Source: a virus
Lineage: Duplodnaviria; Heunggongvirae; Uroviricota; Caudoviricetes
IMG/VR virus record: IMGVR_UViG_3300021403_000003
Coordinates: 1 to 49,951 of that record
Length of the DNA stretch: 49,951 bases
Reading direction: 5' to 3' (one strand)
Shown here: positions 1 through 49,951 of the stretch, piece after piece
Numbering within the stretch: the stretch's first letter is position 1
Layout: each line of letters starts with the position of its first letter
Notes under the pieces: model-generated
Seen by the model: the letters and a program-made list of their open reading frames with translations, nothing else
The model's database searches: none
What the model was told of the DNA's origin: nothing
Translations under genes and position numbers: made by a program

Positions 1-131
1 GGTAAGGTTACTACAAGAGTGTAGATTTCGCTCGCAGCATCGCGGTAGCTCGCAACCCGAGTTCCAATCAGCTCAGGTGGGTTAACAAGCTGATCGCAGA
101 TACCAACAACTTCCACAGCGGAGCAACAAAC

Positions 132-683
132 GTGCAGACAAACACCAATATCCTGAAGGTTGATTTCAGTCGAGTGGTTTCGATGTTCTCGAATGCCAAA
201 CAACATTTGAAGCGTCCTAAGATCACTTTGATGTTGGATGCTTCTGCTCAGACCGACAGTCCACTTCATGGTAAAAAGGTTCGCTTTAGCCTTGACAAGT
301 TCGGCTCGTACATGAATATGTATGGTTCTGAGTGGGGTGTCAATTATGGTAAAATTGACATCAACACTGGTGTCATAATCCTCCGTCGAGATGGTCGCGA
401 TAATCAGGTTGCCCTGATGAAACTCCTTGAAGAGTTTTGTGCTGAGCCACGCAAGACTGCGATCCTTCATGGTAAGTTGACTGGTAATTGCTGTTATTGT
501 TCACTGCCTTTGAGTGATCCTCGCAGCTTGCTGGTGGGTTATGGTCCATACTGTGCGGATCATTGGCATCTTCCTTGGGGAGAAAATCCCAAGTTCACCT
601 CCGAAGGTGAGTGGATTGGGATTGCTCCGATTGGAACTCAGGAAGGTTCAGCTGAAGATCCGACTGGTGAGGATTACCAATGA
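132..683 (+). CDS. DUF6011-like zinc-finger protein (true start probably upstream or outside the window)
   Basis: C-terminal CCYCSLPLSDPRSLLVGYGPYCADHW matches the CxxC..L.D..S...G.GPxC pattern. The frame is open from nt 6 and reads like the family N-terminus (DFARSI..NQLRWVNKL). Confidence 0.7.
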   Translation: MQTNTNILKVDFSRVVSMFSNAKQHLKRPKITLMLDASAQTDSPLHGKKVRFSLDKFGSYMNMYGSEWGVNYGKIDINTGVIILRRDGRDNQVALMKLLEEFCAEPRKTAILHGKLTGNCCYCSLPLSDPRSLLVGYGPYCADHWHLPWGENPKFTSEGEWIGIAPIGTQEGSAEDPTGEDYQ

Positions 684-937
684 GTACGGTGACGAAGTTC
701 GAGCAACTCAAAGCTTACTGGTGGAATGGTAGTAAGAAAACTCAGAACATCGAAATGAGGATTCGTGATCTGCGACCACGCAATGACAAATCTTCTCAAT
801 TAATTCTACTTTTGAGGTTGGCAAATAAAGCTTTAGAGGTCGCTGAGAGAAAATGCGACAAGAAGGAAATGAAATTTCAAGAATCTGTTCTTGAAAATCT
901 GATGATTCAGGCGGAGAATCTTATAGAAAGGATTTGA
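680..937 (+). CDS. hypothetical protein
   Basis: 85 aa ORF with ATGA overlap on the previous stop; tightly packed operon. Confidence 0.55.
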   Translation: MSTVTKFEQLKAYWWNGSKKTQNIEMRIRDLRPRNDKSSQLILLLRLANKALEVAERKCDKKEMKFQESVLENLMIQAENLIERI

Positions 938-1164
938 TTATGACCAAATCATGGAAGATACCAAAAACCAACAAGGTGATTTCAATCACCTTGTTGGAGA
1001 CTTTACTTGGTGATTGGGGATTCATTATACTGGATCTTGAGATTGATTTGTTACTGAAAGGTGATCATTCCCCGAGTTTCAGAATTTGTTGGATTTTGAT
1101 GGAAATGGAGATGTTTGAATTTCGAATATACGACATAAGACAAAAGGAATATAACATCACATGA
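934..1164 (+). CDS. hypothetical protein
   Basis: 76 aa ORF overlapping both neighbours by 4 nt; ATG at 940 is an alternative start. Confidence 0.45.
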   Translation: MIMTKSWKIPKTNKVISITLLETLLGDWGFIILDLEIDLLLKGDHSPSFRICWILMEMEMFEFRIYDIRQKEYNIT

Positions 1165-1637
1165 GTCACTTGTATATCATCCGTGGTTTGCCTGGTAGTG
1201 GTAAGAGCACCCTGGCAAAGAAATTAGCTCAACGTTTGCCAGCTGAACACTGGGAAGCTGATATGTACTTCATCAAGGATGGGGTCTATCAGTTTAATGG
1301 GGCTAAGATCGGGGAGGCTCATGACTATTGCATCCGTAATGCCATTGATGCGATGTATAACAATCAGAAAATTGTCGTATCAAATACATTTACTCGTTGT
1401 ATTGAGATGACGGAATATTTAGAGACAGCTGAGAAATTGACAATCCCGATTACCGTGATAGAGTGTATCAATAATTATGGTAGCATTCACGGTGTTCCAG
1501 AAACTGTCATGGATCGTATGAAGCAACGTTGGCAGTCCAACGATGACATCAAAGCACCGATGAACTTATTCTTTCCTGATTTGAAGATCATCTATCAAAA
1601 TTCTGAGGAATATGCAGATGAGCTTGTTAAAGCCTGA
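1161..1637 (+). CDS. P-loop kinase (AAA_33 / polynucleotide-kinase-like)
   Basis: YIIRGLPGSGKSTLA Walker A, EADMYF, VVSNTF and HGVP motifs; directly upstream of the RNA ligase. Confidence 0.8.
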   Translation: MSHLYIIRGLPGSGKSTLAKKLAQRLPAEHWEADMYFIKDGVYQFNGAKIGEAHDYCIRNAIDAMYNNQKIVVSNTFTRCIEMTEYLETAEKLTIPITVIECINNYGSIHGVPETVMDRMKQRWQSNDDIKAPMNLFFPDLKIIYQNSEEYADELVKA

Positions 1638-2538
1638 AAACATCAAGGCTTTCGTTGAAGCGAACCCAAAGCTGGTGACTCGACGCGAGTCCACTCGTTA
1701 CCCTGGCTTGTATGTGTTGAAGTACACCAGGAAGGTGTTCTATGATGCGCTTTGGACAGAAGAACTCATGGAGATGAGAGGCTTGGTGTTGGATGTGGAT
1801 TACAACATTGTTTCCTATCCATTTACCAAAATTTTCAACCGTGGAGAAGCGGGAACAGATTTCCACCGCGATACTTGGGTAGATGCAGTTCGTAAAGTCA
1901 ATGGATTCATGGCTTGTGTCGCAAAATACAATGGTCGTAATATTGTTTCCACAACAGGTTCATTGGATTCTGATTTTGTGAAGATAGCTGAGAAGTGGAT
2001 TGGTCATCTTCAAATCATGCCAGAATTCACTTATATGTTTGAGATTTGTGATCCAACTGATCCTCACATTATCAAGGAAGATTCAGGTGCATATTTGATC
2101 GGAATGCGAAATTTGAGGACCCATCAATTGATGCGAGAAGATCAATTGGATGTTGAATGTCCAATTCTCAATCATAATTTGATGAACAACTTGATCAAAA
2201 GACCAAGATGGTATCGTTGTAACTTCTCAACCGCAGTGGATCTTGCTCATTGTGCAAAGCATGAAGGATTTGTTTGCCGTGATTATGTGAGTGGAAAAGA
2301 TCTGAAACTCAAGTCTCCTTATTACTTGACTACAAAGTTCTTGGCTCGGATGAGATATGAGAAACTGATTGAAAAATTTGCTGATGTGAAGAATCTTAAA
2401 CAGACAATAGATGAAGAGTTCTATGGGTTGGTTGATCACATTGCAAAACATTTTGATACGTTTCAACAGTTGGATGAGCAGAACCGAATCAGGTTGATTG
2501 AAAATTATTTCTTAATTCATGGGAGCCATCATGCTTAA
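1618..2538 (+). CDS. rnlA: T4 Rnl1-like RNA ligase
   Basis: LKYTRKVFYDALW, EMRGLVLD, SYPFTKIFN, nucleotidyltransferase motif I KVNG, FEI, EGFV, KLKSPYY. GAGG SD favours ATG 1618. Confidence 0.85.
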   Translation: MSLLKPENIKAFVEANPKLVTRRESTRYPGLYVLKYTRKVFYDALWTEELMEMRGLVLDVDYNIVSYPFTKIFNRGEAGTDFHRDTWVDAVRKVNGFMACVAKYNGRNIVSTTGSLDSDFVKIAEKWIGHLQIMPEFTYMFEICDPTDPHIIKEDSGAYLIGMRNLRTHQLMREDQLDVECPILNHNLMNNLIKRPRWYRCNFSTAVDLAHCAKHEGFVCRDYVSGKDLKLKSPYYLTTKFLARMRYEKLIEKFADVKNLKQTIDEEFYGLVDHIAKHFDTFQQLDEQNRIRLIENYFLIHGSHHA

Positions 2539-3226
2539 CCAAATGGATAATCAAAGAGTTGCCAAATACGTCAAGAAAAAGGCAAAATCCAAAGGTATTC
2601 GTATTGTTTTGGATCACAAAAATAAGTACTTGGATGGCGACATCACAGTGGGTTCTGAAGCATATTTCAGTGATGATGGTGTTGCCAAAGTTTCAACTCT
2701 TCATGAAGATTGGGGATTGAATTTGTTACATGAATATTGTCATGGAGAACAATGGAAAGAAAACTGCAAAGTTTGGCGTAAGAGTTACATGATGGGTTCC
2801 GATGCTTATGATATTGCAGATCGTTGGATCAAAGGTGATATCGAATTGACTGTCGGGGAACGGTATGATGTTTTCTTTTCTTTGTACGATGTCGAACGAG
2901 ATTGTGAAGCTCGTGTAATCACTCACCTTTCTAACATTTTGATTGATGTTGATATATCATTGTATGTTCAACGTGCTTGGGCATATATCAATAGTTACAT
3001 GTATAGCTGCATGATTCGTGAATGGTTGCCTGCTCACATGCCACCTTATTCTCATCAAAAATTGGTTGGAATGATGCCAACAAATATGCATAAAGAAATT
3101 ATAATTTACAATCCTGAATGGTGGAAACTTTATGAGGAGGCTTATCCAAGTCTCAAGAAACCTAATCTCTCTTGGGGTCACAGAAATGGAATCAATGATC
3201 GCGTGTTAATTGATGATATTTGGTAG
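2531..3226 (+). CDS. hypothetical protein with HExxH motif (possible Zn metallopeptidase fold)
   Basis: LLHEYCHGEQW. GGAG SD precedes ATG 2531. Ends in TAG. Confidence 0.55.
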   Translation: MLNQMDNQRVAKYVKKKAKSKGIRIVLDHKNKYLDGDITVGSEAYFSDDGVAKVSTLHEDWGLNLLHEYCHGEQWKENCKVWRKSYMMGSDAYDIADRWIKGDIELTVGERYDVFFSLYDVERDCEARVITHLSNILIDVDISLYVQRAWAYINSYMYSCMIREWLPAHMPPYSHQKLVGMMPTNMHKEIIIYNPEWWKLYEEAYPSLKKPNLSWGHRNGINDRVLIDDIW

Positions 3227-3239
3227 CGATAAATAGAGC

Positions 3240-3268
3240 TTTACTCCTATTTGAATTGAAGTTAACAT
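3240..3268 (+). promoter_or_regulatory. putative sigma70-like early promoter
   Basis: TTTACT-N17-TAACAT. The same GCTTTACT -35 context occurs at 14423 and 14709. Confidence 0.4.
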
Positions 3269-3274
3269 TTATCA

Positions 3275-3847
3275 ATGACAATATTTTTCACATCTGATAA
3301 CCATTTCTCTCACAAGAACATCAAGAAGTTTTGTCCAACAACTCGCCACGGTGAGACTGTTGAACAAATGAACCGAATGATGATCACAAATTGGCAAAAT
3401 CAAGTTCAACCTGCTGATACTGTGTATTTGCTTGGTGATGTATTCTTTTGTAATGCAGAAGAAGCAATCAATATCATTAAGCAACTGCCAGGTCAGAAGC
3501 ATCTGATTTATGGTAATCACGACAAAGTGATCCGTAGTAATTTTGATTTGAGGTTGCATTTTGAGTCATTATCTGAATGGAAGGAAATTTGGATTGACAG
3601 CAAAAAATTGATTTTGCATCATTATCCAACCTATGAATGGAAGGATATGCATAAAGGAGCATACCATTTGTATGGTCACATCCATTCCAGGTATGGAGAG
3701 ATAGAACATCCTGGCATTCCAGGCCGTTGTATGGATGTTGGTATTGATAGCAGACCAAAAGGTGATATGACTTTGTGGACATGGGAAGAGATTCATCAAG
3801 TCTTGAAGAAAAGGGATATCAGGGGTCACCATGAGAAGGAAATTTGA
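3275..3847 (+). CDS. calcineurin-like metallophosphoesterase
   Basis: FTSDNHFSH, LLGDV, GNHD, HHYP, HLYGHIH motifs. Confidence 0.9.
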   Translation: MTIFFTSDNHFSHKNIKKFCPTTRHGETVEQMNRMMITNWQNQVQPADTVYLLGDVFFCNAEEAINIIKQLPGQKHLIYGNHDKVIRSNFDLRLHFESLSEWKEIWIDSKKLILHHYPTYEWKDMHKGAYHLYGHIHSRYGEIEHPGIPGRCMDVGIDSRPKGDMTLWTWEEIHQVLKKRDIRGHHEKEI

Positions 3848-3986
3848 GAAGGAATTTAAGAAGTTCCTTTGCTTCATCGGATTTCATCATTGGAAATCAG
3901 TGATCCGTCACAAACTTGATGATGGATCAATTGTTTTGAAAGTGACCTGCCATGATTGTCCGCACCTGGATTATATCATATTTTGA
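3831..3986 (+). CDS. small Cys/His protein, 51 aa (DUF1660-like; not in ORF track)
   Basis: Hand translation MRRKFEKEFKKFLCFIGFHHWKSVIRHKLDDGSIVLKVTCHDCPHLDYIIF; C-x3-G-x-H-x-W ... CxxC; AGGGGT SD upstream; fills the gap exactly. Confidence 0.65.
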   Translation: MRRKFEKEFKKFLCFIGFHHWKSVIRHKLDDGSIVLKVTCHDCPHLDYIIF

Positions 3987-3995
3987 GGTTTGTTC

Positions 3996-4439
3996 ATGGG
4001 TAATTTCAATCGTCTTTGGAACATTAGTAATACTGCTCAACAATTTGATCGTTATAAGAGGGTACTTTGTCTTTGCTCTGCAGGCCTCCTTCGTTCTCCA
4101 ACAGCAGCTATTGTACTAGCTGGCGAACCATTTAATTTCAATACTCGGGCTGCTGGAACAGGCAGAGAGTATGCTTTGATTCCAGTTGATGATGTTCTTA
4201 TCAACTGGGCAGATCAAATAGTTTGCATGTCTAAAGGTCATCGCACTGATCTACAAGAACATTTTGAAGATGAGGTCAATGGAAAAGACATTGTGGTTCT
4301 TAACATTCCAGATGATTATCAATATAGGGATGAAAAGCTAGTATCTCTGATTAAAGAGCGCTATATTGAAGCTACGGGCTGGGCTAAAAATCCTGAGCCT
4401 CGTGGGGTTCTCGTTAAGGAGAAAATACAAGAGGAGTGA
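3996..4439 (+). CDS. low-molecular-weight protein-tyrosine-phosphatase-like protein
   Basis: RVLCLCSAGLLRSPTAA (C-x5-R-S P-loop), WADQIVCM, LNIPDDY. Confidence 0.8.
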   Translation: MGNFNRLWNISNTAQQFDRYKRVLCLCSAGLLRSPTAAIVLAGEPFNFNTRAAGTGREYALIPVDDVLINWADQIVCMSKGHRTDLQEHFEDEVNGKDIVVLNIPDDYQYRDEKLVSLIKERYIEATGWAKNPEPRGVLVKEKIQEE

Positions 4440-4445
4440 GTCATC

Positions 4446-4583
4446 ATGGCCCTCATATTGGGGATAATCAGTTTGATCATGTTTGTAGTTTTTGTTGGTT
4501 GTTTTATTCGAGTGGGAGCGACAGACAATGAAACTGTATTTGATTGCAGAAGGGACTCGTGGAGTGTTGAGGGATTTGAGTAA
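4446..4583 (+). CDS. small membrane protein, 45 aa (not in ORF track)
   Basis: MALILGIISLIMFVVFVGCFIRVG...; single hydrophobic segment; GGAG SD upstream. Confidence 0.45.
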   Translation: MALILGIISLIMFVVFVGCFIRVGATDNETVFDCRRDSWSVEGFE

Positions 4584-4734
4584 GTTTTGCTCATTTGCAC
4601 CATGGGCAGCACCGAGTCTGTTCGTTTTTGACGAACAGGAATTGACAAGTATAGATGGGGATAGATATTCATTTAAGCTCGGCAGCAATGAATATACTGT
4701 TCCTGTTGGAAACATAACGCTGATCAATGGATGA
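4528..4734 (+). CDS. hypothetical protein
   Basis: Start moved to ATG 4528, which follows a GGAG SD. Confidence 0.5.
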   Translation: MKLYLIAEGTRGVLRDLSKFCSFAPWAAPSLFVFDEQELTSIDGDRYSFKLGSNEYTVPVGNITLING

Positions 4735-4906
4735 ATACTCAAAGGAATTTTTGAGTTCTCTTGCTGAGAATTTACAACAAATAACGGAAGATTCGTTGGT
4801 GTCAGCTTGCGAGGTATACAACTTGGTCGCACAAGTTGATCGAGCAAGATTGATTTTACTTGATTATGGTCGCAAGTTGTCCACATTGAGGAATTCAATG
4901 TGCTAG
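4727..4906 (+). CDS. hypothetical protein, 59 aa (not in ORF track)
   Basis: MDEYSKEFLSSLAENLQQ...LRNSMC fills the gap; ends in TAG in frame with the next ATG. Confidence 0.55.
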   Translation: MDEYSKEFLSSLAENLQQITEDSLVSACEVYNLVAQVDRARLILLDYGRKLSTLRNSMC

Positions 4907-4915
4907 GGGTCGAAA

Positions 4916-5398
4916 ATGTCAGAGCCAAAGGTTACCCAGATCTATAAACTATTCAAGCTTTTGGAATCCGGTGAGCCAGTTCGAATTGATGAAATAGCAA
5001 AGCAGCTCGGTATCAAATACTGGAGCGTAGAGTGTTATGTTCATCAAATGCGTCACCTCAAACCAGTTGCTGCAGAATTAGAGCATCTCAAGGAAGGAAG
5101 GAAAGCGTACGCAATTAAATTACTGAATGCAAAGGATATTGATACTAGAACCTTCATGTATCGCAGTAATAATTCTGTGTATGTGAAACCAGAGTCAATA
5201 TCGAAGGTCAAAGTTGAACCCACCAAGCTTGAACCAAAAAAGGTTCATTCTGATAGATCAGGTATCTGGGTTGAAGGAGACGATGATCTTGCTGAACCAG
5301 TTGTTGAGAAATACAATGAAAAAGAGGTACTAGATACTATGGAGTCTCTTGGTATTGATAATGATCATTTCACTGGGAATTGGTCAAGTGAGATCTGA
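4916..5398 (+). CDS. hypothetical protein, possible N-terminal winged HTH
   Basis: LFKLLESGEPVRIDEIAKQLGIKYWSVECYVHQMR resembles an HTH; acidic tail. Confidence 0.5.
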   Translation: MSEPKVTQIYKLFKLLESGEPVRIDEIAKQLGIKYWSVECYVHQMRHLKPVAAELEHLKEGRKAYAIKLLNAKDIDTRTFMYRSNNSVYVKPESISKVKVEPTKLEPKKVHSDRSGIWVEGDDDLAEPVVEKYNEKEVLDTMESLGIDNDHFTGNWSSEI

Positions 5399-5401
5399 TG
5401 C

Positions 5402-5683
5402 ATGACGTATGTTTTTAAAGTAATCAAGGCATTTGATGATTTAGAGGTTGGCGAAATTATTGAAGTCAACCTTGGCATCAATGACTATGAAAGATTCAAA
5501 ATGGCACATCCAGAATTGGAACGCTATTTTGATGAAGCACCAGCTTTTCAATTTGTAGATATGATTGGTAAACGTGGTCCAGATGGAAAGGTTTTGGATC
5601 GCCTGGATCATATCCGCCGCACTTATCCAGGTGCAAAAAATATGCTGGATGATGCAAGGTGGAAACCAAAGCGTGAGTTTTGA
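5402..5683 (+). CDS. conserved T4-like hypothetical protein preceding the exonuclease
   Basis: Pattern resembles the small gene found upstream of this exonuclease in T4-like phages (HPELE..., GPDG.VLDRL..I...YPG). Confidence 0.55.
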   Translation: MTYVFKVIKAFDDLEVGEIIEVNLGINDYERFKMAHPELERYFDEAPAFQFVDMIGKRGPDGKVLDRLDHIRRTYPGAKNMLDDARWKPKREF

Positions 5684-6357
5684 TCAAAACCTTTACGCAT
5701 CAATTAGTTGATGTTCCAAAACTCGTTCTTGAAGAGGACGATAAGGGTCGAAAATATGTGACTCCAGGAGGGAAGAAATATCCTTCCGTCACTACAGTCC
5801 TAGGTGAACTTCCTAATAAAGCCCTTGCAGCTTGGAAGAAACGTGTTGGTAAAGATCAAGCTGCTAAAATTTCAAAGGCTGCAACAAATCGTGGTTCAGC
5901 TTTACACAAACAGATTGAATTCTATTTGCGCAATGAGAAATTGGACATGTCAAATGATCCATTTACAGCATCATTGTTTGGGAAAGTTCAATCAACATTG
6001 AATGGTATTGATTATATCAAAATCATTGAATCTTCTTTATATTCTGATAGACTTAGGATGGCAGGAACTCCTGATTGTATTGCTGAATATGGAGGAAAAC
6101 TTTCTGTCATCGATTTTAAGACATCAACTGATTTAAAAAAGGTTGATTGGATCAATGGGTACTTTTCTCAGGCAAGTGCTTACGCTATAATGTATGAGGA
6201 ACATTTTGTTGTAAGGCCAGAACAGTGTGTGATTATCATAGCGGTTGAGAATGCCAATATACCACAAGTGTTTGTGAAGTCTATAGATGAAAGCTTTCAG
6301 ATGCTTAAAGAGTATGTTGGTAAATTAATTGAATATCGCAAAGGAATATCTACATGA
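5680..6357 (+). CDS. PD-(D/E)XK (Cas4/RecB-like) exonuclease
   Basis: YPSVTTVLG, RGSALH, AGTPDCI, IDFKTS, QASAYA motifs. Confidence 0.85.
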   Translation: MIKTFTHQLVDVPKLVLEEDDKGRKYVTPGGKKYPSVTTVLGELPNKALAAWKKRVGKDQAAKISKAATNRGSALHKQIEFYLRNEKLDMSNDPFTASLFGKVQSTLNGIDYIKIIESSLYSDRLRMAGTPDCIAEYGGKLSVIDFKTSTDLKKVDWINGYFSQASAYAIMYEEHFVVRPEQCVIIIAVENANIPQVFVKSIDESFQMLKEYVGKLIEYRKGIST

Positions 6358-6956
6358 GACGTCTGACTATCCTGGTTGTACCATTTGCTTTTTATGTAAC
6401 TTTGGTTGCTATACAACCAAAGAAAATGATACAGAAACCAACAGCTCAAATATCTTCAGAAAAGAATCAAGTCGCCATATTGAACTTGAGTAAGCATTAT
6501 CAACCAATATACAGAACTTATAAAAAGCTTTCTGAGAAAAGAATTCATCAGGAATTCATAGCTTCTGAGTTACAATGTTTGGCAGATAACGTATATCAAG
6601 AGGCAGCATTTGAACCTGAAGAAGGTCAACTTGCTGTTGCTATAGTTACTATGAATCGTGTACATGATCCAGAATATCCAAAGACCATTTGTGGTGTTGT
6701 GTATGAACGTCATTTGAATCCACATAATCACAAAATGACTTGTCAGTTTTCATGGACTTGTAAGCACAGAAATCAAATTGTTCATTCGAAATATTTGGAA
6801 GCTCGAGAAGTTGCTCGTAAAGCATTTCTCAAGCATGTACAGGTTGCTGAATTAGAAGGTGTGACACTATATCATGCTTCTTATATAGATACACCAGATT
6901 GGGCAGCAAGAAGTCAATACGTGACCAAAATTGGTCAACATGTCTTTTACAAATAG
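6354..6956 (+). CDS. SleB-family cell wall hydrolase
   Basis: N-terminal hydrophobic anchor; CLADNVYQEA.FE...GQLAVA.VTMNRV...YPKTICGVV, QFSW, IGQHVFY. Confidence 0.85.
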   Translation: MRRLTILVVPFAFYVTLVAIQPKKMIQKPTAQISSEKNQVAILNLSKHYQPIYRTYKKLSEKRIHQEFIASELQCLADNVYQEAAFEPEEGQLAVAIVTMNRVHDPEYPKTICGVVYERHLNPHNHKMTCQFSWTCKHRNQIVHSKYLEAREVARKAFLKHVQVAELEGVTLYHASYIDTPDWAARSQYVTKIGQHVFYK

Positions 6957-6963
6957 GTGAATT

Positions 6964-7554
6964 GTGATCAGTTTTGACATCGAAACTCTTGGAGTAAGCT
7001 CAGAAGTTGTTGTGCTTTCAGTTGGTATTGTGAAATTTGAGCTTTTCAATGCCAATACTGCTTGGCAACAGACTGATCCAAATGCATTAAACAACATCTA
7101 CAAGAAGATGTTGGATGATGCTTTGTTTGTCAAATTTGAGGTTGATGAACAGGTCGCGAAATATGGCCGTAAGGTTGAAAAGGAAGCGATTGATTTCTGG
7201 AAAGATCAATCTACAAGAGTAATCGAAAAAAGCTTTCGTCGTAATTTTAACATTGATTGTAAAATAATAGATGGAGTTATTAAAATAGCAGAATTTGTTA
7301 ATGGTGATCCAAATTTTTGGGCTCGTGGATCACTGGATCAGATTGTATACGATAGCCTTTGTCGAGCAGCTGGAAAACCCCTCGTAACTGAATACTGGTG
7401 TTGGTCAGATTATCGCACAGCTATCAATTTGACCAAAGAGACAGCCCGTAGAGGTTATTGCGACATCCCTGGTTTTGATCGTTCTTTGGTTGTGAAGCAT
7501 GACCCTGTTCACGACGCAGCCTATGATGTGATGATGTTGTTGTACGGTAAATAA
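6964..7554 (+). CDS. dexA: DexA-like 3'-5' exonuclease (DEDDh)
   Basis: SFDIETLG, WARGSLD, DYRT, HDPVHDAAYD. Confidence 0.8.
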   Translation: MISFDIETLGVSSEVVVLSVGIVKFELFNANTAWQQTDPNALNNIYKKMLDDALFVKFEVDEQVAKYGRKVEKEAIDFWKDQSTRVIEKSFRRNFNIDCKIIDGVIKIAEFVNGDPNFWARGSLDQIVYDSLCRAAGKPLVTEYWCWSDYRTAINLTKETARRGYCDIPGFDRSLVVKHDPVHDAAYDVMMLLYGK

Positions 7555-7568
7555 TACAAGGATATATC

Positions 7569-8009
7569 ATGATTCAGTTGAATAGAAAATCTTGGCATTT
7601 CTGGCTTGCATCCAAATTTGGTGACTATTGTTATAGTGAACCTGAATATCAAAACGTGTGTACATATACACGTTGCTTCCTTAAGGGATTGATTGTATTC
7701 ATAATTTCTACAATTTTGACTGTCTTTATGGGTGCAATATTCCTGGGATTGCCACTTTTTGCCTTGGGTTGGTTGATCGGTTACATGTTTGGATTTTTCT
7801 CACTATTTGATCCAAAAAGTCGATTGGCAGACACAGTCTTTTCTGGATTTTTGTTGTCCCTGATGTGGATTGTTTTTGGTATCATTTTTGGGATTGTGAA
7901 ATTTTGGAAAAATGGTAAGAAATTTGCTGCCGTTAAACAACCATCATTTCTGAAAGTTGCGTATAGGTCTTGGAAGGATAAATATTGTATCAAGGTTGAA
8001 TTTAAGTGA
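7569..8009 (+). CDS. hypothetical membrane protein
   Basis: Two long hydrophobic segments. Confidence 0.6.
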   Translation: MIQLNRKSWHFWLASKFGDYCYSEPEYQNVCTYTRCFLKGLIVFIISTILTVFMGAIFLGLPLFALGWLIGYMFGFFSLFDPKSRLADTVFSGFLLSLMWIVFGIIFGIVKFWKNGKKFAAVKQPSFLKVAYRSWKDKYCIKVEFK

Positions 8010-8299
8010 TTTCACTGTTTGATTTGATGAATGGATGTTTTGAAGGGTATGGTGCCTTCGGAGCTTGGTTAAACGTTATCAAGCTTCGAAAAGATAGAGA
8101 AATCAAGGGAATAGTTTGGCAATTGATGATAGGATGGTGGGCTTGGGGAATTTTCAACCTTTTCTATTACCCACATCTCGATCAGTGGTTTTCATTTAGT
8201 GCAGGTTGTGTGTTGGTTACAGGTAATGCAGCTTGGTTGATTACATGGCTAAAGATTCTGAAGATACGCGCACGTAGCTTAAATGTGAAGAGCGGCTGA
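8006..8299 (+). CDS. small three-helix membrane protein (PQ-loop/SemiSWEET-like, tentative)
   Basis: Three hydrophobic segments, about 97 aa. The last 32 nt overlap the tRNA-like gene. Confidence 0.5.
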   Translation: MISLFDLMNGCFEGYGAFGAWLNVIKLRKDREIKGIVWQLMIGWWAWGIFNLFYYPHLDQWFSFSAGCVLVTGNAAWLITWLKILKIRARSLNVKSG

Positions 8300-8341
8300 C
8301 TCTAAATCGGCGAGATGTGGGCACTCAATCCATCGTGCGCT
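8268..8341 (+). tRNA. amber-suppressor-like tRNA (anticodon CUA) with atypical T-loop
   Basis: Acceptor GCGCACG(8268-74)/CGTGCGC(8334-40); T8 A9; D-stem GCTT/GAGC; anticodon stem GCTGA/TCGGC with loop CT-CTA-AA; 5-nt variable loop; T-stem GTGGG/TCCAT with non-canonical loop CACTCAA; U73; no encoded CCA (TCA follows). Confidence 0.75.
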
Positions 8342-8351
8342 TCAATAGAGG

Positions 8352-8762
8352 GTGATCATGATAAACAAGTTGGTTGATAAATTTCTTTCCTGGCCATTGC
8401 CAAAAAGTGTTTGTTCTGACTTGTGCGTCAGTGATTCTAATTACAAGTTCCCAAGATATGGGACAAGTCTGCTTTCGGCTGAGGAAGCTAAACAGATGCT
8501 AGAATATGTATTACAGGAGAACAACGTGAGTGAAGTGAATTTGAAGAAGGGTGATCTGACTGACGAAGTTTGGAGAGAATATGATTTCTCAGGCCGAGTC
8601 TATCGTATTGAAGAGCCAGTGGAACTTTATTTTCGTCCAGGTGGTTCCACTCATCGAATCGTTGATGGTAAGGGAGTGGTTCACTGTGTTCCAGCTCCTG
8701 GTGTCAATGGTTGTGTTGTTCGTTGGAGAGTCAAACCTGGTAAAACTCATGTTCAGTTCTAA
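8352..8762 (+). CDS. hypothetical protein (possibly two fused small phage proteins)
   Basis: 136 aa ORF; internal AGGAG SD (8515-8519) before an in-frame GTG at 8526. Confidence 0.55.
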   Translation: MIMINKLVDKFLSWPLPKSVCSDLCVSDSNYKFPRYGTSLLSAEEAKQMLEYVLQENNVSEVNLKKGDLTDEVWREYDFSGRVYRIEEPVELYFRPGGSTHRIVDGKGVVHCVPAPGVNGCVVRWRVKPGKTHVQF

Positions 8763-8771
8763 GAGGTAATT

Positions 8772-9359
8772 ATGTGGTCTAAACTAAAAGCTTGGATAGT
8801 TGCTCATGCACCATTCAATTTGGCACCAGGAGCAATTGCTGCCGTGTTGTTCCTTATTTTCTTGATTCTTGTTGGTTTGTGGTTTGGTAAAGCACATGCT
8901 GCAACTGTGTTTGATGAAAAACCATATGTTCAATTTAATGTTGGTTCAACAGTGGTTCGTGGTGTTACACCAACATTTGGAATTGATTTGGTAGAACCAA
9001 CGAACCTTATCAAAGGTTCTGATATTGTTGTTGGGATGTTTGCTGTAGGTCGTTCTACTTGGAAGAACTGTCCAATTGATGGTAAAGGAAATCCTCAGTG
9101 TGAATCCAATTTGGTTTGGAGAGCAATTTTTGAAGATACAGTTTATGGAAATTCCTTTGGTGCTGTTCGTGCTGGAATTGGTATTTCTTACATGACCAAT
9201 TATCTTCCTTACAATGGCGGAAATGTTAATGCCAATCTTCAATTGGCTTATGAATTCTATAGAATCCCTATCACACTGACATATACTCATTTCTCATGCG
9301 GCGGATCTTGTAGTCCAAATGCTGGTAGAGATTTGTTGTTGTTGGGTTGGAGATTCTAA
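8772..9359 (+). CDS. outer-membrane beta-barrel, PagL (lipid A 3-O-deacylase)-like
   Basis: Signal/TM segment ending AHA-A; alternating strands; C-terminal YTHFSCGG..PNAGRDLLLLGWRF resembles the PagL H-x-S...PN.G motif; terminal Phe. Confidence 0.6.
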   Translation: MWSKLKAWIVAHAPFNLAPGAIAAVLFLIFLILVGLWFGKAHAATVFDEKPYVQFNVGSTVVRGVTPTFGIDLVEPTNLIKGSDIVVGMFAVGRSTWKNCPIDGKGNPQCESNLVWRAIFEDTVYGNSFGAVRAGIGISYMTNYLPYNGGNVNANLQLAYEFYRIPITLTYTHFSCGGSCSPNAGRDLLLLGWRF

Positions 9360-9605
9360 TTGTGGAAGTTCTTTGGACGCAAACCTGAAAAACCTTCTGG
9401 GAAATTTCAGTATCTTGGTCATTCTGTTCAAGCAAATAAGATTGATCTTTGGGTGAAATTTCCTGATGGTTCTACAGATTTGTTCCGTATTCCACTTGAA
9501 AAAGGTCTACTTGATCAATTTGAGATTGCGAAACAAGCAGAAAGACAAGGTATTAGAGTTATTGGTGAATTTATTGATGCCCAACTGCGGTTGGGAATTA
9601 TATAG
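9360..9605 (+). CDS. hypothetical protein
   Basis: 81 aa ORF abutting the previous stop; ends in TAG. Confidence 0.5.
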   Translation: MWKFFGRKPEKPSGKFQYLGHSVQANKIDLWVKFPDGSTDLFRIPLEKGLLDQFEIAKQAERQGIRVIGEFIDAQLRLGII

Positions 9606-9614
9606 GAGATTGAA

Positions 9615-10007
9615 ATGAAATTGTTACCATGGGTTACAGCTCTATTTTTGACGACAGCATTTGCTCAATCACAGAGTGATGAGCCACCAACAAGTCCGAT
9701 TCAAGCACAAATCTTGGGAAAAATTTTGTCAGGTAAAAAGATTGAATCAGATCCAGCACATAAAGTGCCAAATCAAGACGATCAACCTTTGACAGCTGTG
9801 ATTGTTACACAATGCAATCAAGTTGTTGCTGTATATTTCACAATGTCAAGTGGGAAATTGCTTCGTTTTGGAAAGGAAGCAGGAGTATCAGCCGAAACCC
9901 TTGTTGATTTGGCCTACAAGTCAGCTAAGTACAGTGAAAGAATTGAAGTTTCCTGTAATGGACTTGGTGAAACAGCCAGAGAACCACATTCCAGAAATGA
10001 CACATGA
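9615..10007 (+). CDS. secreted hypothetical protein
   Basis: Signal peptide MKLLPWVTALFLTTAFA; AGGAG SD; two Cys. Confidence 0.65.
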   Translation: MKLLPWVTALFLTTAFAQSQSDEPPTSPIQAQILGKILSGKKIESDPAHKVPNQDDQPLTAVIVTQCNQVVAVYFTMSSGKLLRFGKEAGVSAETLVDLAYKSAKYSERIEVSCNGLGETAREPHSRNDT

Positions 10008-10014
10008 GATTTAA

Positions 10015-10092
10015 ATGAAAGAAGATTACGAAGGTTTGTAGATTCCTGACACATATGTTCATTATGTTGCACGTGGTCCGCCATTCCCTTAA
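10015..10092 (+). other. candidate leader uORF with in-frame amber codon and RGPP motif
   Basis: ATG 10015 reads MKEDYEGL-[TAG 10039-41]-IPDTYVHYVARGPPFP-TAA, in the gap upstream of the Pth2-like gene. Confidence 0.4.
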
Positions 10093-10135
10093 ACTATTGA
10101 GCATCCCGTTCAAATCAAGTTTAAGGAGTCGAAAA

Positions 10136-10852
10136 ATGTTGGATTATAAGAAAGTTTGGTCTCACTTTCGTGTAGAAGGAACAGTGACACCATCACATGT
10201 TGTTGAGTTTTGTATCGTCAAGGCTGTATATGCATCTCGAGGAAATGAAAAGAAAGCCGAGAAGCTTCTCATTCAGTATCTATCAAAGGCTTTCACGCCC
10301 ATCACCCGTAAAAATAGGTTGGAAAATGGAGAGCATGAGTATTCATGCTTACAAAGAGCTATTCAAGGTATAAACAAATCATATGTTCTTGGAGTGCCAT
10401 CAATAGCACTCGAAAATTATGAGCTTCTTTATCATAACCTTCTTGATCATTTGACGTATCGTAAAGTTGCAGAATACAGTAAACGTAAGTACATGTATTT
10501 CTTTGTTCGTCAAGATATACCTAGAGAATATCAATTGGTTCAAACTGCTCATGTTGCATTGGTGAATGGTTGGCAAATCGCATTGGATAAAAGTATGGAT
10601 CCTGTTGATCCAAACAATATCTATTTCACTGTTGTTGGTGTACCTAATCTTGCTGCATTGAAGAAAGTAAGAGAAGATTTGCGTCATTTAGAAATTACTC
10701 ATAGTTTGTTTATAGAGCCTGATTTAGGAGATGAAGCAACATCTATTGCAACGTATCCTATCAAGGTTAATGAAAGAGGAAGACTTTTGACTTACAAGTT
10801 ATTGAGTTTTACTCTTACTGAGTTAGACCCTAAGATAGATCAAGTGGCCTAA
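10136..10852 (+). CDS. protein with C-terminal peptidyl-tRNA hydrolase type 2 (Pth2)-like domain
   Basis: KYMYFFVRQDI..EYQLVQTAHVA ... FTVVGVPNL..L ... FIEPDLGDEATSIATYP matches the Pth2 pattern (VRxDL, AQxxHA, EPD, TAIA). AAGGAG SD supports ATG 10136. Confidence 0.65.
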   Translation: MLDYKKVWSHFRVEGTVTPSHVVEFCIVKAVYASRGNEKKAEKLLIQYLSKAFTPITRKNRLENGEHEYSCLQRAIQGINKSYVLGVPSIALENYELLYHNLLDHLTYRKVAEYSKRKYMYFFVRQDIPREYQLVQTAHVALVNGWQIALDKSMDPVDPNNIYFTVVGVPNLAALKKVREDLRHLEITHSLFIEPDLGDEATSIATYPIKVNERGRLLTYKLLSFTLTELDPKIDQVA

Positions 10853-10855
10853 ATA
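10849..10855 (+). promoter_or_regulatory. T4-type late promoter (CTAAATA) at the 5' end of the tmRNA gene
   Basis: TAAATA variant of TATAAATA; the tmRNA base-pairing begins 2 nt downstream. Confidence 0.55.
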
Positions 10856-10856
10856 G

Positions 10857-11200
10857 GTCACGAAATGGTAGTAAACTGTTGATTAAAGGTGTTCAAGACG
10901 CGGGTGCAATTCCCGCCAGGTCCACCAACAGCACACTTGGCCAGAGGTCATGACTGGTCGTTTCTTGATGATGCCGAAAGGCTAACTGGAGTGTGCTTCT
11001 GATGGGCCTGACTAGCTTCGATTGGGCAAGTAATAACCCAATAGCTACCGGATTGGTGACTGCCCTAAGCAGCACAAAACGTTAAATGCAAACGATACTG
11101 CATTCGATGAAGATGAAGGCTTTGTAGAGCTCGCTCTCGCTGCCTGATTCTGAATCTGGGGTTTTGGTGGCTGTCCTTATCACCCAATCAGCCACCACTT
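10857..11200 (+). ncRNA. ssrA: circularly permuted (two-piece) tmRNA
   Basis: The 3' piece comes first: GAC, T-arm GCGGG-TGCAATT-CCCGC, CAGGTCC-A-CCA (ends 10927). The 5' piece starts GGGCCTG at 11004, giving a 7-bp acceptor stem with G3.U70. Long P2 helix between pieces: TGTTCAA/TTGGGCA, ATTA/TAAT, CTGTTG/CAATAG, GGTAG/CTACC, GTCAC/GTGAC. Tag ORF present. The 3' end is approximate (after hairpin 11166-11196). Confidence 0.92.
11088..11147 (+). other. tmRNA tag reading frame ANDTAFDEDEGFVELALAA
   Basis: Resume codon GCA preceded by TTAAAT; AND start and LAA end typical of proteobacterial ssrA tags. Confidence 0.9.
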
Positions 11201-11217
11201 ATATCATGAGGAAGTTA

Positions 11218-11445
11218 ATGGCTACAAGTGCTGATAAAGATCAATTTTCAATCATGATTGAAACAAGGGCCATCAATGATAAATGTAGTCATATTGATGC
11301 CATAATTTCTCATTGTGAGGAAACTGGGTTAGAAATTGAAGTAGTAAAATCTCTTATCAATATTCAACTAAAAAAGAAGATCGAAGCAGAAGCTCGTACC
11401 TTGAGGATGATCAAGGGAGGAAATGCTTCGAGGTTGCCAGTATGA
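11218..11445 (+). CDS. gp33: late promoter transcription coactivator gp33
   Basis: FSIMIE...IDAII.HCEE.GLEIE.VKSLI...LKKKIEAEA..L; GAGGA SD before ATG 11218; T4 gene 33-59-32 synteny. Confidence 0.85.
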   Translation: MATSADKDQFSIMIETRAINDKCSHIDAIISHCEETGLEIEVVKSLINIQLKKKIEAEARTLRMIKGGNASRLPV

Positions 11446-11783
11446 TTGAATTTGAACCAGAAAATCCTTTCAAAACTACATATGGCTTTGAAAGAAGACA
11501 AAATCCGAGGACAAGAGCAAATCTCAACGTTTATTTGGTCACAACTGATCAAAAAAAGAATGAAAGAAAGATAATCAAATTTCAGTCAATAAATATCAGT
11601 CGTTCTGGATTGCTGATTGATAGTGGTGATTTTCCATTCAGAAAGAACTCTTTTGTTGATTTGGCGTTTATGGCACCAATACAAGAAAATGTAAGTCGTT
11701 TGTATTACATGGATGCTTTTGTTCAACATACTGGCAATGGTAAGACAGGTTTCTCGATGACCAAGAAAGGTCCGAAGCCTTGA
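11442..11783 (+). CDS. PilZ-domain protein (putative c-di-GMP receptor)
   Basis: ERRQNPR (RxxxR) followed by INISRSG (D/N-x-S-x-x-G); 113 aa single domain. Confidence 0.75.
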   Translation: MIEFEPENPFKTTYGFERRQNPRTRANLNVYLVTTDQKKNERKIIKFQSINISRSGLLIDSGDFPFRKNSFVDLAFMAPIQENVSRLYYMDAFVQHTGNGKTGFSMTKKGPKP

Positions 11784-12406
11784 GAGAAGTTTCTACTCTT
11801 CAAGAAAAAGCAGGTGGATTTGTTGCTTGGAAATTATTCACAGCTGTAAGAATCCACTATATGAGTGATTCTTATGACTTCTTCAAGTATAATGGTGAAA
11901 CTAAAGCAGCAGCTTCTTGGGAAGTTTTCAAGAATCATCGAGACAAATACAGTTTTGTGAAACTTGGTAGGATGTATGTCAGGGAGGAAATGATCTATTT
12001 CCTTGGAATAAATTTTTATCATAAACCAAACCTTTGGATTCATGATTTGTTCTTTGATGAAGCTATCCAAATTTATAAATCATGGAAAGAACGACAAATA
12101 CAAAACAATCGATTGCAAGAACTTACAAAGCTTGTATCAAGTGGGTTTAAGGAACTGATTGCAATCCATAAAGAGGAGCACCCAAAACTTTTGGGAAGGA
12201 TGTTGGTGAATGATGTTCACCATGATATCATTTGTTTGGTTGATAAATCAGTGAAATTTACAGATGAATGGTTGAATGCATATCCAACTGATCCAATCGT
12301 TCATGGTACAGTTAACAGATTAAAGAAATATAGCAGATTTGTTCAGAACATTATACATTACGATACAACAGCATACGACAAGATAATTGAGGAGTATTAT
12401 AAATGA
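11780..12406 (+). CDS. gp59: helicase loader gp59
   Basis: LFTAVRIHY.SDSYDFFKYNG, RDKYSFVKL; synteny. Confidence 0.85.
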   Translation: MREVSTLQEKAGGFVAWKLFTAVRIHYMSDSYDFFKYNGETKAAASWEVFKNHRDKYSFVKLGRMYVREEMIYFLGINFYHKPNLWIHDLFFDEAIQIYKSWKERQIQNNRLQELTKLVSSGFKELIAIHKEEHPKLLGRMLVNDVHHDIICLVDKSVKFTDEWLNAYPTDPIVHGTVNRLKKYSRFVQNIIHYDTTAYDKIIEEYYK

Positions 12407-13377
12407 CAAGAGTATCACCAGCTAAGTCAAGACCAAGATCGTCTTTGTTTAATAGTGGAAGTAATGCAGCAGATGGTTATGCAGATGATCATTCAGTCGA
12501 AAATGATGTTTTGTTTGGTGATCAACGTATGTGGTCTGTTTCTGGTGATAGTTATTATGCTTGTGATAAAGCTGAAGATTCTTTGCCAGCAGGTCAGTAT
12601 CTACCTGTATACAGCGAACAAAGAGGTATCTATGTTGTCAAAAAGCAAGTGAATTTGGATGATTTGCTTGTCCTCCCTGATAACAAAACAACTTATGTAT
12701 TAGACGCAATTAATCATTTTTGGTCCAAGCAGGATAAATTCCGTCAACATGGATTCCTTTGGAAGCGTGGTATGCTTTTGTGGGGTCCTCCTGGTTCAGG
12801 AAAAACTAGCTGTATTCAACAATTGTCCAAACAAATTATCGACAAGGGTGGCATTTCTGTTTACTGTACTGTTCCTAACGTGACAGCTGAAGCACTCCGT
12901 ATTATTCGCCGCATTGAACCAACACGTCCAATTGTGGTGATGATTGAGGATATCGATGCTGTTATTTCACGTCATGGTGAACCTGATTTATTGGCATTAT
13001 TGGATGGTGAACTTCAGATTGACAATGTTGTGTATATTGCAACAACCAATTATCCAGAGGAATTAGATCCTCGTTTTGTTCAACGTCCATCTCGTTTTGA
13101 TGAAGTTATCTGTATTGATATGCCAAGCAAAGAAGCACGTAAGACTTACTTGGCTGCAAAGAATCCACGATTGATTGTTAATCCAGAAGAATTGGATCGT
13201 TGGGTTGAATTGACTGAAGGTTTCTCTATAGCAGCAATGAAGGAAGTTGTCGTTGCCGTTGAGTGTTTGGATCGTACAGTTGAATCGACAGTGGAACGTA
13301 TTAAAGAAGTGATGGCCAAGAGACCAACTTCTGAAGATGCACAAAATCCTTTCAAAAAGAAAGTTGGATTTAGCTGA
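12403..13377 (+). CDS. AAA+ ATPase
   Basis: RGMLLWGPPGSGKT (Walker A), VMIEDID (Walker B), LLDG, ATTNYPEELD...RPSRFD (second region of homology). Confidence 0.9.
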   Translation: MTRVSPAKSRPRSSLFNSGSNAADGYADDHSVENDVLFGDQRMWSVSGDSYYACDKAEDSLPAGQYLPVYSEQRGIYVVKKQVNLDDLLVLPDNKTTYVLDAINHFWSKQDKFRQHGFLWKRGMLLWGPPGSGKTSCIQQLSKQIIDKGGISVYCTVPNVTAEALRIIRRIEPTRPIVVMIEDIDAVISRHGEPDLLALLDGELQIDNVVYIATTNYPEELDPRFVQRPSRFDEVICIDMPSKEARKTYLAAKNPRLIVNPEELDRWVELTEGFSIAAMKEVVVAVECLDRTVESTVERIKEVMAKRPTSEDAQNPFKKKVGFS

Positions 13378-13472
13378 AAGTTTAGCTTATTCCATACTAA
13401 ATAATCCACTATATAATGATATATTGAATAAAACATACAGCACATACGACAAAGCATACGAGGTATATAACA

Positions 13473-14420
13473 ATGAGCGATTTCGCAAAACTCCGTCAAA
13501 AATCTTCCATTCAAAATTTGACAACTGCACTGAATTCACAGAACAAATTCAGCCGTGATGAACGTTATTGGGAACCAACTGTTGACAAGGCTGGAAATGG
13601 CTTTGCTGAGATTCGTTTCCTTCCAACACCTCCACAAGATAATGCAGATGGTGATGCACCATTTGTCACAATGTTCAGTCATTCTTTCAAAGGACCAACA
13701 GGTCAGTGGTACATTGAAAATTCATTGACCACCATTGGTTTGGATGATCCTGTTTCTGAACTGAATAGCAAACTCTGGAATAGTGGAGTTGAAGCAAACC
13801 AAAACAAAGCACGTGATCAAAAACGTCGCCTCGGTTACATCAGTAACATTCTTGTTGTGAATGATCCAGGCAATCCTGCTAATAATGGAAAGGTGTTCTT
13901 GTTCCGTTATGGTAAGAAAGTCATGGATAAGATTAAGGACAAGAATGGAACTGGAAGTGAAGTTAAACCAGAGTTTCAAGATCCAGATGATATCAAATTC
14001 AATCCATATAACCCATGGGAAGGTGCCAATTTTAAATTGAATATTCGTCAGGTTGATGGTTTCCGTAACTATGACAAGTCTGAGTTCCGTACCCCAAGTC
14101 AACTTGCAAAGACTGATAAGGAAATTGAGGTAATTTGGCGTCAACAATACAGCCTGAAAGCTGAAATTGCATCTGATAAATTCAAGAGCTACGATGAATT
14201 GAAGAAGAAATTAGAACGTGTTTTGGGTCTCACTAGCACAGGCACTTCATCTTCTACATCAAGTGCTCGTAGAACTGCAGAAGAAGTCAGCCATGAAGAT
14301 TCTGATCGTGAAGAACCTTTGGCAGCTTCTGTTGCAGCTGAAGTAAATACTGCAACAAAATCAACTACGAGTTCAGATGACGATGAATTCGCAGATTTTG
14401 CAAAATTGGCAGATGCTTAA
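13473..14420 (+). CDS. gp32: single-stranded DNA-binding protein gp32
   Basis: DERYWEPTVDKAGNG.AEIRFLP, WYIENSLTTIG..DPV, VFLFRYGKK, GANFKL, NYDKSEF; acidic tail. Confidence 0.95.
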   Translation: MSDFAKLRQKSSIQNLTTALNSQNKFSRDERYWEPTVDKAGNGFAEIRFLPTPPQDNADGDAPFVTMFSHSFKGPTGQWYIENSLTTIGLDDPVSELNSKLWNSGVEANQNKARDQKRRLGYISNILVVNDPGNPANNGKVFLFRYGKKVMDKIKDKNGTGSEVKPEFQDPDDIKFNPYNPWEGANFKLNIRQVDGFRNYDKSEFRTPSQLAKTDKEIEVIWRQQYSLKAEIASDKFKSYDELKKKLERVLGLTSTGTSSSTSSARRTAEEVSHEDSDREEPLAASVAAEVNTATKSTTSSDDDEFADFAKLADA

Positions 14421-14424
14421 AAGC

Positions 14425-14453
14425 TTTACTTCTTGAAATGGTCAGCTTATAAT
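14425..14453 (+). promoter_or_regulatory. sigma70-like early promoter overlapped by an inverted repeat
   Basis: TTTACT-N17-TATAAT; arm GGTCAGCTTA (14440-49) pairs with TAAGCTGACC (14473-82). Confidence 0.65.
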
Positions 14454-14565
14454 GAAACTGTAGGTTGAGTTGTAAGCTGACCAAACGAGGAGTCTAACAT
14501 GCTTCCACGTAAGTAATAATTGAAATTTTCAAATTAAATATATAGTTGAACGCAGATAAAATGGG

Positions 14566-14676
14566 CATTCTGCTTACTATAACAAAAGTTGAAACCTTCT
14601 GCGGGTGAATTTTGTTATAGCTCAGAATGGAATAGATAGAAATGGGCCACGGCACGTCAGGGTGAGTGGTCCATTT
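14566..14676. repeat. two tandem long inverted repeats (structured RNA, terminator or origin candidate)
   Basis: CATTCTG..CTATAACAAAA/TTTTGTTATAG..CAGAATG (14566-14629) and AAATGGGCCAC/GTGGTCCATTT (14640-14676), the latter followed by a T-rich run. Confidence 0.65.
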
Positions 14677-14709
14677 ATTTTTGGCATTGATTTTCTTGGA
14701 AATTCTCCG

Positions 14710-14738
14710 CTTTACTTTTAGAATTCTTACAGTATATT
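14710..14738 (+). promoter_or_regulatory. sigma70-like early promoter
   Basis: CTTTAC-N17-TATATT, followed by a GAGGAG SD and ATG 14766. Confidence 0.5.
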
Positions 14739-14765
14739 GATGTCTACTGAAAAGAGGAGACTATC

Positions 14766-15074
14766 ATGTACGACCGCGACACCAAGTACTTTTATCTGAT
14801 TCATGGTAATACTGATATTTGTCAGGTCAGTGAATTCACTACCGATTTGACAGATGAACAGGCTCTGGAAGTCATCTATGCATTGAGTCAGAATCTGGAA
14901 GATGATAATTGGACAGTTGATGTCAAATACAAATATGGTTGTAAAGTCATCATGCGGGATTCAGTCCCACATCGTTCAACGGCTGTTGGTGATATGGTTT
15001 TGGTCAAACAAGGTGAGCATGAGAAGTTGTATCGGTGTGAAGTTGCGGGTTGGTTTCTTTTGCGCAACAAGTAG
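14766..15074 (+). CDS. hypothetical early protein
   Basis: Strong SD; HRSTAVGDMV motif seen in small phage proteins. Confidence 0.65.
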   Translation: MYDRDTKYFYLIHGNTDICQVSEFTTDLTDEQALEVIYALSQNLEDDNWTVDVKYKYGCKVIMRDSVPHRSTAVGDMVLVKQGEHEKLYRCEVAGWFLLRNK

Positions 15075-15076
15075 AT

Positions 15077-16873
15077 TTACAATCTTGAGATGTTTGAATA
15101 TCCAGCTGGATCATCAAACATCTGACTTGTCAATCGACTGATACTGGATTCTGGGTTCCTGGTTGAAATTTGAACAGCCAGGGATCCACTTTTCTTTGAT
15201 GATGGCATCACTTTTGTCGTGTTACCTCCCTTTATAACCAATACATTTGGTTGTGATTGCTGAGCAGATTTCATTTCAGTGTTCTGAGCACTTGCTGCTG
15301 CAACCCTTTCAGGAAGTTGTTTAGGAACAGGTGCAACCTGTGGGGTTTTGATTTCAAGTTTTTTGTATAGATCAGAATGTTCTTTAACGTATTCTTGTTC
15401 TTTTTTGGAGTACCCACCACGCGTATCACCTGTCATTGCACCAACGAGATGCTTATAATCATCAGGTAATTCATCATATGTTGTTTGTTTGCCATTAAGA
15501 ACAAATTTACCTTGACCCAAAGCTTTCAAACCATATTTCTGTAATGCTTCGGCAGGTTTCATTGCGCGATCTGTTTCATACTTGGCCAGTCTATCAATAC
15601 CATAGGCTCCAGCTGCTGTGATGGCAACAGCACCTGCACCAGCTACAACTTCAGCAGTCCCAACTCCTTCGAGCAGGTTTTTACCAAGACCCTTCAATGT
15701 ATCACCGATTTTTACACCGAGCTTTGCAGCAAAACGAGCCATTGTTGAACCAAATCTCTTCAATACATCCCAAATTTTACCAACACTGTTGAGAATGGTT
15801 TTGACTGTGTCGAAGATTGGTTTTATCTTTTTCCATAATCCAGCAATAGCAGCTGAGATCATTCCTAATATTCCCATGCCCATACCACCATGCTGCTTAT
15901 GCTTTATATCATCCAGTTCCTTCAATATTAGATCAAGTTTGTCATTGATTGCCTTTGCTTCTTTTTCGTGTACGACTTCTGTTTGAACAGTTTGAGCCTT
16001 TTCTTGATCTTCATTTTTCTGAGGAACAGGGAGTTTTTCCTGTGGACTTGTTTGAATTTGTGGTTGAGAGAACTTCTCATGAAGATCAGCGGCCATAAGT
16101 GGAGCAATTTGTTTTGGAACCTTATCTACAGTTTCTCCCTTTATTTTCTTTGGTTTTTCAATTTTTTCAGCTTTTGGCCTCTCAAACTTATAACCAAGCT
16201 TCTCTAATGGTTTTACAGCCGTCCTCTTGAATGAGCTTGCGAATGCAGAAGTGAATTTTTTGACAGCAGAAGATTTACGTTGAAGTTTTTCAGGAATTTT
16301 CTTACCTTGAGCTTCAAGTGTTTTCTTAAGATCTTCAAGAGTGAGTTTTACAGCCTTGATATCTTTACTAGTTGTTTCTTCTCGTTGATCTTCTTTCTTA
16401 GATTCAACAGATGATCTCTTTATCAACTTAGCCGCAAGATCTTTACCAACGAGGTTCTTGATAAAATTTCTAGCAAATCCTGTATTAGGCTTGGATGGAA
16501 TACCTGCGTTCGTAGGTTTTTCTTGATCTGTTACTGGTTTTTGTTCTTGGGAGCCTGCGATCGTAGGTTTTTGTTCTGGTGTAGTTGATACTGTGCTCTC
16601 AGTTGCAGGTGCAGGAGTTTGTTCCTTGGCTTCAGGTGTAACAGATTTTTGTCCTACAGCTTGTTTTGCTCTTTGTACAGATTGTCTCTTGTTGTCATTA
16701 TTCTTTGTCAAAGCATTTTTGGCAACTGGAACTGATTTTGCAGGCATATGTTCATCTAACAGTTTTTGAACTGATGGGGGTACTTCCTTGCCTTGCTTTT
16801 TGAAGTTATCTGCAAGCTCAGTTAATGAAACACCACCTGGAGTTTTGCCTGTTGGTCTTGATTTCTTTGCCAT
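15077..16873 (-). CDS. tape measure / tail length determinator (gp29-like)
   Basis: Long Lys/Glu-rich low-complexity N-half, amphipathic Gly/Ala helices; position downstream of the gp54-gp26-gp51 block. Confidence 0.6.
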   Translation of the reverse strand: MAKKSRPTGKTPGGVSLTELADNFKKQGKEVPPSVQKLLDEHMPAKSVPVAKNALTKNNDNKRQSVQRAKQAVGQKSVTPEAKEQTPAPATESTVSTTPEQKPTIAGSQEQKPVTDQEKPTNAGIPSKPNTGFARNFIKNLVGKDLAAKLIKRSSVESKKEDQREETTSKDIKAVKLTLEDLKKTLEAQGKKIPEKLQRKSSAVKKFTSAFASSFKRTAVKPLEKLGYKFERPKAEKIEKPKKIKGETVDKVPKQIAPLMAADLHEKFSQPQIQTSPQEKLPVPQKNEDQEKAQTVQTEVVHEKEAKAINDKLDLILKELDDIKHKQHGGMGMGILGMISAAIAGLWKKIKPIFDTVKTILNSVGKIWDVLKRFGSTMARFAAKLGVKIGDTLKGLGKNLLEGVGTAEVVAGAGAVAITAAGAYGIDRLAKYETDRAMKPAEALQKYGLKALGQGKFVLNGKQTTYDELPDDYKHLVGAMTGDTRGGYSKKEQEYVKEHSDLYKKLEIKTPQVAPVPKQLPERVAAASAQNTEMKSAQQSQPNVLVIKGGNTTKVMPSSKKSGSLAVQISTRNPESSISRLTSQMFDDPAGYSNISRL

Positions 16874-17094
16874 TATTTCTTATTGATCCTAGATGGTTTT
16901 CTACCTTTATTTTTGTTAGATATTGCTTCCAATTGCATTCTCAAATTTTCTTCCTCAACCTCTTTTGCTAACAAATTCAAAAGAATATCCCTTTCCCAAG
17001 GGATCATATCATCAAAGACTCTTGGATCTTTGTTATGATGATGGAAGAGCGTGAATGTTGTGAGAAAGTATTGCCTTAGCCCTTCGTCGGGCAA
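16873..17094 (-). CDS. gp51: baseplate hub assembly catalyst gp51-like ORF; probably expressed as a -1 frameshift extension of the upstream gene
   Basis: LRQYF.T.F.LFHHH...DDMIPWERDILL.LL...EEEN motif. No ATG start; the TTG lies inside a stem; the frame is open back to the GGATTTT site. Confidence 0.75.
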   Translation of the reverse strand: MPDEGLRQYFLTTFTLFHHHNKDPRVFDDMIPWERDILLNLLAKEVEEENLRMQLEAISNKNKGRKPSRINKK

Positions 17095-17112
17095 TACTGC
17101 TAGGTAAAATCC
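17067..17112 (-). promoter_or_regulatory. candidate -1 programmed ribosomal frameshift signal
   Basis: Minus strand: G GAT TTT (17112-17106), spacer ACCTAGC, stem AGTATTGCC / 14-nt loop / GGCAATACT. Confidence 0.65.
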
Positions 17113-17849
17113 TCAAGACCCTCCAATGTTATTTTGTGATGAAATCCACACTTTGAACAAGTCTTCTCAACTTTTTGTTGGATTACGGGACAGTTTTCGA
17201 AGAATTTTTCAACCTGTGCATATTTATCTTGACTGAGTGATTCTATGAAATTGATCATTTCATCCAAACTCACATCATCGCCTTTGGTGATAGTGTCATT
17301 ATCAAAGACATAATCAACACACATTGCGGCCAATTTGATATCTAAATCACCAGTTGATTTCGCCAATTGTTGAGTCATCTCGAATGTTGGTAATTTCATT
17401 ACCATTCCAATGTTTTCCCCTTCCAAGAAGATTTTCTTATTGACATCTTTGTTGATTACAGGAACTTGTAACAAATCAATATCGAATTCCAAAAGCATGC
17501 CACATTCTTCGCTTTGTGGGACATTTGGATTCTTTGGTGGATTGACCGGTATTTTATTGTTGCATTTGAAAAATAGAGGTGTTTTTTCACCACTAGAACG
17601 AGCCCAAATGTTCAGGAATAACCATTCCAGATCAACCATAGGGAGTTGATCAACATCTATTTCTTTGTTTACCAGGCAATTTCTCAGAATTTGTTTGAAT
17701 GCATCAACAATTGATTCTGTTTCTTTGCTTTCCTTGGCCATCATCAAAATCTTACTTTCCTTTACACTGAAAGGAACAAATGATATAGGTTCAGAACGGG
17801 AAAGGACATTAGCCTTATAGATTGGCCGGTCTATCACTGGCAATGGCAT
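17100..17849 (-). CDS. gp26: baseplate hub assembly protein gp26-like
   Basis: MPLPVI..P.Y, FVPFSVKESKILMMA, DLEWLFLNIWARSSGE, CSKCG....ITLEGLEDF. Confidence 0.8.
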   Translation of the reverse strand: MPLPVIDRPIYKANVLSRSEPISFVPFSVKESKILMMAKESKETESIVDAFKQILRNCLVNKEIDVDQLPMVDLEWLFLNIWARSSGEKTPLFFKCNNKIPVNPPKNPNVPQSEECGMLLEFDIDLLQVPVINKDVNKKIFLEGENIGMVMKLPTFEMTQQLAKSTGDLDIKLAAMCVDYVFDNDTITKGDDVSLDEMINFIESLSQDKYAQVEKFFENCPVIQQKVEKTCSKCGFHHKITLEGLEDFT

Positions 17850-17864
17850 AACGAAAACCTCAGA

Positions 17865-18581
17865 TTACAATGTGATATTATTGAGAAGATTTTGAGCAGT
17901 TCTTGCGGATTGCTTAACAATTTGAGCTTGACCTGGTGTTAACTTCGATGAAGATTCCAATACTCCAACCAAAGCATTAGTGAAATTGTTGATCAATCCT
18001 CCACCTCGTTGAACAGGTGTTGATGCACCCACTGCACCATCTGCAGCTGTCAACCATTTGGTGTAAACCATTGTGACTGTGACTCGATGAATACTATCAT
18101 CACTCCAGTTTAGGTTCAATGCACTAACAGAAATTGGCCATGCTTCATCAAGTTGGGCGAAATATGTACGATTACCAACTTGATCATATTGGTTGACAGT
18201 CACACTGGATTCATATTGAGGATTACCAAGATTATCAAGACGGTAATTGACTAGTCCTGTAGCTTTTGGAATACAAAAATCAGTCCACATATCAAAAAAC
18301 TGTTTTTCTAACATTTGACCTGTGCAATAAAAAGTGAAAGTCACAGGACTGTAGGAGATGTGATGAGGAATACGTTTAATGAAAGCATGATGACGATATT
18401 CAATTGGAGTGATATCAATCCCTGGTAACTCAGAAGCTTCGCATGTTAATGCCAATTCTACTGGGCCATAAGGACCCGTCAATTGTTGAGGAAGAGCAAA
18501 CACAACATCGAATTTGTCTGCTTTTGCAACTTCATTGGCATTCTCAATGTTTGATAAGAAATCATAAACGTTGAAAGCCAT
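17865..18581 (-). CDS. gp54: baseplate tail-tube initiator gp54 / tube-like protein
   Basis: AKADKFDV, CEASELPG, YSPVTFTF, FFDMW, EAWPISVS.LNL.W, RVTVTM.Y. Confidence 0.75.
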   Translation of the reverse strand: MAFNVYDFLSNIENANEVAKADKFDVVFALPQQLTGPYGPVELALTCEASELPGIDITPIEYRHHAFIKRIPHHISYSPVTFTFYCTGQMLEKQFFDMWTDFCIPKATGLVNYRLDNLGNPQYESSVTVNQYDQVGNRTYFAQLDEAWPISVSALNLNWSDDSIHRVTVTMVYTKWLTAADGAVGASTPVQRGGGLINNFTNALVGVLESSSKLTPGQAQIVKQSARTAQNLLNNITL

Positions 18582-19100
18582 TTATTTTGCACCTTTGTAA
18601 GGAGTTGATTTTTGCCATTGTGCGGTAGGCATTTTGATCACTTTGTAATAGTTGACAGGATTTATCTCCAAGAACCTTGATCGCACGTGATCTAAAAGAT
18701 AATGTTTGATGCATGGTTTTATATCATCATAAATGCTAAGTTTCTTCATGAAACCATAACTGGCTTGTAAACGTTTTTGTGGTTCGTATTCCATATATTT
18801 GAATAATTCATCAAGAATGATTTTACGAACACGTTGCGTGACATAGTGAAGATTCCATCCAAGGAAACCTCCTTTGGCAGAATCAGCTGGAATACACAAT
18901 GGGAACTTGTCCCAATATGGTAATTGTGCTTTCAATTTAGCATCATAATAAAAATGACAAAGTACACCTAAATGAGGAGTAGTGCTGTAGGTTCCGAGTT
19001 TTCTTGTGTCTTTGAACATAAATACAACCATGAGAAATGCGTTGTATTTAGTGTGATTCGCAGATGCCAACTTATCATCAAGGAAGGTTCGTTCCATCAC
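18582..19100 (-). CDS. gp2: DNA end protector gp2 (real start probably ATG 19031 or 19019)
   Basis: FYYDAKLK..LPYWDKFPL, GFLGWNLHY, PCIKHYL..HVRS; a late promoter lies inside the annotated 5' part. Confidence 0.85.
   Translation of the reverse strand: MMERTFLDDKLASANHTKYNAFLMVVFMFKDTRKLGTYSTTPHLGVLCHFYYDAKLKAQLPYWDKFPLCIPADSAKGGFLGWNLHYVTQRVRKIILDELFKYMEYEPQKRLQASYGFMKKLSIYDDIKPCIKHYLLDHVRSRFLEINPVNYYKVIKMPTAQWQKSTPYKGAK
19018..19051. promoter_or_regulatory. face-to-face late promoters for gp4 (+) and gp2 (-)
   Basis: ATAAATA on + at 19018-24; CTAAATA on - at 19051-45. Confidence 0.5.
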
Positions 19101-19498
19101 ACCCTGAGAAATATCAAGGGGATCCTAGCAATATCTTCTATAGATCAAGTTGGGAATTTAAACTCATGATTCGATTTGATCATGATGTAAATATTGTTCA
19201 ATGGAGCAGTGAGGAATTGATCATTCCATATAAATCACCTGTTGATGGAAAATTTCACAGATATTTTCCTGATTTTAAGATCAAAACATCTCTTAATAAG
19301 ATCATTCTCATTGAAGTTAAACCTCTTTGCAAAGTTCAACAACCTGTTAAACCAAAGAAAATTACTAAGAGATTTCTGAAGGAAGTAATGGAGTGGGGTG
19401 TGAATGATGCTAAATTTAAAGCTGCAAAGGAATATTGTGCGGAAAGAGGATGGTTATTTTTGATCATGACAGAAAAAGAGCTTGGTATAGTAACATAA
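19064..19498 (+). CDS. gp4: head completion nuclease gp4
   Basis: QGRF.P.HPEKY.GD...I.YRSSWE, WSSEE..IPY.SPVDG.FHRYFPDF, IEVKP, NDAKF.AA..YC. Confidence 0.92.
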   Translation: MPTYHQGRFVPSHPEKYQGDPSNIFYRSSWEFKLMIRFDHDVNIVQWSSEELIIPYKSPVDGKFHRYFPDFKIKTSLNKIILIEVKPLCKVQQPVKPKKITKRFLKEVMEWGVNDAKFKAAKEYCAERGWLFLIMTEKELGIVT

Positions 19499-19501
19499 AT
19501 A
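19495..19501 (+). promoter_or_regulatory. late promoter
   Basis: ATAAATA upstream of gp48. Confidence 0.5.
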
Positions 19502-19524
19502 GTTGACTCAACATCGGTAACCTT

Positions 19525-20772
19525 ATGGCTGCACCCGGCACACCACAAAATCCAATCATCAATTCTGACACACAACCAACCAGTGAAGTCACTGTTTTAG
19601 GTTCTAGTGGATATGATATGAATTTCCTTCGTTATCCCGATGAAGTGGGTTCTCCAGATGTACCAAGCTATGTTGTCTTCAACATCTATGTTCCTGCGTC
19701 AGTTCAATACGATACAAAGTCTAATCCAAGTTTGCAATCAGTTCAGAGCCGTTCTCAAAACAATAGTGATTATTTGGCTTCAACTGCAGGTAAACCACAG
19801 AACCTTGGTGCATCACAAACAGGTGTTGGTGTAGTTGCTGGATTGTCTGCTGCAAAGGCAGGATTTTCAGCAAGTGATGGGGGACCCCTCAGTGCGGCTG
19901 GTGCTGCTACAGGGGCTGGATTGGCAACTACAGCAACTGCAGAGCTTGTTTCTGCTGCAGGCCAGAACCTTATCTCATTGAAACCAAAACTCCGTAGAAT
20001 CAATCAGAGCGTTGCAATTTACATGCCTGATACTGTGATGACTAGTTTCAATCATGATTATGGAACTGTCAGTGCAACAGAAGCTATGGGTAATCTTGGG
20101 TTGGCAACAGCAGCAGGTAATGCGATCAAGGATTCGTTTTCATCTTTCTGGAATGCCCTGAAAAACACAAGCTTATCAGATGTAGCTCATCCAGAAACCT
20201 ATGCATCGGGAATTTTTAAACAGCTTGGTGCAGGTGCATCAAATCTTGCAAACAGTCCCGCAGGTCGTGAAGTTCTTGGTACATTAGCACAAGCATCAGG
20301 ATTGGTTGGTAGTGGATTCACTGAATTGGCTTTGAGATCTGCTGGTGTTGCAGTGAATCCACAAGTAGAATTGTTATATAGAGGAACTCAAAATCGTTCT
20401 TTCATTTTTGAATTCAGATTTCAACCTCGTTCTCAGAAAGAAGCCAAGAATATCAAGAAAATTATCCAGACATTCAAATATTTCTCAAGTCCATCAATTC
20501 AAACGAATACGAATGGCCGATATTTTATTGTACCTGGTCAATTTGATATCACATTCAAATTTCAGAATACAGACAACCCATACATCAGTCAAATATCAAC
20601 TTGTGTTCTTGAAGCCGTTGATGTGAATTATTCTGGTGCCGGTCAATTTGCTACTTTTGTAGACGGTTCTCCAGTTGAGATCACTATGCAATTAAGATTC
20701 AAGGAAGCCGAGATAATGTATCGCGAATTGATGTGGAACCCGGTAACGGGTGATAAGAATCAGGGATTCTGA
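19525..20772 (+). CDS. gp48: baseplate tail-tube cap gp48
   Basis: LRYP, IYMP, NPQVELLYRG...RSF.FEF.F.PRS..EA..I..II..FK, TCVLE.V.VNY, PVEITMQL.FKE.E. Confidence 0.88.
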   Translation: MAAPGTPQNPIINSDTQPTSEVTVLGSSGYDMNFLRYPDEVGSPDVPSYVVFNIYVPASVQYDTKSNPSLQSVQSRSQNNSDYLASTAGKPQNLGASQTGVGVVAGLSAAKAGFSASDGGPLSAAGAATGAGLATTATAELVSAAGQNLISLKPKLRRINQSVAIYMPDTVMTSFNHDYGTVSATEAMGNLGLATAAGNAIKDSFSSFWNALKNTSLSDVAHPETYASGIFKQLGAGASNLANSPAGREVLGTLAQASGLVGSGFTELALRSAGVAVNPQVELLYRGTQNRSFIFEFRFQPRSQKEAKNIKKIIQTFKYFSSPSIQTNTNGRYFIVPGQFDITFKFQNTDNPYISQISTCVLEAVDVNYSGAGQFATFVDGSPVEITMQLRFKEAEIMYRELMWNPVTGDKNQGF

Positions 20773-20773
20773 T

Positions 20774-21361
20774 ATGAACCAATATTACACATACATGTAT
20801 TTTGATCCGAGATCTGGTGATCCATTTTACGTCGGAAAGGGTAAAGATTCTAGAATGGATGTTTGTAGAAAAAGCAACAAACAAGTCCTTGGTAGGGCAA
20901 TGAAACTTCAAGAATTGGGATTGAAACCAATTATAGAAGTGATTAATACAACAAATGAGTTGTCTGCTTTTTGGTTGGAAAGATGTTTGATCGCTGCATA
21001 TGGTCGCAAAGATAATGGAACTGGGATTCTGTTCAATCATACTGATGGCGGAGAAGGATCAAGTGGCAGACACGTGACATACAAAATGTCAGAACAAGGC
21101 AAATTGAATCATAAACTTGTTTGGACTCCTGAAAAAAGAGAATCAAGAAGTTTGTTAGCAAAATCTTTGAATCAAAAGCCTCCAGTGGGAACACCTGAAA
21201 GCGCTAAACGAGCTAGATTGTTATTGAAAGGTCATAAGAAACCAGTTGGCTTCATGTTGGGAAAAACTCATGCTAAAGGAAAGAAACAATCTCCTGAACA
21301 TATAGCAAAAAGAGTGGCTTCCAGGAAATTAACATTGGAGGAGAAAAATGTCTTACTTTGA
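20774..21361 (+). mobile_element. free-standing GIY-YIG homing endonuclease with NUMOD3-like tail
   Basis: YYTYMYFDP...PFYVGKGK..R, E..LI..YGR, LFNHTDGGEG, C-terminal KKQSPEHIAK; inserted between gp48 and gp53. Confidence 0.8.
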
Positions 21362-22010
21362 TAATTTCCCTTGCATTTTATACACAATGGACAATCCTGC
21401 TAATAATCAATTCAGGCAGGTTGTTGATATATTTTGTCGTGTTAAAATGTTAGATTCAATCATTAACAATATCACTGCATATTTCACGTATGCAGTAAAG
21501 GACAGCGATACACCAGAAATCATTGCAGCCAAATATTACAATGATCCAAATAAACATTGGATTATTTTGTTCACCAATCAAGTTTTGGATCCATATTTTC
21601 AGTGGCCATTGAATCAAGAAGAATTCACTCAATTTTTGATCAACAAATATGGCAGTGTTGCAAACTCACAGTCAACAATTGATCATTTTGAAAAAAGAAC
21701 CAATGTAACCATAACTCAAAATTATAAAGTTTCAACGAATGTATATGTCAGTTTGATAGGCACGAATGTATCATCAGTAGATGGTGTTAATGCCTTTCCG
21801 AACATTGCAGATCCAATTCTACAATTGTCTCCAAATAACGTTGTGAGTTTTTCTGATGGTTCCCTTGTTGATACAAGTTCCCAATTGGTTTGTGTCGATG
21901 CATATACCAATGCTGTAATCAACAATGATGGACTTAGGAATATCAAATTGGTCAAAAGTGATTATGTCAATCAAATAGAGGCTGAACTTCAACAGTTGTT
22001 GAGTTCATAA
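21348..22010 (+). CDS. gp53: baseplate wedge subunit gp53
   Basis: MSYFDNFP, Y.VKDSDTPEIIA.KYY.D...HWIIL..N...DPYFQWP, RNIKL. Confidence 0.9.
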   Translation: MSYFDNFPCILYTMDNPANNQFRQVVDIFCRVKMLDSIINNITAYFTYAVKDSDTPEIIAAKYYNDPNKHWIILFTNQVLDPYFQWPLNQEEFTQFLINKYGSVANSQSTIDHFEKRTNVTITQNYKVSTNVYVSLIGTNVSSVDGVNAFPNIADPILQLSPNNVVSFSDGSLVDTSSQLVCVDAYTNAVINNDGLRNIKLVKSDYVNQIEAELQQLLSS

Positions 22011-22014
22011 ATCA

Positions 22015-23331
22015 ATGACTAATCCAAGTTCTGTTATACCATCAGATTCAGGGACTGTAGACCCAGGTCTTTTAACTGCTTCTGATTATAAAATCACAAC
22101 TCTTTCACTTATAACCAGTGATGGAACTGTTGTTGATATCAAAACATTGGCTGTAGAAATCAATATTTACGAAGATTTATTTTCTCCTTGTATGTCTGGT
22201 TCTATATTGATGGGTGATGCACTTGATTTGATAGCAAATTTCAAGATTCATGGACACGAATGGTTAATCATGGAGATAGATAAACCCACCCTCGGATTGA
22301 GTTTGAAAAAGGTTTTCCGTGTTTACAAGGTAAGTGATCGAGAGTTGAAATCTCAGTCTCTCCAAAACTACATCTTACATTTTTGTTCTGAAGAATTGAT
22401 ACTTTCTACTCAAAGATTTGTAAGTAAGAGTTATAAAGGTATGGTCATTTCGGAGATGATCAATGATATGCTTACAAATCAACTTGCTGTAAATCCGAAG
22501 AAATTGGGGTTGATGGATAAGACAGAAGGTATTTTTAACATCATTGTGCCTCGTATGCAACCAATTGAAGCAATCGAATGGTTGTCCAGCAGAGCATATT
22601 CTTCTAATGGTACATTGTTTATGTTCTACGAAAACAGAGATGGATATAATTTTCAATCATATGAAACTCTTATCAGTCGACCTGTGTATCAAACCTATTA
22701 CAAGAGACCAAAACTGGATACAGATCCTCAATTAAATTGGAACAGTTTGAATGTAATGAAGATTGTTCAGGATTTTGATTTGATTGCATCTGGTCGTTAT
22801 GGTGCATTCAATTCAACTCTGATGACATTTGATTTTGTGAATCGTAAGGTACAGAACTCACAATATGTTGCTGGTCAAGGGGTTATGTTGAATAGCTCTG
22901 TACCATTCAATTCAACATTGAACCGATTCAAAACACCTTTGAATCAAAATCCAGATTATTTCCTAAAGTTTTATCCAACATTTGATTCTGATCCCAAGAC
23001 TAATGCTTCTCATCCTGAGAACTGGTTACACAAAAAAGCTTCTCGTCTTGCTCAGTTGAGTAGTTTCAAAATGGTTTGTACAATCCCAGGTGATATTGCA
23101 TTAAAAGTAGGTTCGATTGTTAAAGTTGAAGTACCACAAGCTGTACCTCAAGGCGACAAATTACAGATCAATCAACTCCGAACTGGTAAATACCTTGTTA
23201 GTGCTGTCCATCACATCTTTTTTAATGATGTGATGTCAACTGTTTTTGAACTTCTGAGCGACAGCATCAACGGAACAATGAATCCTTCTTCTGATAGTTC
23301 ACAAGGCATGATTGCAATCAAAGGTTCATAA
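22015..23331 (+). CDS. baseplate hub protein (gp27-like)
   Basis: INIYEDLFSPCMSG.I...D, FMFYENRDGYNF.S, PGD..LKVG.IV, GKYLV.AV.H; located between gp53 and gp5. Confidence 0.7.
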   Translation: MTNPSSVIPSDSGTVDPGLLTASDYKITTLSLITSDGTVVDIKTLAVEINIYEDLFSPCMSGSILMGDALDLIANFKIHGHEWLIMEIDKPTLGLSLKKVFRVYKVSDRELKSQSLQNYILHFCSEELILSTQRFVSKSYKGMVISEMINDMLTNQLAVNPKKLGLMDKTEGIFNIIVPRMQPIEAIEWLSSRAYSSNGTLFMFYENRDGYNFQSYETLISRPVYQTYYKRPKLDTDPQLNWNSLNVMKIVQDFDLIASGRYGAFNSTLMTFDFVNRKVQNSQYVAGQGVMLNSSVPFNSTLNRFKTPLNQNPDYFLKFYPTFDSDPKTNASHPENWLHKKASRLAQLSSFKMVCTIPGDIALKVGSIVKVEVPQAVPQGDKLQINQLRTGKYLVSAVHHIFFNDVMSTVFELLSDSINGTMNPSSDSSQGMIAIKGS

Positions 23332-25178
23332 TGATAGAACGTAACTTTATGGGTCTAGACGGATTTGTCTGGTGGATTGGGGTCGTTGAAAGTAGGCAAG
23401 ATCCATTGGCAATTGGACGTGTGAAATGTCGTGCATATGGTGTTCACAGCTCATCATTGACAGATATTCCTTCTGATGACCTTCCTTGGGCAATTGTTGC
23501 TCAAGCAACTAATTCTGATAGTTCTCCTTGGTTGAAAGAAGGAGATACTGTCATGGGAATGTTTGCAGATGGTCGATCATGTCAAGTTCCAATTGTTATG
23601 TTCAAGCTTCCTGGATTTCAGGTTGTTCCTGCAAATGGTGCAGGATTTATGGATCAACGTTCAAGTGCTGATTTGCAAAATGCTCCTCGTAAGCCCACAT
23701 CATTGACTTACAAGTCTGATGGATCAGGTATCAATGTTTCTAATCCATCAACTGCCGTGACTTATCCGTTGCCTCAGGAGCTGGGTAAACCCACATTAAG
23801 TGGAGCAACTCGTTATGATATTGCAAATACAGTCATTCAAGCTCGTAAAACCAATTTAGATAAGGGAGTCGTGACTGCAACAGGATTGACCTGGGATGAA
23901 CCATATCCTTCCTATAATCCATTATATCCGTATAACAAAGCCACAGAAACGGAATCCGGTCATCTTATTGAATTCGATGATACTCCAGGTAATGAGCGTA
24001 TCACATTTACTCATCGTGCGGGTGGATTCATTGATATGTATCCTACAGGTACACGTGTAGATAAGATCACCAAGTCTAAGTATGAAATTGTTATGGGTGA
24101 TGATTATGTTCATATCATGGGACGTGTACTTGTCACAGTTGGAGAAGGGGTCTATATAAAAGCTCTCGGTAATGTAAACATTGAAGCTGATAACGATCTC
24201 AACGTAAGTGTTGGTGGAAACATGAATGTGGCAGTGAAGAAACAATTTAATCTTCAAGCTGCTAGTGCATCTTGGAATATTAAAGGTGATTCTAATATGG
24301 TTGTTGGTGGGAAATCATTCATTACATCCACGGGTGATTTACATTTGGATGCTCAAGGAACGGGCTTCTTTACTTCACAAGGTCAATTGGAATTCTTGGC
24401 AACAGGGACGATTGACTTGATGGGTTTGGAGATTAATTGTGAAATTGGTGCACAATCTGCATTACAAGGATCAGCTGTATCATTACCAGATCCAAATACA
24501 GGTCAACCAAATCAAGGATTGGCTGGATTAGAATCAACACCGAACCCTTGGCAACAGAATTTCATCTATTTGGATGCTTACACAGGTACAGCAGCAAAAC
24601 ATGCTATGTTGCTTACTGCAAATGGTGCACCACCAGATAAAAACACTTCAAATGTTACTTGTAATTTTGATGCCAATACTAAGACATTTTTGACATCAGA
24701 TCAATGGACTATCAGTGATGCTGGATTACAATCATTACAACAACGTGAAGGTTTTGCTAAGGCTTTGGCAAATGGATCATGTGTTGCTTATCCAGACCCA
24801 GTTATTGGCCCAGCATTGCTAACTATCGGATATGGTTGCACTCAGGTTGTATTGCCGTATACATTGACAGCAAATACAGTCAGGACAAAGGAAGAAGCAG
24901 TGCAAGACCAATTGAGTGCAATCAATAATATTTTCCTTCCAAAGATTAAAGAATATGTCAATGTTGATCTAACTCAGAATATGATAGACGCATTGATTTC
25001 ATTTGTTTTTAATGTGGGTGTACCAAACTTCTCCACCAGTACTTTGTTGAAAGATATCAATGCACAAAACTGGTGTAAGGCAAAAATAGACTTTTTGGCA
25101 TGGAATAAATCAGCTGGTAAAGTAATTTCGAATTTGGTGAAGAGGCGTCAAGATGAGGCTAATCAATTCATATCATGA
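23331..25178 (+). CDS. gp5: baseplate central spike gp5 with C-terminal GH24 lysozyme domain
   Basis: N-terminal OB-fold (WWIGVVE.R.DP..IGRVKCR.YG.H); YPYN...ETESGH..EFDDTPG.ER; beta-helix repeats; C-terminal EG..YPD..TIGYG, DALISF.FNVG, STLLK, W.K.AG....LVKRR.DE. Confidence 0.9.
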   Translation: MIERNFMGLDGFVWWIGVVESRQDPLAIGRVKCRAYGVHSSSLTDIPSDDLPWAIVAQATNSDSSPWLKEGDTVMGMFADGRSCQVPIVMFKLPGFQVVPANGAGFMDQRSSADLQNAPRKPTSLTYKSDGSGINVSNPSTAVTYPLPQELGKPTLSGATRYDIANTVIQARKTNLDKGVVTATGLTWDEPYPSYNPLYPYNKATETESGHLIEFDDTPGNERITFTHRAGGFIDMYPTGTRVDKITKSKYEIVMGDDYVHIMGRVLVTVGEGVYIKALGNVNIEADNDLNVSVGGNMNVAVKKQFNLQAASASWNIKGDSNMVVGGKSFITSTGDLHLDAQGTGFFTSQGQLEFLATGTIDLMGLEINCEIGAQSALQGSAVSLPDPNTGQPNQGLAGLESTPNPWQQNFIYLDAYTGTAAKHAMLLTANGAPPDKNTSNVTCNFDANTKTFLTSDQWTISDAGLQSLQQREGFAKALANGSCVAYPDPVIGPALLTIGYGCTQVVLPYTLTANTVRTKEEAVQDQLSAINNIFLPKIKEYVNVDLTQNMIDALISFVFNVGVPNFSTSTLLKDINAQNWCKAKIDFLAWNKSAGKVISNLVKRRQDEANQFIS

Positions 25179-25273
25179 ACAAATGCAAACAATGTAACAA
25201 ACATTTACCAGGTTGGTCATTTAAATTCTGTTCTACATGGTGCAGATCGGTTTGGTTCTCATTGAAACACTAA
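25175..25273 (+). CDS. tiny zinc-ribbon protein, 32 aa (not in ORF track)
   Basis: MNKCKQCNKHLPGWSFKFCSTWCRSVWFSLKH; CxxC-x11-CSxxC; ATGA overlap with the gp5 stop. Confidence 0.55.
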   Translation: MNKCKQCNKHLPGWSFKFCSTWCRSVWFSLKH

Positions 25274-25276
25274 ATA
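25270..25276 (+). promoter_or_regulatory. late promoter
   Basis: CTAAATA upstream of gp25. Confidence 0.5.
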
Positions 25277-25299
25277 ACTGATAACCCATTGAGAAAGCA

Positions 25300-25704
25300 A
25301 TGTCAGCTCCAATTCAAACTCAAGTCACACCTTACAAGGATTTTAACATCAATTTCACCCCACATCCGATAACAGGAGATTTGTTATTGATCAAAGGTGT
25401 TCAATCTGTTGTTCAATCTGTTGTCAATTTGATCATGACCAATCACTATGATAGACCATTTCATCCTGAAATTGGTGGTAATGTTCAAAGATTGTTATTT
25501 GAATTGTCTGATCCTACGACAGCTAGTCTTTTGAGTGATGAAATCACTAATGTGATTTTGAATTTTGAAAAGAGAGCTCAGATCATTAGTGTGAATGTGA
25601 TAAGTGATCCAGATAATAATGGTTACAATGTGACTATCACTTTTTCAGTTGTGAGTAATGCCACCCCAATAACAATATCTTTCTTCCTTGAAAGATTGAG
25701 ATGA
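25300..25704 (+). CDS. gp25: baseplate wedge subunit gp25
   Basis: YKDF..NF..HP.TGDL, V.QSV.NLI.TN.YDRPF.PEIG, FE.R. Confidence 0.93.
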   Translation: MSAPIQTQVTPYKDFNINFTPHPITGDLLLIKGVQSVVQSVVNLIMTNHYDRPFHPEIGGNVQRLLFELSDPTTASLLSDEITNVILNFEKRAQIISVNVISDPDNNGYNVTITFSVVSNATPITISFFLERLR

Positions 25705-25709
25705 TATAA

Positions 25710-27773
25710 ATGAGTTCAGCTAACAACGAAAAAATTGTCATTTCAAGCCTAGATTTCGATAGCATCAAGGCGAATTTCATCCAGTACATGCAAAGTCAGA
25801 ATACATTTCTAGACTTTGATTTCACTGGTTCAGCAATCAATCAATTGATTGATATTCTTTGTTTGAATACTCATTATCTTTCATTTTATTTGAATATGGC
25901 AGTCAATGAAGCGTTTTTAGATACAGCAGTCCTTAAGCCGAACATTATTTCTCATGCAAAATTGCTATCATATACCCCTCGTTCAATGACTGCTTCACAA
26001 GCGACAATCAACGTTGCAATAACAAAATCAAATGGTGATTCAACAACAATATTGACGATGCCAAGGTTCACAGCTTTCACTTCTCAAGCTCTTAATGGTG
26101 TTTCATATAATTTTGTAACTGTTGATTCAGCAACGGTATCAAATACAGGAAATCAATTCAATTTTACAGGTGTACAAATCAAAGAAGGTCAACCTGTTGT
26201 CAAAACATTTGTTGTTGATAGCACCACCAATCCAACACAATCATTTGATTTGGCTGATAGTTCTATAGACACAAGTACATTACAAGTTGTAGTTCAGACT
26301 AGCAACACAAATCTGAGTCAAAACACATTTACGTTGGCAGAAAATGCAACTGAAGTCACAGGCGATACTAACGTCTACTACATCGACATCGGTCAATCTA
26401 GTAACTATCAGATATATTTTGGTGATGGTATTTTAGGAACTCAATTACAAGATGGTAATCTTGTGATAGTGAGTTATTTGTCCACTTCTGGTACACCGGC
26501 CAATCAAATTCAGACATTCAAACTTCAAACTGCTTTGTTATCTGGGTCAACTGCTAATGTTACAACAGTGATTCCTTCCTCTGGGGGTTCTGACGCAGAA
26601 TCTAGTGCTAGCATTAAACTCAATGCACCAAAGAGTTATCTTTCCCAAAATCGTTGTGTTACTGTAAATGATTATATCAATCAGATCAGTAAACGATATC
26701 CATTTTTCCAATCTGTTACTGTTTGGGGAGGAGAGAAAAATATTCCTCCTGTTTATGGTAAAGTGTTCATCAGTGCACTACCGTTGAATGGATTTACTGT
26801 AACAGAAGCACAAAAGCAGGTATTGATCAATACTGTTTTGCAACCAATTGGTGTGCTTACAGTTATTCCGCAATTTGTTGATGCAGATGAAACATTTTTG
26901 AATTTTCGTGTTGATGCATTTTACGATCCAAAACAGACTTCAAGTACAGCTACACAAATGCAAAGTATTGTGGCCAATAGTGTTATTTCCTGGGCAAATG
27001 GAAATTTGAATCAGTTCAACAATGCATTTCGTCAAAGTAAACTTCTTCGTGCAATAGACGATTCTGATCTTTCCATAACTGGATCTGCATGTAATATTTT
27101 TTTACAAAAGAGGTTTGACCCAATACTGAATACAGAAGTCACTTATACATTGAATTTTGGTATCCCATTACAGGTAGGTTCTGGACAAAATAGGGTTTAT
27201 TCATCTCCTACTTTTGAACAAACTGATCAAACCGGAACTCTTCGTCAATGTTTTATTGAAGAAGTACCATTATCAAGCACTGGTGTAGAATCTATTTCGG
27301 TTTTGACCCCTGGTTCTGGTTACACTTCTGTTCCAACTATCACTATTCTGGGGGATGGTACTGGAGCAAATGCATTTGCAATTATCGTTAATGGGAAAAT
27401 TGCTTCTGTTGTTGTAGATCAACAAGGTGCAGAATACACAACTGCAACTGTTGAAATTTCAGGAGGCGGAGGATCGGGTGCCCTTCTCGAAGCTATTACA
27501 CAACAAACAACAGGAACTTTGCGCAGTTACTATTTTGATCAAAATAACATCAAAACAGTGTTGAGTAACAATATAGGAACTATTGATTATACGAATGGGA
27601 TATTGGTTCTGAATGATTTCACAACATCAAATGTGTCTAATCCGAGTGGAACCTTGTCAATATATGCTCCACCAAGTGCTGATAATTTTGCATCAAAGCT
27701 TAATAACATATTGACATTTGATTCTGGTGATGTTGCTGCTGTTACTGTTAACATGAATGTTGATAAGAGCTAA
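25710..27773 (+). CDS. gp6: baseplate wedge subunit gp6
   Basis: LDFDSIK..F..YMQSQ..F.DFDF.GS, NEAFLDTA, SHAKLL.Y.P.S, AP..Y.SQNR.VT.NDY, VWGGE...PP.YGKVFIS. Confidence 0.93.
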   Translation: MSSANNEKIVISSLDFDSIKANFIQYMQSQNTFLDFDFTGSAINQLIDILCLNTHYLSFYLNMAVNEAFLDTAVLKPNIISHAKLLSYTPRSMTASQATINVAITKSNGDSTTILTMPRFTAFTSQALNGVSYNFVTVDSATVSNTGNQFNFTGVQIKEGQPVVKTFVVDSTTNPTQSFDLADSSIDTSTLQVVVQTSNTNLSQNTFTLAENATEVTGDTNVYYIDIGQSSNYQIYFGDGILGTQLQDGNLVIVSYLSTSGTPANQIQTFKLQTALLSGSTANVTTVIPSSGGSDAESSASIKLNAPKSYLSQNRCVTVNDYINQISKRYPFFQSVTVWGGEKNIPPVYGKVFISALPLNGFTVTEAQKQVLINTVLQPIGVLTVIPQFVDADETFLNFRVDAFYDPKQTSSTATQMQSIVANSVISWANGNLNQFNNAFRQSKLLRAIDDSDLSITGSACNIFLQKRFDPILNTEVTYTLNFGIPLQVGSGQNRVYSSPTFEQTDQTGTLRQCFIEEVPLSSTGVESISVLTPGSGYTSVPTITILGDGTGANAFAIIVNGKIASVVVDQQGAEYTTATVEISGGGGSGALLEAITQQTTGTLRSYYFDQNNIKTVLSNNIGTIDYTNGILVLNDFTTSNVSNPSGTLSIYAPPSADNFASKLNNILTFDSGDVAAVTVNMNVDKS

Positions 27774-27783
27774 GGTGATCTGA

Positions 27784-30456
27784 ATGGCTGTTTTAACAAA
27801 CACAATCAGTTCTCATGTATCCTCTCAATTTCCTACATACATCAAGGATTCCTATCCAAATCTTGTAACATTTGTCAAAGCATACTATCAATGGCTTGAG
27901 GATAGCACTCAAGGCAACAGTATCTATCAATTATATAACTTGTTGAATTACAGGATGATTGATACAACAACTGATCAATTTTTACAGATTTTCAAGAAAG
28001 ATTATCTCCCTTACTTTCCAAATGAAATATCATTGGATTTGAAAAAGCTTCTTAAGGTTGCAACTCAATTTTATCAAACTAAGGGAACAGAAAATTCCAT
28101 AGAATTTCTATTTCGTGCTCTTTACAACCTTGATGCTCAGATTTATTATCCGAAACAGAACATTCTTCGTGTTAGTGATGGAAAATGGAATTTACCACAA
28201 TCATTGAAAGTTACCTTAACAGGGAATGATACTACATTTGATATTTCTCTTCTTCCTGGAAGAAGAGGGGTTGGTGTAGAATCAAACACAACCTGTGTTG
28301 TTGAAAGCGCAACACTATCAATTGATCCAACATTGAATAGGGAAATATTGGAAATATTCATTTCCAATGTGTCTGATAATTTCATTCCTGGAGAACAACT
28401 CAAAATCATTTGTGGTAATGATAATATAGGACAACCTATTGTTTTTGAAGAGAAAATTATTGGTTCCTTGTCTGGTATAATTGTTGATCCTAATAATCAA
28501 GGTTTGAAATATGTAGGAACAAAATTCAACACAGACGGAACAATTTCCTATCCAGGAGATCCTGTTTCCATTATTGGCGGTTTAGCATCATCGAATGATG
28601 TTATTCAAGCTGTTGCATATGTTGGTAACGTCACTGTTGGTTCTTTGCAATCTGTTGCAGTCACCAGTGGTGGTTATGGATTTCGTTTGCAACCTAACAC
28701 GGAAGTCAATGTTGTTGCGGCACCTGGTGACACAGGTGTTGGTGCAAATGTGATTGTTGATGGTGTTGATTCATCAAATCAAGTGTTTTTGTTCTTGAAT
28801 ACCGACAGTATTGAATTCAAAGCCAATGTTCAACTTGGTTCTAATAATTATGCATTCAGCAACACTGTGAATGCAAATATACACACTGTTCTTGGTAATG
28901 CCTTTAGTTTTGCGAACATATCAGTTGCTCCAATTTCTCACATGAATGTGATTAGTGGTGGGTCTGGTTATGGTCAAATTCCAACGTTGAATCTTTTGTC
29001 AGTGTTCGAAAGCGATCTTAGTCAATCATTGTTAGCAGTATATCAAGCTGTACCAACTCAGAATAATTTGATCCTATATCTACAATCAAGACCAGCTGTA
29101 CAAGATCTAGGCCGTATTGCTGCTGTTCAAGTTCTTAATGGTGGTTCTGGATACTCTAATGTAACAGATACAATTAGAGTTGATAGTTCAATAGGTTATG
29201 GTGCTACATTTGATTTTATCACTGGTGCAAATGGTACTATCACCAAGGTTTTGGTCACTAACAGTGGATTTGGGTATGCAAGACCAAAGCCACCTGTTTT
29301 GTTAGCAAACAGTGCAAATGGTGCAGCAAATTCAAATGGTACTGGAGCAGTATTACAAGCTTTTGGTGACAATGATGGAGAAGCTTTCTCTTTGTCCGTA
29401 TCTGCGATTGGTCGTGTTCAAACGATTCGAATGGTTAATAGAGGATTCGATTATATCAATACACCTCTGGTTTCTTTGAAGAATCAAGATGTAACAATTC
29501 AACCGATATCCAACAATGTGTTCTACACCCAAAGTGAAAAAGTATTCCAAGGTGCAAATGTTAATACAGCAACTTTCATTGCATTTGTAGATCAATATGA
29601 TAGAGGTAACAGTATACTCAGATTGTACAATTATACTGGAGTTATCAATTTGTCCCAGCAATTGATTGGGGCAAATTTGAATGCAATTCCTGTTTCTGTT
29701 CACGTTTATGGTAATGGTAAAGCAAAAGCTAATGCACAATTCTTTGGAGGATTGATCAAATATCCTGGATTTTGGATCAGCACTGATGGTCAATTAAGTG
29801 CTGATCAGTTTCTTCAAGACTCGGTCACATATCATAACTATAGTTATCTTGTTCAAGTAGAGAAAGCTCTTGAACAGTATGAAGATACCATCACGAAGAT
29901 ATTACATCCTGCTGGCATGAGAATGTTAGGATTGATGACAATAACAGATAATCAACATCAGGGTGATGTGATAACCGCAAAAGCAATTCAATTGTCTAAT
30001 ACTGCAAACCTTTCTGGTATTGTCAATATAAATGCATTCAGCAATGGTATTTTGTTTGGCAGCAATACTCATTTTGTTGGGAACGTAAATCCAGGAGATT
30101 TGTTCACTATTTCTTATCTTGATGGACGTTCACAGACTAAGGAAGTCAAAACAGTTATCAATGCTACCGCTCTTTTGTTGGATAGTAACACTGTATATTT
30201 TGGTCAAGACACACTCAGTACAACTAATGGTTCTAATCTGATGATATCATCAGGTCACACAAGTAATCTGGTTGCAAATGATATAATCGTTACAAATATC
30301 AGTGGCAATGTTCAAACTTCTATTGTGATTTTGGTAGATGACAATGTTGGTAATGTCACAGTCAACACATTGTTCACATCCAATACAACCAATGTTTATT
30401 ATCAAGTCTATCCGAACATGAATAATGAGGTTTACATCGTTGATACTGATGCCTAA
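27784..30456 (+). CDS. gp7: baseplate wedge initiator gp7
   Basis: F..FVKAYYQWLE, FYQTKGT..S..FLFR.LY, P...ILR.SDG.W, LQDS..Y.NYSY, HPAGM. Confidence 0.85.
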   Translation: MAVLTNTISSHVSSQFPTYIKDSYPNLVTFVKAYYQWLEDSTQGNSIYQLYNLLNYRMIDTTTDQFLQIFKKDYLPYFPNEISLDLKKLLKVATQFYQTKGTENSIEFLFRALYNLDAQIYYPKQNILRVSDGKWNLPQSLKVTLTGNDTTFDISLLPGRRGVGVESNTTCVVESATLSIDPTLNREILEIFISNVSDNFIPGEQLKIICGNDNIGQPIVFEEKIIGSLSGIIVDPNNQGLKYVGTKFNTDGTISYPGDPVSIIGGLASSNDVIQAVAYVGNVTVGSLQSVAVTSGGYGFRLQPNTEVNVVAAPGDTGVGANVIVDGVDSSNQVFLFLNTDSIEFKANVQLGSNNYAFSNTVNANIHTVLGNAFSFANISVAPISHMNVISGGSGYGQIPTLNLLSVFESDLSQSLLAVYQAVPTQNNLILYLQSRPAVQDLGRIAAVQVLNGGSGYSNVTDTIRVDSSIGYGATFDFITGANGTITKVLVTNSGFGYARPKPPVLLANSANGAANSNGTGAVLQAFGDNDGEAFSLSVSAIGRVQTIRMVNRGFDYINTPLVSLKNQDVTIQPISNNVFYTQSEKVFQGANVNTATFIAFVDQYDRGNSILRLYNYTGVINLSQQLIGANLNAIPVSVHVYGNGKAKANAQFFGGLIKYPGFWISTDGQLSADQFLQDSVTYHNYSYLVQVEKALEQYEDTITKILHPAGMRMLGLMTITDNQHQGDVITAKAIQLSNTANLSGIVNINAFSNGILFGSNTHFVGNVNPGDLFTISYLDGRSQTKEVKTVINATALLLDSNTVYFGQDTLSTTNGSNLMISSGHTSNLVANDIIVTNISGNVQTSIVILVDDNVGNVTVNTLFTSNTTNVYYQVYPNMNNEVYIVDTDA

Positions 30457-30459
30457 ATA
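30453..30459 (+). promoter_or_regulatory. late promoter
   Basis: CTAAATA upstream of gp8. Confidence 0.5.
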
Positions 30460-30477
30460 ATTCATTGAGAAAACAAC

Positions 30478-32085
30478 ATGATATCAGAAAAGAATCTCCT
30501 AACAGTCAATCAACGTATTTCCCTAGCTAATGGTTTTACCCAAGCCATTACAGCAGCCAATGTGTATTTGACAATTGGTCAAGAATCTCCATATACTGCA
30601 AATGATTTATTGATCCCTGTTCCTAATCAAAGCACAGACTATATCAACAATATTTGGCGTAACATGGTTGCATTGAAGCGTGTTACAGCAGCTGATGTCG
30701 CATTTGTCGTACCTCGTGTGGATTGGCAATCTGGTGTTGTGTATGATATGTGGGACAATCAGGTTGATATGTATTCAACTATCGATTTGGCTGCACTCCA
30801 AGGTACTGTTAATGTATCAAATTCCAGGACAGTTATCGGAACTAACACGACTTTCCTTTCCCAATTGACCAATGGTAATTTATTGTATCTGGGTGGTGAT
30901 GGTGAAAATACTGCACCACAGATACTTCAAGTCACAGATATATTATCTAATACCTCTTTGAATGTTAATACATCGTTTTCTGGTTCATTCATTCAAAATA
31001 CACCTTATCTTGTTACAGATACTTCACCAAATTACGCAACCAATTTTTATGCTCGTAATTCAATGGATCAAGTTTTTATCTGTTTACAGAATAATAATGG
31101 TGTAACATCAACTGTCATGCCACAATTGTCTATCGGTGGTCAATTGCCAATCAATCCATTCATCATTACAAGTGATGGATATAAATGGAAATATCTTTAC
31201 ACCATTCCTTCTGGACAGAAACAATTGTTTTTCTCTAAAGATTGGATGCCAGTGTTCAGAGATCCTTCTGTAGTTGCAGCCACGGTTGACGGTGAAATTG
31301 ATATTATTGTGATCAACAATGGTGGTTCTGGATACAATCAGAACGTCGCATCTAACTCTGCTTCAATCATCACTATCGTGGGTGATGGTGTTAATGCAAA
31401 TGCAACAGCAAAGGTTGATGCCAATGGTTCAATTTTTGATATCAACCTATTGAATGGTGGATCAGGATATACAACAGCAAATGTTGTTCTTAACGCTGGA
31501 GTTAATGGTGCTGGCGCAAACCTACGTGTGATTATTGGTCCTCAGGGTGGTCATGGATATAATCCTGTTTATGAACTTGGTGCAACTTCTGTTATGGTAA
31601 GCCTAAAGCTTTCTGGAACAGAAGGTGGAACTTTACCAACAGGTGCATCAGTAGGAACAGGCTTGTTTGAATATAGACAAATAGGTCTTATTTTGCAACC
31701 GTTGTTGGTATCTGGTAGTTTCGCAACCAATACAAATTATGGTACAATAACTACAGTGACTGTACAGCCTCTCCCAGCTGGTCAGTTCTTCAACATAGCT
31801 GAAACTGTATACCAAGGATCAAGCCTTGCTCAGGCAACCTTCGTTGGTACTGTAGTGTTTTGGGACGATACAAATGACATTCTGTGGCTAAATAACATCA
31901 ACGGATCATTCTCACCACAATCTCCTATTATTGGAACTATACAGACTACTCCAGTGACTGCATTTATATTGACTCCATCTGTAGTTAAAAAATATAGCGG
32001 TAGGATTTTATATGTGAACAATGTGTTGCCAGTTATTCGTGGTGCTAACCAGACTGAACAAGTTAGATTGATATTGAGTTTCTAA
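30478..32085 (+). CDS. gp8: baseplate wedge subunit gp8
   Basis: MVALKRV, VPR.DW.SG.VYDMW, VFICL.N, DGYKWKYLYTI, WMPV, GGHG.NP..ELG, YRQIGLI, QTEQVRLILSF. Confidence 0.9.
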   Translation: MISEKNLLTVNQRISLANGFTQAITAANVYLTIGQESPYTANDLLIPVPNQSTDYINNIWRNMVALKRVTAADVAFVVPRVDWQSGVVYDMWDNQVDMYSTIDLAALQGTVNVSNSRTVIGTNTTFLSQLTNGNLLYLGGDGENTAPQILQVTDILSNTSLNVNTSFSGSFIQNTPYLVTDTSPNYATNFYARNSMDQVFICLQNNNGVTSTVMPQLSIGGQLPINPFIITSDGYKWKYLYTIPSGQKQLFFSKDWMPVFRDPSVVAATVDGEIDIIVINNGGSGYNQNVASNSASIITIVGDGVNANATAKVDANGSIFDINLLNGGSGYTTANVVLNAGVNGAGANLRVIIGPQGGHGYNPVYELGATSVMVSLKLSGTEGGTLPTGASVGTGLFEYRQIGLILQPLLVSGSFATNTNYGTITTVTVQPLPAGQFFNIAETVYQGSSLAQATFVGTVVFWDDTNDILWLNNINGSFSPQSPIIGTIQTTPVTAFILTPSVVKKYSGRILYVNNVLPVIRGANQTEQVRLILSF

Positions 32086-32096
32086 GAGGAACATAA

Positions 32097-35000
32097 GTGC
32101 CTAATTATCAAAATTCCAGTCCATACTTTGATGATGCAAATGAAGCTATCTCAAAGGATTATGTCCAGATCTTATTTCGTCCGGGATTTGCTGTCCAAGG
32201 CCGTGAACTTACGCAACTTCAATCATTGTTGCAATATCAGATCAGTCAAATGGGAGATTTCCTATTCACAGATGGATCTCCTGTTGTTGGTGGACATATC
32301 ACTTTTGATAACACTGTTACATCTTTATTGATTCAGGCAAATGATAACATCAGCCTTTCTGATTTTGCTGGCACTCTTCTTATCAATTCTGTTGGTCCTG
32401 TAACAACTCGTGCAGTTTGTATTTCTGTTGATGATACAGTTTCATCCAACACTGTGGAAGGTGCATTGGTTGTGAAATATCTCTCAGGATTTGAGTTCAA
32501 TCCTGGTGATACACTTCAGATTGCAACAAATACAACAGAAACCGCAAGTCTATTAACATCTAACGCAGTGACGAAAGGTTCTATCGTTTCCATTAATGAT
32601 GGTGTTTTTTATGTCAGTGGATATTTTGTTGCTGTTTCTAAGCAGACTATTGTTTTAGATTCTGAAGATCAGTTTCCATCATACCGTGTTGGATTGGAAA
32701 TTGATGATAGTATTATTGATGAATCAACAGATTCAACTTTATTAGACCCTGCACAAAGCTCCTTTAATTATCAGGCTCCAGGTGCAACTCGTTATCAATA
32801 CAAGCTTGTATTGGCAAAGCGTTTGTTGAATAGTACAGATGACAGTAAGTTTTTTGAATTACTCCGTATCGAAAATGGTGTAATTACTAGTCAGGTTGAA
32901 TATCCTGTTCTTGGAAACATTGAGCAAGTTCTGGCTCGTCGCACATATGATCAATCTGGTAACTTTACAGTTGATCCTTTCATCGCATCAACTGTAGATG
33001 ATGCAAGTAATGCAAACAACATGATTGTGAGTGTTGGTCCAGGTAATGCATATATTGAAGGATTTCAATTCCAAACAATCGCCCCTGTAAAATTGAACAA
33101 TCCAAAAGCTCGTTCAACCAATACGGCAACAGATTTCCAATTGTCACTTGAATTTGGCAACTATGTCACTGTAACAAATTTGTTCTCAGGAAACACGACC
33201 GGATTTGCTACTGACAATTTTGGTCAAGTGGATCTCCACATTGTTTCCTCTTCAAGTATCAACACTGCTAATGTTCAATCTTATGGAAATACTAAGATTG
33301 GAACAGCTCGTGTTCGCGATATTGAATTTGATGGTACTAATACTTGGTTGGCTTATCTATTGGATGTGACTTTAACACCTATTGTTATCAATGCAAATGG
33401 TGTTTCTGCAAATACGACATCGATCAGACTACCACAAAGTTTCACAGGGACAACGAATGCATTCGCAAATGTTACCATGACTGTGTTGTCTGGTAATTCC
33501 TCTGGTGATATTCGTACCATTGTGAGTTATGATTCTGTTAACAAGATCGGTTTCTTGGATCGAGCAACAACACAATTATTGGATAGCACGTCAAATGTTT
33601 CTATCAATTTCGGCATTAAAGACATCGATGCTCTAGTTGCACACCCAACAGTAGTTGCAGCAAATGTGTTTGGTACCCAGAATACAACTTCTGCTTTGTT
33701 TGCTTGCATGGATATTTCAGTACAGGGTAAGGATGCATCTGGAAATACCATTCTTTTCAATACGAATTTCAATCGTCTTGATTTTGAATTACCACAGAAC
33801 TATATTGCCCAAAATAGTTTCTCCAATGTGACATTCACGAATCGTAAGACATTGGATACAGTGCAGTTTACTTCTGGTAACACAACTATTGGTACAGGTT
33901 CTGGTTTGGGAACAGCTGAACAATTCACATTTGGATTCAGTAATCAATATTTACCTGACACGATTTCTCGAAACAATTTCTTTGTTGTAGTTCGCGATAA
34001 GCAGACATCTAATCTTGCAAATGGTCAGGTCATTACTTGGGATTTGGGAAGTAATCCAGCTGGTAATGGTGTGTATCAAACGGATTCAACCCATGTTACA
34101 TTGAAAACTGTAACCACAGGAAATTTCTTGGGTGATATCTTAGTCACTGTTCAAGATACCAACGCATCAGTGAACTTCCGTCGTACCAAAACATTGATTG
34201 GTAACACATCCAATACAACTCTTTTGACAACTGACAAATATATCAATGGTCAAGCTGTGATTGGCACAACCAATGCAAATAGTCATTATATCGATGCAGC
34301 AAATGGTTATGTTTGGTTCACTAACTGGAATGATATCAAGAAAGTTCCTGGTCAAAAACAAGGTCTTGCATTAGCAGATGTTGTACAGATTATCAAAATT
34401 TATGATTCAGGTTCTCCATCACAAGCACCAAATACCATAAACTCAATTGATATTACAGATCGTTATTTGTTTGATAGTGGTCAACGTGATAACTATTATG
34501 ATCATGGTGGCATAATCCTACGTGATGGTCAGGCTCCTCCTGTTGGTCAGACAGTTGTGATTTTGCAATATTATTCACATGATTCAACGACTGGATTTTT
34601 TAGTGCTGATTCATATAGTGCATCTGCTTATGCGAATGGTAGCATTCAAGTTTATTCTTCTGAAAGATTTGGTGCAACCAGTCTTCGTGACACGATTGAT
34701 TTTCGACCAACTCGCACAATCGGCACAACGGCAAACATCCAGTCTCTTAACCTGACTGGATTGCGTTTGCCACAACCAGATAATGCAATGACTTTGTCAT
34801 ATGCATACTATCTTCCTCGTATTGATAAATTGGCAATCACTGCAAGCAAGCAATTTCAGATCATTCAAGGAACACCTGCACTTGTTCCTCAGGTCCCAGC
34901 AGATGCTCCTGACTCAATGACAATTTATGTCATCAATGTCCCTGCATACACTTCCTCTGCTTCATTGGTAGCAATGCAGTATATTGAGAATAAACGTTAC

Positions 35001-35957
35001 ACAATGTCTGATATTGGTGCATTGGATCGTCGTATTCAACAGCTTGAATATTATGTATCATTGAGCCAATTAGAACAACAGACAATGCAACAAACTGTTC
35101 TGTATCAAGATGGTACGACTGCAAAGGAACAATATGGTATTGTAACAGATAGTTTCGTCGATTTCAGTGTTGCTGATTCTAGCAATCCAGATTTGTTTTG
35201 TAACATCAATAATGGAATCCTTGGACCTTATATTCAAGCCAATCCAATTGGATTCATGTTTAGCAGTGCAACTGGACCTGCACAAACCAATGATCGTACA
35301 TATTCATTGAGTTATAGCGAAACTCCATGTATTGTTCAGAATACAGCTTCTGATTTCACGCAAGTTCAACCATATGCATTTGGTCAGTTCCGGGGTGATG
35401 TGTATCTATACCCTCAATCAGATTTCTGGTATAGTGATGATTTGGTTCCTCAGATTATCGGTCCTCCTGTCGAACCAGCTCCTCCTCCTGCGCCTGCTCC
35501 TGTCGTTCCACCAAGTACAACTGGTGCTACAACAGACAAGAACAATGCAAATTTGACTCCAACAACAACAACAACAACTGCACCAGCACCAACTCCACCA
35601 GCAGCAGGTGCAACACAGCCTGCTGCACCTACACAATTCACTTATTGTTATCCATTGAACAATTGGTTTTATGGATATAACTTCTTGAATTACACTTATC
35701 TATCAAGTGTTGGTATTGGTTATGGTATCGGTGGTGTTTGGTACTATGGAAGTTATTGTGTTAGAATTAGAAAGACTCCAACCGGATATGGTATCATGAT
35801 ACCAGATGGTTATTGGTACACTGTACCAGCTGCTGGTGTACAAGCCATAACAAATTTGATAGCATCAGGAGCTGCAGCTCCTGTTAACAGCACTGTTGGT
35901 AATGGTATAGTGTTGTCTGCTCATTCAAGCATTGGAGCAATCAATCGTTTCCTCTGA
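32097..35957 (+). CDS. VrlC/DUF4815-family virion protein, N-terminal part
   Basis: SPYFDD...DY.QILFRPGFAVQGRELTQLQS, YRVGL, APGA.RY, LARRTYD.SGNF.V.PF, YYLPRIDKL, RYTM.DIG.L..RI..LEYY.SL. Confidence 0.85.
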   Translation: MPNYQNSSPYFDDANEAISKDYVQILFRPGFAVQGRELTQLQSLLQYQISQMGDFLFTDGSPVVGGHITFDNTVTSLLIQANDNISLSDFAGTLLINSVGPVTTRAVCISVDDTVSSNTVEGALVVKYLSGFEFNPGDTLQIATNTTETASLLTSNAVTKGSIVSINDGVFYVSGYFVAVSKQTIVLDSEDQFPSYRVGLEIDDSIIDESTDSTLLDPAQSSFNYQAPGATRYQYKLVLAKRLLNSTDDSKFFELLRIENGVITSQVEYPVLGNIEQVLARRTYDQSGNFTVDPFIASTVDDASNANNMIVSVGPGNAYIEGFQFQTIAPVKLNNPKARSTNTATDFQLSLEFGNYVTVTNLFSGNTTGFATDNFGQVDLHIVSSSSINTANVQSYGNTKIGTARVRDIEFDGTNTWLAYLLDVTLTPIVINANGVSANTTSIRLPQSFTGTTNAFANVTMTVLSGNSSGDIRTIVSYDSVNKIGFLDRATTQLLDSTSNVSINFGIKDIDALVAHPTVVAANVFGTQNTTSALFACMDISVQGKDASGNTILFNTNFNRLDFELPQNYIAQNSFSNVTFTNRKTLDTVQFTSGNTTIGTGSGLGTAEQFTFGFSNQYLPDTISRNNFFVVVRDKQTSNLANGQVITWDLGSNPAGNGVYQTDSTHVTLKTVTTGNFLGDILVTVQDTNASVNFRRTKTLIGNTSNTTLLTTDKYINGQAVIGTTNANSHYIDAANGYVWFTNWNDIKKVPGQKQGLALADVVQIIKIYDSGSPSQAPNTINSIDITDRYLFDSGQRDNYYDHGGIILRDGQAPPVGQTVVILQYYSHDSTTGFFSADSYSASAYANGSIQVYSSERFGATSLRDTIDFRPTRTIGTTANIQSLNLTGLRLPQPDNAMTLSYAYYLPRIDKLAITASKQFQIIQGTPALVPQVPADAPDSMTIYVINVPAYTSSASLVAMQYIENKRYTMSDIGALDRRIQQLEYYVSLSQLEQQTMQQTVLYQDGTTAKEQYGIVTDSFVDFSVADSSNPDLFCNINNGILGPYIQANPIGFMFSSATGPAQTNDRTYSLSYSETPCIVQNTASDFTQVQPYAFGQFRGDVYLYPQSDFWYSDDLVPQIIGPPVEPAPPPAPAPVVPPSTTGATTDKNNANLTPTTTTTTAPAPTPPAAGATQPAAPTQFTYCYPLNNWFYGYNFLNYTYLSSVGIGYGIGGVWYYGSYCVRIRKTPTGYGIMIPDGYWYTVPAAGVQAITNLIASGAAAPVNSTVGNGIVLSAHSSIGAINRFL

Positions 35958-35960
35958 GCC

Positions 35961-35967
35961 TTAAATA
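35961..35967 (+). promoter_or_regulatory. late promoter between the two VrlC halves
   Basis: TTAAATA, followed by an AAGGT SD. Confidence 0.5.
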
Positions 35968-35995
35968 GGTCACAAGGAATCAACTAAGGTAGAAC

Positions 35996-38896
35996 ATGGC
36001 AAATACGACAATCTCAACTTCAATTGGAACAAATGTTGTTAACAACGCTGTTGTTCCATACATGCGTTCACGTGAAATTGAATTTGGTGCGGACAATCTT
36101 CGACCAGATCGCCTTGCTCAATTCTTTTTTGGCGATACAAATGTCACTCGTTTTGTTCAACGTGCATCCAGATTACTTCCAGATATAGCTAATGCTGCTG
36201 TAGCAACTGCTGGTGTTCTTGTTGGTGAAAGATTCTACTGTAACACAACTCATGGGTTTGCTACTGCAATTGGTAAATCCATGAGTAATACCATTTATCT
36301 CAATGAAAACTACACAACAGTCAATGTTGCTGCAATCGGAGCAAATACACTTGGCGTAAGTGATTATGCTGTTGGTGATGTGGTTTATCAAGCCGTTGGT
36401 AATGTTGTTCCAACTCCTGATAATGCGACGTTTGAAGGTCGTGTGTTTTATTGGAATAGCAGTGATGGTGTAATGGCAATTGAGCCTATTACTGGAACAT
36501 TAACTGTTAATAGTTCTGCAAATATCCAAGCAACCATATATAAATCTGGGTCTGCTTTGACTGTTCGTGCAGCTAGCCTTGTTCAGGGAAACAGATTCCC
36601 TTTGAATTCAATTGTTTCTTCATTGGACAATGTTTCTAAACGATTTCTCGTTAATACGTATGATCATCGTCATGGTTCTGTTGGTGGAGTGAATCCACCA
36701 AATGCAAACTGTGTGATTGTTTCAGGAACAGTACCTTCTGATGCAGTTGGTAATATCGTTTTCATCACAGGACAAACTGGTCTCGGTCAAGCAGGATTAG
36801 TTCTTGCAGTCAATGGGAATGCCGTTTACACCAATACAACCTTTAATCCATATCCAACAGGAAATAGTTATTACAGTTTGGGTTTAAATTCAGTTGATGA
36901 TAGCGGTCATCTGTTTGGCGTGTTCAATTTACCTGAAACATCAACTGTTCAATTTTTGACTGGTTCCCAGAAATTCACAATCAGCGACTCTAATATTGTT
37001 GATGATCCAAATGCAACAATGATGGCTGATGCTCAGTATGTATCACAGGGATATCTGGGTGCTGGTAAATCTACACCTGCAACCCCTGTTGTATCTCCGA
37101 TTACTACTCAACCTTCTATTGCACCACCAATTAATCAACCAGGGCCATCATCAAGTCAGTATGTGTCAACTCCGCAAACAGCACTTGCATCACCTGGTCC
37201 AAATACCACATATTCAGGTGTTTTGTCACAATTGGCTGCAAATTCTTCAGCAAATGGTATCTATAATGGTGTAGATCTAAGTCAGCTGGGTGGGACATTT
37301 TCAGTCAATCCAATTGCTCAAACATTTTTCACTCCTCCACCAAAAAGTCAGAAATCTAATTATGGTATTTTTGTCAGCAGTATCGATATTTGGTTCAATG
37401 CTAAGCCAGTTGGAAGTTCACCACAATTTCCTGTGCAATTAAAAATTGTTCAGGTTCAGAATGGTTATCCAACACAAAACGTCGTAGCATCTTGTTCTGT
37501 TGATTATGGAAGCATTCAAGTTAGTACAACTCCTGATAGCATAAACATCGGTTCTTCTATCATCAATAACACAACTTCCACCAAGTTCAAATTTTTGGAT
37601 CCTGTATATTTGCAACCATCAACTGAATATGCAATCGTCCTGTATACAGAAAATCCAGACTACGAAGTTTACATTGCGAACGTTGGTTCTAATGATATAA
37701 GCAATGGTGGTAATGGTATTCGTCGTATCAGCAGTCAACCTTCTGTTGGTTCTTTCTTCAAGTCTCAAAATGCTTCTACTTGGACAGCTGTACCAAATGA
37801 AGCTTTGATGTTTGTTTTGAATAAGGCTGTTTTTAGCACAGCTCCTGTCAGTTTCAATTTTGTAATGCAACCATTGACAAGTCTCACGCCTTATGATAGC
37901 TTGTTGTTGCATTCTAGTGATTTGAATTTCCCTCCATGTCAATTGACTTACAAAGTTTTGACAACCCTTGCAAATACATTTGCTCAAGAACCTGGATACA
38001 CACAGGTTCTTGTTGATACACCATGGAATTTTGGTCATGATTTGAAGGTTTCATCTATCAATAGTACTCGTCGTCGCGTTATCATTCCAGGTAACAATCA
38101 GAGCCTATTGTGTCAGGTCTCTATGCAGACTAATGATCCAGATGTTTCTCCTATGTTCAATGGTGAATTGTTGTCTGCAATTGCAACAACCAATATCATC
38201 AACAGTGGACAGATCAATCCTGAAAATATTACTGTAACAAATGGTGGAAATCACATCAATGCTAACAACATCATTGTAACAATTTCACCACCAGATCTTG
38301 CAGATGGAGTTCAAGCAACAGCAAATGTTATGGTAATGAGTGGTAATTCTGTTTCCTTCATTACCGTTATCAACCCAGGTGCTGGGTATAGTGTATCTCC
38401 AACGATCACTATCAGTGAAGCAGGTGCTCCAGTCAATGCAACAGCAGTTGTATCTGGTGAAAATGGTCAAATTGGTGGAAATGGTATCACTCGTTATGTG
38501 ACTCGTAAGATTACATTGGCAAATGGATTTGCAGCAGGTGATCTTCGAGTTTATTTGAATGCAATCCGTCCAGTTGGATCAGATGTTTGTGTATATTACA
38601 AAGCTCTATCATCAACTGACACACAGAGCTTTACTGATCTGCCATGGGTTAAGATGACATTGATCAATGATGTTAACTCAGCAGATCAAAATACACCTGT
38701 TGGATTACAATTTTGTCCAGCATTAGGATCAAATGGTTTGCCTTCAGGTGTGTTGCAATACACTGTGAATGGTGTACAATATCCACTTGGTGGATCATTC
38801 CAATACTTTGCAATCAAGATTGTTCTGTTTGCAGATGATCAAACTGTTGTACCAACTGTAAGTTCATTACAGGTGACAGCACTCCCTGCCGGATAA
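35996..38896 (+). CDS. VrlC/DUF4815-family virion protein, C-terminal part
   Basis: PYMRSREI.F....LRP, PIAQTF, FVSSIDIWF, F.FLDPVYL....EYAIVL, GSFFKSQN.STW, RY.TRKI.L, FAIKIV. Confidence 0.8.
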   Translation: MANTTISTSIGTNVVNNAVVPYMRSREIEFGADNLRPDRLAQFFFGDTNVTRFVQRASRLLPDIANAAVATAGVLVGERFYCNTTHGFATAIGKSMSNTIYLNENYTTVNVAAIGANTLGVSDYAVGDVVYQAVGNVVPTPDNATFEGRVFYWNSSDGVMAIEPITGTLTVNSSANIQATIYKSGSALTVRAASLVQGNRFPLNSIVSSLDNVSKRFLVNTYDHRHGSVGGVNPPNANCVIVSGTVPSDAVGNIVFITGQTGLGQAGLVLAVNGNAVYTNTTFNPYPTGNSYYSLGLNSVDDSGHLFGVFNLPETSTVQFLTGSQKFTISDSNIVDDPNATMMADAQYVSQGYLGAGKSTPATPVVSPITTQPSIAPPINQPGPSSSQYVSTPQTALASPGPNTTYSGVLSQLAANSSANGIYNGVDLSQLGGTFSVNPIAQTFFTPPPKSQKSNYGIFVSSIDIWFNAKPVGSSPQFPVQLKIVQVQNGYPTQNVVASCSVDYGSIQVSTTPDSINIGSSIINNTTSTKFKFLDPVYLQPSTEYAIVLYTENPDYEVYIANVGSNDISNGGNGIRRISSQPSVGSFFKSQNASTWTAVPNEALMFVLNKAVFSTAPVSFNFVMQPLTSLTPYDSLLLHSSDLNFPPCQLTYKVLTTLANTFAQEPGYTQVLVDTPWNFGHDLKVSSINSTRRRVIIPGNNQSLLCQVSMQTNDPDVSPMFNGELLSAIATTNIINSGQINPENITVTNGGNHINANNIIVTISPPDLADGVQATANVMVMSGNSVSFITVINPGAGYSVSPTITISEAGAPVNATAVVSGENGQIGGNGITRYVTRKITLANGFAAGDLRVYLNAIRPVGSDVCVYYKALSSTDTQSFTDLPWVKMTLINDVNSADQNTPVGLQFCPALGSNGLPSGVLQYTVNGVQYPLGGSFQYFAIKIVLFADDQTVVPTVSSLQVTALPAG

Positions 38897-38899
38897 ATA
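38893..38899 (+). promoter_or_regulatory. late promoter
   Basis: ATAAATA immediately before ATG 38904. Confidence 0.45.
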
Positions 38900-38903
38900 G
38901 TCC

Positions 38904-39122
38904 ATGTTGTTTCGTATCACTGATCATCCAGACCTTGTAAAAGACTCAAACAGTAAAGCAGTGTTGAATACTGATCTTTCAGCTGTCAGACGTCATGAAG
39001 AAAGATTGACAAAGGTCAACAAAGAAGTGCAGAGGGAAAGAGATATAAATCAGCTGAAAGGTGATGTTGGAGAACTCAAGAGCATGTTAAGAGCACTGTT
39101 GGAGAAGGTAATAAGCCTGTAG
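38904..39122 (+). CDS. conserved small coiled-coil protein of T4-like phages
   Basis: HPDLVKD.NS.AVLNTD ... INQLK.DV.ELKSML; position after VrlC. Confidence 0.75.
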   Translation: MLFRITDHPDLVKDSNSKAVLNTDLSAVRRHEERLTKVNKEVQRERDINQLKGDVGELKSMLRALLEKVISL

Positions 39123-39214
39123 GTAAATATCCTTGGAATGAATCCATGAAACAAAAAATGAGCTTATCAATGAAACGAAGTTGGAATGACAGAAGAAATG
39201 AGGCAAGGGTATGA
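39101..39214 (+). pseudogene. homing-endonuclease C-terminal (GEG + NUMOD3-like) remnant
   Basis: Alternate frame reads GEGNKPVGKYPWNESMKQKMSLSMKRSWNDRRNEARV* with no nuclease domain or usable start. Confidence 0.4.
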
Positions 39215-40971
39215 GTAACGCGAATATTTCGCTAATCACTACAGCAAATGTGTTTCAAGATTGGTTGATCCAGACCAACAATCTTGCCAACAGTGTCAAT
39301 GAACTCCGTAATGGAAATTATTTTAAGGACCAAAATGGTATCACGATCGCAAATGGATCACTTACGATTTCTGGTACACTCGGAACTTTGCTTTCTGTTT
39401 CTGGTAATACAACGATCTCTCAGCAGCTAACCGTTGGTTCTATCCTTGATTTCGGTGATCATACTGTTCAAGGTAATAATCTGATCATGACAGCAGTTGC
39501 AGGGTTGTTGCAAGCTGCAAATGGTATCCAAGCCAAATATATTGTTGCAAATACTGGGATGGGAACCCAGAATTTGAATGCTGCTGGTTATATCGTTTTC
39601 AGCGGTATAAATTTGAACCCGAATGTATCACCTAATGTACCATTTTGGGGTGGATTAGCAATGATCAACATTGCTAATAAGATATTCATGTCCAATACTG
39701 GCAACACATACATGAATGCTAATGTATGGATTGCGAATGCAAATGTTCAGAATCTTATTGCTCAGTCATTGCTTGTGCTTGGAGAACTGGATGCTTATGA
39801 TATCATCCTAGATCCAACCAGATCATATAGTATTGTTAATGGTAATGCTGTATTCAACAATTTGACGGTTCAGGGTAACACAATCATTGTTGGTCAGACC
39901 CTGAATACTACAGATACTTTACAGCTCCGTTCTAATACTGCTTCTGATGGTGATGGTAAGATTTTGGTTTATCGTGGTTCTGGATTGAACCAGAACGCAA
40001 GACTTTCCTTCAACCACACATCAAATGTTTGGCAGGCTGGAGCAAATGACACTAATGGTTTGTCAACCATTCTAACAACTGCAAACATCACTGATAGCTT
40101 CTCAAGTAATAGTGTCATCAACGTCGCTTCTGCAAATGCTGTGAATGCTGTGTATGCAGCATCTATTAGTAATGCCACAGCTGTGGTTGCAAATAGTGGT
40201 GTGTTTGTTGCACAACGTAAAGGATTGAACTTTTCTGCGAATAGTGTTTTGTCTTTGAATGTTTCTGCAAATGGTGCAAATGCGAACCTCGTCGATATCG
40301 TCATTCAAGCGAATGTAATTGACACCTATACAAGCAATAGTACGACAGCTGTTGCAACTGCAAATGCTGTTAATGCTGCATATGGGGCTGCAATAACACA
40401 GGCTGTTGGTAATGCTAAAGCTGTATTTGCCAACAATGGTGCATTTGTTGCTCAACGTCAAGGTTTGGATATCATTGCCGGGAATAACATAACCATCAAT
40501 GTTGCATCTAATACAGCAAATGCAAATCTGGTTGATGTGAAGATTGATTTGTCATCAAATATCACGTTACAAGGTACCGTGACTGCTGCAAATAATTTGA
40601 TTGACAAACCAACAATCAAAGCTCAGCGTCAATCATATGTGAATGTTGGATCAGTGACTGGAGCCACAACAATAAATTTGGCACTAGGTGACTTTTTCGA
40701 TTTGACATTGGTTGGCAATATTACGTTGACATTCCAAAATGCTGCAACATCAGGAACAACATCAACAGTCCAATTGATGCTTCGTCAAACTGCAAATGGT
40801 GGCAACACTGTCACATTTGTTAATAATGTTCATTGGTCTGATAATATTACACCTGTTCTTACAACGACTGGTAACACCATGGATGTTGTTCAATTGTTCA
40901 CTTACAATAATGGTACAATTTATTGGGGTGCACAAGTATTGGCAAATATTGCTGGGGCAAATAACTACTGA
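39211..40971 (+). CDS. tail fibre / fibre-connector protein
   Basis: N-terminal F.DW...TN motif; internal duplication (ANAVNA.Y.A.I....V.AN.G.FVAQR.GL); C-terminal fibre-tip-like domain (FDLTL.GN.TLTF...W....P.LTT). Confidence 0.7.
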   Translation: MSNANISLITTANVFQDWLIQTNNLANSVNELRNGNYFKDQNGITIANGSLTISGTLGTLLSVSGNTTISQQLTVGSILDFGDHTVQGNNLIMTAVAGLLQAANGIQAKYIVANTGMGTQNLNAAGYIVFSGINLNPNVSPNVPFWGGLAMINIANKIFMSNTGNTYMNANVWIANANVQNLIAQSLLVLGELDAYDIILDPTRSYSIVNGNAVFNNLTVQGNTIIVGQTLNTTDTLQLRSNTASDGDGKILVYRGSGLNQNARLSFNHTSNVWQAGANDTNGLSTILTTANITDSFSSNSVINVASANAVNAVYAASISNATAVVANSGVFVAQRKGLNFSANSVLSLNVSANGANANLVDIVIQANVIDTYTSNSTTAVATANAVNAAYGAAITQAVGNAKAVFANNGAFVAQRQGLDIIAGNNITINVASNTANANLVDVKIDLSSNITLQGTVTAANNLIDKPTIKAQRQSYVNVGSVTGATTINLALGDFFDLTLVGNITLTFQNAATSGTTSTVQLMLRQTANGGNTVTFVNNVHWSDNITPVLTTTGNTMDVVQLFTYNNGTIYWGAQVLANIAGANNY

Positions 40972-40986
40972 TAAGAGACTAGCAAA

Positions 40987-42441
40987 ATGTTACTTCGTGC
41001 AAGAGCTCATCCAACTTCTGTTACTTTTAATAGCACAGCTAATATCCGTGTACCATTCAATGTACGTAAGGTTGTTATTGCTGGAGTAGGAACCGTCGGT
41101 AATCCTGGTACAGTAGGAAATTCCGGTACACCTGGGAATTCTGGTACAAATGGTATTGGCGGACCTGGTGGAGCTGGTGGTAATGCAGGAGCTGCAGGAA
41201 ATCCTGGTAACACTGGTGCTACAGGAAACTCTGGTACCAATGGTCCTGGAGGAACGGGAGGATCTGGAGGTAATGGTGGTCAAGGAGGAGGAGGAGGAAA
41301 TCCTTCCTTGGGCGCTGGTAACAACAATGGTAATGGTGGGGCTGGTGGAACTGCTGGAACTGGAGGCACACCAGGTAATGCTGGTGGACCTGGTGTATCA
41401 GGTGCTAATGGTGGTGGTGCAGGAAGTGGTGGTCCAGGTGCCGGTAATGGAGGAACCGGTGGAATTGATGCTGGTGGTCCAATCGTTAATGGTTCTCCAG
41501 TTATTCAAGGAGGTGGCGGTGGAGGTGGTGGAGGTGTAGGTCCAGGCAATGCAGGAAATCCAGGCAATGCAGGATCAAATGGAAACACCGGTGTGGCTGG
41601 AAATGCAGGAACAGGAGCCACCAGCGGAAATGCAGGTAGTGCTTCCCCTACTTCTTGGTCAAGTCAAAATGGTACATCAGGAAATCCTGGATCATCAGGA
41701 AATCCAGGTTCACCAGGTAATGTTGGAAGTTCTTCTAGTTTCAATGGTGCAGCGAATCCTGCATCATTTTCTGGTGGTAATGGTGGTGTAGCAGGCCCTG
41801 GGGGTTCAGCAGGTAATGCAGGTGGTGCTGGAAATCCTGGTAACAGAGGTGCATCAGGCAATGCAGGAAATCCTGGATCAAATGGTAATGGTGGAGCTGG
41901 TGGTAATGGAGGAACAGCAGGGAATCCAGGTGGTGCTGGAAATAGCGGTACATCAGGAGGAGGTGGTGGTGGAGGTGGTGGTGGAGGAAACGTTGCTACA
42001 TTAGGAGAGCCAACATCTCCAGGAAATCCAGGTAATGCAGGAAATTCTTCTGGTGGAGGATCAAATGGTAATGGTGGAGCTGGTGGTAACACCCCAAACA
42101 TAAATCCTAATTCTCCACGTGCAGGAACACCAGGTAATGCAGGTGGTGCTGGATTATCAGGAAACCCAGGTTCTGCTGGATCTGGCGCAACAGGTGGAAA
42201 TGCGGGAACTCCAGGTAATGCTGGTTCTAATGGGTCTGTAGGTAATACTGGTGGTAGTGGTAGCGCCGGAACAGGCGCAACAAGTGGTGGACCAGGTGGA
42301 TCAGCACCAAATTCTTGGTCAAGTCAAAATGGTAATCCTGGATCACCAGGCAATATAAATAGTAACATCAGACCATACACAGTTGGATTAGCTACAGTTC
42401 CAGCAGGTGGTCAAATCATTGTTTCTTGGACAAATCAGTGA
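40987..42441 (+). CDS. glycine-rich collagen-like virion protein
   Basis: Runs of G-X-Y (GNP, GNA, GNS, GTP), poly-Gly tracts, duplicated SWSSQNG..GNPGS. Confidence 0.8.
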   Translation: MLLRARAHPTSVTFNSTANIRVPFNVRKVVIAGVGTVGNPGTVGNSGTPGNSGTNGIGGPGGAGGNAGAAGNPGNTGATGNSGTNGPGGTGGSGGNGGQGGGGGNPSLGAGNNNGNGGAGGTAGTGGTPGNAGGPGVSGANGGGAGSGGPGAGNGGTGGIDAGGPIVNGSPVIQGGGGGGGGGVGPGNAGNPGNAGSNGNTGVAGNAGTGATSGNAGSASPTSWSSQNGTSGNPGSSGNPGSPGNVGSSSSFNGAANPASFSGGNGGVAGPGGSAGNAGGAGNPGNRGASGNAGNPGSNGNGGAGGNGGTAGNPGGAGNSGTSGGGGGGGGGGGNVATLGEPTSPGNPGNAGNSSGGGSNGNGGAGGNTPNINPNSPRAGTPGNAGGAGLSGNPGSAGSGATGGNAGTPGNAGSNGSVGNTGGSGSAGTGATSGGPGGSAPNSWSSQNGNPGSPGNINSNIRPYTVGLATVPAGGQIIVSWTNQ

Positions 42442-42457
42442 GGATTTGAGGATAATC

Positions 42458-42796
42458 ATGAGTGAGAAAAAATTAGTCAAGATCAAAGATGTGCATTTGT
42501 ATACTGCATTCAATGAGGATGTTGCTGATTGTTATACAGCATCCAAATTACTTAAAGATGCAGGTGTAGAATTCAAATTCTTGAATTTTGCTGATCAAGT
42601 TGATCATTACACCCAGACACTTGATGCGTTGTCTTCTTGGCCATTAGGTGTAGATGGTCATAATAAGAAGTGTACAAATTTTCCAATTTTGGTTTGGGAT
42701 GAATGCTTCGATGATTGGAGTTCTTACCGTCGTATTGCTCATGGATTGAGCGAAATCAAAGTTTGCGATGTCTTAAAAAAGACAAAACTTTTGTAA
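42458..42796 (+). CDS. thioredoxin/glutaredoxin-fold-like hypothetical protein
   Basis: VHLYT....DC......L...GVEF..L ... FPILV pattern. GAGGA SD supports ATG 42458. Confidence 0.45.
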   Translation: MSEKKLVKIKDVHLYTAFNEDVADCYTASKLLKDAGVEFKFLNFADQVDHYTQTLDALSSWPLGVDGHNKKCTNFPILVWDECFDDWSSYRRIAHGLSEIKVCDVLKKTKLL

Positions 42797-42811
42797 AAGA
42801 TTGATTATATT

Positions 42812-43558
42812 ATGAAATTATTGAAATCTTGGTTAAAAACAGAAGAAGTTGAATTTCTTTGTGAACAGGAAGATTTCGGTGTTATATCCGAACCTATCCC
42901 TGCTCGTAAGTTTATGCCTGAATGGTTTAAACAGCTTCACCCCAAAGTGGGTAATGAAGACAAATTGAACAATGCCACGATAAAACGTTGTGCTCCTTTC
43001 TTGGATGCAATGAGTGTTGGTTGGATTATCCCATTGGCTGCTGATGTCGAATTCATTACAAACGAAGATGGATCTGGTGTTTCTTATAAATGGATGCATG
43101 GTAAGATAATGGTTGAGAATCACCAACAGAATCAACTTAATCCTGAAAAAGGACCAATGCATCCATCGATGCCTAAACCTCCCATGAAATTTTTGAATTA
43201 TTGGTACATCAAGATACCAAAAGACTACAGTGCATTATTTGTTTCTCCATTGAATAGGCCAGATCCAAGATTTCAATGTATTTCTGGTTTAGTTGATGAT
43301 GGATATATGGGAAATGATGCACTTGAATATATCAATTTTCCTTTCTTCTTTACACAAGTAAATTACACAGGAATCATCAAAGCAGGAACTCCTTTAGTTC
43401 AAATGATTCTGATAAAAAGAGATGACGTGTTGACGAGCTCTAGGAAAACCAATGTGAAGATTGTTGATAAACAAACTTCTGATTTGATAGGTTTGACCCG
43501 CCGCAGACGTGCAGCACAACCGAGTTATTACAGAGAAAAACTCTGGCAAAGGAAATAA
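42812..43558 (+). CDS. conserved phage protein often adjacent to 2OG-Fe(II) oxygenases
   Basis: PA.K.MPEWFK, TIKRCAPFLDAM..GWIIPL.AD, KF.N.W.IK.P..YS.LF..P.N, GTPLVQ.I. Confidence 0.65.
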   Translation: MKLLKSWLKTEEVEFLCEQEDFGVISEPIPARKFMPEWFKQLHPKVGNEDKLNNATIKRCAPFLDAMSVGWIIPLAADVEFITNEDGSGVSYKWMHGKIMVENHQQNQLNPEKGPMHPSMPKPPMKFLNYWYIKIPKDYSALFVSPLNRPDPRFQCISGLVDDGYMGNDALEYINFPFFFTQVNYTGIIKAGTPLVQMILIKRDDVLTSSRKTNVKIVDKQTSDLIGLTRRRRAAQPSYYREKLWQRK

Positions 43559-43559
43559 A

Positions 43560-44174
43560 ATGAGTTTCTATTCTCTTCAACCATTTGCAGACGTAGCATG
43601 TAAGGAATCATTACATGCATATTGGGAAAACGGATTCAGTGAGGATGAACTCAATAAAATCATTAGCATTGGAGAAAATAAAATCACCACACAAGGTGAA
43701 GAAGCGATTGTTGGATTGATGGAAGGTTCTGGTGTGAATACGGAAATTCGTCGTAGCAGAGTAGCTTGGTTTAACTCTGACGAAGCTAGTTGGCTTTATC
43801 AAAAATTAGGATGGATTGCTCGTCAATTGAATGGTCAATATTTTCAGTGCGATGTTTCTGGTTTTAGTGATGATCTTCAATATACCATATATGATCATAC
43901 TGTTGAAGGTCACTATGATTGGCATATGGACAAGGGTTATGCATCTGATGGTTCTCCACCTAGAAAATTATCATTGGTTTTATTGTTGAGTGATCCAAAT
44001 GAATATGAAGGTGGCGATTTAGAATTGTTTGCTGGTAATCAAACAGTGAAAGTCCAAAAAACGAAGGGAATCGTTCATGCATTCCCTTCGTATGTTATGC
44101 ATAGAGTCACACCCGTAACCAAAGGGACTCGCCGTTCTTTGGTTGTTTGGTTATGTGGACCTAAATGGCGCTAA
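43560..44174 (+). CDS. 2OG-Fe(II) oxygenase (prolyl-hydroxylase/PKHD-like)
   Basis: IRRS..., QYT.Y, HYDWHMD (HxD), RKLS...LSDP.EYEGG.L, FPS...HRVTPVTKG.R.SLV.W. Confidence 0.92.
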   Translation: MSFYSLQPFADVACKESLHAYWENGFSEDELNKIISIGENKITTQGEEAIVGLMEGSGVNTEIRRSRVAWFNSDEASWLYQKLGWIARQLNGQYFQCDVSGFSDDLQYTIYDHTVEGHYDWHMDKGYASDGSPPRKLSLVLLLSDPNEYEGGDLELFAGNQTVKVQKTKGIVHAFPSYVMHRVTPVTKGTRRSLVVWLCGPKWR

Positions 44175-44661
44175 CAGGATCACCATCACTTACTTCACCT
44201 TCAGTTATCAAATGGTGTTTGATTTCCTTGCTGGTCTTACCAGGAGTATATCGAAGCACCCTGGATTTTGATTCGTTGATTACAGCAATATAACTAACCC
44301 AGCTTTTATCATCAGCAAATTTTACATCTGAAGAAGAGAAAATATCACTATTGAATCCTGGTGGGTGAGTGTGATATAGTCCCACAACTTTACTACCTTT
44401 GTAGAAAGCAATCCTGAAAGTCCCGATTTCCTTATCAGACTTACTTGTGATTGGGTTAGTGAAGTAGAACTTCCCATTCCATTCTAGGATCACACCACCA
44501 TATTCAAATTTGGTGGATAGTTTGATACATTCCTTTAAAGCTTCTGTCGCAGCCATATCCATTGTATCAAACCCATTTTGATTCGGGATTGGTTGTGTAA
44601 GTGGATCTGCTGCAAACGCGACTCTGATAAACAGAAGCGCAAGAATCATAATTTTATTCAT
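44161..44661 (-). CDS. secreted stand-alone JAB/MPN-like (DUF4329-like) protein
   Basis: Signal peptide MNKIMILALLFIRVAFA; EYGG.I, YHTHP, FS.SD motifs; opposite strand to its neighbours. Confidence 0.7.
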   Translation of the reverse strand: MNKIMILALLFIRVAFAADPLTQPIPNQNGFDTMDMAATEALKECIKLSTKFEYGGVILEWNGKFYFTNPITSKSDKEIGTFRIAFYKGSKVVGLYHTHPPGFNSDIFSSSDVKFADDKSWVSYIAVINESKSRVLRYTPGKTSKEIKHHLITEGEVSDGDPVSAI

Positions 44662-44773
44662 TAATGTCTCCTTTTAAATCAGACTTTCAACTGGGAAACA
44701 TTGTACTAAATATGACACATAATTCTTTACTTATGTTTCATGTATAATCAAATACTTATATAAGAGGTTACTT

Positions 44774-45157
44774 ATGCAAATAACATTGGATGGTAAGATT
44801 GTCGAAGCAATCAATCGAATTGGCAGTGAAATTTGGGATTTCGCTGATGGTGAAGTCCGTCAACTCAAGCAGGACTATTCTGCTGGTTCTTCTGTATTCA
44901 CAACATACAAGGTTTTGAAGGAAGCAGAGGTGAAGGTAGAAACCAAAGTTGACGAGGTCGTAAATACTGTTGAATTAGAAGTCAGTAAGGTCGAACAAGA
45001 AGCAAAATCAGAAATCGTCATTGAAGAACCAAAGGTCAAAACATTCTTTGAGAAAGTTTCTGATAAAGTGAAGGAACTTGAAAAAGATGTGGTTGATGAA
45101 GTTCACAATCTAGAACAGGGAGTTGCGCATCTGTTTCAGAACAGTGACCCTAAATAA
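44774..45157 (+). CDS. acidic Glu/Val/Lys-rich hypothetical protein
   Basis: 127 aa; GAGG SD; CTAAATA late box at 44706-44712. Confidence 0.6.
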   Translation: MQITLDGKIVEAINRIGSEIWDFADGEVRQLKQDYSAGSSVFTTYKVLKEAEVKVETKVDEVVNTVELEVSKVEQEAKSEIVIEEPKVKTFFEKVSDKVKELEKDVVDEVHNLEQGVAHLFQNSDPK

Positions 45158-45165
45158 GGTAAATA
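45150..45165 (+). promoter_or_regulatory. tandem late promoters
   Basis: TAAATA at 45151 and 45160. Confidence 0.45.
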
Positions 45166-45168
45166 GGA

Positions 45169-45501
45169 ATGGGTGTTGATCTATACATAAACCAAGGTAC
45201 TGACTGGGCTAATACAGTCACTTTTCAGAATGATGATCAAACTCCAGTGGATTTGACTGGATTCACATTTGCTAGTTCTTTTAGGACTTCCTATTACACA
45301 GCAAATACATCCGGAAATCTTTCGATATCTGTTCTTGATGCAGTAAATGGTAATGCATTGATTTCGATGAATTCTGCCGCGAGTTCTAATGTAGCATCAG
45401 GAAGGTATTACTACGACGCAATCATGATTGATACATTTGGTAATGTTACAAGAATTTTGGAAGGTATTTTAACAATCAAACCAGGTGTAACAGTAACATA
45501 A
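45169..45501 (+). CDS. conserved virion/fibre-associated small protein
   Basis: L.I.QG.DW...V, PVDLTG, GRYYYD, RILEG..T..PGVT. Confidence 0.75.
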   Translation: MGVDLYINQGTDWANTVTFQNDDQTPVDLTGFTFASSFRTSYYTANTSGNLSISVLDAVNGNALISMNSAASSNVASGRYYYDAIMIDTFGNVTRILEGILTIKPGVTVT

Positions 45502-47958
45502 ATGGCTATTAACGTAATCCTCGGTAACAATGGTGCATTGATTGTTGCAAAACTCGCTGAGAATATTGCAAACAATGCTAATGCAACTGCACAATCAGCA
45601 TTCGTATTAGCGAACCTTGCGTTTGCTGCAGCAAATGGTTTGCTTGTTGAAGAAGCATTATCTATTGCAAACAGTGCAGCAAACACTGCTAACGCAGCCA
45701 ATAGCCTTTCTAACATAGCATTCAATACTGCTCAAACAGCTGTTACTATATCCACATCTGCTAACTTAGTCGCTCAATCTGCGCTCTTATTGGTTGCAAA
45801 TGCGAATATAACTGGTCAGACTGGTATCATTCTTGCATTGTCTGCAAATGTGGAAGCACAGAGTGCATTTTTCCTTGCTAACACTGCCAACAATAATGCA
45901 GCGAATGCCAATGTTACGGGTCAAACTGCATTCACACTTGCAACAAATGCCAATAACAATGCTGCCAATGCCAATGTAACAGCACAAACAGCAATTTCTC
46001 TTGCTCTCTCAAGTAACACCTTTGGTCAAAGTGTTTTTATCCTTGCAAACAATGCTAATAACACAGCCAATGCAGCATATCACCAAGCCAATTTGGCTTA
46101 TGCTGCAGCAAATGTTGCAAATGTAACAGGCCAGACTGCATTTACTCTTGCTACGACAGCTAATAACAATGCGGCTAATGCAAATGTCACTGGGCAAACC
46201 GCGATCACATTGGCAACAAATGCAGATAATGATGCTGCCAATGCTAATGTCACTGGTCAGACAGCAATTATTTTGGCAACAACTGCCAATGTAACAGGTC
46301 AAACCGGAATTACTCTTGCAATTTCTGCCAATACTCAAGCACAAGCTGCATTTACGCTTGCAAACACAGCGAATACAACAGCAAACCTCGCATATAATCA
46401 AGCCAACAATGCTGTTAATAATGCAGCAAACGCAAACAGTGTAGCACAAACTGCATTAACGTTGGCAATAACTGCTAACAGTAACGCAGTTAACGCAAAT
46501 GTGACTGGTCAGACAGCTATATCACTGGCTATTACAGCAAACATCAATGCCACAACAGCGAATGCTACCGGGCAAACAGCATTCTTGTTAGCAAACACAG
46601 CAAATAACAATGCAGCTAATGCAAATAGTGTAGCCCAAACGGCTTTTTCTTTAGCGATTACAGCTAACAACAATGCTGCCAACGCAAACGTTACCGGCCA
46701 GACAGCGTTCACTCTTGCGACTACTGCGAATGTTAATGCAACAACCGCTAATAATAATGCGGCGAATGCCAATGTGACAGGACAAACAGCGTTTACGTTG
46801 GCTAATACGGCAAACAATAACGCTGCCAATGCTAATGTCACTGGTCAAACAGCAATTATTATCGCTACAGCTGCGTATGGCCAAGCTAATTTGGCTTATG
46901 CTCAAGCTAACAGTGCTGCACAAACAACTGTTGCATTGTTTTCCACTGCAAATACTACTGGTCAAACAGGCATATCATTAGCTGAATCTGCAAATGTAGA
47001 AGCTCAGGCTGCGTATTCATTAGCCCAAACAGCTTATTCAGCAGCGAACAATGCTGCAAATGCTGTATCAGTTTCTGAAAATGGATCTTTGATCATTGCA
47101 GCCGGAAACCTAAATTTCAACAACAGTGCAACAATCAATGTTTCTGTTACAGCCAATGGAACAGGTCAAGCAAATGTAGCCTTTTCTGTCAATACTGCTA
47201 TTTTGTCAAATAGTGGTGGAGCAAATGGTACTGTAAGTTCTATTGGAACAGGTTTAGGATTGAGTGGTGGGACCATCACTACATCTGGTGTGATTTCTGC
47301 CAATATTGCAACAACAACGAATCAGGGTATTGTTCTTCTTGTAGATTCTGTAACATCTACAGATAATGCAAATGCGGCCACAGCAAACTCTGTATCAACT
47401 GCATGGAAATTAGCCAACACAGCTAATAATACTGCAACATCTGCTTACAATCAGGCTAATACCGCAAATGTAGTTGCTCAATCTGTCTTTTCATTAGCTA
47501 ATACAGCCAACAATACTGCTACAGCTGCTTACGCTCAAGCAAATTCTGCTTTTGCTCAGGCAAACAGTGGTGTTAACTTAGCAATTGTTGCTAATTCGCA
47601 AGCTCAAATAGGAATTACCCTTGCAAATACAGCAAACAATAACGCTGCCAATGCAAACGTTACTGGTCAAACAGCAATTTCATTGGCTATATCTGCCAAC
47701 GTTGAAGCACAAGCTGCATTCACTCTGGCGAATACTGCAAATACAACAGCCAATACTGCTTTGTACAAGACCATTTATGTCAATGGGACGCTGGTTGGCT
47801 CTGAGAAAAATCTCAGCATAAATAGCGGAAACACGAGTAATTTGTCCATCGTAGGATTTAATGACTCAACGAATGGTAATGTTGTCATAACGATTGACAC
47901 GAGACTTGGTAACGTTTCTGCAGGTTACCCACCACAATTAGGATACTCAGGAATATGA
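45502..47958 (+). CDS. Ala/Asn/Thr-rich coiled-coil tail fibre
   Basis: About 14 N-x-T-[GA]-QT repeats spaced at 14 or 21 aa; phage fibre repeat ATTTNQGIVLLVDSVTSTD..AATANSV. Confidence 0.75.
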   Translation: MAINVILGNNGALIVAKLAENIANNANATAQSAFVLANLAFAAANGLLVEEALSIANSAANTANAANSLSNIAFNTAQTAVTISTSANLVAQSALLLVANANITGQTGIILALSANVEAQSAFFLANTANNNAANANVTGQTAFTLATNANNNAANANVTAQTAISLALSSNTFGQSVFILANNANNTANAAYHQANLAYAAANVANVTGQTAFTLATTANNNAANANVTGQTAITLATNADNDAANANVTGQTAIILATTANVTGQTGITLAISANTQAQAAFTLANTANTTANLAYNQANNAVNNAANANSVAQTALTLAITANSNAVNANVTGQTAISLAITANINATTANATGQTAFLLANTANNNAANANSVAQTAFSLAITANNNAANANVTGQTAFTLATTANVNATTANNNAANANVTGQTAFTLANTANNNAANANVTGQTAIIIATAAYGQANLAYAQANSAAQTTVALFSTANTTGQTGISLAESANVEAQAAYSLAQTAYSAANNAANAVSVSENGSLIIAAGNLNFNNSATINVSVTANGTGQANVAFSVNTAILSNSGGANGTVSSIGTGLGLSGGTITTSGVISANIATTTNQGIVLLVDSVTSTDNANAATANSVSTAWKLANTANNTATSAYNQANTANVVAQSVFSLANTANNTATAAYAQANSAFAQANSGVNLAIVANSQAQIGITLANTANNNAANANVTGQTAISLAISANVEAQAAFTLANTANTTANTALYKTIYVNGTLVGSEKNLSINSGNTSNLSIVGFNDSTNGNVVITIDTRLGNVSAGYPPQLGYSGI

Positions 47959-48287
47959 GCGGAAATTTTACAAGTAAATCGCTTTCTGCTGGATATGTTG
48001 CTAACACGACAACTATCATCTATAAAGCTCCTAGTAATGCTGTGGGATATCTAAGAGCCCTACACATTAAGAGCAATACTCCAAACATTCAACAGATCAG
48101 TTTGTCTCAGAACATTTCTGGTGTCATTTATCCATGGTATTCATTTGTTTTGGGAAATGGTGATTTGGCTGATGTTTTGGAAAATCAAACTCTTACATTC
48201 AGTCCAAATGACTCTATCATAGGAACAACAAATGTTGCAGATACTAATGCTGCAGCATATCTATCTCACGGTGTTGAGGAACAATAA
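47955..48287 (+). CDS. hypothetical virion-associated protein
   Basis: 110 aa; ATGA overlap; TTIIYKAPSN pattern. Confidence 0.6.
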   Translation: MSGNFTSKSLSAGYVANTTTIIYKAPSNAVGYLRALHIKSNTPNIQQISLSQNISGVIYPWYSFVLGNGDLADVLENQTLTFSPNDSIIGTTNVADTNAAAYLSHGVEEQ

Positions 48288-48291
48288 CCCA

Positions 48292-49695
48292 ATGAAAATT
48301 ATCACAGTTACTGGCGATCAAAGACCTGTTGCAATTGTCGATTATCAAGTCGATGTATATGCTAATGGTGCATTGGGCCTTGCAAATGCCAATCTCAATT
48401 TTGTTAATTCTGCAACAATCAATGCATCCGTCATAGCCAATGGCACAACACAAGCGAATGTTTCATTCAGTGTTAACACTTCTGCTGTAGGTGGTGGAGC
48501 TGTAGGAAACTATGAAGTAGATGTATTTGCCAATGGTACTTCTGTTCTCGCAAATGCAAAACTCAATTTTGTAGATTCAACAAACATCACCGTTCAAGCT
48601 GTTGCTAATGGAACAGCTAATGCAAACATCTCATTTGTTGCCAACACTGCTCTGATATCTAATGCTGCTTACTTTGCAGCGAATGCTGCAAATGTGACTG
48701 GTCAGACAGCATTCACTCTTGCAAACACGGCGAACAACAATGCAGCCAATGCAAATGTAACGGCACAAACTGCTATTACTCTTGCAATTGCAGCTAATAC
48801 AGAAGCTCAGACAGCATTCAACTTGGCAAATAGTGATGTTATTTGGGCTAATGGTACTTCAAGAGTCAATACTGGCAACATAAACTTTGTTAATACTGCT
48901 ACTGTAAATGTTACCGTTACTGCAAATGGTACAACTCAAGGTAATGTTGCATTCACAGTTAATACTTCTGCCGTTGGTGGTACATCAGCTAACGCAAGCA
49001 CAACTGTTCGTGGTATTACTCTCTTAATTGATAGTACAGGGTCTACAGACAACGCAAATGCAGCGACTGCAAATGCAGTCAATCAAACTTTCTTGGTTGC
49101 AAATTCAGCCAACACAACTGCACAAGCCGCAATTGCTTTGGCAGCAAATGCATATGTGTTGGCAAACAGTGATTCTGTTTATCAAAATGGTGTTTTGGGT
49201 CTTGCTACAGCAAATCTGAATTTCAATAATTCAGCTACTGTGAATGTTACTGTTACCGCGAATGGCACAACTCAAGCTAACCTAGCATTTAGTGTCAATA
49301 CTTCTGCCGTAGGTGGTGGAGGTGGTAACTATCAAGCTGATGTGTTACTTGGTGGTTCTTCTATTTTGACAAATGCAAAAATCAATTTGATCAACACTGC
49401 CACAGTAACAGTTTCTGCTGTTGCGAATGGTACGACACAAGCCAACATATCATTCAATGTCCCTATTGGTTCTAACCAACAGGTTCTATTCAGTAATGGT
49501 ACTGCAATTAATGGTCAGGCAAATCTATTGTACAATGTTGCATCAAACACTGTTCATGCAGAAGCCAACATCAAATTGGCTAATGCAACAGCATTGATAT
49601 TCGGTGGTCAACAATCCAATTCAAGTGTGAATTCACATTTTGCAATGGCATACAATGCCACAGCTAACTCTGTTGATATCACCTTCTTAGGATAA
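48292..49695 (+). CDS. repeat-module tail fibre protein
   Basis: Four to five copies of V.ANG.....AN.NF.N.ATVNV.V.ANGT.QAN..F.VNTSA plus a fibre repeat; start moved to ATG 48292. Confidence 0.7.
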   Translation: MKIITVTGDQRPVAIVDYQVDVYANGALGLANANLNFVNSATINASVIANGTTQANVSFSVNTSAVGGGAVGNYEVDVFANGTSVLANAKLNFVDSTNITVQAVANGTANANISFVANTALISNAAYFAANAANVTGQTAFTLANTANNNAANANVTAQTAITLAIAANTEAQTAFNLANSDVIWANGTSRVNTGNINFVNTATVNVTVTANGTTQGNVAFTVNTSAVGGTSANASTTVRGITLLIDSTGSTDNANAATANAVNQTFLVANSANTTAQAAIALAANAYVLANSDSVYQNGVLGLATANLNFNNSATVNVTVTANGTTQANLAFSVNTSAVGGGGGNYQADVLLGGSSILTNAKINLINTATVTVSAVANGTTQANISFNVPIGSNQQVLFSNGTAINGQANLLYNVASNTVHAEANIKLANATALIFGGQQSNSSVNSHFAMAYNATANSVDITFLG

Positions 49696-49698
49696 GAG

Positions 49699-49951
49699 AT
49701 GAGTAATTCTCTCTTCGTTCTAAATTCTTGTAATATCAATGTTGCATCATATGTAAATGCTTCACAAACCATTGTATCATTCAATTGTGCGAATACACTT
49801 GCTAATGTAACTCAGAATTTGGTTGCAAATACCACGACATTCAATCTGAATACGATAGCTGCTGTTATTACTGTACCAAGCACCAATGGTATCAACATAA
49901 CAATGAATGGTGTATCAAACACATACACATTCAATATAACCTCTTTTGGTT
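49699..49951 (+). CDS. partial Asn-rich protein (runs off the window; not in ORF track)
   Basis: ATG 49699: MSNSLFVLNSCNINVASYVNASQ...FNITSFG, open to the window end. Confidence 0.65.
   Translation, partial: MSNSLFVLNSCNINVASYVNASQTIVSFNCANTLANVTQNLVANTTTFNLNTIAAVITVPSTNGINITMNGVSNTYTFNITSFG

What the first reader, a model, noticed from the sequence alone, without database searches (positions are those of the whole stretch)
8268..8344. Amber-suppressor tRNA with Gly-like acceptor in a standard-code phage
All four stems form and the anticodon loop is CT-CTA-AA. G1-C72, C2-G71, G3-C70 and U73 match bacterial tRNA-Gly acceptor identity. The T-loop (CACTCAA) and G53.U61 are non-canonical and CCA is not encoded. 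All long conserved genes are intact in code 11, so TAG is not globally recoded. The tRNA may give regulated, partial readthrough of selected ambers, or act as a decoy.
Basis: partly seen in the sequence, partly recalled or inferred. Interest (0 to 1): 0.8.

Follow-up and report, generated by a model that had tools for sequence, protein, structure and literature searches.

The report
Phage amber-suppressor tRNA gating a stalling leader
A soil T4-like phage that uses the normal genetic code carries a real UAG-reading tRNA with an unusual elbow, and its conserved target appears to be a tiny leader 1.7 kb downstream, where a UAG must be read through before a ribosome-stalling Arg-Gly-Pro-Pro motif can switch on a peptidyl-tRNA-hydrolase-like gene.

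Summary
Window 8268-8341(+) is a 74-nt cloverleaf with anticodon CUA. It scores 37.7 bits on Rfam tRNA (threshold 29). ARAGORN misses it in bacterial mode because the D-loop lacks GG and the T-loop is CACUCAA.

It is not a decaying pseudo-tRNA. Ten related phage contigs carry a CUA tRNA in the same gene neighbourhood. On nine of these sequences 96.8% of stem cells pair and 13 of 21 pairs show compensatory changes, while CUA never varies. Against the syntenic contig L045 the tRNA is the best-conserved DNA (89.7% versus 65-77% in genes).

The genome uses code 11; TAG is not recoded. Every lineage with the tRNA also has a mini-ORF before a Pth2-fold gene, usually followed by a permuted tmRNA. This leader has one or two in-frame TAGs, then RGPP (HDPP or KPP in two distant lineages; RAPP on an unrelated contig), then a hairpin hiding the gene's ribosome-binding site. 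In the RGPP codons only third positions vary, so the peptide after the TAG is translated.

The Gly-like identity is not conserved: the discriminator is U, G or A among orthologues. The inserted residue is unknown.

This scan met the same design earlier in other phages. I found no published description.

The parts
8268..8341 (+). tRNA gene with anticodon CUA (8302-8304), discriminator U at 8341 and a non-canonical elbow (D-loop AAATGTGAA, T-loop CACTCAA). The next bases, 8342-8344, are TCA, so CCA is not encoded.
   Evidence: Rfam 37.7 bits; ARAGORN -mt cloverleaf; covariation over 9 orthologues; 89.7% identity to L045 against 65-77% in flanking genes.
8006..8299 (+). 97-aa hydrophobic ORF whose last 32 nt overlap the 5' half of the tRNA. 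Its TGA stop lies in the anticodon stem.
   Evidence: ORF list; no family match. Whether it is a real gene is not settled.
10015..10092 (+). Leader mini-ORF: ATG 10015, in-frame TAG 10039-10041, RGPP codons 10072-10083, TAA 10090-10092. This is the proposed target of the CUA tRNA.
   Evidence: Sequence. The same design occurs in 10 related lineages, and all in-frame stops are TAG. In the RGPP codons only third positions vary.
10086..10128 (+). Hairpin pairing the 3' end of the leader (10086-10101, core CCTTAAAC 10087-10094) with 10114-10127, which covers the Shine-Dalgarno AAGGAG (10123-10128) of the next gene.
   Evidence: RNAfold and duplexfold: -12 to -20 kcal/mol in 7 lineages with different sequences, z -2.3 to -6.2; also present in L081 and L203.
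10136..10852 (+). 238-aa gene under the leader's control: an N-terminal helical domain plus a C-terminal Pth2 (peptidyl-tRNA hydrolase 2) fold.
   Evidence: AlphaFold2 pLDDT 77.9. The top 15 Foldseek PDB hits are Pth2-fold proteins (archaeal Pth2 entries, their structural-genomics homologues, human Bit1) plus Atu0240 of unknown function; TM by target 0.49-0.76, best E 1.9e-4. Pfam PTH2 only reaches E 0.15 in one homologue.
10815..11201 (+). Circularly permuted two-piece tmRNA directly after the Pth2-like gene. It is a neighbour in the module, not part of the tRNA.
   Evidence: RF04321 125.3 bits and RF01850 93.3 bits. Kept in L045, L049, L052, L071, L072 and L078.

Best explanation
The element is a functional phage-encoded amber-suppressor tRNA. 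Its conserved and probably main substrate is the UAG in a short leader ORF at 10015-10092.

Proposed mechanism:
- Ribosomes start the leader and meet UAG at codon 9.
- If release factor 1 wins, they terminate. The hairpin between the leader's 3' end and the Shine-Dalgarno of the next gene stays closed, and the Pth2-like gene is not translated.
- If the charged CUA tRNA wins, the ribosome reads on ten more codons into Arg-Gly-Pro-Pro.
- There it arrests with the first Pro codon in the P site.
- The arrested ribosome covers the 5' arm of the hairpin, which begins 14 nt after the Arg codon.
- The ribosome-binding site is freed and the Pth2-like peptidyl-tRNA hydrolase is made.

The tRNA therefore acts as a trans-acting key, and the leader as a meter of UAG readthrough.

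Shown here: the tRNA structure and its selection, the invariant CUA, the co-occurrence with the leader, coding-type conservation downstream of the TAGs, the conserved hairpin geometry, the Pth2 fold, and standard code in the rest of the genome.

Inferred: expression, 5' cutting by RNase P, trimming to U73 and CCA addition by host enzymes, charging (residue unknown), the arrest itself, and the physiological signal. My best guess for that signal is timing, or homeostasis of suppression versus ribosome-rescue capacity.
For: - tRNA gene: Rfam above threshold.
- Relatives: ten related contigs (L045, L049, L052/L074, L071, L072, L073, L078, L081, L203, besides the window) carry a CUA tRNA in the same neighbourhood.
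- Covariation: 96.8% of stem cells paired, 13 of 21 pairs with changes on both sides, 0 of 500 shuffles as good. CUA and A37 are invariant while all five anticodon-stem pairs vary.
- Within the non-canonical sub-family: window versus L078 differs by two compensatory acceptor pairs, and window versus L045 changes G53.U61 to U53-A61. L045 and L078 encode U73-CCA.
- The tRNA is the best-conserved DNA in the 12-kb syntenic stretch with L045.
- Leader: all 15 in-frame stops upstream of the Pro-Pro motif in the 10 lineages are TAG. No ATG, GTG or TTG follows the last TAG in the leaders inspected. In the RGPP codons 0 of 8 first and second positions vary and 4 of 4 third positions vary.
- Hairpin: an anti-SD:SD duplex is present in every lineage with different sequences, and the Arg-to-AUG distance is fixed at 64 or 67 nt.
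- Co-absence: two homologous Pth2-like loci, L079 and L080 (themselves near-identical in gene order, so effectively one lineage), lack the tRNA, the leader and the tmRNA together.
- An unrelated contig, L062, has a CUA tRNA with the same odd D-loop 500 nt downstream of a leader with two TAGs and RAPP.
- Code 11: TAG ends 30 of 257 crude ORFs, and reading TAG as sense opens frames less than reading TGA or TAA as sense.
Against: - There is no expression, charging or suppression data.
- The window's T-loop lacks T54, psi55 and A58, and the D-loop lacks G19. These contacts normally serve RNase P, the CCA-adding enzyme and the ribosome, so efficiency could be low.
- CCA is not encoded here (TCA), unlike nearly all of this phage's 32 other tRNAs.
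- The single-sequence fold is not a cloverleaf.
- The 5' half overlaps an ORF.
- The leader's ATG in the window has only a weak SD-like GAG upstream.
- The lineages are related, so counts of co-occurrence overstate independence.
- 30 ORFs end in TAG, so an efficient suppressor would extend them. The extensions are mostly short.
Confidence: 0.7

Rival explanations
1. It is a general, low-level amber suppressor: either an early step toward TAG recoding, as proposed for standard-code relatives of recoded phages, or a tool that extends host or phage proteins ending in UAG. In this reading the leader is only a side sensor that scales rescue capacity (the Pth2-like enzyme and tmRNA) to the damage caused by readthrough.
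For: - Standard-code phages that have acquired suppressor tRNAs are described (bioRxiv 10.1101/2021.08.26.457843).
- The phage invests in ribosome rescue: a tmRNA, an ArfB-like RF-1-domain ORF and a Pth2-fold protein.
- TAG stops are rare in long ORFs: 4 of 90 ORFs of 200 aa or more.
Against: - No gene with a conserved in-frame TAG was found other than the leader.
- The tRNA and the leader are linked in every lineage, even where the tmRNA is not nearby (L081, L203).
- This rival is compatible with the main explanation rather than exclusive of it.
Confidence: 0.15
2. The window's copy is a degenerating tRNA-like remnant. It may be kept only as an RNA-processing signal, having lost decoding function when its T-loop, D-loop and CCA changed.
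For: - Non-canonical T-loop and G53.U61, no GG in the D-loop, TCA instead of CCA, ARAGORN negative, and an unremarkable MFE.
- It has the lowest Rfam score of the orthologues: 37.7 bits against 54-66.
Against: - The same elbow type is kept in L045 and L078 with compensatory stem changes and encoded CCA.
- It is the best-conserved DNA versus L045.
- The same D-loop and T-loop pair recurs in a Val-like tRNA inside another phage's tRNA array (L061) and in another CUA tRNA (L062).
- The leader in the window still keeps its TAG, RGPP and hairpin. That combination would lock the Pth2-like gene off if the tRNA were dead.
Confidence: 0.1
3. It is a decoy or sentinel for a host anticodon nuclease or other tRNA-targeting defence, rather than a decoder.
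For: The neighbourhood in relatives holds RNA-ligase and phosphoesterase genes, which are typical of tRNA repair.
Against: - A decoy does not explain an invariant CUA together with conserved in-frame TAGs in a translated leader.
- No nuclease target motif was identified.
Confidence: 0.03

Closest known systems
Phage-encoded suppressor tRNAs of stop-codon-recoded phages (crAss-like, Lak, Agate and others; code 15 TAG to Gln; Borges et al., bioRxiv 10.1101/2021.08.26.457843; Peters et al., PMC9523058)
   Same: A phage-borne tRNA with anticodon CUA that reads UAG in a standard-code host. Readthrough is used as a regulatory gate. Non-canonical tRNA features hamper detection.
   Different: Here no structural or lysis gene carries in-frame TAG and the genome is code 11 throughout. 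The only conserved target found is a 25-codon regulatory leader. The tRNA is linked to a Pth2-like gene and a tmRNA, not to a release factor or synthetase 'code change module'.
RAPP/RGPP-type ribosome arrest peptides that unmask a downstream ribosome-binding site (ApdA, ApdP, ApcA, CruR, Streptomyces RGPP uORFs; SecM with RAGP) (PMC12992588, PMC10951233, PMC10987492)
   Same: A small uORF ending in Arg-Gly/Ala-Pro-Pro, an SD-sequestering hairpin that starts just 3' of the arrest site, and a downstream gene in the same operon.
   Different: The leader has no signal peptide or membrane segment, so there is no pulling-force release. Access to the arrest motif is gated by one or two UAG codons and a dedicated tRNA. 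It is encoded by a phage, and the controlled gene is a Pth2-like hydrolase.
prfB (RF2) autoregulation through an in-frame UGA
   Same: An in-frame stop codon early in a reading frame serves as a meter of decoding versus termination efficiency.
   Different: prfB uses a +1 frameshift and senses RF2. Here the competitor of RF1 is a dedicated suppressor tRNA, and the output is arrest-driven SD unmasking. This comparison rests on established knowledge and was not tested here.
Laboratory amber suppressors (E. coli supE, Su7/trpT, T4 psu tRNAs)
   Same: A class-I tRNA body with CUA. Host GlnRS or LysRS often charge such tRNAs through U35 (established knowledge; Borges et al. also cite glutaminylation of TAG suppressors).
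   Different: Those are single mutations of resident tRNAs. This is a conserved natural gene family whose body resembles Arg or Ile tRNAs. The window's sub-family has a remodelled elbow.

Membership tests
Elongator tRNA (Rfam RF00005) | Cloverleaf with 7/4/5/5-bp stems, a 7-nt anticodon loop, U33 and a purine at 37 | tested here: met
   Covariation supports all four stems.
Elongator tRNA (Rfam RF00005) | Score at or above the curated gathering threshold | tested here: met
   37.7 bits against 29.
Elongator tRNA (Rfam RF00005) | Canonical elbow: G18 G19 in the D-loop, T54-psi55-C56 and A58 in the T-loop, G53-C61 | tested here: not met
   D-loop AAATGTGAA, T-loop CACTCAA and G53.U61. This is why ARAGORN's bacterial mode fails. 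Six of the orthologues do have canonical T-loops.
Elongator tRNA (Rfam RF00005) | 3' CCA encoded or added; mature, charged RNA present | not testable with these tools
   TCA follows U73 in the window, whereas L045, L049, L071, L072, L073, L078, L081 and L203 encode CCA. No RNA run holds the sequence.
Amber suppressor tRNA | Anticodon CUA, conserved among orthologues | tested here: met
   Invariant in 9 aligned orthologues plus L203.
Amber suppressor tRNA | An in-frame UAG in a reading frame that is under coding selection downstream of it | tested here: met
   Leader 10015-10092 and its homologues; RGPP codons vary only at third positions.
Amber suppressor tRNA | Measured insertion of an amino acid at UAG | not testable with these tools
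   Needs a reporter assay and mass spectrometry.
Bacterial tRNA-Gly identity set | G1-C72, C2-G71, G3-C70 | tested here: met
   The same triad occurs in Arg, Ile, Val and His tRNAs.
Bacterial tRNA-Gly identity set | U73, kept among orthologues | tested here: not met
   U in the window, L045, L078 and L049; G in L052, L072, L073, L081 and L203; A in L071.
Bacterial tRNA-Gly identity set | C35 and C36 in the anticodon | tested here: not met
   The anticodon is CUA, giving U35 and A36.
Code-15-type recoded phage | Many late genes carry in-frame TAG; ORFs are fragmented under code 11 | tested here: not met
   92% coding under code 11. Reading TAG as sense adds less open frame than reading TGA or TAA as sense.
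tRNA-Pyl (ARAGORN's label for CUA) | 6-bp anticodon stem, 3-nt variable loop, very small D-loop | tested here: not met
   5-bp stem, 5-nt variable loop and 9-nt D-loop. pyl genes were not searched for.
RAPP-like arrest-peptide regulators (the tRNA's target) | R-[AG]-P-P near the end of a small uORF, plus an SD-hiding hairpin reached by the stalled ribosome | tested here: met
RAPP-like arrest-peptide regulators (the tRNA's target) | N-terminal secretion or membrane signal that releases the arrest | tested here: not met
   The leader is 25 codons long with no hydrophobic segment.
RAPP-like arrest-peptide regulators (the tRNA's target) | Arrest demonstrated | not testable with these tools
   Needs toeprinting or in vitro translation.

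The most novel reading that the evidence does not exclude
The CUA tRNA is not a general suppressor. It is a dedicated, orthogonal regulatory RNA whose only substrate is the leader UAG. Together with the arrest leader and the Pth2-like hydrolase it forms a self-contained readthrough homeostat: the hydrolase, through its extra N-terminal domain, would act back on the arrested peptidyl-tRNA or on the suppressor itself. In this reading the remodelled elbow of the window's sub-family is an adaptation for orthogonality, for example escape from host tRNA-targeting enzymes or recognition by a phage partner.
Probability: 0.25. Interest if true: 0.9.

Novelty: new variant of a known kind. Interest (0 to 1): 0.8.

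Why it matters
Suppressor tRNAs annotated in standard-code phages usually have no known target; for example, the announcement for phage Summit (PMC9022506, listed) says none was identified. Here a conserved target is visible. It is a stop-codon-gated ribosome-arrest leader, which would be a natural translational switch operated by a tRNA.

If this is confirmed, three things follow:
- It gives a function to this class of orphan suppressor tRNAs.
- It extends arrest-peptide regulation to phages and to a new input, the balance between UAG decoding and RF1.
- It offers a compact natural part for synthetic biology, namely a tRNA-dependent ON switch.

The window's tRNA also shows that a tRNA lacking the canonical G19-C56 and T54-A58 elbow contacts can stay under selection in a bacterial virus. 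This matters for tRNA gene finders, which miss it.

Tried and rejected
- ARAGORN in default mode on the window and on the genome did not find the element. Lowering its threshold gave a wrong 89-nt model.
- The single-sequence MFE fold was uninformative.
- blastn of 7500-12000 against the phage collection returned only a 43-nt chance hit.
- The search for related loci with the two flanking small proteins gave a non-syntenic domain match or nothing.
- In the 17-mer anticodon-arm scan, 15 of 16 hits were a coding motif in another gene.
- A scan with a tmRNA pattern added only a truncated contig, L068.
- Looking for genes split by TAG found only chance in-frame neighbours that have their own starts, and one apparent case caused by a tandem duplication.
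- Pfam and a PDB sequence-profile search for the downstream protein found nothing significant. The fold search was needed.
- MAFFT followed by RNAalifold on the leader-SD region misaligned the helix. Per-sequence duplex folding was used instead.
- Promoter and terminator scans and a T4 late-promoter motif search gave nothing above chance near the tRNA.
- Sequencing runs: no RNA holder is listed.
- tblastn against cultured phages found only Pth2-domain homologues at 27-34% identity and no cultured carrier of the full module.
- I considered that non-canonical-elbow tRNAs go with a single TAG in the leader (window, L045, L078). L062 has the odd D-loop with two TAGs, so I do not rely on this.
- An origin from tRNA-Gly(UCC), tRNA-Arg(UCU) or tRNA-Trp was considered from similarity but cannot be decided.

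Full report
**What the window is.** The window is the first 49,951 b of a 176,865-b IMG/VR virus record that CheckV rates as complete. GC content is 39.5%. Earlier notes of this scan call it an uncultured soil T4-like phage. Neighbouring genes in relatives fit that description: gp32, gp59-like, T4 RNA ligase and baseplate genes. ARAGORN finds 32 tRNA genes at 158.6-172.3 kb, and none has CUA.

**Observation.** The features are:
- a 7-bp Watson-Crick acceptor stem;
- U8 and A14;
- D-stem GCTT/GAGC with a 9-nt D-loop, AAATGTGAA, that lacks GG;
- a 5-bp anticodon stem and the loop CT-CTA-AA;
- a 5-nt variable loop;
- T-stem GTGGG/TCCAT with G53.U61, and T-loop CACTCAA;
- discriminator U, followed by TCA.

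Rfam's tRNA model matches at 37.7 bits against a threshold of 29. ARAGORN misses it in bacterial mode and draws it in mitochondrial mode. The MFE fold of the single sequence is not a cloverleaf (z -0.64). The case for a real tRNA therefore rests on comparison with relatives.

**Relatives.** Three routes found orthologues:
- An exact scan for the anticodon arm found one true homologue, L045. It has 7 differences in 77 nt and unrelated flanks. It changes G53.U61 to U53-A61 and U13.G22 to C13-G22, and it reads TCCA where the window reads TTCA.
- L045 is syntenic with window 8260-20340. The tRNA is the best-conserved DNA there, at 89.7% against 65-77% in genes.
- Homologues of the PagL-like protein next door (8772-9359) and of the 238-aa protein further downstream led to L049/L050, L052/L074, L071, L072, L073, L078, L081 and L203.

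Each of these contigs has a CUA tRNA in the same neighbourhood. All but L078 are called by ARAGORN in its normal mode, because their T-loops are canonical.

On nine aligned sequences 96.8% of stem cells pair and 13 of 21 pairs show changes on both sides. None of 500 shuffles reaches this, and sliding the partners gives 29-50% pairing. CUA and A37 are invariant although all five anticodon-stem pairs vary. A tertiary pair also covaries: G19-C56 in L071 against A19-U56 in L049, L072 and L073 (read).

The window, L045 and L078 form a sub-family with the remodelled elbow. Window and L078 differ by two compensatory acceptor pairs. The same D-loop and T-loop pair occurs in a Val-like tRNA inside another phage's tRNA array (L061/L063) and in another CUA tRNA (L062). 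The elbow is therefore a recurrent, selected variant and not decay.

**Genetic code.** A crude gene set of 257 ORFs covers 92% of the genome under code 11. Stops are TGA 125, TAA 102 and TAG 30. Reading TAG as sense opens far less frame than reading TGA or TAA as sense. The few TAG-joined frames are neighbours with their own starts, or alternate-frame artefacts. TAG is not globally recoded.

**The target.** The mini-ORF starts at ATG 10015 and has TAG at 10039-10041, RGPP at 10072-10083 and TAA at 10090-10092.
- The same leader stands before the homologous gene in every lineage that has the tRNA. It carries one TAG in the window, L045, L078, L073 and L203, and two in L049, L071, L072, L074 and L081.
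- Every in-frame stop before the Pro-Pro motif is TAG, 15 in all.
- No ATG, GTG or TTG follows the last TAG in the leaders I inspected.
- Several leaders have GGAGG-type ribosome-binding sites before their ATG.
- Across eight RGPP leaders, none of the eight first and second codon positions of R-G-P-P varies, while all four third positions do. This is the signature of a translated peptide downstream of the TAG.
- Distant lineages replace RGPP with HDPP (L081) or with KPP followed by a stop (L203).
- The unrelated contig L062 has two TAGs and then RAPP.
- The window has TAT (Tyr) where the relatives with two TAGs (for example L071, L072 and L074) have their second TAG. This is only a weak hint about the inserted residue.

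**The switch.** In all seven lineages tested, the RNA that starts 9-14 nt after the first base of the Arg codon pairs with the Shine-Dalgarno region of the next gene. Duplex energies are -12 to -20 kcal/mol and z-scores against shuffles are -2.3 to -6.2. The helix sequences differ between lineages, and the Arg-to-AUG distance is fixed at 64 or 67 nt. L081 and L203 show the same arrangement.

In the window, CCTTAAAC (10087-10094) pairs with GTTTAAGG (10120-10127), which overlaps AAGGAG (10123-10128). [quoted passage not shown] A ribosome so placed, with its P site on 10078-10080, would cover the SD-pairing arm and free the ribosome-binding site. That step is an inference from geometry.

**The controlled gene.** Window 10136-10852 encodes a 238-aa protein. 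Sequence methods give nothing significant. An AlphaFold2 model with pLDDT 77.9 has a C-terminal domain whose top 15 PDB matches are Pth2-fold proteins (archaeal Pth2 entries, their structural-genomics homologues and human Bit1), plus one protein of unknown function, Atu0240. TM-scores by target are 0.49-0.76 and the best E-value is 1.9e-4.

A permuted tmRNA follows directly in most lineages, but not near the gene in L081 or L203. Two loci with more distant homologues of the gene, L079 and L080, lack the leader, the tRNA and the tmRNA together. They have nearly the same gene order as each other, so they count as about one lineage. The genome also has an ArfB-like RF-1-domain ORF and no SmpB.

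**Amino-acid identity.** The triad G1-C72, C2-G71, G3-C70 with U73 fits E. coli tRNA-Gly rules, which I take from established knowledge. However:
- The discriminator is U in four lineages, G in five and A in one.
- The Gly anticodon determinants are absent.
- Among bacterial tRNAs that begin with the family's common 5' half, 19 are Arg, 11 Ile, 3 Val, 2 His and none Gly.
- The closest of the phage's own tRNAs is Gly(UCC), but only weakly.

Host GlnRS or LysRS commonly charge CUA tRNAs through U35 (established knowledge). The residue is unresolved.

**Comparison and novelty.** Suppressor tRNAs in phages are known mainly from recoded genomes, and some standard-code relatives also carry them. Arrest leaders with RAPP or RGPP are known from bacteria. 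Five literature searches found no description of a stop-codon-gated arrest leader served by a phage tRNA.

This scan has noted the same design before in other phages. I did not test those notes and do not count them as evidence.

I class the tRNA as a new variant of a known kind. It is a natural suppressor with a dedicated regulatory target, and in this window it has a non-canonical elbow.

**Limits.** Everything is comparative and in silico. Expression, maturation without encoded CCA, charging, suppression and arrest are all untested. The lineages are related, so the counts are not independent events. The physiological signal that the switch reads remains a guess.

Noticed in passing
window 10815-11201: A circularly permuted two-piece tmRNA sits in a phage (RF04321 125 bits). 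The tag read by hand is ANDTAFDEDEGFVELALAA. Relatives keep it, with tags ending LALAA, PLAA or MALAA. No SmpB gene was found in the genome.
   Followed up: partly
genome G000:C1 166714-167001 (outside the window; locus L082): A 132-aa ORF with an RF-1 (GGQ) domain lies next to the tRNA cluster. It is ArfB-like in size. This is a third ribosome-rescue-type function in the phage.
   Followed up: no
window 8006-8299: A hydrophobic 97-aa ORF runs 32 nt into the tRNA gene. If RNase P cuts at 8268, the ORF's mRNA would lose its stop codon.
   Followed up: no
L061 13264-13340 (same as L063 1404-1480): A Val-like tRNA (anticodon UAC, C33, A73, CCA) sits in another phage's tRNA array. It has exactly the window's odd D-loop AAATGTGAA and T-loop CACTCAA. 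GYG in the D-loop and CUC in the T-loop may pair.
   Followed up: no
L062 about 9720-10350: An unrelated metagenomic contig has a leader with two in-frame TAGs and then RAPP, followed by a 146-aa ORF and a CUA tRNA with the same odd D-loop.
   Followed up: partly
L049 3320-3394: The orthologous CUA tRNA has C33 instead of the near-universal U33 (anticodon loop CCCTAAA). L061 also has C33.
   Followed up: no
L203 9581-10000: A distant T4-like contig (177.9 kb) has a fully canonical CUA tRNA (G73, CCA). About 250 nt downstream is a minimal leader, M-R-TAG-L-K-P-P-stop, with an SD-hiding hairpin before its Pth2-like gene. No tmRNA is nearby.
   Followed up: partly
genome G000:C1 about 80110-80200 (outside the window): A perfect tandem duplication of about 40 nt lies inside a small gene. 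It may be an assembly artefact or a recent slip.
   Followed up: no
window 8772-9359 and 11442-11783: A PagL-like (lipid A deacylase) protein is conserved at 88-90% identity in relatives, which is much higher than its neighbours. A PilZ-domain protein lies just after the tmRNA.
   Followed up: no

What the first reader, a model, noticed from the sequence alone, without database searches (positions are those of the whole stretch)
8268..11200. Candidate phage translation-rescue / stop-codon control system
Within 3 kb lie a CUA tRNA, an amber/RGPP leader, a Pth2-like enzyme and a tmRNA, with RNA ligase, kinase and phosphoesterase genes 4-7 kb upstream. Together these could repair cut tRNAs, read through ambers, recycle peptidyl-tRNA and clear stalled ribosomes. 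That is a coherent counter to translation-targeting defences such as anticodon nucleases and mRNA-cleaving toxins. The individual parts are seen in sequence; their joint function is inference.
Basis: inference. Interest (0 to 1): 0.8.

Follow-up and report, generated by a model that had tools for sequence, protein, structure and literature searches.

The report
Stop-codon-gated switch beside phage tmRNA
A soil T4-like phage carries a UAG-reading tRNA, a tiny leader gene that reaches its ribosome-stalling Arg-Gly-Pro-Pro motif only if that UAG is read through, a tRNA-hydrolase-like gene behind the leader, and a two-piece tmRNA; these four parts recur together in dozens of phages and look like a natural sensor of stop-codon read-through, while the RNA-repair genes upstream are a separate module.

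Summary
They are a tRNA(CUA) at 8268-8341 (Rfam 37.7 bits, atypical T-loop, no CCA), a leader uORF at 10015-10092, a 238-aa protein with a Pth2-fold C-terminal domain (10136-10852), and a permuted tmRNA (10834-11204). A kinase, an Rnl1-type ligase and a phosphoesterase lie 4.4-7.1 kb upstream.

The four core parts are linked. Among 57 non-redundant loci encoding this protein family, 32 have a co-oriented tRNA(CUA), 29 a permuted tmRNA and 20 both. In 20 of 21 two-domain members a leader with in-frame TAG followed by xPP precedes the gene; this occurs at 0 of 968 control ORF starts. R-G-P-P is kept through synonymous codon changes. In all 17 loci folded, the leader's end pairs with the gene's Shine-Dalgarno sequence.

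I read it as an amber-read-through-gated arrest-peptide switch for the hydrolase-like gene, with tmRNA as a frequent companion.

The RNA-repair genes are not part of the conserved unit: two near-complete relatives with the module lack an Rnl1 ligase. The anti-defence role is untested. TAG is not recoded genome-wide.

This scan has found the same design before on other DNA. I found no publication describing it. The two-piece tmRNA upstream of gp33 is published for phage Melnitz.

The parts
8268..8341 (+). tRNA with anticodon CUA (reads UAG). Atypical: T-loop CACUCAA, G53.U61, discriminator U, no encoded CCA.
   Evidence: Rfam RF00005 at 37.7 bits. Missed by default ARAGORN. Aligns with canonical CUA tRNAs of relatives and shows a compensatory change in the acceptor stem. 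The cloverleaf is energetically feasible.
10015..10092 (+). Leader uORF of 25 codons plus stop, with one in-frame TAG (10039-10041) and R-G-P-P (10072-10083).
   Evidence: Sequence. Homologous leaders with 1-2 in-frame TAGs and RGPP occur in L004, L005, L006, L011, L014, L019, L037 and others. RGPP codons vary synonymously.
10087..10125 (+). Hairpin whose 5' arm (10087-10095, the last leader codon, the stop and 3 nt beyond) pairs with 10117-10125, which overlaps the Shine-Dalgarno AAGGAG (10122-10127) of the next gene.
   Evidence: Found in the centroid and MFE folds. An equivalent pairing of the leader end with the SD is predicted in all 17 loci folded.
10136..10852 (+). Two-domain protein of 238 aa. 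The N-terminal helical domain (1-114) has no recognised fold. The C-terminal domain (115-223) has the Pth2 (peptidyl-tRNA hydrolase 2) fold.
   Evidence: AlphaFold model with pLDDT 94.4. VIA Z 13.0 against 1wn2. Foldseek. 390 family representatives at E<=1e-3. Invariant V135, Q136, H139 and F192.
10834..11204 (+). Circularly permuted (two-piece) tmRNA gene. The acceptor piece ends in CCA at 10925-10927. The coding piece starts at 11004. The tag ORF is 11088-11147, 19 residues ending in LALAA.
   Evidence: RF04321 at 125.3 bits and RF01850 at 93.3 bits. nhmmer E 5e-74 against a profile of relatives' tmRNAs. ARAGORN finds it at a relaxed threshold.
1161..1637 (+). P-loop kinase (AAA_33, polynucleotide-kinase-like). 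Part of a separate RNA-repair module, not of the conserved unit.
   Evidence: Pfam PF13671 at 5.8e-10.
1612..2538 (+). Rnl1-type RNA ligase. Separate module.
   Evidence: Pfam PF09511 at 5.1e-10. Absent from near-complete relatives G001 and G004, which carry the module.
3275..3847 (+). Calcineurin-type metallophosphoesterase. Separate module.
   Evidence: Pfam PF12850 at 1.9e-06.
11218..11445 (+). gp33-like late-transcription coactivator (context marker; the tmRNA lies directly upstream of it).
   Evidence: Pfam PF16805 at 9.7e-17.

Best explanation
The core is a translational switch that reports whether UAG is being read through.

A ribosome starting the leader at 10015 meets UAG at codon 9. 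If release factor 1 wins, it terminates about 50 nt upstream of a hairpin that hides the Shine-Dalgarno sequence of the next gene, and that gene stays off. If the phage tRNA(CUA) decodes the UAG, the ribosome goes on to Arg-Gly-Pro-Pro, a motif shown elsewhere to arrest bacterial ribosomes robustly. Parked there, its footprint covers the 5' arm of the hairpin (10087-10095). That frees AAGGAG, and the 238-aa Pth2-fold protein is translated from 10136.

This protein probably cleaves an ester-linked group from the 3' end of a tRNA, either peptidyl-tRNA or N-blocked aminoacyl-tRNA. The two-piece tmRNA directly downstream, probably on the same transcript, would free ribosomes that ran through UAG stops to mRNA ends. 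Together they would clean up after phage-imposed amber suppression.

Shown: the parts, their conserved linkage, peptide-level conservation of the leader, and the predicted SD-masking hairpin. Inferred: charging and decoding by the tRNA, arrest at RGPP, the enzyme's substrate, co-transcription, and the clean-up purpose.
For: (1) Linkage. Of 57 non-redundant loci of the protein family, 32 have a co-oriented tRNA(CUA) within 4.5 kb. In about 20 of these it is the only tRNA. CUA makes up 33 of the 129 flanking tRNAs.

(2) Leader. An ATG, 1-2 in-frame TAGs and an xPP motif occur upstream of 20 of 21 two-domain members. The same pattern occurs at 0 of 968 other ORF starts in the same loci, once the three hits that belong to the same module are set aside. 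It occurs at no other gene of this genome.

(3) Peptide-level selection. R-G-P-P is invariant in 13 of 14 long leaders while using 3 Arg, 3 Gly and 3+3 Pro codons. The TAGs are always in frame with the ATG and with PP. No in-frame start follows the TAG.

(4) Hairpin. In all 17 loci folded, the MFE pairs the PP/stop region with the SD of the gene. The arm sequences differ between clades (CCUUAAACU/AGUUUAAGG; CCUCC/GGAG; CCUUAAUCUUGAG/CUCAAGAAUUAAGG). The hairpin begins 0-9 nt after the PP codons, inside a ribosome footprint.

(5) RGPP is a robust arrest core that EF-P does not relieve, and it is found upstream of genes of diverse function (PMC12992588, abstract).

(6) An independent second gating mode. 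In the cultured Acinetobacter phage ME3 the single-domain homologue has TAG at its own codon 3, with an annotated tRNA of anticodon CTA about 430 nt upstream.

(7) Fold. Pth2 by VIA Z 13.0. Q136, H139, D196 and T202 align with conserved Pth2 positions.

(8) tmRNA. It lies within 4.5 kb in 29 of 57 loci, co-oriented in all but one, and directly after the gene in every two-domain locus that has one. The published base rate is tmRNA in 2.3% of phage genomes (PMC9004378).

(9) Possible tuning. Within the '...PDT-TAG' sub-clade this window alone has TAT in place of the second TAG, and it alone has a weak-looking tRNA.
Against: Nothing is experimental. It is unknown whether the tRNA is made or charged, and with what. 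Its nearest typed tRNAs are only 68-77% identical and of mixed identity.

The window's tRNA has a non-canonical elbow and may be weak or dead.

The protein fails Pfam PF01981. The catalytic Lys of Pth2 appears to align with Tyr/Gln here, so the chemistry or substrate may differ.

CCUCC is itself an anti-SD, so in part of the family the Pro-Pro codons could be kept for RNA pairing. In the window clade, however, the PP codons lie outside the stem.

SD masking is only modestly stronger than at control genes by a crude pairing-probability measure (median 0.66 against 0.52, p=0.002).

TAG ends 21 of about 230 phage genes, and these show no sign of nearby back-up stops. Strong suppression should therefore cost the phage something.

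No promoter or terminator evidence settles co-transcription.
Confidence: 0.6

Rival explanations
1. One reading: the whole 10-kb block, including kinase, Rnl1 ligase and phosphoesterase, is one integrated counter-defence system against anticodon nucleases and mRNA-cleaving toxins.
For: All the genes are present and co-oriented. The order is kept in the close clade: L006, the P0004 contig and G002. The genome also holds 32 tRNAs and a GGQ RF-1-domain protein, so it invests heavily in translation upkeep. L008 has a small Metallophos_2 gene just after its Pth2-like gene.
Against: There is no Rnl1-family ligase in G001 (100% complete) or G004 (98% complete), both of which carry the module. There is none within 10 kb in L008. 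Synteny in the close clade is what common descent alone would give. No defence-related signal was tested or seen.
Confidence: 0.12
2. Negative-feedback homeostat. The Pth2-fold protein acts on the suppressor tRNA itself, deacylating or otherwise disabling aminoacyl- or peptidyl-tRNA(CUA). Read-through of the leader then limits further read-through, in the same spirit as RF2 autoregulation.
For: The tRNA and the enzyme form a closed loop with no other conserved TAG target in this genome. The extra N-terminal domain could give tRNA specificity. Two independent gating modes both tie enzyme level to suppression. Unchecked suppression should be costly, because 9% of phage genes end in TAG.
Against: Known Pth2 enzymes act on peptidyl-tRNA, not on aminoacyl-tRNA (established knowledge). 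The N-terminal domain has no recognisable tRNA-binding fold. Many single-domain members lack it. The tmRNA linkage fits clean-up better than throttling.
Confidence: 0.2
3. Decaying relic in this particular phage. The tRNA(CUA) no longer works, and the leader keeps the Pth2-like gene permanently off or leaky.
For: The tRNA scores 37.7 bits against 64-72 in relatives. It has lost the canonical T-loop, G53-C61 and the encoded CCA. One of the two TAGs of the sub-clade has been lost.
Against: All four tRNA stems are intact, with a compensatory 6-67 change relative to L004. The leader keeps ATG, TAG, RGPP and the hairpin. The 238-aa ORF is intact with every family-invariant residue. The tmRNA scores as well as those of relatives.
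Confidence: 0.12
4. The leader is an RNA sensor that is not translated past UAG. An example would be a T-box-like element whose UAG triplets pair with the CUA anticodon.
For: UAG triplets complementary to the anticodon lie in a structured 5' region upstream of a regulated gene.
Against: The TAGs are always in frame with an ATG that mostly has an SD, and with RGPP. RGPP is conserved as a peptide through synonymous changes. Leader length and sequence vary freely otherwise. Rfam finds no family there.
Confidence: 0.03
5. The phage reads TAG as a sense codon genome-wide (code-15-like recoding), and the tRNA serves that.
For: Phage-encoded CUA tRNAs are the hallmark of recoded phages (PMC10879173 and PMC11210395, abstracts).
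Against: Reading through TAG lengthens ORFs less than reading through TAA or TGA does. TAG ends 21 of about 230 genes. The large in-frame continuations checked are separate genes with their own start codons, two with TAGGAG serving as both stop and SD.
Confidence: 0.01

Closest known systems
RAPP/RGPP-type ribosome arrest peptides (ApdA, ApdP, ApcA; SecM RAG-P)
   Same: A small uORF with R-G-P-P near its C-terminus lies just upstream of a gene whose SD is masked by a hairpin that a stalled ribosome would open. RGPP is documented as a robust arrest core that EF-P does not relieve, and it is found upstream of genes of diverse function (PMC12992588; PMC10951233).
   Different: The known examples are monitoring substrates with signal or membrane segments, and translocation force releases their arrest. 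This leader has no hydrophobic segment. Access to the arrest site is gated by an in-frame UAG. The regulated gene is a tRNA-hydrolase-like enzyme, and the element is phage-borne.
prfB (RF2) autoregulation through an in-frame UGA
   Same: An in-frame stop codon early in a reading frame measures the balance between termination and an alternative decoding event, and sets expression accordingly (established knowledge).
   Different: There the alternative is a +1 frameshift and the product is the release factor itself. Here the alternative is decoding by a dedicated suppressor tRNA, and the output is a downstream gene opened by ribosome arrest.
Stop-codon-recoded phages with suppressor tRNAs (TAG read as Gln; crAss-like, Lak and others)
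   Same: A phage-encoded tRNA(CUA) overrides host UAG termination (PMC10879173; PMC11210395).
   Different: This genome keeps the standard code. The only conserved in-frame TAG target found is the leader.
Two-piece tmRNA of T4-like phage Melnitz and its relatives
   Same: A permuted ssrA gene lies directly upstream of the gp33-like transcription coactivator in a related T4-like phage group (PMC9004378). gp32 of Melnitz is about 53% identical to this phage's.
   Different: That paper does not mention a suppressor tRNA (0 occurrences of 'suppressor'), and Melnitz did not appear among the tblastn matches to the Pth2-like protein. It places a glutamine riboswitch in the 3' domain of ssrA, and Rfam finds none here. 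Here the tmRNA follows the amber-gated gene.
Pth2 (archaeal/eukaryotic peptidyl-tRNA hydrolase 2; PH1539, Bit1/PTRH2)
   Same: Same fold, and the conserved Gln-x-x-His and Asp...Thr positions are kept.
   Different: About 18-20% identity. Fails the Pfam threshold. The catalytic Lys is apparently replaced. There is an extra 114-residue helical N-terminal domain.
T4 Pnkp/Rnl1 tRNA repair against the PrrC anticodon nuclease
   Same: Kinase, phosphoesterase and Rnl1-type ligase genes lie 4.4-7.1 kb upstream.
   Different: Kinase and phosphatase are separate genes, and the phosphatase is of the calcineurin type. The trio is not linked to the tRNA(CUA) module outside the close clade.

Membership tests
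tRNA (Rfam RF00005), amber suppressor | Covariance-model score above the gathering threshold, and a cloverleaf | tested here: met
   37.7 bits against 29. Four stems form.
tRNA (Rfam RF00005), amber suppressor | Anticodon CUA in a 7-nt loop with U33 | tested here: met
   The loop is CU-CUA-AA. It is identical in 5 of 5 aligned relatives.
tRNA (Rfam RF00005), amber suppressor | Canonical T-loop and D-loop elbow (T54-Psi55-C56, G18G19, G53-C61) | tested here: not met
   The T-loop is CACUCAA, 53-61 is G.U, and the D-loop lacks GG. Relatives are canonical.
tRNA (Rfam RF00005), amber suppressor | Aminoacylation and decoding of UAG | not testable with these tools
   Identity could not be inferred. 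The nearest typed tRNAs are 68-77% identical and of mixed type.
Permuted tmRNA (Rfam RF04321 / RF01850) | Covariance-model score above the gathering threshold over the full model | tested here: met
   125.3 bits against 47, and 93.3 bits against 84.
Permuted tmRNA (Rfam RF04321 / RF01850) | Acceptor piece ending in CCA placed before the coding piece; G3.U70; tag ORF ending in a hydrophobic ...LAA | tested here: met
   Read from the sequence and the alignment. The tag given by ARAGORN ends in LALAA.
Permuted tmRNA (Rfam RF04321 / RF01850) | SmpB partner | tested here: not met
   No PF01668 match in the 100%-complete phage genome. Host SmpB would be needed.
PTH2 (Pfam PF01981) | Pfam score above the gathering threshold | tested here: not met
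   No hit for the window protein. 14 of 82 relatives hit weakly, best 4e-4. The PDB profile search gave E 0.012.
PTH2 (Pfam PF01981) | Pth2 alpha/beta fold | tested here: met
   VIA Z 13.0, rmsd 2.1, 108 residues. Foldseek TM by hit 0.76-0.83.
PTH2 (Pfam PF01981) | Catalytic Lys and Asp of Pth2 | tested here: inconclusive
   The Asp (D196) and the Gln/His motif are conserved. The Lys position aligns with Y132/Q133 in the HMM alignment. No structural superposition of side chains was made.
RAPP/RGPP arrest peptides | R-(A/G)-P-P near the C-terminus of a small ORF upstream of the regulated gene | tested here: met
   RGPP lies 2 codons before the stop. It is conserved in 13 of 14 long leaders.
RAPP/RGPP arrest peptides | SD of the downstream gene masked by a structure that a stalled ribosome would open | tested here: met
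   Predicted in 17 of 17 loci. This is a prediction only.
RAPP/RGPP arrest peptides | Experimentally observed elongation arrest | not testable with these tools
   Needs toeprinting or a reporter assay.
RAPP/RGPP arrest peptides | N-terminal signal or membrane segment (monitoring substrate of Sec/YidC) | tested here: not met
   The leader is 25 residues long with no hydrophobic stretch.
Stop-codon-recoded phage (TAG as sense) | Many genes interrupted by in-frame TAG | tested here: not met
Pnkp/Rnl1-type RNA repair | Kinase, phosphoesterase and Rnl1 ligase domains present | tested here: met
   Pfam hits.
Pnkp/Rnl1-type RNA repair | Conserved linkage to the tRNA(CUA) module | tested here: not met
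   Absent from G001 and G004 and from the flanks of L008.

The most novel reading that the evidence does not exclude
Phages with the standard genetic code carry a self-contained read-through circuit. A dedicated suppressor tRNA is sensed by an amber-gated arrest peptide, or by an amber at codon 3 of the gene itself. That turns on a specialised tRNA-ester hydrolase and is coupled to a phage tmRNA. The phage would thereby deliberately impose UAG read-through on the infected cell, for example to corrupt host proteins or evade a translation-targeting defence, while protecting ribosome and tRNA pools. This would be a new class of regulatory logic, in which decoding capacity is sensed through a stop codon placed ahead of an arrest motif. 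It would also give a first concrete purpose to the long-unexplained suppressor tRNAs of non-recoded phages.
Probability: 0.3. Interest if true: 0.85.

Novelty: new variant of a known kind. Interest (0 to 1): 0.7.

Why it matters
Suppressor tRNAs are annotated in many phages that use the standard code, usually with the remark that no target is known (for example PMC9022506). Here the target is visible: a conserved leader that can only be read to its arrest motif through UAG, in front of a tRNA-hydrolase-like gene.

If confirmed, this would be a natural switch that senses stop-codon read-through. It would extend RGPP arrest peptides beyond protein-localisation control into phage biology. It would also link three translation quality-control elements (suppressor tRNA, Pth2-fold enzyme, tmRNA) into one unit.

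It is directly testable with reporters and toeprinting. A cultured relative, Acinetobacter phage ME3, carries the simpler form. The parts could also serve as orthogonal read-through sensors in synthetic biology.

Tried and rejected
- Genome-wide TAG recoding: rejected.
- Other TAG...PP leaders in this genome: none. Ten 'ATG-few codons-TAG-gene' candidates look like noise and were not pursued.
- Back-up stops after TAG-ending genes: no enrichment (median extension 17 codons against 9-14, p=0.18).
- Amino-acid identity of the tRNA(CUA): nearest-neighbour comparison with 130 typed tRNAs gave no consistent answer. The TAT-for-TAG replacement in the window is a one-base change and says little.
- N-terminal domain: no convincing fold match. 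VIA Z was below 5. The best Atlas TM-scores were 0.33-0.46 to unrelated helical proteins, one of them an aaRS anticodon-binding domain at 0.40. No inference drawn.
- Close relatives in IMG/VR by single-sequence patterns: none. The profile search succeeded.
- blastn of the region against cultured phages: only a 43-nt tmRNA-like match.
- Sigma-70 promoter and terminator scan of 7900-11500: nothing informative on the + strand. The T4 late-promoter motif TATAAATA occurs once in the window, which is not enriched. I did not verify the other first-reader note that a late promoter drives the tmRNA.
- RNA evidence: no RNA holder listed. The only run holding the stretch is a soil metagenome that may be its source.
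- SD-masking pairing probability against control genes: only modestly higher, partly because my fixed SD window misses long spacers.
- Literature: searches on suppressor tRNA + phage + Pth + tmRNA, on amber + uORF, and on RAPP/RGPP found no description of this circuit.

Full report
SETTING

The window is the first 49,951 bp of a 176,865-bp virus record with 39.5% G+C. CheckV rates it 100% complete, and it comes from a soil metagenome. It is a T4-like myophage:
- gp33-like coactivator at 11218-11445
- gp59-like loader at 11780-12406
- clamp-loader AAA protein at 12403-13377
- gp32 at 13473-14420

Its gp32 is about 53% identical to those of Stenotrophomonas DLP_6, Sinorhizobium phiM12, Methylophilales phage Melnitz, Pelagibacter HTVC008M and cyanomyophages. 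A cluster of 32 ordinary tRNA genes lies at 158.6-172.3 kb.

THE OBSERVATION

(a) tRNA. Rfam finds a tRNA at 8268-8341 (37.7 bits, gathering score 29). The anticodon loop is CU-CUA-AA. Default ARAGORN does not call it. Its T-loop (CACUCAA), G53.U61 pair and D-loop are non-canonical, and CCA is not encoded. All stems are intact, and the cloverleaf is within 1 kcal/mol of the MFE.

(b) Leader. The gap before the next gene holds a uORF at 10015-10092. It reads M-K-E-D-Y-E-G-L, then TAG, then I-P-D-T-Y-V-H-Y-V-A-R-G-P-P-F-P, then TAA. No in-frame start codon follows the TAG.

(c) Pth2-like protein. The ORF at 10136-10852 (238 aa) has no Pfam or PHROG hit. A model built on 82 homologues has pLDDT 94.4. 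Residues 115-223 are a Pth2 fold: VIA Z 13.0 with rmsd 2.1 Å over 108 residues against P. horikoshii PH1539, and Foldseek probability 1.0 against archaeal Pth2 and human Bit1. Residues 1-114 form a helical domain with no convincing match.

(d) tmRNA. A circularly permuted tmRNA spans 10834-11204 (RF04321 125.3 bits; RF01850 93.3 bits). The CCA-ending acceptor piece comes first, G3.U70 is present, and the 19-residue tag ends in LALAA.

(e) Upstream genes. An AAA_33 kinase (1161-1637), an Rnl1-type ligase (1612-2538) and a metallophosphoesterase (3275-3847) lie upstream.

IS TAG RECODED?

No. Reading through TAG lengthens ORFs less than reading through TAA or TGA does. A crude gene call gives 113 TGA, 96 TAA and 21 TAG stops. 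The large in-frame continuations after TAG that I checked are separate genes. At two of them, TAGGAG serves as both stop and Shine-Dalgarno.

RELATIVES

The 238-aa protein belongs to a large unnamed family: 390 representatives at E<=1e-3 in a library clustered at 50% identity. I fetched the contigs of four homologues with 68, 52, 45 and 33% identity.
- All four have a canonical tRNA(CUA) upstream, scoring 64-72 bits.
- The three closest have a permuted tmRNA directly after the gene.
- All four have a homologous leader.

In the three closest the leader has two in-frame TAGs followed by ...A-R-G-P-P. In the 33% relative, which sits in a quite different neighbourhood, the leader is M-R-TAG-L-K-P-P-stop.

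A profile scan of IMG/VR gave 80 more loci. After clustering the proteins at 90% identity there are 57 loci:
- 32 have a tRNA(CUA) within 4.5 kb, always co-oriented and usually 0.2-2.7 kb upstream.
- 29 have a permuted tmRNA (nhmmer E<1e-10), 28 of them co-oriented.
- 20 have both.
- 16 have neither, and these are mostly 105-110-aa single-domain forms.

CUA accounts for 33 of the 129 flanking tRNAs. In about 20 loci it is the only tRNA.

THE LEADER IS TRANSLATED AND IS SPECIFIC TO THIS GENE

Among 21 two-domain representatives, 20 have an ATG-started uORF with 1-2 in-frame TAGs followed by xPP. The exception is cut off by its contig end.

The same pattern was found upstream of 3 of 971 other ORF starts in these loci. 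All three belong to the same module: one is the gene itself in a duplicate locus, and two precede the gene just upstream of a single-domain homologue, one of these with R-A-P-P. The true background is therefore 0 of 968. No other gene of this genome has such a leader.

There are two leader types:
- A long type, TAG followed 4-7 codons later by (Y/I/A)-R-G-P-P and then 2-15 more codons.
- A short type, M-(R/N)-TAG, then 2-5 codons, then P-P-stop.

In 14 long leaders R-G-P-P is invariant in 13 (one has R-D-P-P). It is written with CGT/CGA/AGA, GGT/GGA/GGG, CCT/CCG/CCA and CCC/CCT/CCA. That is the signature of selection on the peptide.

RGPP is documented as one of the two most robust RAPP-like arrest cores. 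EF-P does not relieve it, and it occurs upstream of genes of diverse function (PMC12992588). The RAPP mechanism has been solved by cryo-EM (PMC10951233).

THE HAIRPIN

In the window, 10087-10095 (the last leader codon, the stop and three further bases) is perfectly complementary to 10117-10125. That arm overlaps the AAGGAG at 10122-10127, which lies 8 nt before the ATG at 10136.

In all 17 loci folded, the MFE structure pairs the PP/stop region of the leader with the SD of the gene. The arm sequences differ between clades. The 5' arm begins 0-9 nt after the PP codons, so a ribosome arrested with Pro codons in its P and A sites would cover it.

A cruder test, the mean pairing probability of positions -14 to -5, gives a median of 0.66 against 0.52 for 283 control genes with an SD (p=0.002). 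This is modest support only. One caveat applies to part of the family: there the anti-SD is the CCUCC of the Pro-Pro codons themselves, so RNA and peptide constraints overlap. In the window clade they do not.

A SECOND, INDEPENDENT GATING MODE

In the cultured Acinetobacter phage vB_AbaM_ME3, the record annotates a tRNA with anticodon CTA about 430 nt upstream of a single-domain homologue. That reading frame starts M-T-TAG. The annotators therefore started the CDS at a later GTG. Both designs make the enzyme depend on amber read-through.

MECHANISM

I read the core as a switch.
- When RF1 terminates at the leader's UAG, the SD stays masked.
- When the tRNA(CUA) decodes it, the ribosome reaches RGPP, stalls and opens the hairpin.
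- The Pth2-fold protein is then made.

The tmRNA follows with no predicted terminator between, so co-transcription is plausible but not shown. Suppressor tRNAs drive ribosomes through stops to mRNA ends, where tmRNA acts, and peptidyl-tRNA drop-off needs a hydrolase (established knowledge). A clean-up role is therefore the simplest reading.

Within the '...P-D-T-TAG' sub-clade only this window has TAT in place of the second TAG. Only this window has a weak-looking tRNA. This fits a threshold tuned to the tRNA, but it is a single case.

WHAT REMAINS OPEN

- The tRNA's charging identity is unknown.
- The enzyme fails the Pfam PTH2 threshold. It keeps the Gln-x-x-His and Asp...Thr positions, but the Pth2 catalytic Lys seems to align with Tyr/Gln.
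- A negative-feedback role, with the enzyme acting on the suppressor tRNA itself, fits the closed loop equally well.
- TAG-ending phage genes show no back-up stops, so strong suppression should cost the phage.

The kinase/ligase/phosphoesterase trio is real and looks like a split Pnkp/Rnl1-type RNA-repair set. It travels with the module only in the close, collinear clade. Two relatives that carry the module and are 98-100% complete have no Rnl1-family ligase, and L008 has none within 10 kb.

The tmRNA can also stand alone. Melnitz has a two-piece tmRNA at the same place upstream of gp33 (PMC9004378). Melnitz was not among the tblastn matches to the Pth2-like protein, and that paper does not mention a suppressor tRNA.

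So the tRNA(CUA), leader and Pth2-like gene form the obligate core. The tmRNA is a frequent companion. RNA repair is a neighbour. The genome does invest further in rescue: a 129-aa GGQ (RF-1 domain) protein lies at 166,703-167,092. No SmpB is encoded.

PRIOR FINDINGS AND LITERATURE

After I had reached this reading, the scan's own index showed that other agents had described the same design in other genomes. These include an RGPP leader in a lake-water phage and TAG-gated Pth2-like genes in jumbo phages and in Acidobacteria. A later check priced the bold reading of one of them at 20/100 because nothing is experimental.

My literature searches found RGPP arrest peptides, recoded phages and the Melnitz tmRNA. 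They found no description of an amber-gated arrest leader or of the tRNA(CUA)-Pth2-tmRNA linkage.

VERDICT

- Observation: confirmed.
- Interpretation: partly supported.
- Best reading: an amber-read-through-gated arrest-peptide switch for a Pth2-fold enzyme, with a tmRNA companion.
- Novelty: a new variant built from known kinds of parts.
- Status: well supported by comparative data and untested at the bench.

Noticed in passing
G000 166703-167092 (= L002:8703-9092), outside the window: A 129-aa ORF with a GGQ motif matches Pfam RF-1 (65.8 bits). It lies at the edge of the tRNA cluster and could be a mini release factor or ArfB-like rescue factor. Similar genes occur in 2 of 5 relatives' records.
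   Followed up: partly
window 11442-11783: A PilZ-domain protein (PF07238, 1.4e-05) sits between the gp33-like and gp59-like genes. The homologous slot is also filled in relatives.
   Followed up: no
window 8772-9359: A 195-aa protein with a weak PagL (lipid A deacylase) match lies between the tRNA(CUA) and the leader. It is conserved at the same place in L004 and L005.
   Followed up: no
L004:6852-7931; L005:4040-5125; L006:11593-12639: Relatives carry an IMPDH/FMN_dh-like gene between the tmRNA and gp33. The window lacks it, so its tmRNA abuts gp33.
   Followed up: no
L037:3773-3900: In this relative the amber/RGPP leader has no stop of its own and runs in frame into the Pth2-like gene. Read-through could therefore also give an N-terminally extended protein.
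   Followed up: no
L062:4831-4902: A tRNA with anticodon UCA (a UGA reader, called 'SeC' by ARAGORN) lies just after the Pth2-like gene. The locus also has the CUA tRNA upstream.
   Followed up: no
L035:about 3540-3590; L061:about 3540-3590: In single-domain loci a TAG...KPP or TAG...RAPP leader precedes the gene immediately upstream of the Pth2-like gene. The leader therefore gates a two-gene unit there.
   Followed up: partly
window 9603-9617; G000 114543-114560: TAG stop codons double as the first bases of a TAGGAG Shine-Dalgarno for the next gene, which happens to be in frame. This mimics read-through candidates.
   Followed up: yes
window 4895-4918: Upstream of the ORF at 4916-5398, a GAGGA-ATG-TGC-TAG sequence lies in frame with the gene. 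It is a weak candidate for another early-TAG start and is probably chance.
   Followed up: no
P0002: The exact 238-aa protein is on record on two contigs, the longer of 267,524 bp, which is larger than this 176,865-bp record. This may be a concatemeric or alternative assembly.
   Followed up: no

What the first reader, a model, noticed from the sequence alone, without database searches (positions are those of the whole stretch)
10015..10135. Amber-gated leader peptide ending in an RGPP arrest-like motif upstream of the Pth2-like gene
The gap holds ATG-KEDYEGL-TAG-IPDTYVHYVARGPPFP-TAA. R-G-P-P belongs to the RAPP/RAGP/RGPP class of ribosome-arrest motifs (SecM, ApdP type). No standard in-frame start follows the TAG, so ribosomes would reach RGPP only by amber readthrough, for example via the CUA tRNA 1.7 kb upstream. 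Hypothesis: a sensor coupling suppression or stalling to expression of a peptidyl-tRNA hydrolase and the adjacent tmRNA. The SD for ATG 10015 is weak.
Basis: partly seen in the sequence, partly recalled or inferred. Interest (0 to 1): 0.75.

Follow-up and report, generated by a model that had tools for sequence, protein, structure and literature searches.

The report
Stop-codon-gated ribosome-stalling leader in phage
A soil T4-like phage carries a tiny upstream reading frame in which a UAG stop must be read through, apparently by the phage's own suppressor tRNA, before the ribosome reaches an Arg-Gly-Pro-Pro stalling motif that should unmask the ribosome-binding site of a peptidyl-tRNA-hydrolase-like gene; about 30 related phages share the design, which gives suppressor tRNAs of normal-code phages a concrete target.

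Summary
ATG 10015, TAG 10039, RGPP 10072-10083 and TAA 10090 lie 5' of a two-domain gene (10136-10852) whose C-terminal half has the Pth2 fold.

- **Conservation:** 32 distinct related phage loci keep the same design: short ORF, one or two in-frame stops, [R/H][G/A]PP or xPP-stop, and a hairpin whose 3' arm is the gene's Shine-Dalgarno.
- **Translation:** the stall codons vary almost only at third positions (entropy 0.59/1.11/5.92). No in-frame start occurs among 267 codons after the gates, so the motif is translated and reachable only by readthrough.
- **Covariation:** gates are TAG where the neighbouring phage tRNA has anticodon CTA (20 distinct loci) and TGA where it is TCA (3 loci). There are no mismatches and no mixed gates, and the switches are scattered on the protein tree.
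- **Genetic code:** these genomes are not recoded.
- **Caveats for this window:** there is one gate, since the second is TAT. Its tRNA-CUA has a divergent T-arm, and the leader's own SD is weak.

Another agent of this scan reached the same model starting from the tRNA on this same DNA. I found no published description. I class it as a new variant of arrest-peptide switches, with a new input.

The parts
8268..8341 (+). Phage tRNA with anticodon CTA (amber suppressor type). Cloverleaf is intact, but the T-loop is CACTCAA rather than TTCGAAT, the T-stem has G.U pairs and no CCA is encoded.
   Evidence: Rfam RF00005, 37.7 bits. Anticodon loop CTCTAAA read. Aligned with 26 relatives' suppressor tRNAs. 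ARAGORN does not call it.
10015..10092 (+). Leader ORF: M-KEDYEGL-[TAG]-IPDTYVHYVARGPPFP-TAA
   Evidence: Homologous leaders in 32 distinct loci.
10039..10041 (+). Gate 1: in-frame TAG followed by a purine
   Evidence: Conserved in-frame stop. Always TAG beside a CTA tRNA and TGA beside a TCA tRNA. The +4 base is a purine at 39 of 46 gates.
10054..10056 (+). Position of gate 2. It is TAT (Tyr) here and TAG or TGA in most relatives.
   Evidence: Alignment A1; codon blocks.
10072..10083 (+). Arg-Gly-Pro-Pro arrest core. The stall is expected with CCG 10078-10080 in the P site and CCA 10081-10083 in the A site.
   Evidence: Codon-position entropy 0.59/1.11/5.92 over 19 unique leaders. Arg is encoded by both CGN and AGA. 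Synonymous-type versus amino-acid-changing pairwise differences are 352/97 in this frame, against 29/440 and 41/423 in the other frames. Arrest activity of RGPP/RAPP is from PMC12992588 and PMC10951233. The stall position is inferred from those papers.
10076..10095 (+). 5' arm of the sequestering hairpin (anti-SD CCCTTAAAC at 10086-10094). It overlaps the Gly-Pro-Pro codons and the last leader codons.
   Evidence: MFE -18.7 kcal/mol, z -2.3. The same fold appears in the 143-nt context. An equivalent arm starts within -6 to +17 nt of the first Pro codon in 30 of 30 leaders.
10097..10113 (+). Small apical hairpin (TTGAGC / GTTCAA)
10118..10144 (+). 3' arm of the hairpin. It contains the SD AAGGAG (10123-10128), the start codon (10136-10138) and codons 2-3 of the Pth2-like gene.
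   Evidence: There is a compensatory A-T to G-C change between the window/L002 and L003 (CCTTA..TAAGG versus CCTTG..CAAGG).
10136..10852 (+). Regulated gene, 238 aa. It has a helical N-terminal domain of unknown kind and a C-terminal domain (about residues 115-231) with the Pth2 fold.
   Evidence: No Pfam hit. AlphaFold2 pLDDT 90.4. Foldseek against PDB hits 2zv3, 3erj, 1wn2, 1q7s and 1xty at probability 1.0 and TM by target 0.68-0.77. AFDB clusters are named peptidyl-tRNA hydrolase.
10867..11147 (+). Permuted (two-piece) tmRNA gene immediately after the regulated gene. The tag, read by eye, is ANDTAFDEDEGFVELALAA.
   Evidence: Rfam RF04321, 125.3 bits. Sequence. The same position is kept in the relatives that have long leaders.

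Best explanation
The leader is a translational switch that reports nonsense suppression. Proposed mechanism, all steps inferred:

1. By default the mRNA folds so that the Shine-Dalgarno and start codon of the Pth2-like gene (10123-10138) pair with the segment 10076-10095, and the gene is off.
2. Ribosomes translating the leader normally terminate at TAG 10039, too far upstream to disturb the hairpin.
3. When a UAG-reading tRNA is active (the phage's own tRNA-CUA at 8268-8341), some ribosomes read through and synthesise ..VHYVA-Arg-Gly-Pro.
4. They arrest with the second Pro codon in the A site, as RGPP/RAPP arrest peptides do.
5. The arrested ribosome covers the 5' arm of the hairpin, so the SD is freed and the Pth2-like protein is made.

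The permuted tmRNA gene lies directly downstream, so it may be part of the same response.

Shown here, in silico: conservation of the design, peptide-level selection on the stall motif and on the inter-gate codons, absence of bypass start codons, gate-anticodon covariation, SD-sequestering hairpins and the Pth2 fold.

Inferred: actual readthrough, arrest, unmasking, and the physiological purpose. The likely purpose is to couple ribosome-rescue capacity to the level of stop-codon readthrough that the phage tRNA causes.
For: 1. **Conservation.** 25 of 27 unique full-length relatives from unbiased protein-based retrieval have the gate + PP leader 55-85 nt before the start. Of the other two, one is truncated and one lacks it. 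L052, L053, L127-L132 add more.
2. **Translation of the motif.**
   - Third-position-only variation at [R/H][G/A]PP, and Arg encoded by both CGN and AGA.
   - Synonymous-type versus amino-acid-changing differences are 352/97 in frame, against 29/440 and 41/423 out of frame.
   - Inter-gate codons show the same trend: entropy 2.66/2.81/5.06 and 70/141 against 31/129 and 4/149.
3. **Gating.** There are 0 in-frame ATG/GTG/TTG among 267 codons between the first gate and PP in 29 unique leaders, against 9.2% start-like triplets in the other frames.
4. **Covariation.**
   - TAG gates go with tRNA anticodon CTA in 20 distinct loci, and TGA gates with TCA in L072, L075 and L128. There are no mismatches.
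   - 16 TAG/TAG and 4 TGA/TGA double gates occur, never mixed and never TAA.
   - The TGA leaders are scattered on the protein tree; for example L128 is sister to the TAG-gated L129.
5. **No recoding.** TAG ends 25 of 245 ORFs in this genome, with 91% coding density under code 11 and short extensions after TAG. TGA-gated loci still use TGA as a normal stop (13 of 34).
6. **Hairpin.** In 30 of 30 leaders, 6-12 of the 13 SD-window bases pair with bases -6 to +17 from the first Pro codon. Stem sequences differ widely between loci, and the combined helix test gives p about 4e-17. The window fold has z = -2.3. No terminator lies between the leader and the gene.
7. **Literature.** RGPP is the strongest arrest core, is tolerant of context and is refractory to EF-P. 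RAPP also arrests, and HGPP was recovered in random arrest screens (PMC12992588; PMC10951233).
8. **Motif rarity.** The phage proteome otherwise lacks these motifs.
Against: - There is no experimental or expression evidence.
- In this window the system looks weakened. It has only one gate, and the tRNA's T-loop and T-stem are far from consensus (37.7 bits against 56-72 in relatives). Its aminoacylation identity is unknown, and the leader ATG has a weak SD.
- Arg is reported as irreplaceable in ApcA/ApdA/ApdP (PMC12992588). Yet some relatives have His, Cys, Thr, Lys or Gln at that position, so the stall there must be weaker or of another type (PP-stop).
- The CCNCCTT of the Pro-Pro codons also resembles an anti-SD, so part of its conservation is RNA-level.
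- SD pairing in MFE folds is not rare among other genes (about 28%).
- Only three TGA/TCA loci have both parts on one contig, and the loci are phylogenetically related.
Confidence: 0.75

Rival explanations
1. The family-level switch is real, but in this particular phage it is a decaying relic. The tRNA-CUA is no longer functional and gate 2 has been lost. The leader would then either stay off or respond only to host-level UAG readthrough.
For: The window tRNA has a non-consensus T-loop, G.U pairs at both ends of the T-stem and no encoded CCA. It has the lowest Rfam score of the family and is not called by ARAGORN. Gate 2 is TAT. The SD of the leader ATG is weak.
Against: Gate 1, RGPP, the hairpin, the SD and the gene are all intact. 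The tRNA keeps perfect acceptor and anticodon stems and the CTCTAAA loop. Single-gate leaders also exist beside normal tRNAs (L022, L090). One gate combined with a weaker tRNA could be a compensated state.
Confidence: 0.2
2. The gate senses termination efficiency in general (release factor RF1 or RF2 activity, or any condition that raises readthrough) rather than the phage tRNA specifically.
For: An in-frame stop reports the balance between release factor and decoding tRNA, as in prfB autoregulation (established knowledge). Several leaders lie on contigs where no suppressor tRNA was captured.
Against: Perfect matching of gate codon to the anticodon of the co-encoded tRNA, with repeated switches, is not expected if only host release factors matter. 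Double gates make basal readthrough negligible.
Confidence: 0.1
3. The element is purely an RNA structure that masks the SD and is opened by something other than leader translation. The RGPP reading and the in-frame stops would then be incidental.
For: The hairpin is the most uniformly conserved feature. CCNCCTT resembles an anti-SD.
Against: The Arg and Gly/Ala codons lie upstream of the core stem and vary only at synonymous positions, including a CGN-to-AGA switch. The inter-gate PD(T/N) codons are conserved through third-position changes. Start codons are avoided in frame. Gate codons covary with the anticodon.
Confidence: 0.04
4. The conserved stretch is an N-terminal extension of the Pth2-like protein, starting at ATG 10055 or 10064, which is in frame with 10136.
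For: That frame is open from 10055 in the window and in L002, L003, L004, L008, L009 and L011.
Against: The frame is closed a few codons before the start in most other relatives. Variation in that frame is almost all amino-acid-changing (29/440). All homologues align from the SD-proximal Met.
Confidence: 0.02
5. These phages use a genetic code in which TAG (or TGA) is a sense codon, so the leader is an ordinary small ORF.
For: Phage-encoded suppressor tRNAs are typical of recoded phages (established knowledge).
Against: Coding density is 91% under code 11, and 25 ORFs end in TAG with short extensions after it. TGA is a common stop in the TGA-gated loci.
Confidence: 0.02

Closest known systems
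RAPP/RGPP-class arrest peptides (ApdA, ApdP, ApcA; SecM with RAGP)
   Same: Same C-terminal core (R-[A/G]-P-P). Encoded as an upstream ORF in the same direction as the regulated gene. The stall site is placed so that the arrested ribosome opens a hairpin that hides the downstream SD.
   Different: The leader has only 25 codons, with no signal peptide or membrane segment, so it is not a monitoring substrate of Sec/YidC. The regulated gene is Pth2-like. Access to the motif is blocked by one or two in-frame stop codons. It is encoded by a phage, and there is no similarity outside the core.
Drug-dependent leader peptides (ermCL, ermBL, cat and cmlA leaders)
   Same: A very short leader ORF whose stalled ribosome remodels a hairpin and frees the SD of the next gene.
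   Different: The trigger here is decoding of a stop codon, not an antibiotic bound in the exit tunnel.
Amino-acid operon attenuators (trpL, hisL, pheL) and T-box leaders
   Same: A leader reads out the availability of one particular tRNA species.
   Different: Those sense shortage of a charged sense tRNA and act on a transcription terminator. This one senses the presence of a suppressor tRNA at stop codons and acts on translation initiation. No terminator is present.
prfB (RF2) autoregulatory in-frame UGA
   Same: An in-frame stop codon serves as a sensor of the balance between termination and alternative decoding.
   Different: There is no frameshift site, the product is not a release factor, and the readout is an arrest peptide plus an SD hairpin.
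AMD1 C-tail arrest after stop-codon readthrough (mammals; PMC13025110)
   Same: Only ribosomes that read through a stop codon reach a downstream arrest sequence.
   Different: That case is eukaryotic and relies on basal readthrough of the main ORF's stop. The stall limits further translation of the same mRNA rather than switching on a downstream cistron, and no dedicated suppressor tRNA is involved.
Suppressor tRNAs of stop-codon-recoded phages (crAss-like, Lak and others)
   Same: A phage-encoded tRNA with anticodon CUA or UCA.
   Different: Here the genome keeps the standard code, and the conserved cis target is a regulatory leader, not recoded late genes.

Membership tests
RAPP/RGPP-type ribosome arrest peptides | C-terminal core Arg-(Ala/Gly)-Pro-Pro under selection at the peptide level | tested here: met
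   RGPP at 10072-10083. Synonymous-only variation over 19 unique leaders. The motif definition is from PMC12992588.
RAPP/RGPP-type ribosome arrest peptides | Upstream ORF in the same orientation as the regulated gene, with the stall site positioned to open an SD-sequestering structure | tested here: met
   Predicted folds for 30 of 30 leaders. This is a prediction only.
RAPP/RGPP-type ribosome arrest peptides | Demonstrated translation arrest (peptidyl-tRNA accumulation or toeprint) | not testable with these tools
   Needs in vitro translation or reporters.
Sec/YidC monitoring substrates (SecM, MifM, VemP, ApdA/ApdP/ApcA) | N-terminal signal or membrane segment, and a downstream gene of the protein-localisation machinery | tested here: not met
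   The leader has 25 codons and no hydrophobic segment. The downstream gene has the Pth2 fold.
Suppressor tRNA | Cloverleaf with anticodon complementary to a stop codon | tested here: met
   Rfam tRNA above the gathering score with loop CTCTAAA. Relatives score 56-72 bits and have an encoded CCA.
Suppressor tRNA | Canonical T-loop/D-loop elbow (GTTCRANYC, G53-C61, G18 G19) | tested here: not met
   The window tRNA has the T-arm GTGGG-CACTCAA-TCCAT and the D-loop AAATGTGAA. The feature is met in the relatives.
Suppressor tRNA | Aminoacylation and suppression activity | not testable with these tools
   Acceptor stems and discriminator bases vary among relatives, so the tRNA identity is not assigned.
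Pth2 peptidyl-tRNA hydrolase (PF01981) | Pth2 fold | tested here: met
   Foldseek against PDB and AFDB, probability 1.0, TM by target up to 0.81 for residues about 115-231.
Pth2 peptidyl-tRNA hydrolase (PF01981) | Match to the Pfam family model or to solved Pth2 sequences | tested here: not met
   No Pfam hit at E <= 0.01. The profile search of PDB sequences found no Pth2.
Pth2 peptidyl-tRNA hydrolase (PF01981) | Catalytic residues and hydrolase activity | not tested
   Invariant residues R125, Q126, D127, Q136, H139, E194, P195, D196 and T202 are listed but were not mapped onto a solved active site.
Transcription attenuator leader peptides | Alternative terminator/antiterminator hairpins followed by a U-run | tested here: not met
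   No terminator-like site on the + strand in 9500-11400. The hairpin ends at the SD and start codon.
Stop-codon-reassigned phage genetic code | In-frame TAG or TGA throughout conserved genes, with low coding density under code 11 | tested here: not met

The most novel reading that the evidence does not exclude
In these standard-code phages the suppressor tRNA may be primarily a trans-acting regulator or reporter whose conserved target is this leader, and the leader may be a true monitoring substrate. In that reading, ribosomes that read through arrest at RGPP until the induced Pth2-like two-domain enzyme (perhaps together with the adjacent tmRNA) resolves them or lowers suppressor activity. 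That would close a feedback loop holding stop-codon readthrough and ribosome-rescue capacity in balance during infection.
Probability: 0.25. Interest if true: 0.92.

Novelty: new variant of a known kind. Interest (0 to 1): 0.85.

Why it matters
- **A target for orphan suppressor tRNAs.** Suppressor tRNAs turn up in phages that keep the standard code, and their targets are usually unknown. The genome note on phage Summit, for example, says that possible target genes were not identified (PMC9022506). This family gives a conserved, testable cis target.
- **A new input for arrest-peptide switches.** The input here is decoding of a stop codon, and the output is a ribosome-rescue-type gene. This ties nonsense suppression to peptidyl-tRNA recycling and trans-translation.
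- **A possible natural biosensor.** The double gate combined with a strong arrest core would act as a sensor for amber or opal suppression. That could be useful for work on genetic-code expansion.
- **Evidence for motif specificity.** The TAG/TGA pairing with CTA/TCA is a rare natural example of coordinated codon-anticodon switching in a regulatory element.

Tried and rejected
- **Close-relative searches.** Megablast of 9000-11500 against cultured phages found nothing. The search for related loci with the single protein found nothing in viral contigs; the alignment query was needed.
- **DNA pattern scans of viral contigs.** The long pattern found nothing. The HGPP pattern gave one hit, L126, which is a high-GC chance match with no tRNA or gene.
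- **Protein identity.** Pfam gave no hit for the 238-aa protein and the PDB sequence profile search gave no Pth2; only the fold comparison identified the domain. The Atlas search gave nothing usable for the N-terminal domain (residues 1-115).
- **ARAGORN.** It does not call the window tRNA or tmRNA.
- **Column-wise covariation of the hairpin.** This was not attempted formally, because the stems sit in different registers and lengths between loci. I used per-sequence folds and shuffles instead, with a background of other genes.
- **Alternative readings.** The N-terminal extension frame and a reassigned genetic code were both considered and rejected.
- **Sequencing runs.** No RNA holder was listed; the only holder is the probable source DNA sample.
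- **Cultured phages.** tblastn finds only one-domain Pth2-like genes, in Acinetobacter phage ME3 and Salmonella phage Arash. No cultured carrier of the leader is known from that collection.
- **Missing DNA.** One look-up (P0031) returned no DNA.

Full report
**Observation.** The window is the first 49,951 bases of a 176,865-base T4-like virus record of 39.5% G+C. It carries gp59-, gp33- and clamp-loader-like genes nearby.

- No ATG, GTG or TTG lies in frame after the TAG.
- Rfam finds a tRNA at 8268-8341 whose anticodon loop reads CTCTAAA, and a permuted tmRNA at 10867-11147.

**Is TAG a stop codon in this phage?** Yes. Under the standard code 245 non-overlapping ORFs cover 91% of the genome. 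Of these, 25 end in TAG, and reading on after those TAGs mostly meets another stop within a few codons. The phage has 32 further tRNAs, none of them a suppressor. The leader is therefore not an ordinary ORF in a recoded genome.

**Relatives.** The 238-aa product of 10136-10852 has no Pfam hit but does have homologues in metagenomes.

- I fetched the contexts of four homologues. I then searched viral and metagenome contigs with the protein alignment, used a second protein search and made eight further look-ups.
- Retrieval was by the protein only, so it is unbiased with respect to the leader.
- Of 27 unique full-length (two-domain) relatives, 25 have the same arrangement, with the Pro-Pro codons 55-85 nt before the gene's start. 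Of the other two, one is truncated and one (L059, on a long branch) lacks it.
- The arrangement is a short ORF (or the end of a longer ORF), then one or two in-frame stop codons, then 3-12 codons, then Pro-Pro.
- L052, L053, L127-L130, L131 and L132 add further examples.
- Typical long leaders are M-LDDYEGL-stop-IPDT-stop-VRYVARGPPSP-stop (L002) and MLIRI-stop-IPDN-stop-ILLYYGHGPPCLIC-stop (L075).
- A more distant clade has mini-leaders such as M-R-stop-LKPP-stop (L006).
- One-domain Pth2-like genes in other phages mostly lack the leader and have a promoter-like site directly upstream.

**Is the motif translated?**

- Across 19 unique long leaders, the four codons of the core vary almost only at third positions. 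Summed entropy at codon positions 1, 2 and 3 is 0.59, 1.11 and 5.92.
- Arg is encoded by CGT, CGA, CGC, CGG and AGA, Gly/Ala by GGT, GGA, GGG, GCG and GCT, and Pro by all four codons.
- Pairwise differences that keep the amino acid outnumber those that change it by 352 to 97 in this frame. In the other two frames the counts are 29 to 440 and 41 to 423.
- This excludes the frame that is continuous with the downstream gene. That frame happens to be open in the window's own clade but is closed in most relatives.
- The four codons between the two gates show the same tendency: 2.66/2.81/5.06. For example, ATT CCT GAC ACG and ATA CCC GAT AAT encode IPDT and IPDN.
- Among 267 codons between the first gate and Pro-Pro in 29 unique leaders there is not one in-frame ATG, GTG or TTG. 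In the other two frames 9.2% of triplets are start-like.

The stall motif is thus under selection as a peptide, yet it can be reached only through the stop codons.

**The gate matches the tRNA.**

- Nearly every locus carries a suppressor-type tRNA 0.2-2.7 kb upstream on the same strand.
- In 20 distinct loci with TAG gates the anticodon is CTA. This count includes the window, L008 (via the longer piece L133), L053, L130 and L132.
- In the three loci where a TCA tRNA is present (L072, L075, L128), both gates are TGA. L127 also has TGA/TGA, but its contig ends before the tRNA position.
- There is no mismatch. If the loci were independent, the hypergeometric chance of this would be 1 in 1771 (my arithmetic).
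- Of the 20 double-gated leaders, 16 are TAG/TAG and 4 are TGA/TGA. None is mixed and none uses TAA.
- On a maximum-likelihood tree of the proteins the four TGA leaders are scattered. L075 is basal in its clade, L072 groups with L036/L090, L127 stands alone, and L128 is sister to the TAG-gated L129. This implies four switches by parsimony on that tree, and at least two or three if weak nodes are collapsed.
- The TCA tRNAs resemble neighbouring CTA tRNAs in their D- and T-arms.
- The TGA-gated loci still end 13 of 34 ORFs with TGA.

This coordinated change of anticodon and both gates is the strongest evidence that the leader is read by the phage tRNA.

**The output side.**

- In the window, the minimum-energy fold of 10069-10144 (-18.7 kcal/mol, z = -2.3) pairs 10076-10095 with 10118-10144 around a small apical hairpin at 10097-10113. 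The 5' arm contains the Gly-Pro-Pro codons and the last leader codons. The 3' arm contains the SD AAGGAG, the ATG and codons 2-3.
- The same fold persists in the 143-nt context.
- In all 30 leaders folded, 6-12 of the 13 bases of the SD window pair with bases lying -6 to +17 nt from the first Pro codon. The stems have quite different sequences from locus to locus, and the combined p of a helix-length shuffle test is about 4e-17.
- Among other genes of the same loci, about 28% show that much SD pairing, so the uniformity of the leaders is informative.
- Between the window/L002 and L003, one pair changes from A-T to G-C on both sides.
- No terminator lies between the leader and the gene.
- A ribosome terminating at 10039 would end well short of the 5' arm. 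One arrested with 10078-10080 in the P site would cover it. This rests on the known footprint geometry and is an inference.

**What the motif does, according to the literature.**

- PMC12992588 shows that RGPP gives the most robust arrest among RAPP-like cores. It works with diverse preceding sequences and is refractory to EF-P.
- The same paper shows that RAPP also arrests, and that these motifs are strongly avoided in proteomes.
- It notes that HGPP was found as an arrest sequence in random screens.
- PMC10951233 gives the structural mechanism: peptide-bond formation with the incoming Pro is blocked.
- In this phage genome, [R/H][A/G]PP occurs only three times in six frames and never in a predicted protein.
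- The variants seen in relatives (RAPP, HGPP) are exactly the published alternatives. CGPP, HDPP and the xPP-stop mini-leaders are not, and PMC12992588 reports Arg as irreplaceable in three natural peptides. The stall in those relatives is therefore less certain.

**The regulated gene.**

- An AlphaFold2 model built on 27 sequences (pLDDT 90.4) matches solved Pth2 structures over residues of about 115-231. These are archaeal Pth2 proteins and human Bit1, at probability 1.0 and TM by target 0.68-0.77. It also matches AFDB clusters named peptidyl-tRNA hydrolase.
- The helical N-terminal domain has no recognisable relative.
- In all loci with long leaders, a permuted tmRNA follows the gene directly.

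**Caveats for this window.**

- Its tRNA keeps perfect acceptor and anticodon stems, but it has the T-arm GTGGG-CACTCAA-TCCAT, no encoded CCA and the lowest Rfam score of the family.
- The second gate is TAT.
- The leader ATG has only a GAGA-type SD, 7 nt after the upstream stop. The closest relatives L002 and L003 have GGAGG there.
- The system may be attenuated or compensated here. I give that a probability of 0.2.

**Prior knowledge.**

- Five full-text searches found no description of a stop-codon-gated arrest leader in bacteria or phages.
- The nearest ideas are arrest-peptide switches, tRNA-sensing attenuators, prfB autoregulation and the mammalian AMD1 readthrough stall (PMC13025110).
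- After I had formed this reading, the scan's own notes showed that another follow-up agent, starting from the tRNA at 8268-8344, had reached the same model on this same DNA (e1-5398224). That is not independent evidence.

**Verdict.** I class it as a new variant of the arrest-peptide/SD-unmasking kind, with a new input (nonsense suppression by a co-encoded tRNA). All functional steps still need experiments.

Noticed in passing
window 8268-8341: The amber-type tRNA has an unusual elbow: T-loop CACTCAA, D-loop without GG, a G.U pair at position 53-61 and no encoded CCA. Relatives have canonical arms and an encoded CCA.
   Followed up: partly
window 9360-10007: ORF 9360-9605 ends in TAG and is in frame with the next ORF, 9615-10007, which begins with a signal-peptide-like MKLLPWVTALFLTTAFA. 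Amber readthrough would fuse the two products.
   Followed up: no
window 10867-11147: Two-piece (permuted) tmRNA with the tag ANDTAFDEDEGFVELALAA, read by eye. It begins within about 15 nt of the stop of the Pth2-like gene, so it is probably on the same transcript.
   Followed up: partly
G000 whole genome (176,865 nt): No predicted protein contains RGPP, RAPP, HGPP or HAPP. There are only three six-frame occurrences, one of them the leader. A cluster of 32 tRNA genes lies at 158-172 kb.
   Followed up: partly
L020-L124 (one-domain Pth2-like genes in other phages): Stand-alone Pth2-like genes of about 105 aa lie beside a tmRNA gene, and often a CTA tRNA, in many unrelated phage contigs. They have a TTGACA...TATAAT-like site directly upstream and no gated leader. 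This suggests a wider phage module of Pth2-like gene, tmRNA and suppressor tRNA.
   Followed up: partly
L131:2794-2870: The suppressor-type tRNA has an irregular anticodon loop: ARAGORN reports a 6-nt loop, CTCTAA, closed by an A.A mismatch. It sits beside a single-TAG, HGPP leader.
   Followed up: no
L127, L128, L129 (upstream 170 nt): In these close relatives an upstream ORF ending ...DEYEGL stops at TAA, and a new mini-leader with its own ATG follows. In the window, L002 and L009 the leader itself ends ...D(D/E)YEGL before the gate. The leader therefore seems to derive from the 3' end of an upstream gene.
   Followed up: no
loci L002-L130: TAG is a rarer stop in TAG-gated loci (9 of 124 ORFs) than in TGA-gated loci (7 of 34). 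TGA is not depleted in the TGA-gated loci (13 of 34).
   Followed up: no
window 8772-9359 and 11442-11783: There is a weak PagL-like hit (below the Pfam cut-off) and a PilZ-domain gene (above the cut-off) flanking the module.
   Followed up: no

Follow-up and report, generated by a model that had tools for sequence, protein, structure and literature searches.

tmRNA is the RNA that frees stalled ribosomes. Two-piece versions of it have been described in Caulobacter (Keiler, Shapiro and Williams 2000, as cited in PMC9004378 and PMC11915505) and in betaproteobacteria (Sharkady and Williams 2004, as cited in PMC9004378), while for phage isolates 53 two-piece tmRNA structures are on record (Buchholz et al. 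2022, PMC9004378). The phages concerned include Melnitz, a phage of Methylophilales, and pelagimyophages such as Mosig, which are marine myophages with the permuted gene order in a T4-like genome (PMC9004378). The Bxz1-group mycobacteriophages, which are lytic and carry ssrA without smpB (PMC4131195), have a one-piece tmRNA with the standard gene order, and that of phage DS6A consists of the tRNA-like domain only, with no tag frame.

Here we examine a tmRNA gene in a 49,951-nt stretch of viral DNA (the window, i.e. the whole stretch that was analysed: positions 1 to 49,951 of the IMG/VR record IMGVR_UViG_3300021403_000003) from a complete T4-like phage genome of 176,865 nt (~177 kb) that comes from soil. 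Its gene order is likewise permuted, and it shares with Melnitz the position directly upstream of gp33, gp59 and gp32, the same 3'-terminal pseudoknot-like domain after the tag and, with the Melnitz group at large, the lack of a phage smpB. The two nevertheless differ in several respects: 1) the Melnitz tmRNA scores as alpha type (RF01849, 106.7 bits) and is unlike the window tmRNA in its acceptor and T arm, whereas that of the window scores best as beta (93.3 vs 62.1 bits); 2) in Melnitz a glutamine riboswitch follows the tmRNA, which reportedly stands behind an early promoter, whereas the window has a late-type CTAAATA motif and no glutamine riboswitch in 10700-11400 at E-values up to 10; 3) the window phage is from soil, and its gp32 is only ~52% identical. 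With Caulobacter the gene would share the logic of maturation, namely a single precursor with the CCA-bearing acceptor piece first, a spacer cut out by tRNA-processing enzymes and a helix, P2, that joins the pieces. The Caulobacter gene, however, is chromosomal, has smpB in the same genome, is of alpha-type sequence, encodes a 14-residue tag and has had its processing shown experimentally, whereas that of the window tmRNA is predicted. The window tmRNA passes the model of the betaproteobacterial form (RF01850) over its full length, by a small margin, and like the Bxz1 group the phage lacks smpB, though here the gene order is permuted and the tag complete.

A circularly permuted tmRNA gene in a soil T4-like phage

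The segment 10867-11201 (+) is a circularly permuted, two-piece-type tmRNA gene. Rfam cmscan matched 10867-11147 (+) to RF04321 (tmRNA_permuted) with 125.3 bits and an E-value of 3.5e-24 over model positions 1-213, against a gathering score of 47, and the result was reproduced. This bears out the sequence-only reading, which had proposed just such an arrangement, with a CCA-bearing acceptor piece first and the coding piece that starts with G1 after it. Among the class-specific models, RF01850 (beta_tmRNA) matched 10815-11201 with 93.3 bits across the whole model, 3' hairpins included, a small margin over its gathering score of 84; RF01849 (alpha type) also passed, with 62.1 bits against 50, and RF01851 (cyano) at 27.1 bits fell below its gathering score of 70.

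Of the two programs that the same reading had named for a check, Infernal and ARAGORN, covariance models thus recovered the gene, and ARAGORN did so only in part. At its default threshold it found no tmRNA and no tRNA in the window because the score is low; at a 90% threshold it returned a permuted tmRNA whose tag is identical to that read by hand, flagged as a possible pseudogene. Default ARAGORN called all 30 relatives that we compared, its tag agreeing with the manual reading in 28; in one exception (L216) it began the tag further downstream, and the other (L228) had no manually derived tag. Hence default ARAGORN can miss a permuted tmRNA gene that Rfam 15 detects. The public sequencing runs found to contain the window DNA comprised only the probable source soil metagenome and no RNA run. 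The elements of the gene are as follows:

10867-10927 (+): acceptor piece, from the RF04321 alignment and covariation in 16 homologues
10867-10871 and 10890-10896 (+): 5' strands of P2, within the acceptor piece
10900-10916 (+): T arm, stem GCGGG/CCCGC with the 7-nt loop UGCAAUU
10917-10923 (+): acceptor 3' strand, followed by ACCA at 10924-10927 (discriminator A10924, i.e. A73; CCA 10925-10927)
10928-11003 (+): intervening sequence of 76 nt, with an 8-bp closing stem (10930-10937 with 10990-10997)
11004-11087 (+): 5' part of the coding piece, starting at G11004, from the covariance model and covariation
11004-11010 (+): acceptor 5' strand (G3 is 11006)
11011-11021 (+): D-loop-like segment of the coding piece
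11022-11028 and 11045-11049 (+): 3' strands of P2, within the coding piece
about 11050-11075 (+): PK1 region, partly modelled only
11088-11147 (+): tag frame, with resume codon GCA at 11088, 19 codons (ANDTAFDEDEGFVELALAA) and stop codon TGA at 11145-11147
11158-11196 (+): 3'-terminal pseudoknot-like domain, from folding, the RF01850 model and covariation

Structure of the two pieces and the tag

The two acceptor strands, GGGCCUG and CAGGUCC, form seven standard pairs out of seven, and the G3.U70 pair that had been proposed as an alanine determinant can be read directly from the sequence as G11006.U10921. Together with the 7-bp acceptor stem, A73 and the encoded 3' CCA it completes the tRNA-Ala identity set. 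The T loop departs from the usual UUCRANY in having a G at position 55, which is also present in three relatives (L224, L351 and L353), and the GG of the D-loop is AG both in the window tmRNA and in L224. The intervening sequence folds into a closed hairpin, and the UGAU at its 3' end precedes G1 at the predicted RNase P site; across the homologues the motif U(G/A)AU before G1 is invariant. An 11-codon ORF inside the intervening sequence was considered as a gene and rejected, since its Shine-Dalgarno sequence lies only 2 nt from the ATG and it is not conserved in L224.

Minimum-free-energy cofolding of the two pieces recovered the acceptor stem, the T arm and the spacer stem but not P2, and we therefore turned to covariation for the latter. 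Using 16 phage homologues, RNAalifold recovered P2a, the proximal P2, the T arm, the acceptor stem and the spacer stem, with compensatory changes in 19 of 39 pairs. By our own count P2a (5 bp) is 97.5% paired with 4/5 pairs compensatory, the proximal P2 (3+3 bp) is 100% paired with 4/7 compensatory, and the spacer stem is 93.8% paired with 10/12 compensatory; sliding the partners by 1-2 columns as a control left 22-52% paired. Of the five-segment inter-piece helix originally proposed, covariation thus upholds three segments (P2a and the two 3-bp parts of the proximal P2); the closest relative, when compared, makes plausible a fourth one, in which 10876-10881 would pair with 11039-11044.

Within the coding piece, the Rfam model gives PK1 a 4-bp stem with one mismatch, and the sequence would also allow a second stem (11056-11063 with 11069-11075). 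A conserved UAAAU stands directly before the resume codon, at which the tag frame opens with alanine and without a start codon, and the frame ends in an (A)LAA-type C-terminus. The 19-residue acidic tag seen in the sequence-only reading was recovered both by hand and by ARAGORN at the 90% threshold. It is laid out as an N-terminal ANDxxF, an acidic insert and a C-terminal LAA, and with a net charge of -6 it is the most acidic among the 30 relatives compared. Tag lengths across these range from 10 to 31 residues, long ones being common and frequently reaching double or triple the usual 10, while 10/30 have a plain tag of 10 residues, for example ANDEQFALAA. The window tag has TGA as its stop codon, as against TAA in all 29 relatives with a complete tag.

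The domain that follows the tag is composed of two stems, in which GGGG (11158-11161) pairs with CCUU (11175-11178) and, as predicted by folding and modelled by RF01850, GGUGGCUG (11166-11173) pairs with CAGCCACC (11189-11196). Both stems co-vary in the relatives, and the domain is common to Melnitz and other T4-like phage tmRNAs; it is followed by no U-run. L224, the closest relative, has 71% identity across 340 nt, and although its spacer and 3' stems differ from those of the window they still pair. Such compensatory changes indicate selection on the structure.

Gene neighbourhood, transcription and function

The genes and the motif that flank the tmRNA are the following:

10055-10852 (+): gene with a C-terminal PTH2 fold (peptidyl-tRNA hydrolase 2, as modelled), likely start 10136, 238 aa
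10849-10855 (+): CTAAATA, a -10 motif resembling the T4-type late promoter, overlapping the TAA stop of the upstream gene, with a predicted start at ~10861
11206-11445 (+): gene for the gp33 late-transcription coactivator (PHROG 254, E 3.4e-17), likely start ATG 11218 after GAGGAAG

Sequence and profile searches of the upstream ORF against Pfam, PHROGs, NCBIfam and PDB recovered nothing, and it was a fold search that pointed to PTH2. In a Foldseek search of PDB with an AlphaFold2 model (pLDDT 81.5), the top eight and 14 of the top 15 matches were to PTH2/Bit1-family structures (TM 0.67-0.76), the sole other entry, at rank 9, being a protein of unknown function. The model thus assigns the upstream gene a C-terminal PTH2 fold. 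A PTH2-like gene adjoins the tmRNA in three further lineages, and the order PTH2-like gene, tmRNA, gp33, gp59, gp32 is kept in related phages with the surrounding proteins at 39-62% identity; the step from tmRNA to gp33 is also found in Melnitz. Elsewhere the phage genome has ~30 tRNA genes, which indicates that this phage invests in translation. As had been observed for the window, smpB (PF01668) is absent, and this extends to the whole 176,865-nt genome; with the same search, 10 of the 14 genomes used as controls gave a hit above the cut-off. The phage would therefore have to use the SmpB of its host. Suppressor tRNAs recur beside the tmRNA cluster in relatives.

The late box TAAATA that had been noted at the 5' end of the gene proved to be real and part of a fuller motif, CTAAATA, which, rather than the T4 motif TATAAATA, is the top gene-upstream 7-mer of 7,886 in this phage genome. 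Twelve of its 26 copies lie at -60 to -10 of genes (p 1.3e-8), and the motif stands before the genes for the baseplate wedge, tail sheath and scaffold. The copy before the tmRNA is exact (7/7); 11 nt separate its end from the first paired base, and the predicted transcription start lies 6 nt ahead of that base. In the Aeromonas phage Aeh1 the late promoter is CTAAATA (Nolan et al. 2006, PMC1524935), and there, as in the window phage, this 7-mer replaces TATAAATA upstream of late-gene orthologues; it was defined in Aeh1 before protein-coding late genes, whereas in the window phage one copy precedes a stable RNA gene. The late-promoter reading of CTAAATA, based on motif statistics and analogy, has thus gained support, and the locus thereby offers a concrete case in which to test whether the CTAAATA variant of the T4-type late promoter drives a stable RNA gene. 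No sigma-70-type promoter or intrinsic terminator was found on the + strand flanking the tmRNA gene. With no terminator after the gene, transcription would run on into gp33; and as gp33 is required before late transcription, another promoter upstream must also feed the region.

This last point bears on how the tmRNA is mainly made. It might chiefly arise by early or middle read-through, on a transcript running from the PTH2-like gene to gp33, its 5' end being generated by processing and CTAAATA being incidental or minor. We regard this as possible but as the less favoured account. It is consistent with the need for gp33 before late transcription, gp33 lying directly downstream with neither a terminator nor a sigma-70-like promoter between, with the clear TTGACA-N17-TATAAT promoters that drive the tmRNA in four relatives (L210, L221, L225 and L209), with the early promoter reported for Melnitz (PMC9004378) and with the many relatives in which the tmRNA directly follows the upstream ORF's stop codon. 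Moreover, CTAAATA is not over-represented in the genome by composition (26 observed vs ~26 expected). Against it, the 7-mer most enriched upstream of genes stands as an exact copy at the right distance from the tmRNA, and the chance that one of 26 copies in 177 kb would hit a given 10-nt slot is roughly 0.002; in two relatives (L218 and L219), too, TAAATA occurs 8 nt before the tmRNA with no -35 element. Read-through and a late promoter are in any case not mutually exclusive.

We favour, as probably the best explanation of the locus as a whole, a functional-looking two-piece tmRNA gene in a complete, lytic-type T4-like phage from soil. Its precursor would start at ~10861 in the late phase of infection, if not before, with read-through from upstream as a probable second source. 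RNase P would cleave before G11004, and tRNA 3'-end enzymes would trim to the encoded CCA at 10927, freeing the stem-closed spacer while helix P2 would keep the two pieces paired. The host AlaRS would charge the tmRNA via G3.U70 and A73, and host SmpB with EF-Tu would bring it to ribosomes held up on mRNAs that are broken or lack a stop codon. Translation would then resume at GCA 11088, appending (A)ANDTAFDEDEGFVELALAA, whose LAA end should send the tagged products to ClpXP-type proteases. The likely benefit would be continued recycling of ribosomes in the infected cell, where mRNA is being cleaved and the transcription of host genes has presumably ceased.

In the E. coli ssrA tag the spacing between the SspB and ClpX determinants alters delivery. 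In the window tag ANDxxF and LAA are split by the acidic insert, and this, with the prevalence of tags of two to three times the usual length in the family, would fit a different role, in which the phage tmRNA competes for host SmpB, which the phage must take from its host for want of its own, and either confers another fate on tagged products (adaptor or protease routing, or slower degradation) or dampens tmRNA-dependent defences of the host. The tmRNA of DS6A, with its tRNA-like domain only, reportedly inhibits that of the host (PMC4131195, PMC11915505). We nevertheless consider such a role improbable: the window tag still ends in ALAA, as degradation tags of proteobacteria typically do, and this speaks for ordinary targeting to ClpXP, and the plain 10-residue tags of one-third of the sampled relatives (10/30) indicate that a special tag is no requirement of the family. 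Even less likely, indeed very hard to credit, is that the gene is a decaying relic, a non-functional capture from the host or another phage. Its rejection by default ARAGORN and the pseudogene flag at the relaxed threshold, the non-canonical T loop and the TGA stop codon where relatives have TAA might be taken in that sense. Yet the covariance match is full-length, with a score (125.3 bits) inside the 112-153 bits of the relatives, all helices are intact, the tag frame runs uninterrupted to a proper stop, the spacer and 3' stems have changed in a compensatory manner relative to L224, and the position of the gene is conserved in several lineages.

Relatives, class and wider reading

The permuted form had been thought unusual in a phage, which does not hold: besides the 53 published structures from isolates, the same acceptor arm occurs in >120 IMG/VR viral contigs, a full permuted tmRNA being present in 44 of the 50 of these that were tested, and 18/49 contigs of related T4-like phages have a permuted tmRNA. 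Two-piece tmRNA genes are thus already known and common in large environmental phages, and that of the window is an ordinary addition to them. Through it a soil T4-like lineage joins the two-piece tmRNA phages, which in the literature searched are mostly marine or aquatic. The current understanding of tmRNA is unchanged by this and the practical value lies in annotation, though the gene is also a candidate system for bench work on phage tmRNAs and long tags.

As to class, all eight phage relatives tested pass RF01850, with 94-130 bits. Membership of the window tmRNA in the bacterial beta lineage is not established, because its margin is small and RF01849 passes as well, and because of what searches of bacterial genomes returned. 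When 185,579 species representatives were searched, the acceptor/T-arm sequence turned up in no genome of Alphaproteobacteria, Betaproteobacteria or Cyanobacteria, and none of the 151 Gammaproteobacteria sampled (as GTDB defines them) gave a match to RF01850. In 151 sampled Pseudomonadota there were 37 strong RF04321 matches, presumably of alpha type; of 12 weak ones that were re-scanned none passed RF01850, and four overlapped over-threshold matches to the one-piece model RF00023. Inference of the host from the 31-nt T-arm/acceptor pattern was also tried and set aside as not informative, its 49 cellular matches being scattered (Lachnospiraceae, Edwardsiella, Saprospiraceae, Patescibacteria and others) and the three that were checked all being one-piece tmRNAs.

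The tmRNA with its PTH2-fold neighbour and the recurring suppressor tRNAs may form a cluster through which large phages handle ribosome stalling. A more speculative extension, to which we attach little likelihood, is a conserved translation-rescue module of a suppressor tRNA (CUA or UCA), a PTH2-fold hydrolase and a late-promoter two-piece tmRNA before gp33, in which the suppressor would drive read-through, the tmRNA would clear and tag non-stop complexes with an extended acidic tag, and the PTH2-like enzyme would recycle dropped peptidyl-tRNA; further, the main reservoir of that tmRNA type might be this diverse 'beta-like' phage lineage rather than bacteria. Finally, a blastn search against 50,697 phage records returned only a 43-nt match, in the cultured Xanthomonas phage BUDD, where an unannotated tmRNA copy lies under a 'hypothetical protein'.

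Identity and anatomy of the tmRNA gene

The sequence-only reading had proposed a permuted gene of the two-piece type with a G3.U70 pair and a 19-residue tag, and both Rfam models and direct reading bear this out. The permuted tmRNA model (RF04321) matches at full length at 10867-11147 (125.3 bits, gathering score 47; E 3.5e-24) and the beta_tmRNA model (RF01850) at 10815-11201 (93.3 bits, gathering score 84). Of the other two subtype models, the alpha one scores above its threshold as well (62.1 bits, gathering score 50) and the cyanobacterial one below (27.1 bits, gathering score 70).

Parts of the tmRNA gene in window coordinates; those up to the stop codon were read directly from the sequence
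10900-10904 and 10912-10916 (+): T stem, GCGGG/CCCGC
10917-10923 (+): acceptor 3' strand CAGGUCC, followed by ACCA
Between the pieces (+): spacer of 76 nt
From G11004 (+): coding piece; GGGCCUG completes the 7-bp acceptor stem, including G3.U70
11088 (+): GCA, preceded by the conserved UAAAU
To 11145-11147 (+): tag frame of 19 codons, ANDTAFDEDEGFVELALAA, with TGA stop at these positions
11158-11161 with 11175-11178: pseudoknot-like 3' domain after the tag, stem 1, GGGG with CCUU
11166-11173 with 11189-11196: the same domain, stem 2, GGUGGCUG with CAGCCACC

Whereas the covariance models recover the gene, ARAGORN makes no call on it at default settings, and at a 90% threshold reports a permuted tmRNA with the identical tag. 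Since the program at default settings calls a tmRNA in 30 of 30 relatives, its silence here is a threshold effect, likely caused by the unusual T loop UGCAAUU. This loop (10905-10911) has a G at position 55, a feature that recurs among other T4-like phage tmRNAs (contigs L224, L351 and L353). The D-loop region (11011-11021) has AG in the window and in L224, as against GG in other family members; judged from these sequences, the two features may represent a tertiary covariation.

Selection on structure and relation to known phage tmRNAs

A 31-nt degenerate pattern covering both T arm and acceptor strand is present in more than 120 IMG/VR contigs (a lower bound); 44 of the 50 pattern-bearing contigs tested contain a full permuted tmRNA above threshold. 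Unguided RNAalifold analysis of 16 homologues recovered the distal (5 bp) and proximal (7 bp) parts of P2, the helix joining the two pieces, together with the T arm, acceptor stem and spacer stem, with compensatory changes in 19 of 39 pairs. Our own count on the 16 homologues gave the following values.

Pairing and compensatory change in 16 homologues
P2a (distal P2): 97.5% of cells paired; 4 of 5 pairs compensatory
Proximal P2: 100% of cells paired; 4 of 7 pairs compensatory
Spacer stem: 93.8% of cells paired; 10 of 12 pairs compensatory

When the partner columns were slid by 1-2 positions as a control, 22-52% of cells paired. Because the pattern search selected for the T arm and acceptor stem, both are without variation among the homologues, which carries no weight for or against. 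In the closest relative (contig L224/L103; 71% identity over 340 nt) the spacer-stem and 3'-stem sequences are wholly unlike those of the window, with pairing retained. Both stems of the 3' pseudoknot-like domain co-vary among relatives, and the domain is also found in the Methylophilales phage Melnitz and in other T4-like phage tmRNAs with different acceptor stems. The structure of the tmRNA is thus under selection.

U(G/A)AU stands directly ahead of G1 in every homologue. In Melnitz (L304:2320-2480) and six contigs (L207, L208, L223, L206, L214 and L216) the spacer opens with a good Shine-Dalgarno sequence and an ATG beginning a small ORF, whose product in L207 is hydrophobic and 24 residues long. 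No convincing gene lies in the 76-nt spacer of the window tmRNA.

The suggestion that a permuted form is unusual in a phage proved wrong: Buchholz et al. 2022 (PMC9004378), who describe the two-piece tmRNA of Melnitz, count 53 two-piece forms among 133 unique phage tmRNA structures, 50 of the 53 coming from marine or aquatic phages. The identity of the gene is confirmed, and it is an ordinary addition to this set. It differs from the known cases in its late-type promoter motif and acidic tag, and, unlike most of them, comes from soil. Melnitz has a tmRNA of the alpha type (106.7 bits) and a glutamine riboswitch, whereas the window tmRNA is beta-like by Rfam score and no riboswitch was found at 10700-11400 (E up to 10). 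RF01850 is also passed by 8 of 8 relatives tested (94-130 bits). In a sample of 151 Gammaproteobacteria it has no match, and bacterial occurrences of the acceptor-arm pattern are scattered, three of three checked having one-piece tmRNAs. The beta-like assignment is provisional, and any host read from it would be so too. The cultured Xanthomonas phage BUDD (ON758385.1, ~167.3-167.6 kb; L302:1470-1799) contains an unannotated permuted tmRNA (RF04321, 77.5 bits) with a tag read as AANDADYSVARYA; a CDS labeled as a hypothetical protein covers part of it. BUDD is a possible laboratory model for the family.

Gene neighborhood and proposed promoter

The IMG/VR virus record from which the window takes its first 49,951 nt is 176,865 nt long (CheckV completeness 100%), and the one public sequencing run containing this DNA is a soil metagenome. 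By gp32 the nearest cultured relatives are Stenotrophomonas phage DLP_6, the Sinorhizobium phiM12 group, Melnitz and HTVC008M, at only ~52% identity. About 30 tRNA genes lie at 158-172 kb of the genome. Among the genes around the tmRNA, gp33, gp59 and gp32 are T4-type.

Neighbors of the tmRNA gene in window coordinates
8268-8341 (+): tRNA with anticodon CUA (amber suppressor type; Rfam tRNA 37.7 bits; missed by ARAGORN)
10055-10852 (+): upstream PTH2-like gene, likely start 10136, ending inside a CTAAATA motif
11206-11445 (+): gp33 late-transcription coactivator (PHROG 254, E 3.4e-17)
11442-11783 (+): PilZ-domain ORF of 113 residues between gp33 and gp59 (PF07238, 25.8 bits, cut-off 22.5)
11780-12406: gp59 helicase loader, T4-type neighbor of the tmRNA
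13473-14420: gp32 (E 7.8e-100)

The order PTH2-like gene, tmRNA, gp33, PilZ-domain ORF (with its homologue at the same place), AAA ATPase and gp32 is kept in L103 at 39-62% protein identity, and Melnitz has an annotated ssrA in the same slot ahead of gp33, gp59 and gp32. A permuted tmRNA occurs in 18 of the 49 contigs with the nearest gp32 relatives, most of the 49 being short fragments.

Searches of Pfam, PHROGs, NCBIfam and the PDB assigned the upstream gene to no sequence family. With its AlphaFold2 model (pLDDT 81.5), PTH2/Bit1 peptidyl-tRNA hydrolases make up the top 8 and 14 of the top 15 Foldseek matches in the PDB (probability 1.00, TM 0.67-0.76 by target), and the C-terminal half is accordingly modeled as PTH2/Bit1-like, a candidate peptidyl-tRNA hydrolase. 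A PTH2-like gene adjoins the tmRNA in three further lineages (L103, L360 and L362; 39-52% identity). In the window the CUA tRNA lies ~1.8 kb upstream of the PTH2-like gene; the equivalent place in relatives holds another CUA tRNA (L360:474-550) or UCA tRNAs (L362:2174-2251; L361:1497-1573). Of 122 tmRNA-bearing viral loci, 8 have suppressor tRNAs and no others, and TAG still ends ~10% of this phage's predicted genes. The cluster of suppressor tRNA, PTH2-like gene and tmRNA is an interesting lead; shared ancestry could explain the linkage. In the related phage contig L361 a GOLLD RNA (5305-5711; RF02032, 201.6 bits) lies ~2.3 kb downstream of a PTH2-like homologue, within a tRNA-rich stretch, and the 6 kb of contig covered contain no tmRNA.

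The proposal of a late promoter is better supported than expected. The T4 late motif TATAAATA occurs just once per strand in this genome. CTAAATA has 26 copies on the + strand and 3 on the - strand, a count not over-represented by composition alone, and is the top-enriched of 7,886 7-mers at -60 to -10 of + strand genes (12 of 26 copies, binomial p 1.3e-8). Genes with a copy 12-42 nt ahead of the start codon include those for the baseplate wedge, tail sheath and head scaffold. In Aeromonas phage Aeh1 this 7-mer has been published as the late promoter, beginning at -12 (PMC1524935). An exact copy at 10849-10855 overlaps the stop codon (TAA) that ends the upstream gene; by our arithmetic (26 copies per 177 kb) the chance of one in a given 10-nt slot is ~0.002. 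Transcription is predicted to start near 10861, 6 bases ahead of the first paired tmRNA base. There is no terminator after the tmRNA, and transcripts would therefore continue into gp33, a gene required before late transcription; several relatives have clear sigma-70 promoters in place of the late-type motif. Hence late expression appears likely and exclusively late expression improbable. A 6-bp inverted repeat, GUGGCC/GGUCAC (10844-10861, +), also encloses this copy of the motif in its loop; in read-through transcripts the repeat would form a hairpin immediately ahead of the 5' end of the tmRNA, possibly a processing or regulatory element.

Predicted maturation and the tag

A precursor transcribed from ~10861 would be cleaved by RNase P ahead of G11004, where U(G/A)AU is placed, and trimmed at its 3' side back to the encoded CCA, with loss of the spacer. 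Host AlaRS would then charge the tmRNA, and host SmpB and EF-Tu would deliver it; the absence of smpB claimed for the window holds for all 176,865 nt of the phage genome. Tagged products would go to ClpXP-type degradation, and the benefit to the phage would be ribosome recycling during infection.

Tags in 30 family members range from 10 to 31 residues, nearly all with AN at the start and (A/M/V)AA at the end, and 10 of the 30 are classic 10-residue tags such as ANDEQFALAA. The window tag is of middle length and the most acidic (net -6), with ANDxxF at its N-terminus, LALAA at its C-terminus and an acidic insert between; its stop is TGA, as against TAA in 29 of 29 relatives with a complete tag. 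The tag of L224 is ANVSAFEEVELALAA. By analogy with spacing experiments on the E. coli ssrA tag, the insert might alter adaptor or protease handling. Many long tags (L202, L205, L222, L231 and others) look composite, with a tag-like module (ANADTF...) at the N-terminus and then a full canonical tag of 10 residues, e.g. ANDSKFALAA or ANESRFALAA, suggesting that the tag frame was extended or duplicated.

Follow-up and report, generated by a model that had tools for sequence, protein, structure and literature searches.

A candidate -1 frameshift joining gp26-like and gp51-like proteins of a T4-like phage and its likeness to the lambda G/GT tail assembly chaperones

Chaperone frameshifts and the T4 hub proteins

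Xu, Hendrix and Duda are said to have described, in 2004, a conserved -1 frameshift in the tail assembly chaperone genes of long-tailed phages, and the E/E+E' pair of P2 is a myovirus example of such a chaperone frameshift. In the dnaX frameshift signal, a Shine-Dalgarno-like (SD-like) element is found upstream at a spacing of 10 nt. The lambda gpG/gpGT type of chaperone frameshift has been summarised together with plant-virus sites, among which G_GAU_UUU is used by umbraviruses and dianthoviruses and the PEMV2 site reads G_GAU_UUU_UGG_UAG (PMC5009743). In E. coli assays the tetramer U_UUU is a weak motif; with a stimulator, U_UUU and U_UUC are the second and third best tetramers (PMC4066793).

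In T4, gp26 (208 aa) and gp51 (249 aa) come from two genes that are transcribed divergently, and both genes encode a gp26-type domain; gene 26 lacks a slippery run. T4 gp51 is composed of a PF12322 region (residues 1-201) and a phrog_634 tail (residues 147-246, E 1.2e-23); it is needed for assembly and is not in the particle (PMC3004832). Gp51 of cyanophages and marine vibriophages has been described as short of about 200 N-terminal residues, and gp51 has been reported missing in Aeh1 (Sullivan 2010, PMC3037559). Our literature search on gp26/gp51 with frameshifting found no published description.

We analysed a stretch of 49,951 nt from a Caudoviricetes virus (IMG/VR record IMGVR_UViG_3300021403_000003), referred to as the window. 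Its sequence is present in one sequencing run only, a soil DNA metagenome. A first-pass annotation had proposed that a gp26-like ORF is fused to a gp51-like ORF by a -1 frameshift in a layout like that of lambda G/GT, and this reading is supported by the sequence comparisons presented here.

The gp26-like/gp51-like junction

The features of the junction are as follows:

17100..17849, minus strand: gp26-like ORF, 0 frame, short product of 249 aa; PF12322 E 2.3e-50; phrog_150; AF2 model pLDDT 90.4
17119..17124, minus strand: SD-like GGAGGG, upstream of the shift site at a distance of 6 nt from G_GAU_UUU and 9 nt from U_UUU
17113..17115, minus strand: TGA shutting the -1 frame upstream, limit of the shift window
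17106..17112, minus strand: proposed shift site G_GAU_UUU, effective motif the in-phase tetramer U_UUU (17109-17106)
17100..17102, minus strand: TAG that ends the 0 frame, 3 nt downstream of the shift site
17067..17098, minus strand: hairpin of a 9-bp stem and a 14-nt loop, downstream of the shift site by a 7-nt spacer; arms AGTATTGCC (17098-17090) and GGCAATACT (17075-17067)
17092..17094, minus strand: in-frame TTG (from the ORF list) within the 5' arm of the stem, rival start for a free 73-aa gp51 tail
17044..17050, minus strand: GCUCUUC, candidate pseudoknot partner of loop GAAGGGC (17085-17079)
16873..17106, minus strand: gp51 tail, -1 frame coding region of 77 codons, from TAC 17106-17104 to TAA 16875-16873; phrog_634 E 5e-13
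15077..16873, minus strand: tape-measure-like ORF of 598 aa, so called from position and size; its ATG overlaps the gp51 stop (TAATG)

The gp26-like ORF ends in GAG GAT TTT ACC TAG, as the first-pass annotation had read it, and its PF12322 (T4_baseplate) match spans profile positions 3-217 of 219. The gp51-like ORF, listed as 16873-17094, lies in the -1 frame relative to it. A TGA is located just 5' of GGA TTT TAC, so that the -1 frame opens two codons before the Phe codon and runs without interruption into the gp51-like ORF; since this TGA shuts the frame, the shift must fall within four codons. The -1 frame translation at the junction is GFYLAVLPDEGLR, the predicted junction peptide is LEDFYLAVLPDEGLR, and the predicted fusion comes to 248 + 77 = 325 aa, the size put forward earlier. 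Readthrough of the TAG was also considered; it cannot give the fusion because the 0 frame adds only 8 residues before a TAA, and ARAGORN found no tRNA at positions 7500-11500.

The absence of an ATG and of a well-spaced SD for the gp51-like ORF was borne out: TTG 17094 is the sole ATG, GTG or TTG for the tail, the closest GAGG lies about 16 nt upstream of it, and no SD is found at 5-12 nt, while the gp26-like ATG has GAGG 8 nt upstream. A second SD-like element, GAGGA, adjoins the shift site. The only motif in the overlap that permits -1 re-pairing is the tetramer U_UUU; bacterial -1 frameshift signals are expected to carry a structure 5-9 nt from the motif, and the 7-nt spacer (ACCTAGC) and perfect 9-bp stem noted at first are present here.

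The families PF12322, phrog_150 and phrog_634 are common to T4 and the window. Whereas T4 has two gp26-type domains in two genes, the window contains one only, with the tail behind it in the -1 frame; the two-gene layout with separate starts is not present, and the gp26-type domain and the tail can be placed in one chain in the window only by a frameshift, by which a single gene would yield both products. Pairwise BLASTP of the window tail against T4 gp51, and of the 598-aa ORF against T4 gp29, gave nothing significant, and both are linked to the T4 proteins by profiles only. In nearly all relatives a large ORF is found 3' of gp51; the profile of these ORFs matched gp29 best among 8 T4 proteins, a weak match (18.9 bits), and the homologous neighbours in HTVC008M, Cr30 and phiM12 are annotated as tape measure.

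The claimed likeness to lambda G/GT was recovered: two overlapping frames stand directly before a tape-measure-like gene, the second frame is -1 and lacks a proper start, and a short abundant and a rare long product would be predicted from the sequence. Unlike lambda gpG, the gp26-like short product is about twice as large and carries a second, Cys-rich domain; in addition, the window site is a tetramer instead of a heptamer, and the function is tied to the baseplate hub. When the gp26 N-domain model (residues 1-95) was compared with solved structures, the best matches were 3fgx (Z 8.0), YqbN 3klu (Z 7.1) and the HK97 chaperone 2ob9 (Z 7.1), the next row being 4.8; the 2ob9 match aligns 85 of 104 residues, and a Z below 8 may mean a common arrangement only. 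The model resembles solved tail assembly chaperones (HK97, YqbN) below the level of a certain shared fold. Foldseek of the gp26 model against PDB and a profile search of PDB sequences gave no match, the matches among AlphaFold DB clusters were other gp26-type baseplate proteins only, and no match to the Pfam TAC or tail_T families was detected, gp26 matching PF12322 only and the tail none.

Slippery site and hairpin in the relatives

The first-pass annotation had suggested that conservation of the heptamer be examined at gp26/gp51 junctions. Each of the 73 distinct IMG/VR relatives has an in-phase T_TTT_TTN, followed by the gp26 stop after 0-24 nt (3 nt in 59 of them, 0 nt in 10), and the motif is also present in nine named phages (KVP40, Aeh1, phiM12, DLP6, ACP17, Cr30, Milchi, P-SSM2 and HTVC008M). 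In the 73 relatives the preceding codon has the form NNT and Phe is first encoded by TTT, both without exception, where gene-body usage predicts the two together in only 51%. Among 74 sequences, 47 have no ATG, GTG or TTG for gp51, and the conserved gp51 residues begin at the junction. In T4, RB69, Bp7, Ac42 and avDM1, all of which encode a separate full-length gp51, gene 26 ends without a T-run (5/5). A profile built from 83 predicted fusions matches residues 16-246 of T4 gp51 as one domain spanning the junction, and T4 gp26 is collinear with the 0-frame product and ends at the junction. Of 84 family members, 59 carry an SD-like 4-mer ahead of the site, versus 9% of control windows, and GAG:GAA is 42:38 near the site versus 518:1365 in the gene body. 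We consider it highly probable, on these sequence grounds, that frameshifting operates across the whole gp26-gp51 family. The statement that T4-like annotations separate the two genes also holds: all nine named records carry separate genes or leave the tail unannotated, and none marks a frameshift.

Homopolymer runs are known sites of transcriptional slippage (PMC5009743), and the relatives' runs are 6-8 T long, which raises the alternative that one extra U is inserted by RNA polymerase at the T-run, with the fusion arising by normal translation of the edited mRNA. We regard this as exceedingly improbable: the window run is four T only, in half of the relatives the run is no longer than six T and the second Phe codon stays TTC, and the hairpin, spaced 5-7 nt from the site across the class of sequences that carry it, suits ribosomal shifting.

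The G_GAU_UUU of the window is a shortened form of the family's T_TTT_TTN, conserved in the window's own clade. GGAUUUU had been presented as an established slippery heptamer; the letters are there and are kept in the clade, but this is not the site of the family. The same G_GAU_UUU is present in two relatives (L094 and L095), and U_UUY is kept in two others (L096 and L111); in all five reduced sites an in-phase U_UUU or U_UUC is found with T at the synonymous site, and reduced sites occur in the hairpin class only, in which another member (L004) has T_TTT_TTC. Relatives at 85% and 73% gp26 identity carry the identical reduced site, which is therefore not an assembly error. Eighteen nucleotides, GAGGGTCTTGAGGATTTT, are identical in the window, L094 and L095; within the clade the last six gp26 codons are identical in nucleotides, and upstream 18 of 24 conserved codons differ synonymously. 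The closer gp26 relatives (85%, 73% and 72%) come from the protein collection only; no relative closer than 53% was found in IMG/VR or metagenome contigs, and no phage record was matched by blastn with the region.

Loss of the heptamer could also mean that the clade has lost the frameshift and neither makes nor needs the gp51 tail any more. Such decay appears very unlikely, since at 73-85% gp26 identity the tail ORF is open, its first 50 codons are 17 identical, 25 synonymous and 8 replacement, and the motif (I/V)PWER(D/E)I of the family persists; by this codon comparison the gp51 tail is under purifying selection in the window's clade.

The stem is unexceptional in energy by itself (-10.8 kcal/mol, z -0.88; 38 of 200 shuffles fold as well). 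Its conservation was upheld for eight sequences of the hairpin class, in which 95.8% of the cells are paired, both sides have changed at 5 of 9 pairs, and none of 500 shuffles was as good; it did not extend to cyanophage-type relatives, where no general conserved structure was detected (mean z -0.82 versus -0.38 in control windows). The loop and its candidate partner are both invariant in the window, L094 and L095. A GCUCUUC/GAAGGGC pseudoknot is speculative, and it is not established because the pairings that could form in relatives use shifted registers.

As the clade keeps only U_UUU and the hairpin together with an in-frame TTG, reinitiation is a live rival: a ribosome stopping at the TAG would melt the stem and restart at TTG 17094, only 5 nt from the stop, giving a free 73-aa gp51 tail. 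Coupled initiation would then replace or accompany the frameshift in this clade, as a step towards separate genes of the T4 kind. A GTG, ATG or TTG occurs in the stem 5' arm in all eight hairpin-class sequences, which fits a stem-gated start opened by ribosomes terminating 5 nt upstream; gene callers place the gp51 start at this codon, and the heptamer has been lost exactly in those lineages with an in-frame GTG or TTG beside the stop. Against this, TTG is a weak start that lies within the 9-bp stem and has no SD at a usable distance; every reduced site has kept U_UUY in phase, with T as the synonymous base; relatives of the same subclade (L001, L098, L100, L102 and L103) have no gp51 start codon whatsoever; and the tail is joined to a gp26-type domain in T4 and in all predicted fusions. 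We consider reinitiation possible but rather unlikely.

Proposed frameshift and its meaning for T4-like phages

We propose, with moderate confidence and from sequence comparison, that a -1 frameshift in the window lets the gp26-like gene give a short and a long protein. For most ribosomes translation would end at TAG 17100, yielding the 249-aa gp26-like protein. A smaller share would slip back by one base with tRNA-Phe on UUU (17108-17106); since the preceding codon ends in U, this tRNA-Phe meets another UUU in the -1 frame and can pair with it. The slipped ribosomes would read TAC CTA GCA GTA TTG and onward, adding 77 residues, and the resulting 325-aa gp26-gp51 fusion would be the counterpart of the separately encoded gp51 of T4. 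The conserved 9-bp hairpin 7 nt downstream is the putative promoter of slipping; the upstream G-rich SD-like stretch and the 0-frame stop one codon downstream may promote it further. By analogy with lambda G/GT and with the reported chaperone roles of T4 gp26 and gp51, both forms would cooperate in the assembly of hub and tape measure and would be absent from the virion.

The frameshift is supported by the heptamer of the relatives, the absence of gp51 start codons, the lack of a run where gp51 is separate, the collinearity with T4 gp51, the covariation in the hairpin, and the tentatively chaperone-like fold of the gp26 N-domain model. Against it speak the absence of the canonical heptamer in the window, the poor fit of the P-site tRNA-Asp to GGA after leaving GAU, the ordinary folding energy of the stem, and the start-type codons and the confinement of reduced sites in the hairpin class. 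The sequence features, their conservation, the collinearity and the likeness of the model are observed; slipping at the reduced site of the window, its rate and the binding partners are inferred.

The closest described tetramer sites are those of IS1 and IS3 (PMC4066793), which share with the window the in-phase U_UUY, a hairpin at about 6-7 nt and an SD-like element upstream, while the window case differs in being a gene for structural assembly of a phage; its upstream element sits closer (6-9 nt) than that of dnaX. The umbravirus and dianthovirus sites have the identical heptamer and a 0-frame UAG 3 nt after it; unlike the window site, they are read by eukaryotic ribosomes with long-range RNA stimulators. 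The likeness is probably coincidental and a result of U-run shortening, and the plant-virus analogy offered at first does not carry the case for frameshifting.

If the proposal is true, the hub assembly of T4 would be tied to the lambda G/GT mechanism. The apparent N-terminal gap of about 200 residues in cyanophage and vibriophage gp51 would arise because the missing part is gp26, joined by frameshift, and the gp51 reported missing in Aeh1 would likewise be accounted for. The 688 phage records with a gp26 match would need correcting, if they are annotated like the nine named ones. The clade of the window is a natural experiment in which the heptamer has shrunk to a tetramer and the hairpin has been kept; it can show how much slippery sequence is needed, or how two genes arise from one that uses a frameshift. 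A wider reading, to which we give about even chances, is that gp26 and gp51 are the G/GT chaperones of the T4 superfamily, that the conserved chaperone frameshift of long-tailed phages extends to T4-like phages, that the T4 arrangement is derived by a paralogous split, and that the clade of the window is a natural intermediate with a bare U_UUU and a hairpin, possibly with a pseudoknot, in which the hairpin may gate a start codon.

Organization of the gp26-gp51 junction

The record is a complete virus genome of 176,865 bp, and a soil metagenome is the sole public run containing it. Upstream of the gp26-like ORF lie genes for a gp19-type tail tube protein and a gp2-type DNA end protector, and the genes at the junction are as follows:

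17100-17849, minus strand: gp26-like ORF, 249 aa (PF12322, E 2.3e-50; phrog_150)
16873-17094, minus strand: gp51-like ORF (phrog_634, baseplate hub assembly catalyst gp51, E 5e-13)
15077-16873, minus strand: 598-aa ORF after the gp51-like ORF, its ATG overlapping the gp51 stop

The phrog_634 match of the gp51-like ORF covers profile positions 63-115 of 121 only. The junction reads as the first-pass annotation had described it: the gp26-like ORF ends in GAG GAT TTT ACC TAG on the minus strand, the gp51-like ORF lies in the -1 frame relative to it and lacks an ATG or a well-spaced Shine-Dalgarno (SD) sequence, a perfect 9-bp stem begins 7 nt past the TTT, and the computed fusion is 325 aa long (about 325 aa had been predicted). 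The -1 frame is closed by a TGA directly before GGA TTT TAC, and any shift is therefore confined to four codons. The gp51 frame offers a single canonical start, TTG 17094, which lies 5 nt past the gp26 stop and within the stem; the nearest GAGG is ~16 nt upstream of it, while for the gp26 ATG a GAGG is found 8 nt upstream.

In the window's two closest relatives (L094:2912-3370 and L095:3438-3899) the gp51 tail is separated from the tape-measure-like gene by an ORF for an HNH endonuclease (152-153 aa; PF01844, with NUMOD3 in one); it is absent from the window at that position. No tRNA or tmRNA was found by ARAGORN in window positions 7500-11500, although the program could miss a tRNA of unusual form or a permuted tmRNA.

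Slippery sites at the end of gp26 in related phages

The junction was compared across 80 IMG/VR loci, 6 metagenome loci, 10 protein-collection contigs, and 9 named phages. An in-phase T_TTT_TTN heptamer is present at the gp26 end in 73/73 distinct IMG/VR relatives (TTTTTTT in 36, TTTTTTC in 33, and TTTTTTA in 4), and the gp51 homologue reads on from it in the -1 frame without exception. The residue preceding Phe-Phe is variable (Ser, Asn, Asp, or His), yet its codon ends in T every time, and the first Phe codon is TTT in every relative with the heptamer. Gene-body codon usage predicts the NNT plus TTT combination in 51% of cases, so that the chance of its invariance is ~1e-6 even with only 20 independent lineages. 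The stop follows the heptamer at a distance of 0-24 nt (exactly 3 nt in 59/73); a 0-frame stop within 3 nt, found in 69/73 relatives, can be likened to the PEMV2 site G_GAU_UUU_UGG_UAG, which depends on a nearby stop (PMC5009743). Upstream of the site, SD-like G-rich words are enriched across the family, and the Glu codons GAG:GAA occur at 42:38 near the site versus 518:1365 in gene bodies.

No ATG, GTG, or TTG precedes the conserved gp51 residues in 47 of 74 sequences, with L001 and HTVC008M as clear start-less cases, and ATG is found in only seven. The same arrangement occurs in KVP40, Aeh1, phiM12, DLP6, ACP17, Cr30, Milchi, P-SSM2, and HTVC008M, whose records annotate separate genes or no gp51; slippage is marked in none of the nine. 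A -1 frameshift joining gp26 and gp51 is very probable for the family as a whole, and no published description of it was found in the literature. Cyanophage and marine vibriophage gp51 proteins have been noted to lack ~200 N-terminal residues, and Aeh1 was recorded as being without gp51, a frameshift not being proposed (Sullivan et al. 2010, PMC3037559). In the Aeh1 sequence (AY266303.2), T_TTT_TTC stands at the gene 26 end, and a -1 tail with ...TPFERAIY... is present but unannotated. In cyanophage-type IMG/VR loci (e.g., L025, L051, L078, L080) a hairpin recurs ~20 nt past the heptamer, its arms formed by Ser-Leu-Val and Tyr-Lys-Thr codons; pairing is kept and sequence differs between loci.

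The reduced site of the window and its hairpin

A slippery heptamer is conserved among the relatives, but the window's own clade departs from it with only four T. Assembly error is excluded since GAG GAT TTT ACN TAG is also present in the independent contigs L094 and L095 (85% and 73% gp26 identity); the protein of a 72% relative likewise ends in ...EDFT. A second reduced lineage has CAT TTC ACG TAG (L096) and CAT TTT ACG TGA (L111). All five reduced sites retain U_UUU or U_UUC in phase; these tetramers rank second and third in E. coli, and tetramer sites are used by IS1 and IS3 elements (Sharma et al. 2014, PMC4066793). In the clade of the window, the six codons that close gp26 (GAG GGT CTT GAG GAT TTT) do not differ at any nucleotide, while 18 of 24 upstream codons with conserved amino acids differ synonymously. 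The first 50 codons of the tail, the gp51-like part, comprise 17 identical, 25 synonymous, and 8 replacement codons, and judged by these changes the tail frame is evidently under purifying selection.

The energy of the window hairpin is unremarkable (z -0.88). The stem proved to be conserved, as the same helix is found in eight sequences (the window, L094, L095, L096, L004, L097, L099, and L101) with gp26 identity to the window protein down to ~50%; 95.8% of cells are paired, both sides have changed at 5/9 pairs, and this conservation was reached by 0/500 shuffles. Pairing falls to 22-64% when the partner arm is slid out of register. Some of the compensatory changes are not silent (Tyr to His, Gln to Glu), a sign of selection acting on the hairpin RNA. 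In other members of the subclade, this position is occupied by strong hairpins that differ from this helix, and the motif-to-helix spacing is 5-7 nt. The loop GAAGGGC (17079-17085) can pair with the downstream GCUCUUC (17044-17050); since both segments are invariant in the clade, a pseudoknot is possible.

Within the 5' arm, a GTG, ATG, or TTG is present in every sequence of the hairpin class, full-heptamer members included, and reduced sites are confined to this class. This pattern also fits reinitiation, in which a start codon masked by the stem would be opened by ribosomes terminating 5 nt upstream. However, TTG 17094 is a weak, SD-less start buried in the stem, U_UUY is kept at the reduced sites, some subclade members have no gp51 start at all, and the tail is joined to a gp26-type domain everywhere else, T4 included. 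We consider TTG reinitiation in the window, alone or alongside slippage, less likely, and favor with some reservation a -1 frameshift at the window's own site; both routes may be in operation.

Possible relation to tail assembly chaperones, and comparison with T4 gp51

The AlphaFold2 model of gp26 (pLDDT 90.4) gave no match to the PDB in Foldseek. VIA-align put residues 1-95 nearest to 3fgx (Z 8.0), followed at Z 7.1 by both B. subtilis YqbN and the HK97 tail assembly chaperone (85/104 residues aligned for the latter); the next row scored Z 4.8, and ORF12 of lactococcal phage p2 came further down (Z 3.2). YqbN belongs to a PBSX-like element as its XkdN-type chaperone, and ORF12 is the chaperone of p2. 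Being moderate, this match lends support to the G/GT analogy but does not prove homology. For the second gp26 domain (model residues 88-246), a weak resemblance to Hsp40/DnaJ peptide-binding domains was seen in four entries (Z 2.8-3.7), and the invariant C58, C116, C231, and C234 suggest a zinc site. In GenBank MN709128.1 a full-length gp51 is already annotated as tape measure protein assembly chaperone.

T4 has two separate genes, 26 and 51, with divergent transcription, whereas in the window the tail sits in the -1 frame behind gp26. The negative control comprised five phages that encode a full-length gp51 as a gene of its own (T4, RB69, Bp7, Ac42, and avDM1): gene 26 ends without a T-run in all of them, and the Phe-Phe, kept in three, is spelled TTC TTT after GAG or GAA. 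A third layout was seen in Klebsiella phage Kp_GWPR59 (OP970827.1), where a gp26 type (185 aa) lies behind a full-length gp51 type (247 aa) in the same direction, and gp25 comes next. In T4 gp51 (249 aa), a phrog_634 tail comes after a gp26-type domain that is complete (PF12322, residues 1-201, E 3.9e-52). A profile of the 83 predicted fusions aligned to gp51 residues 16-246 as one domain across the junction. The alignment of T4 gp26 to this profile reaches the junction, where T4 gp26 terminates at ...EFFELL. From this collinearity, the predicted fusion would be the counterpart of T4 gp51, and the unshifted product that of T4 gp26.
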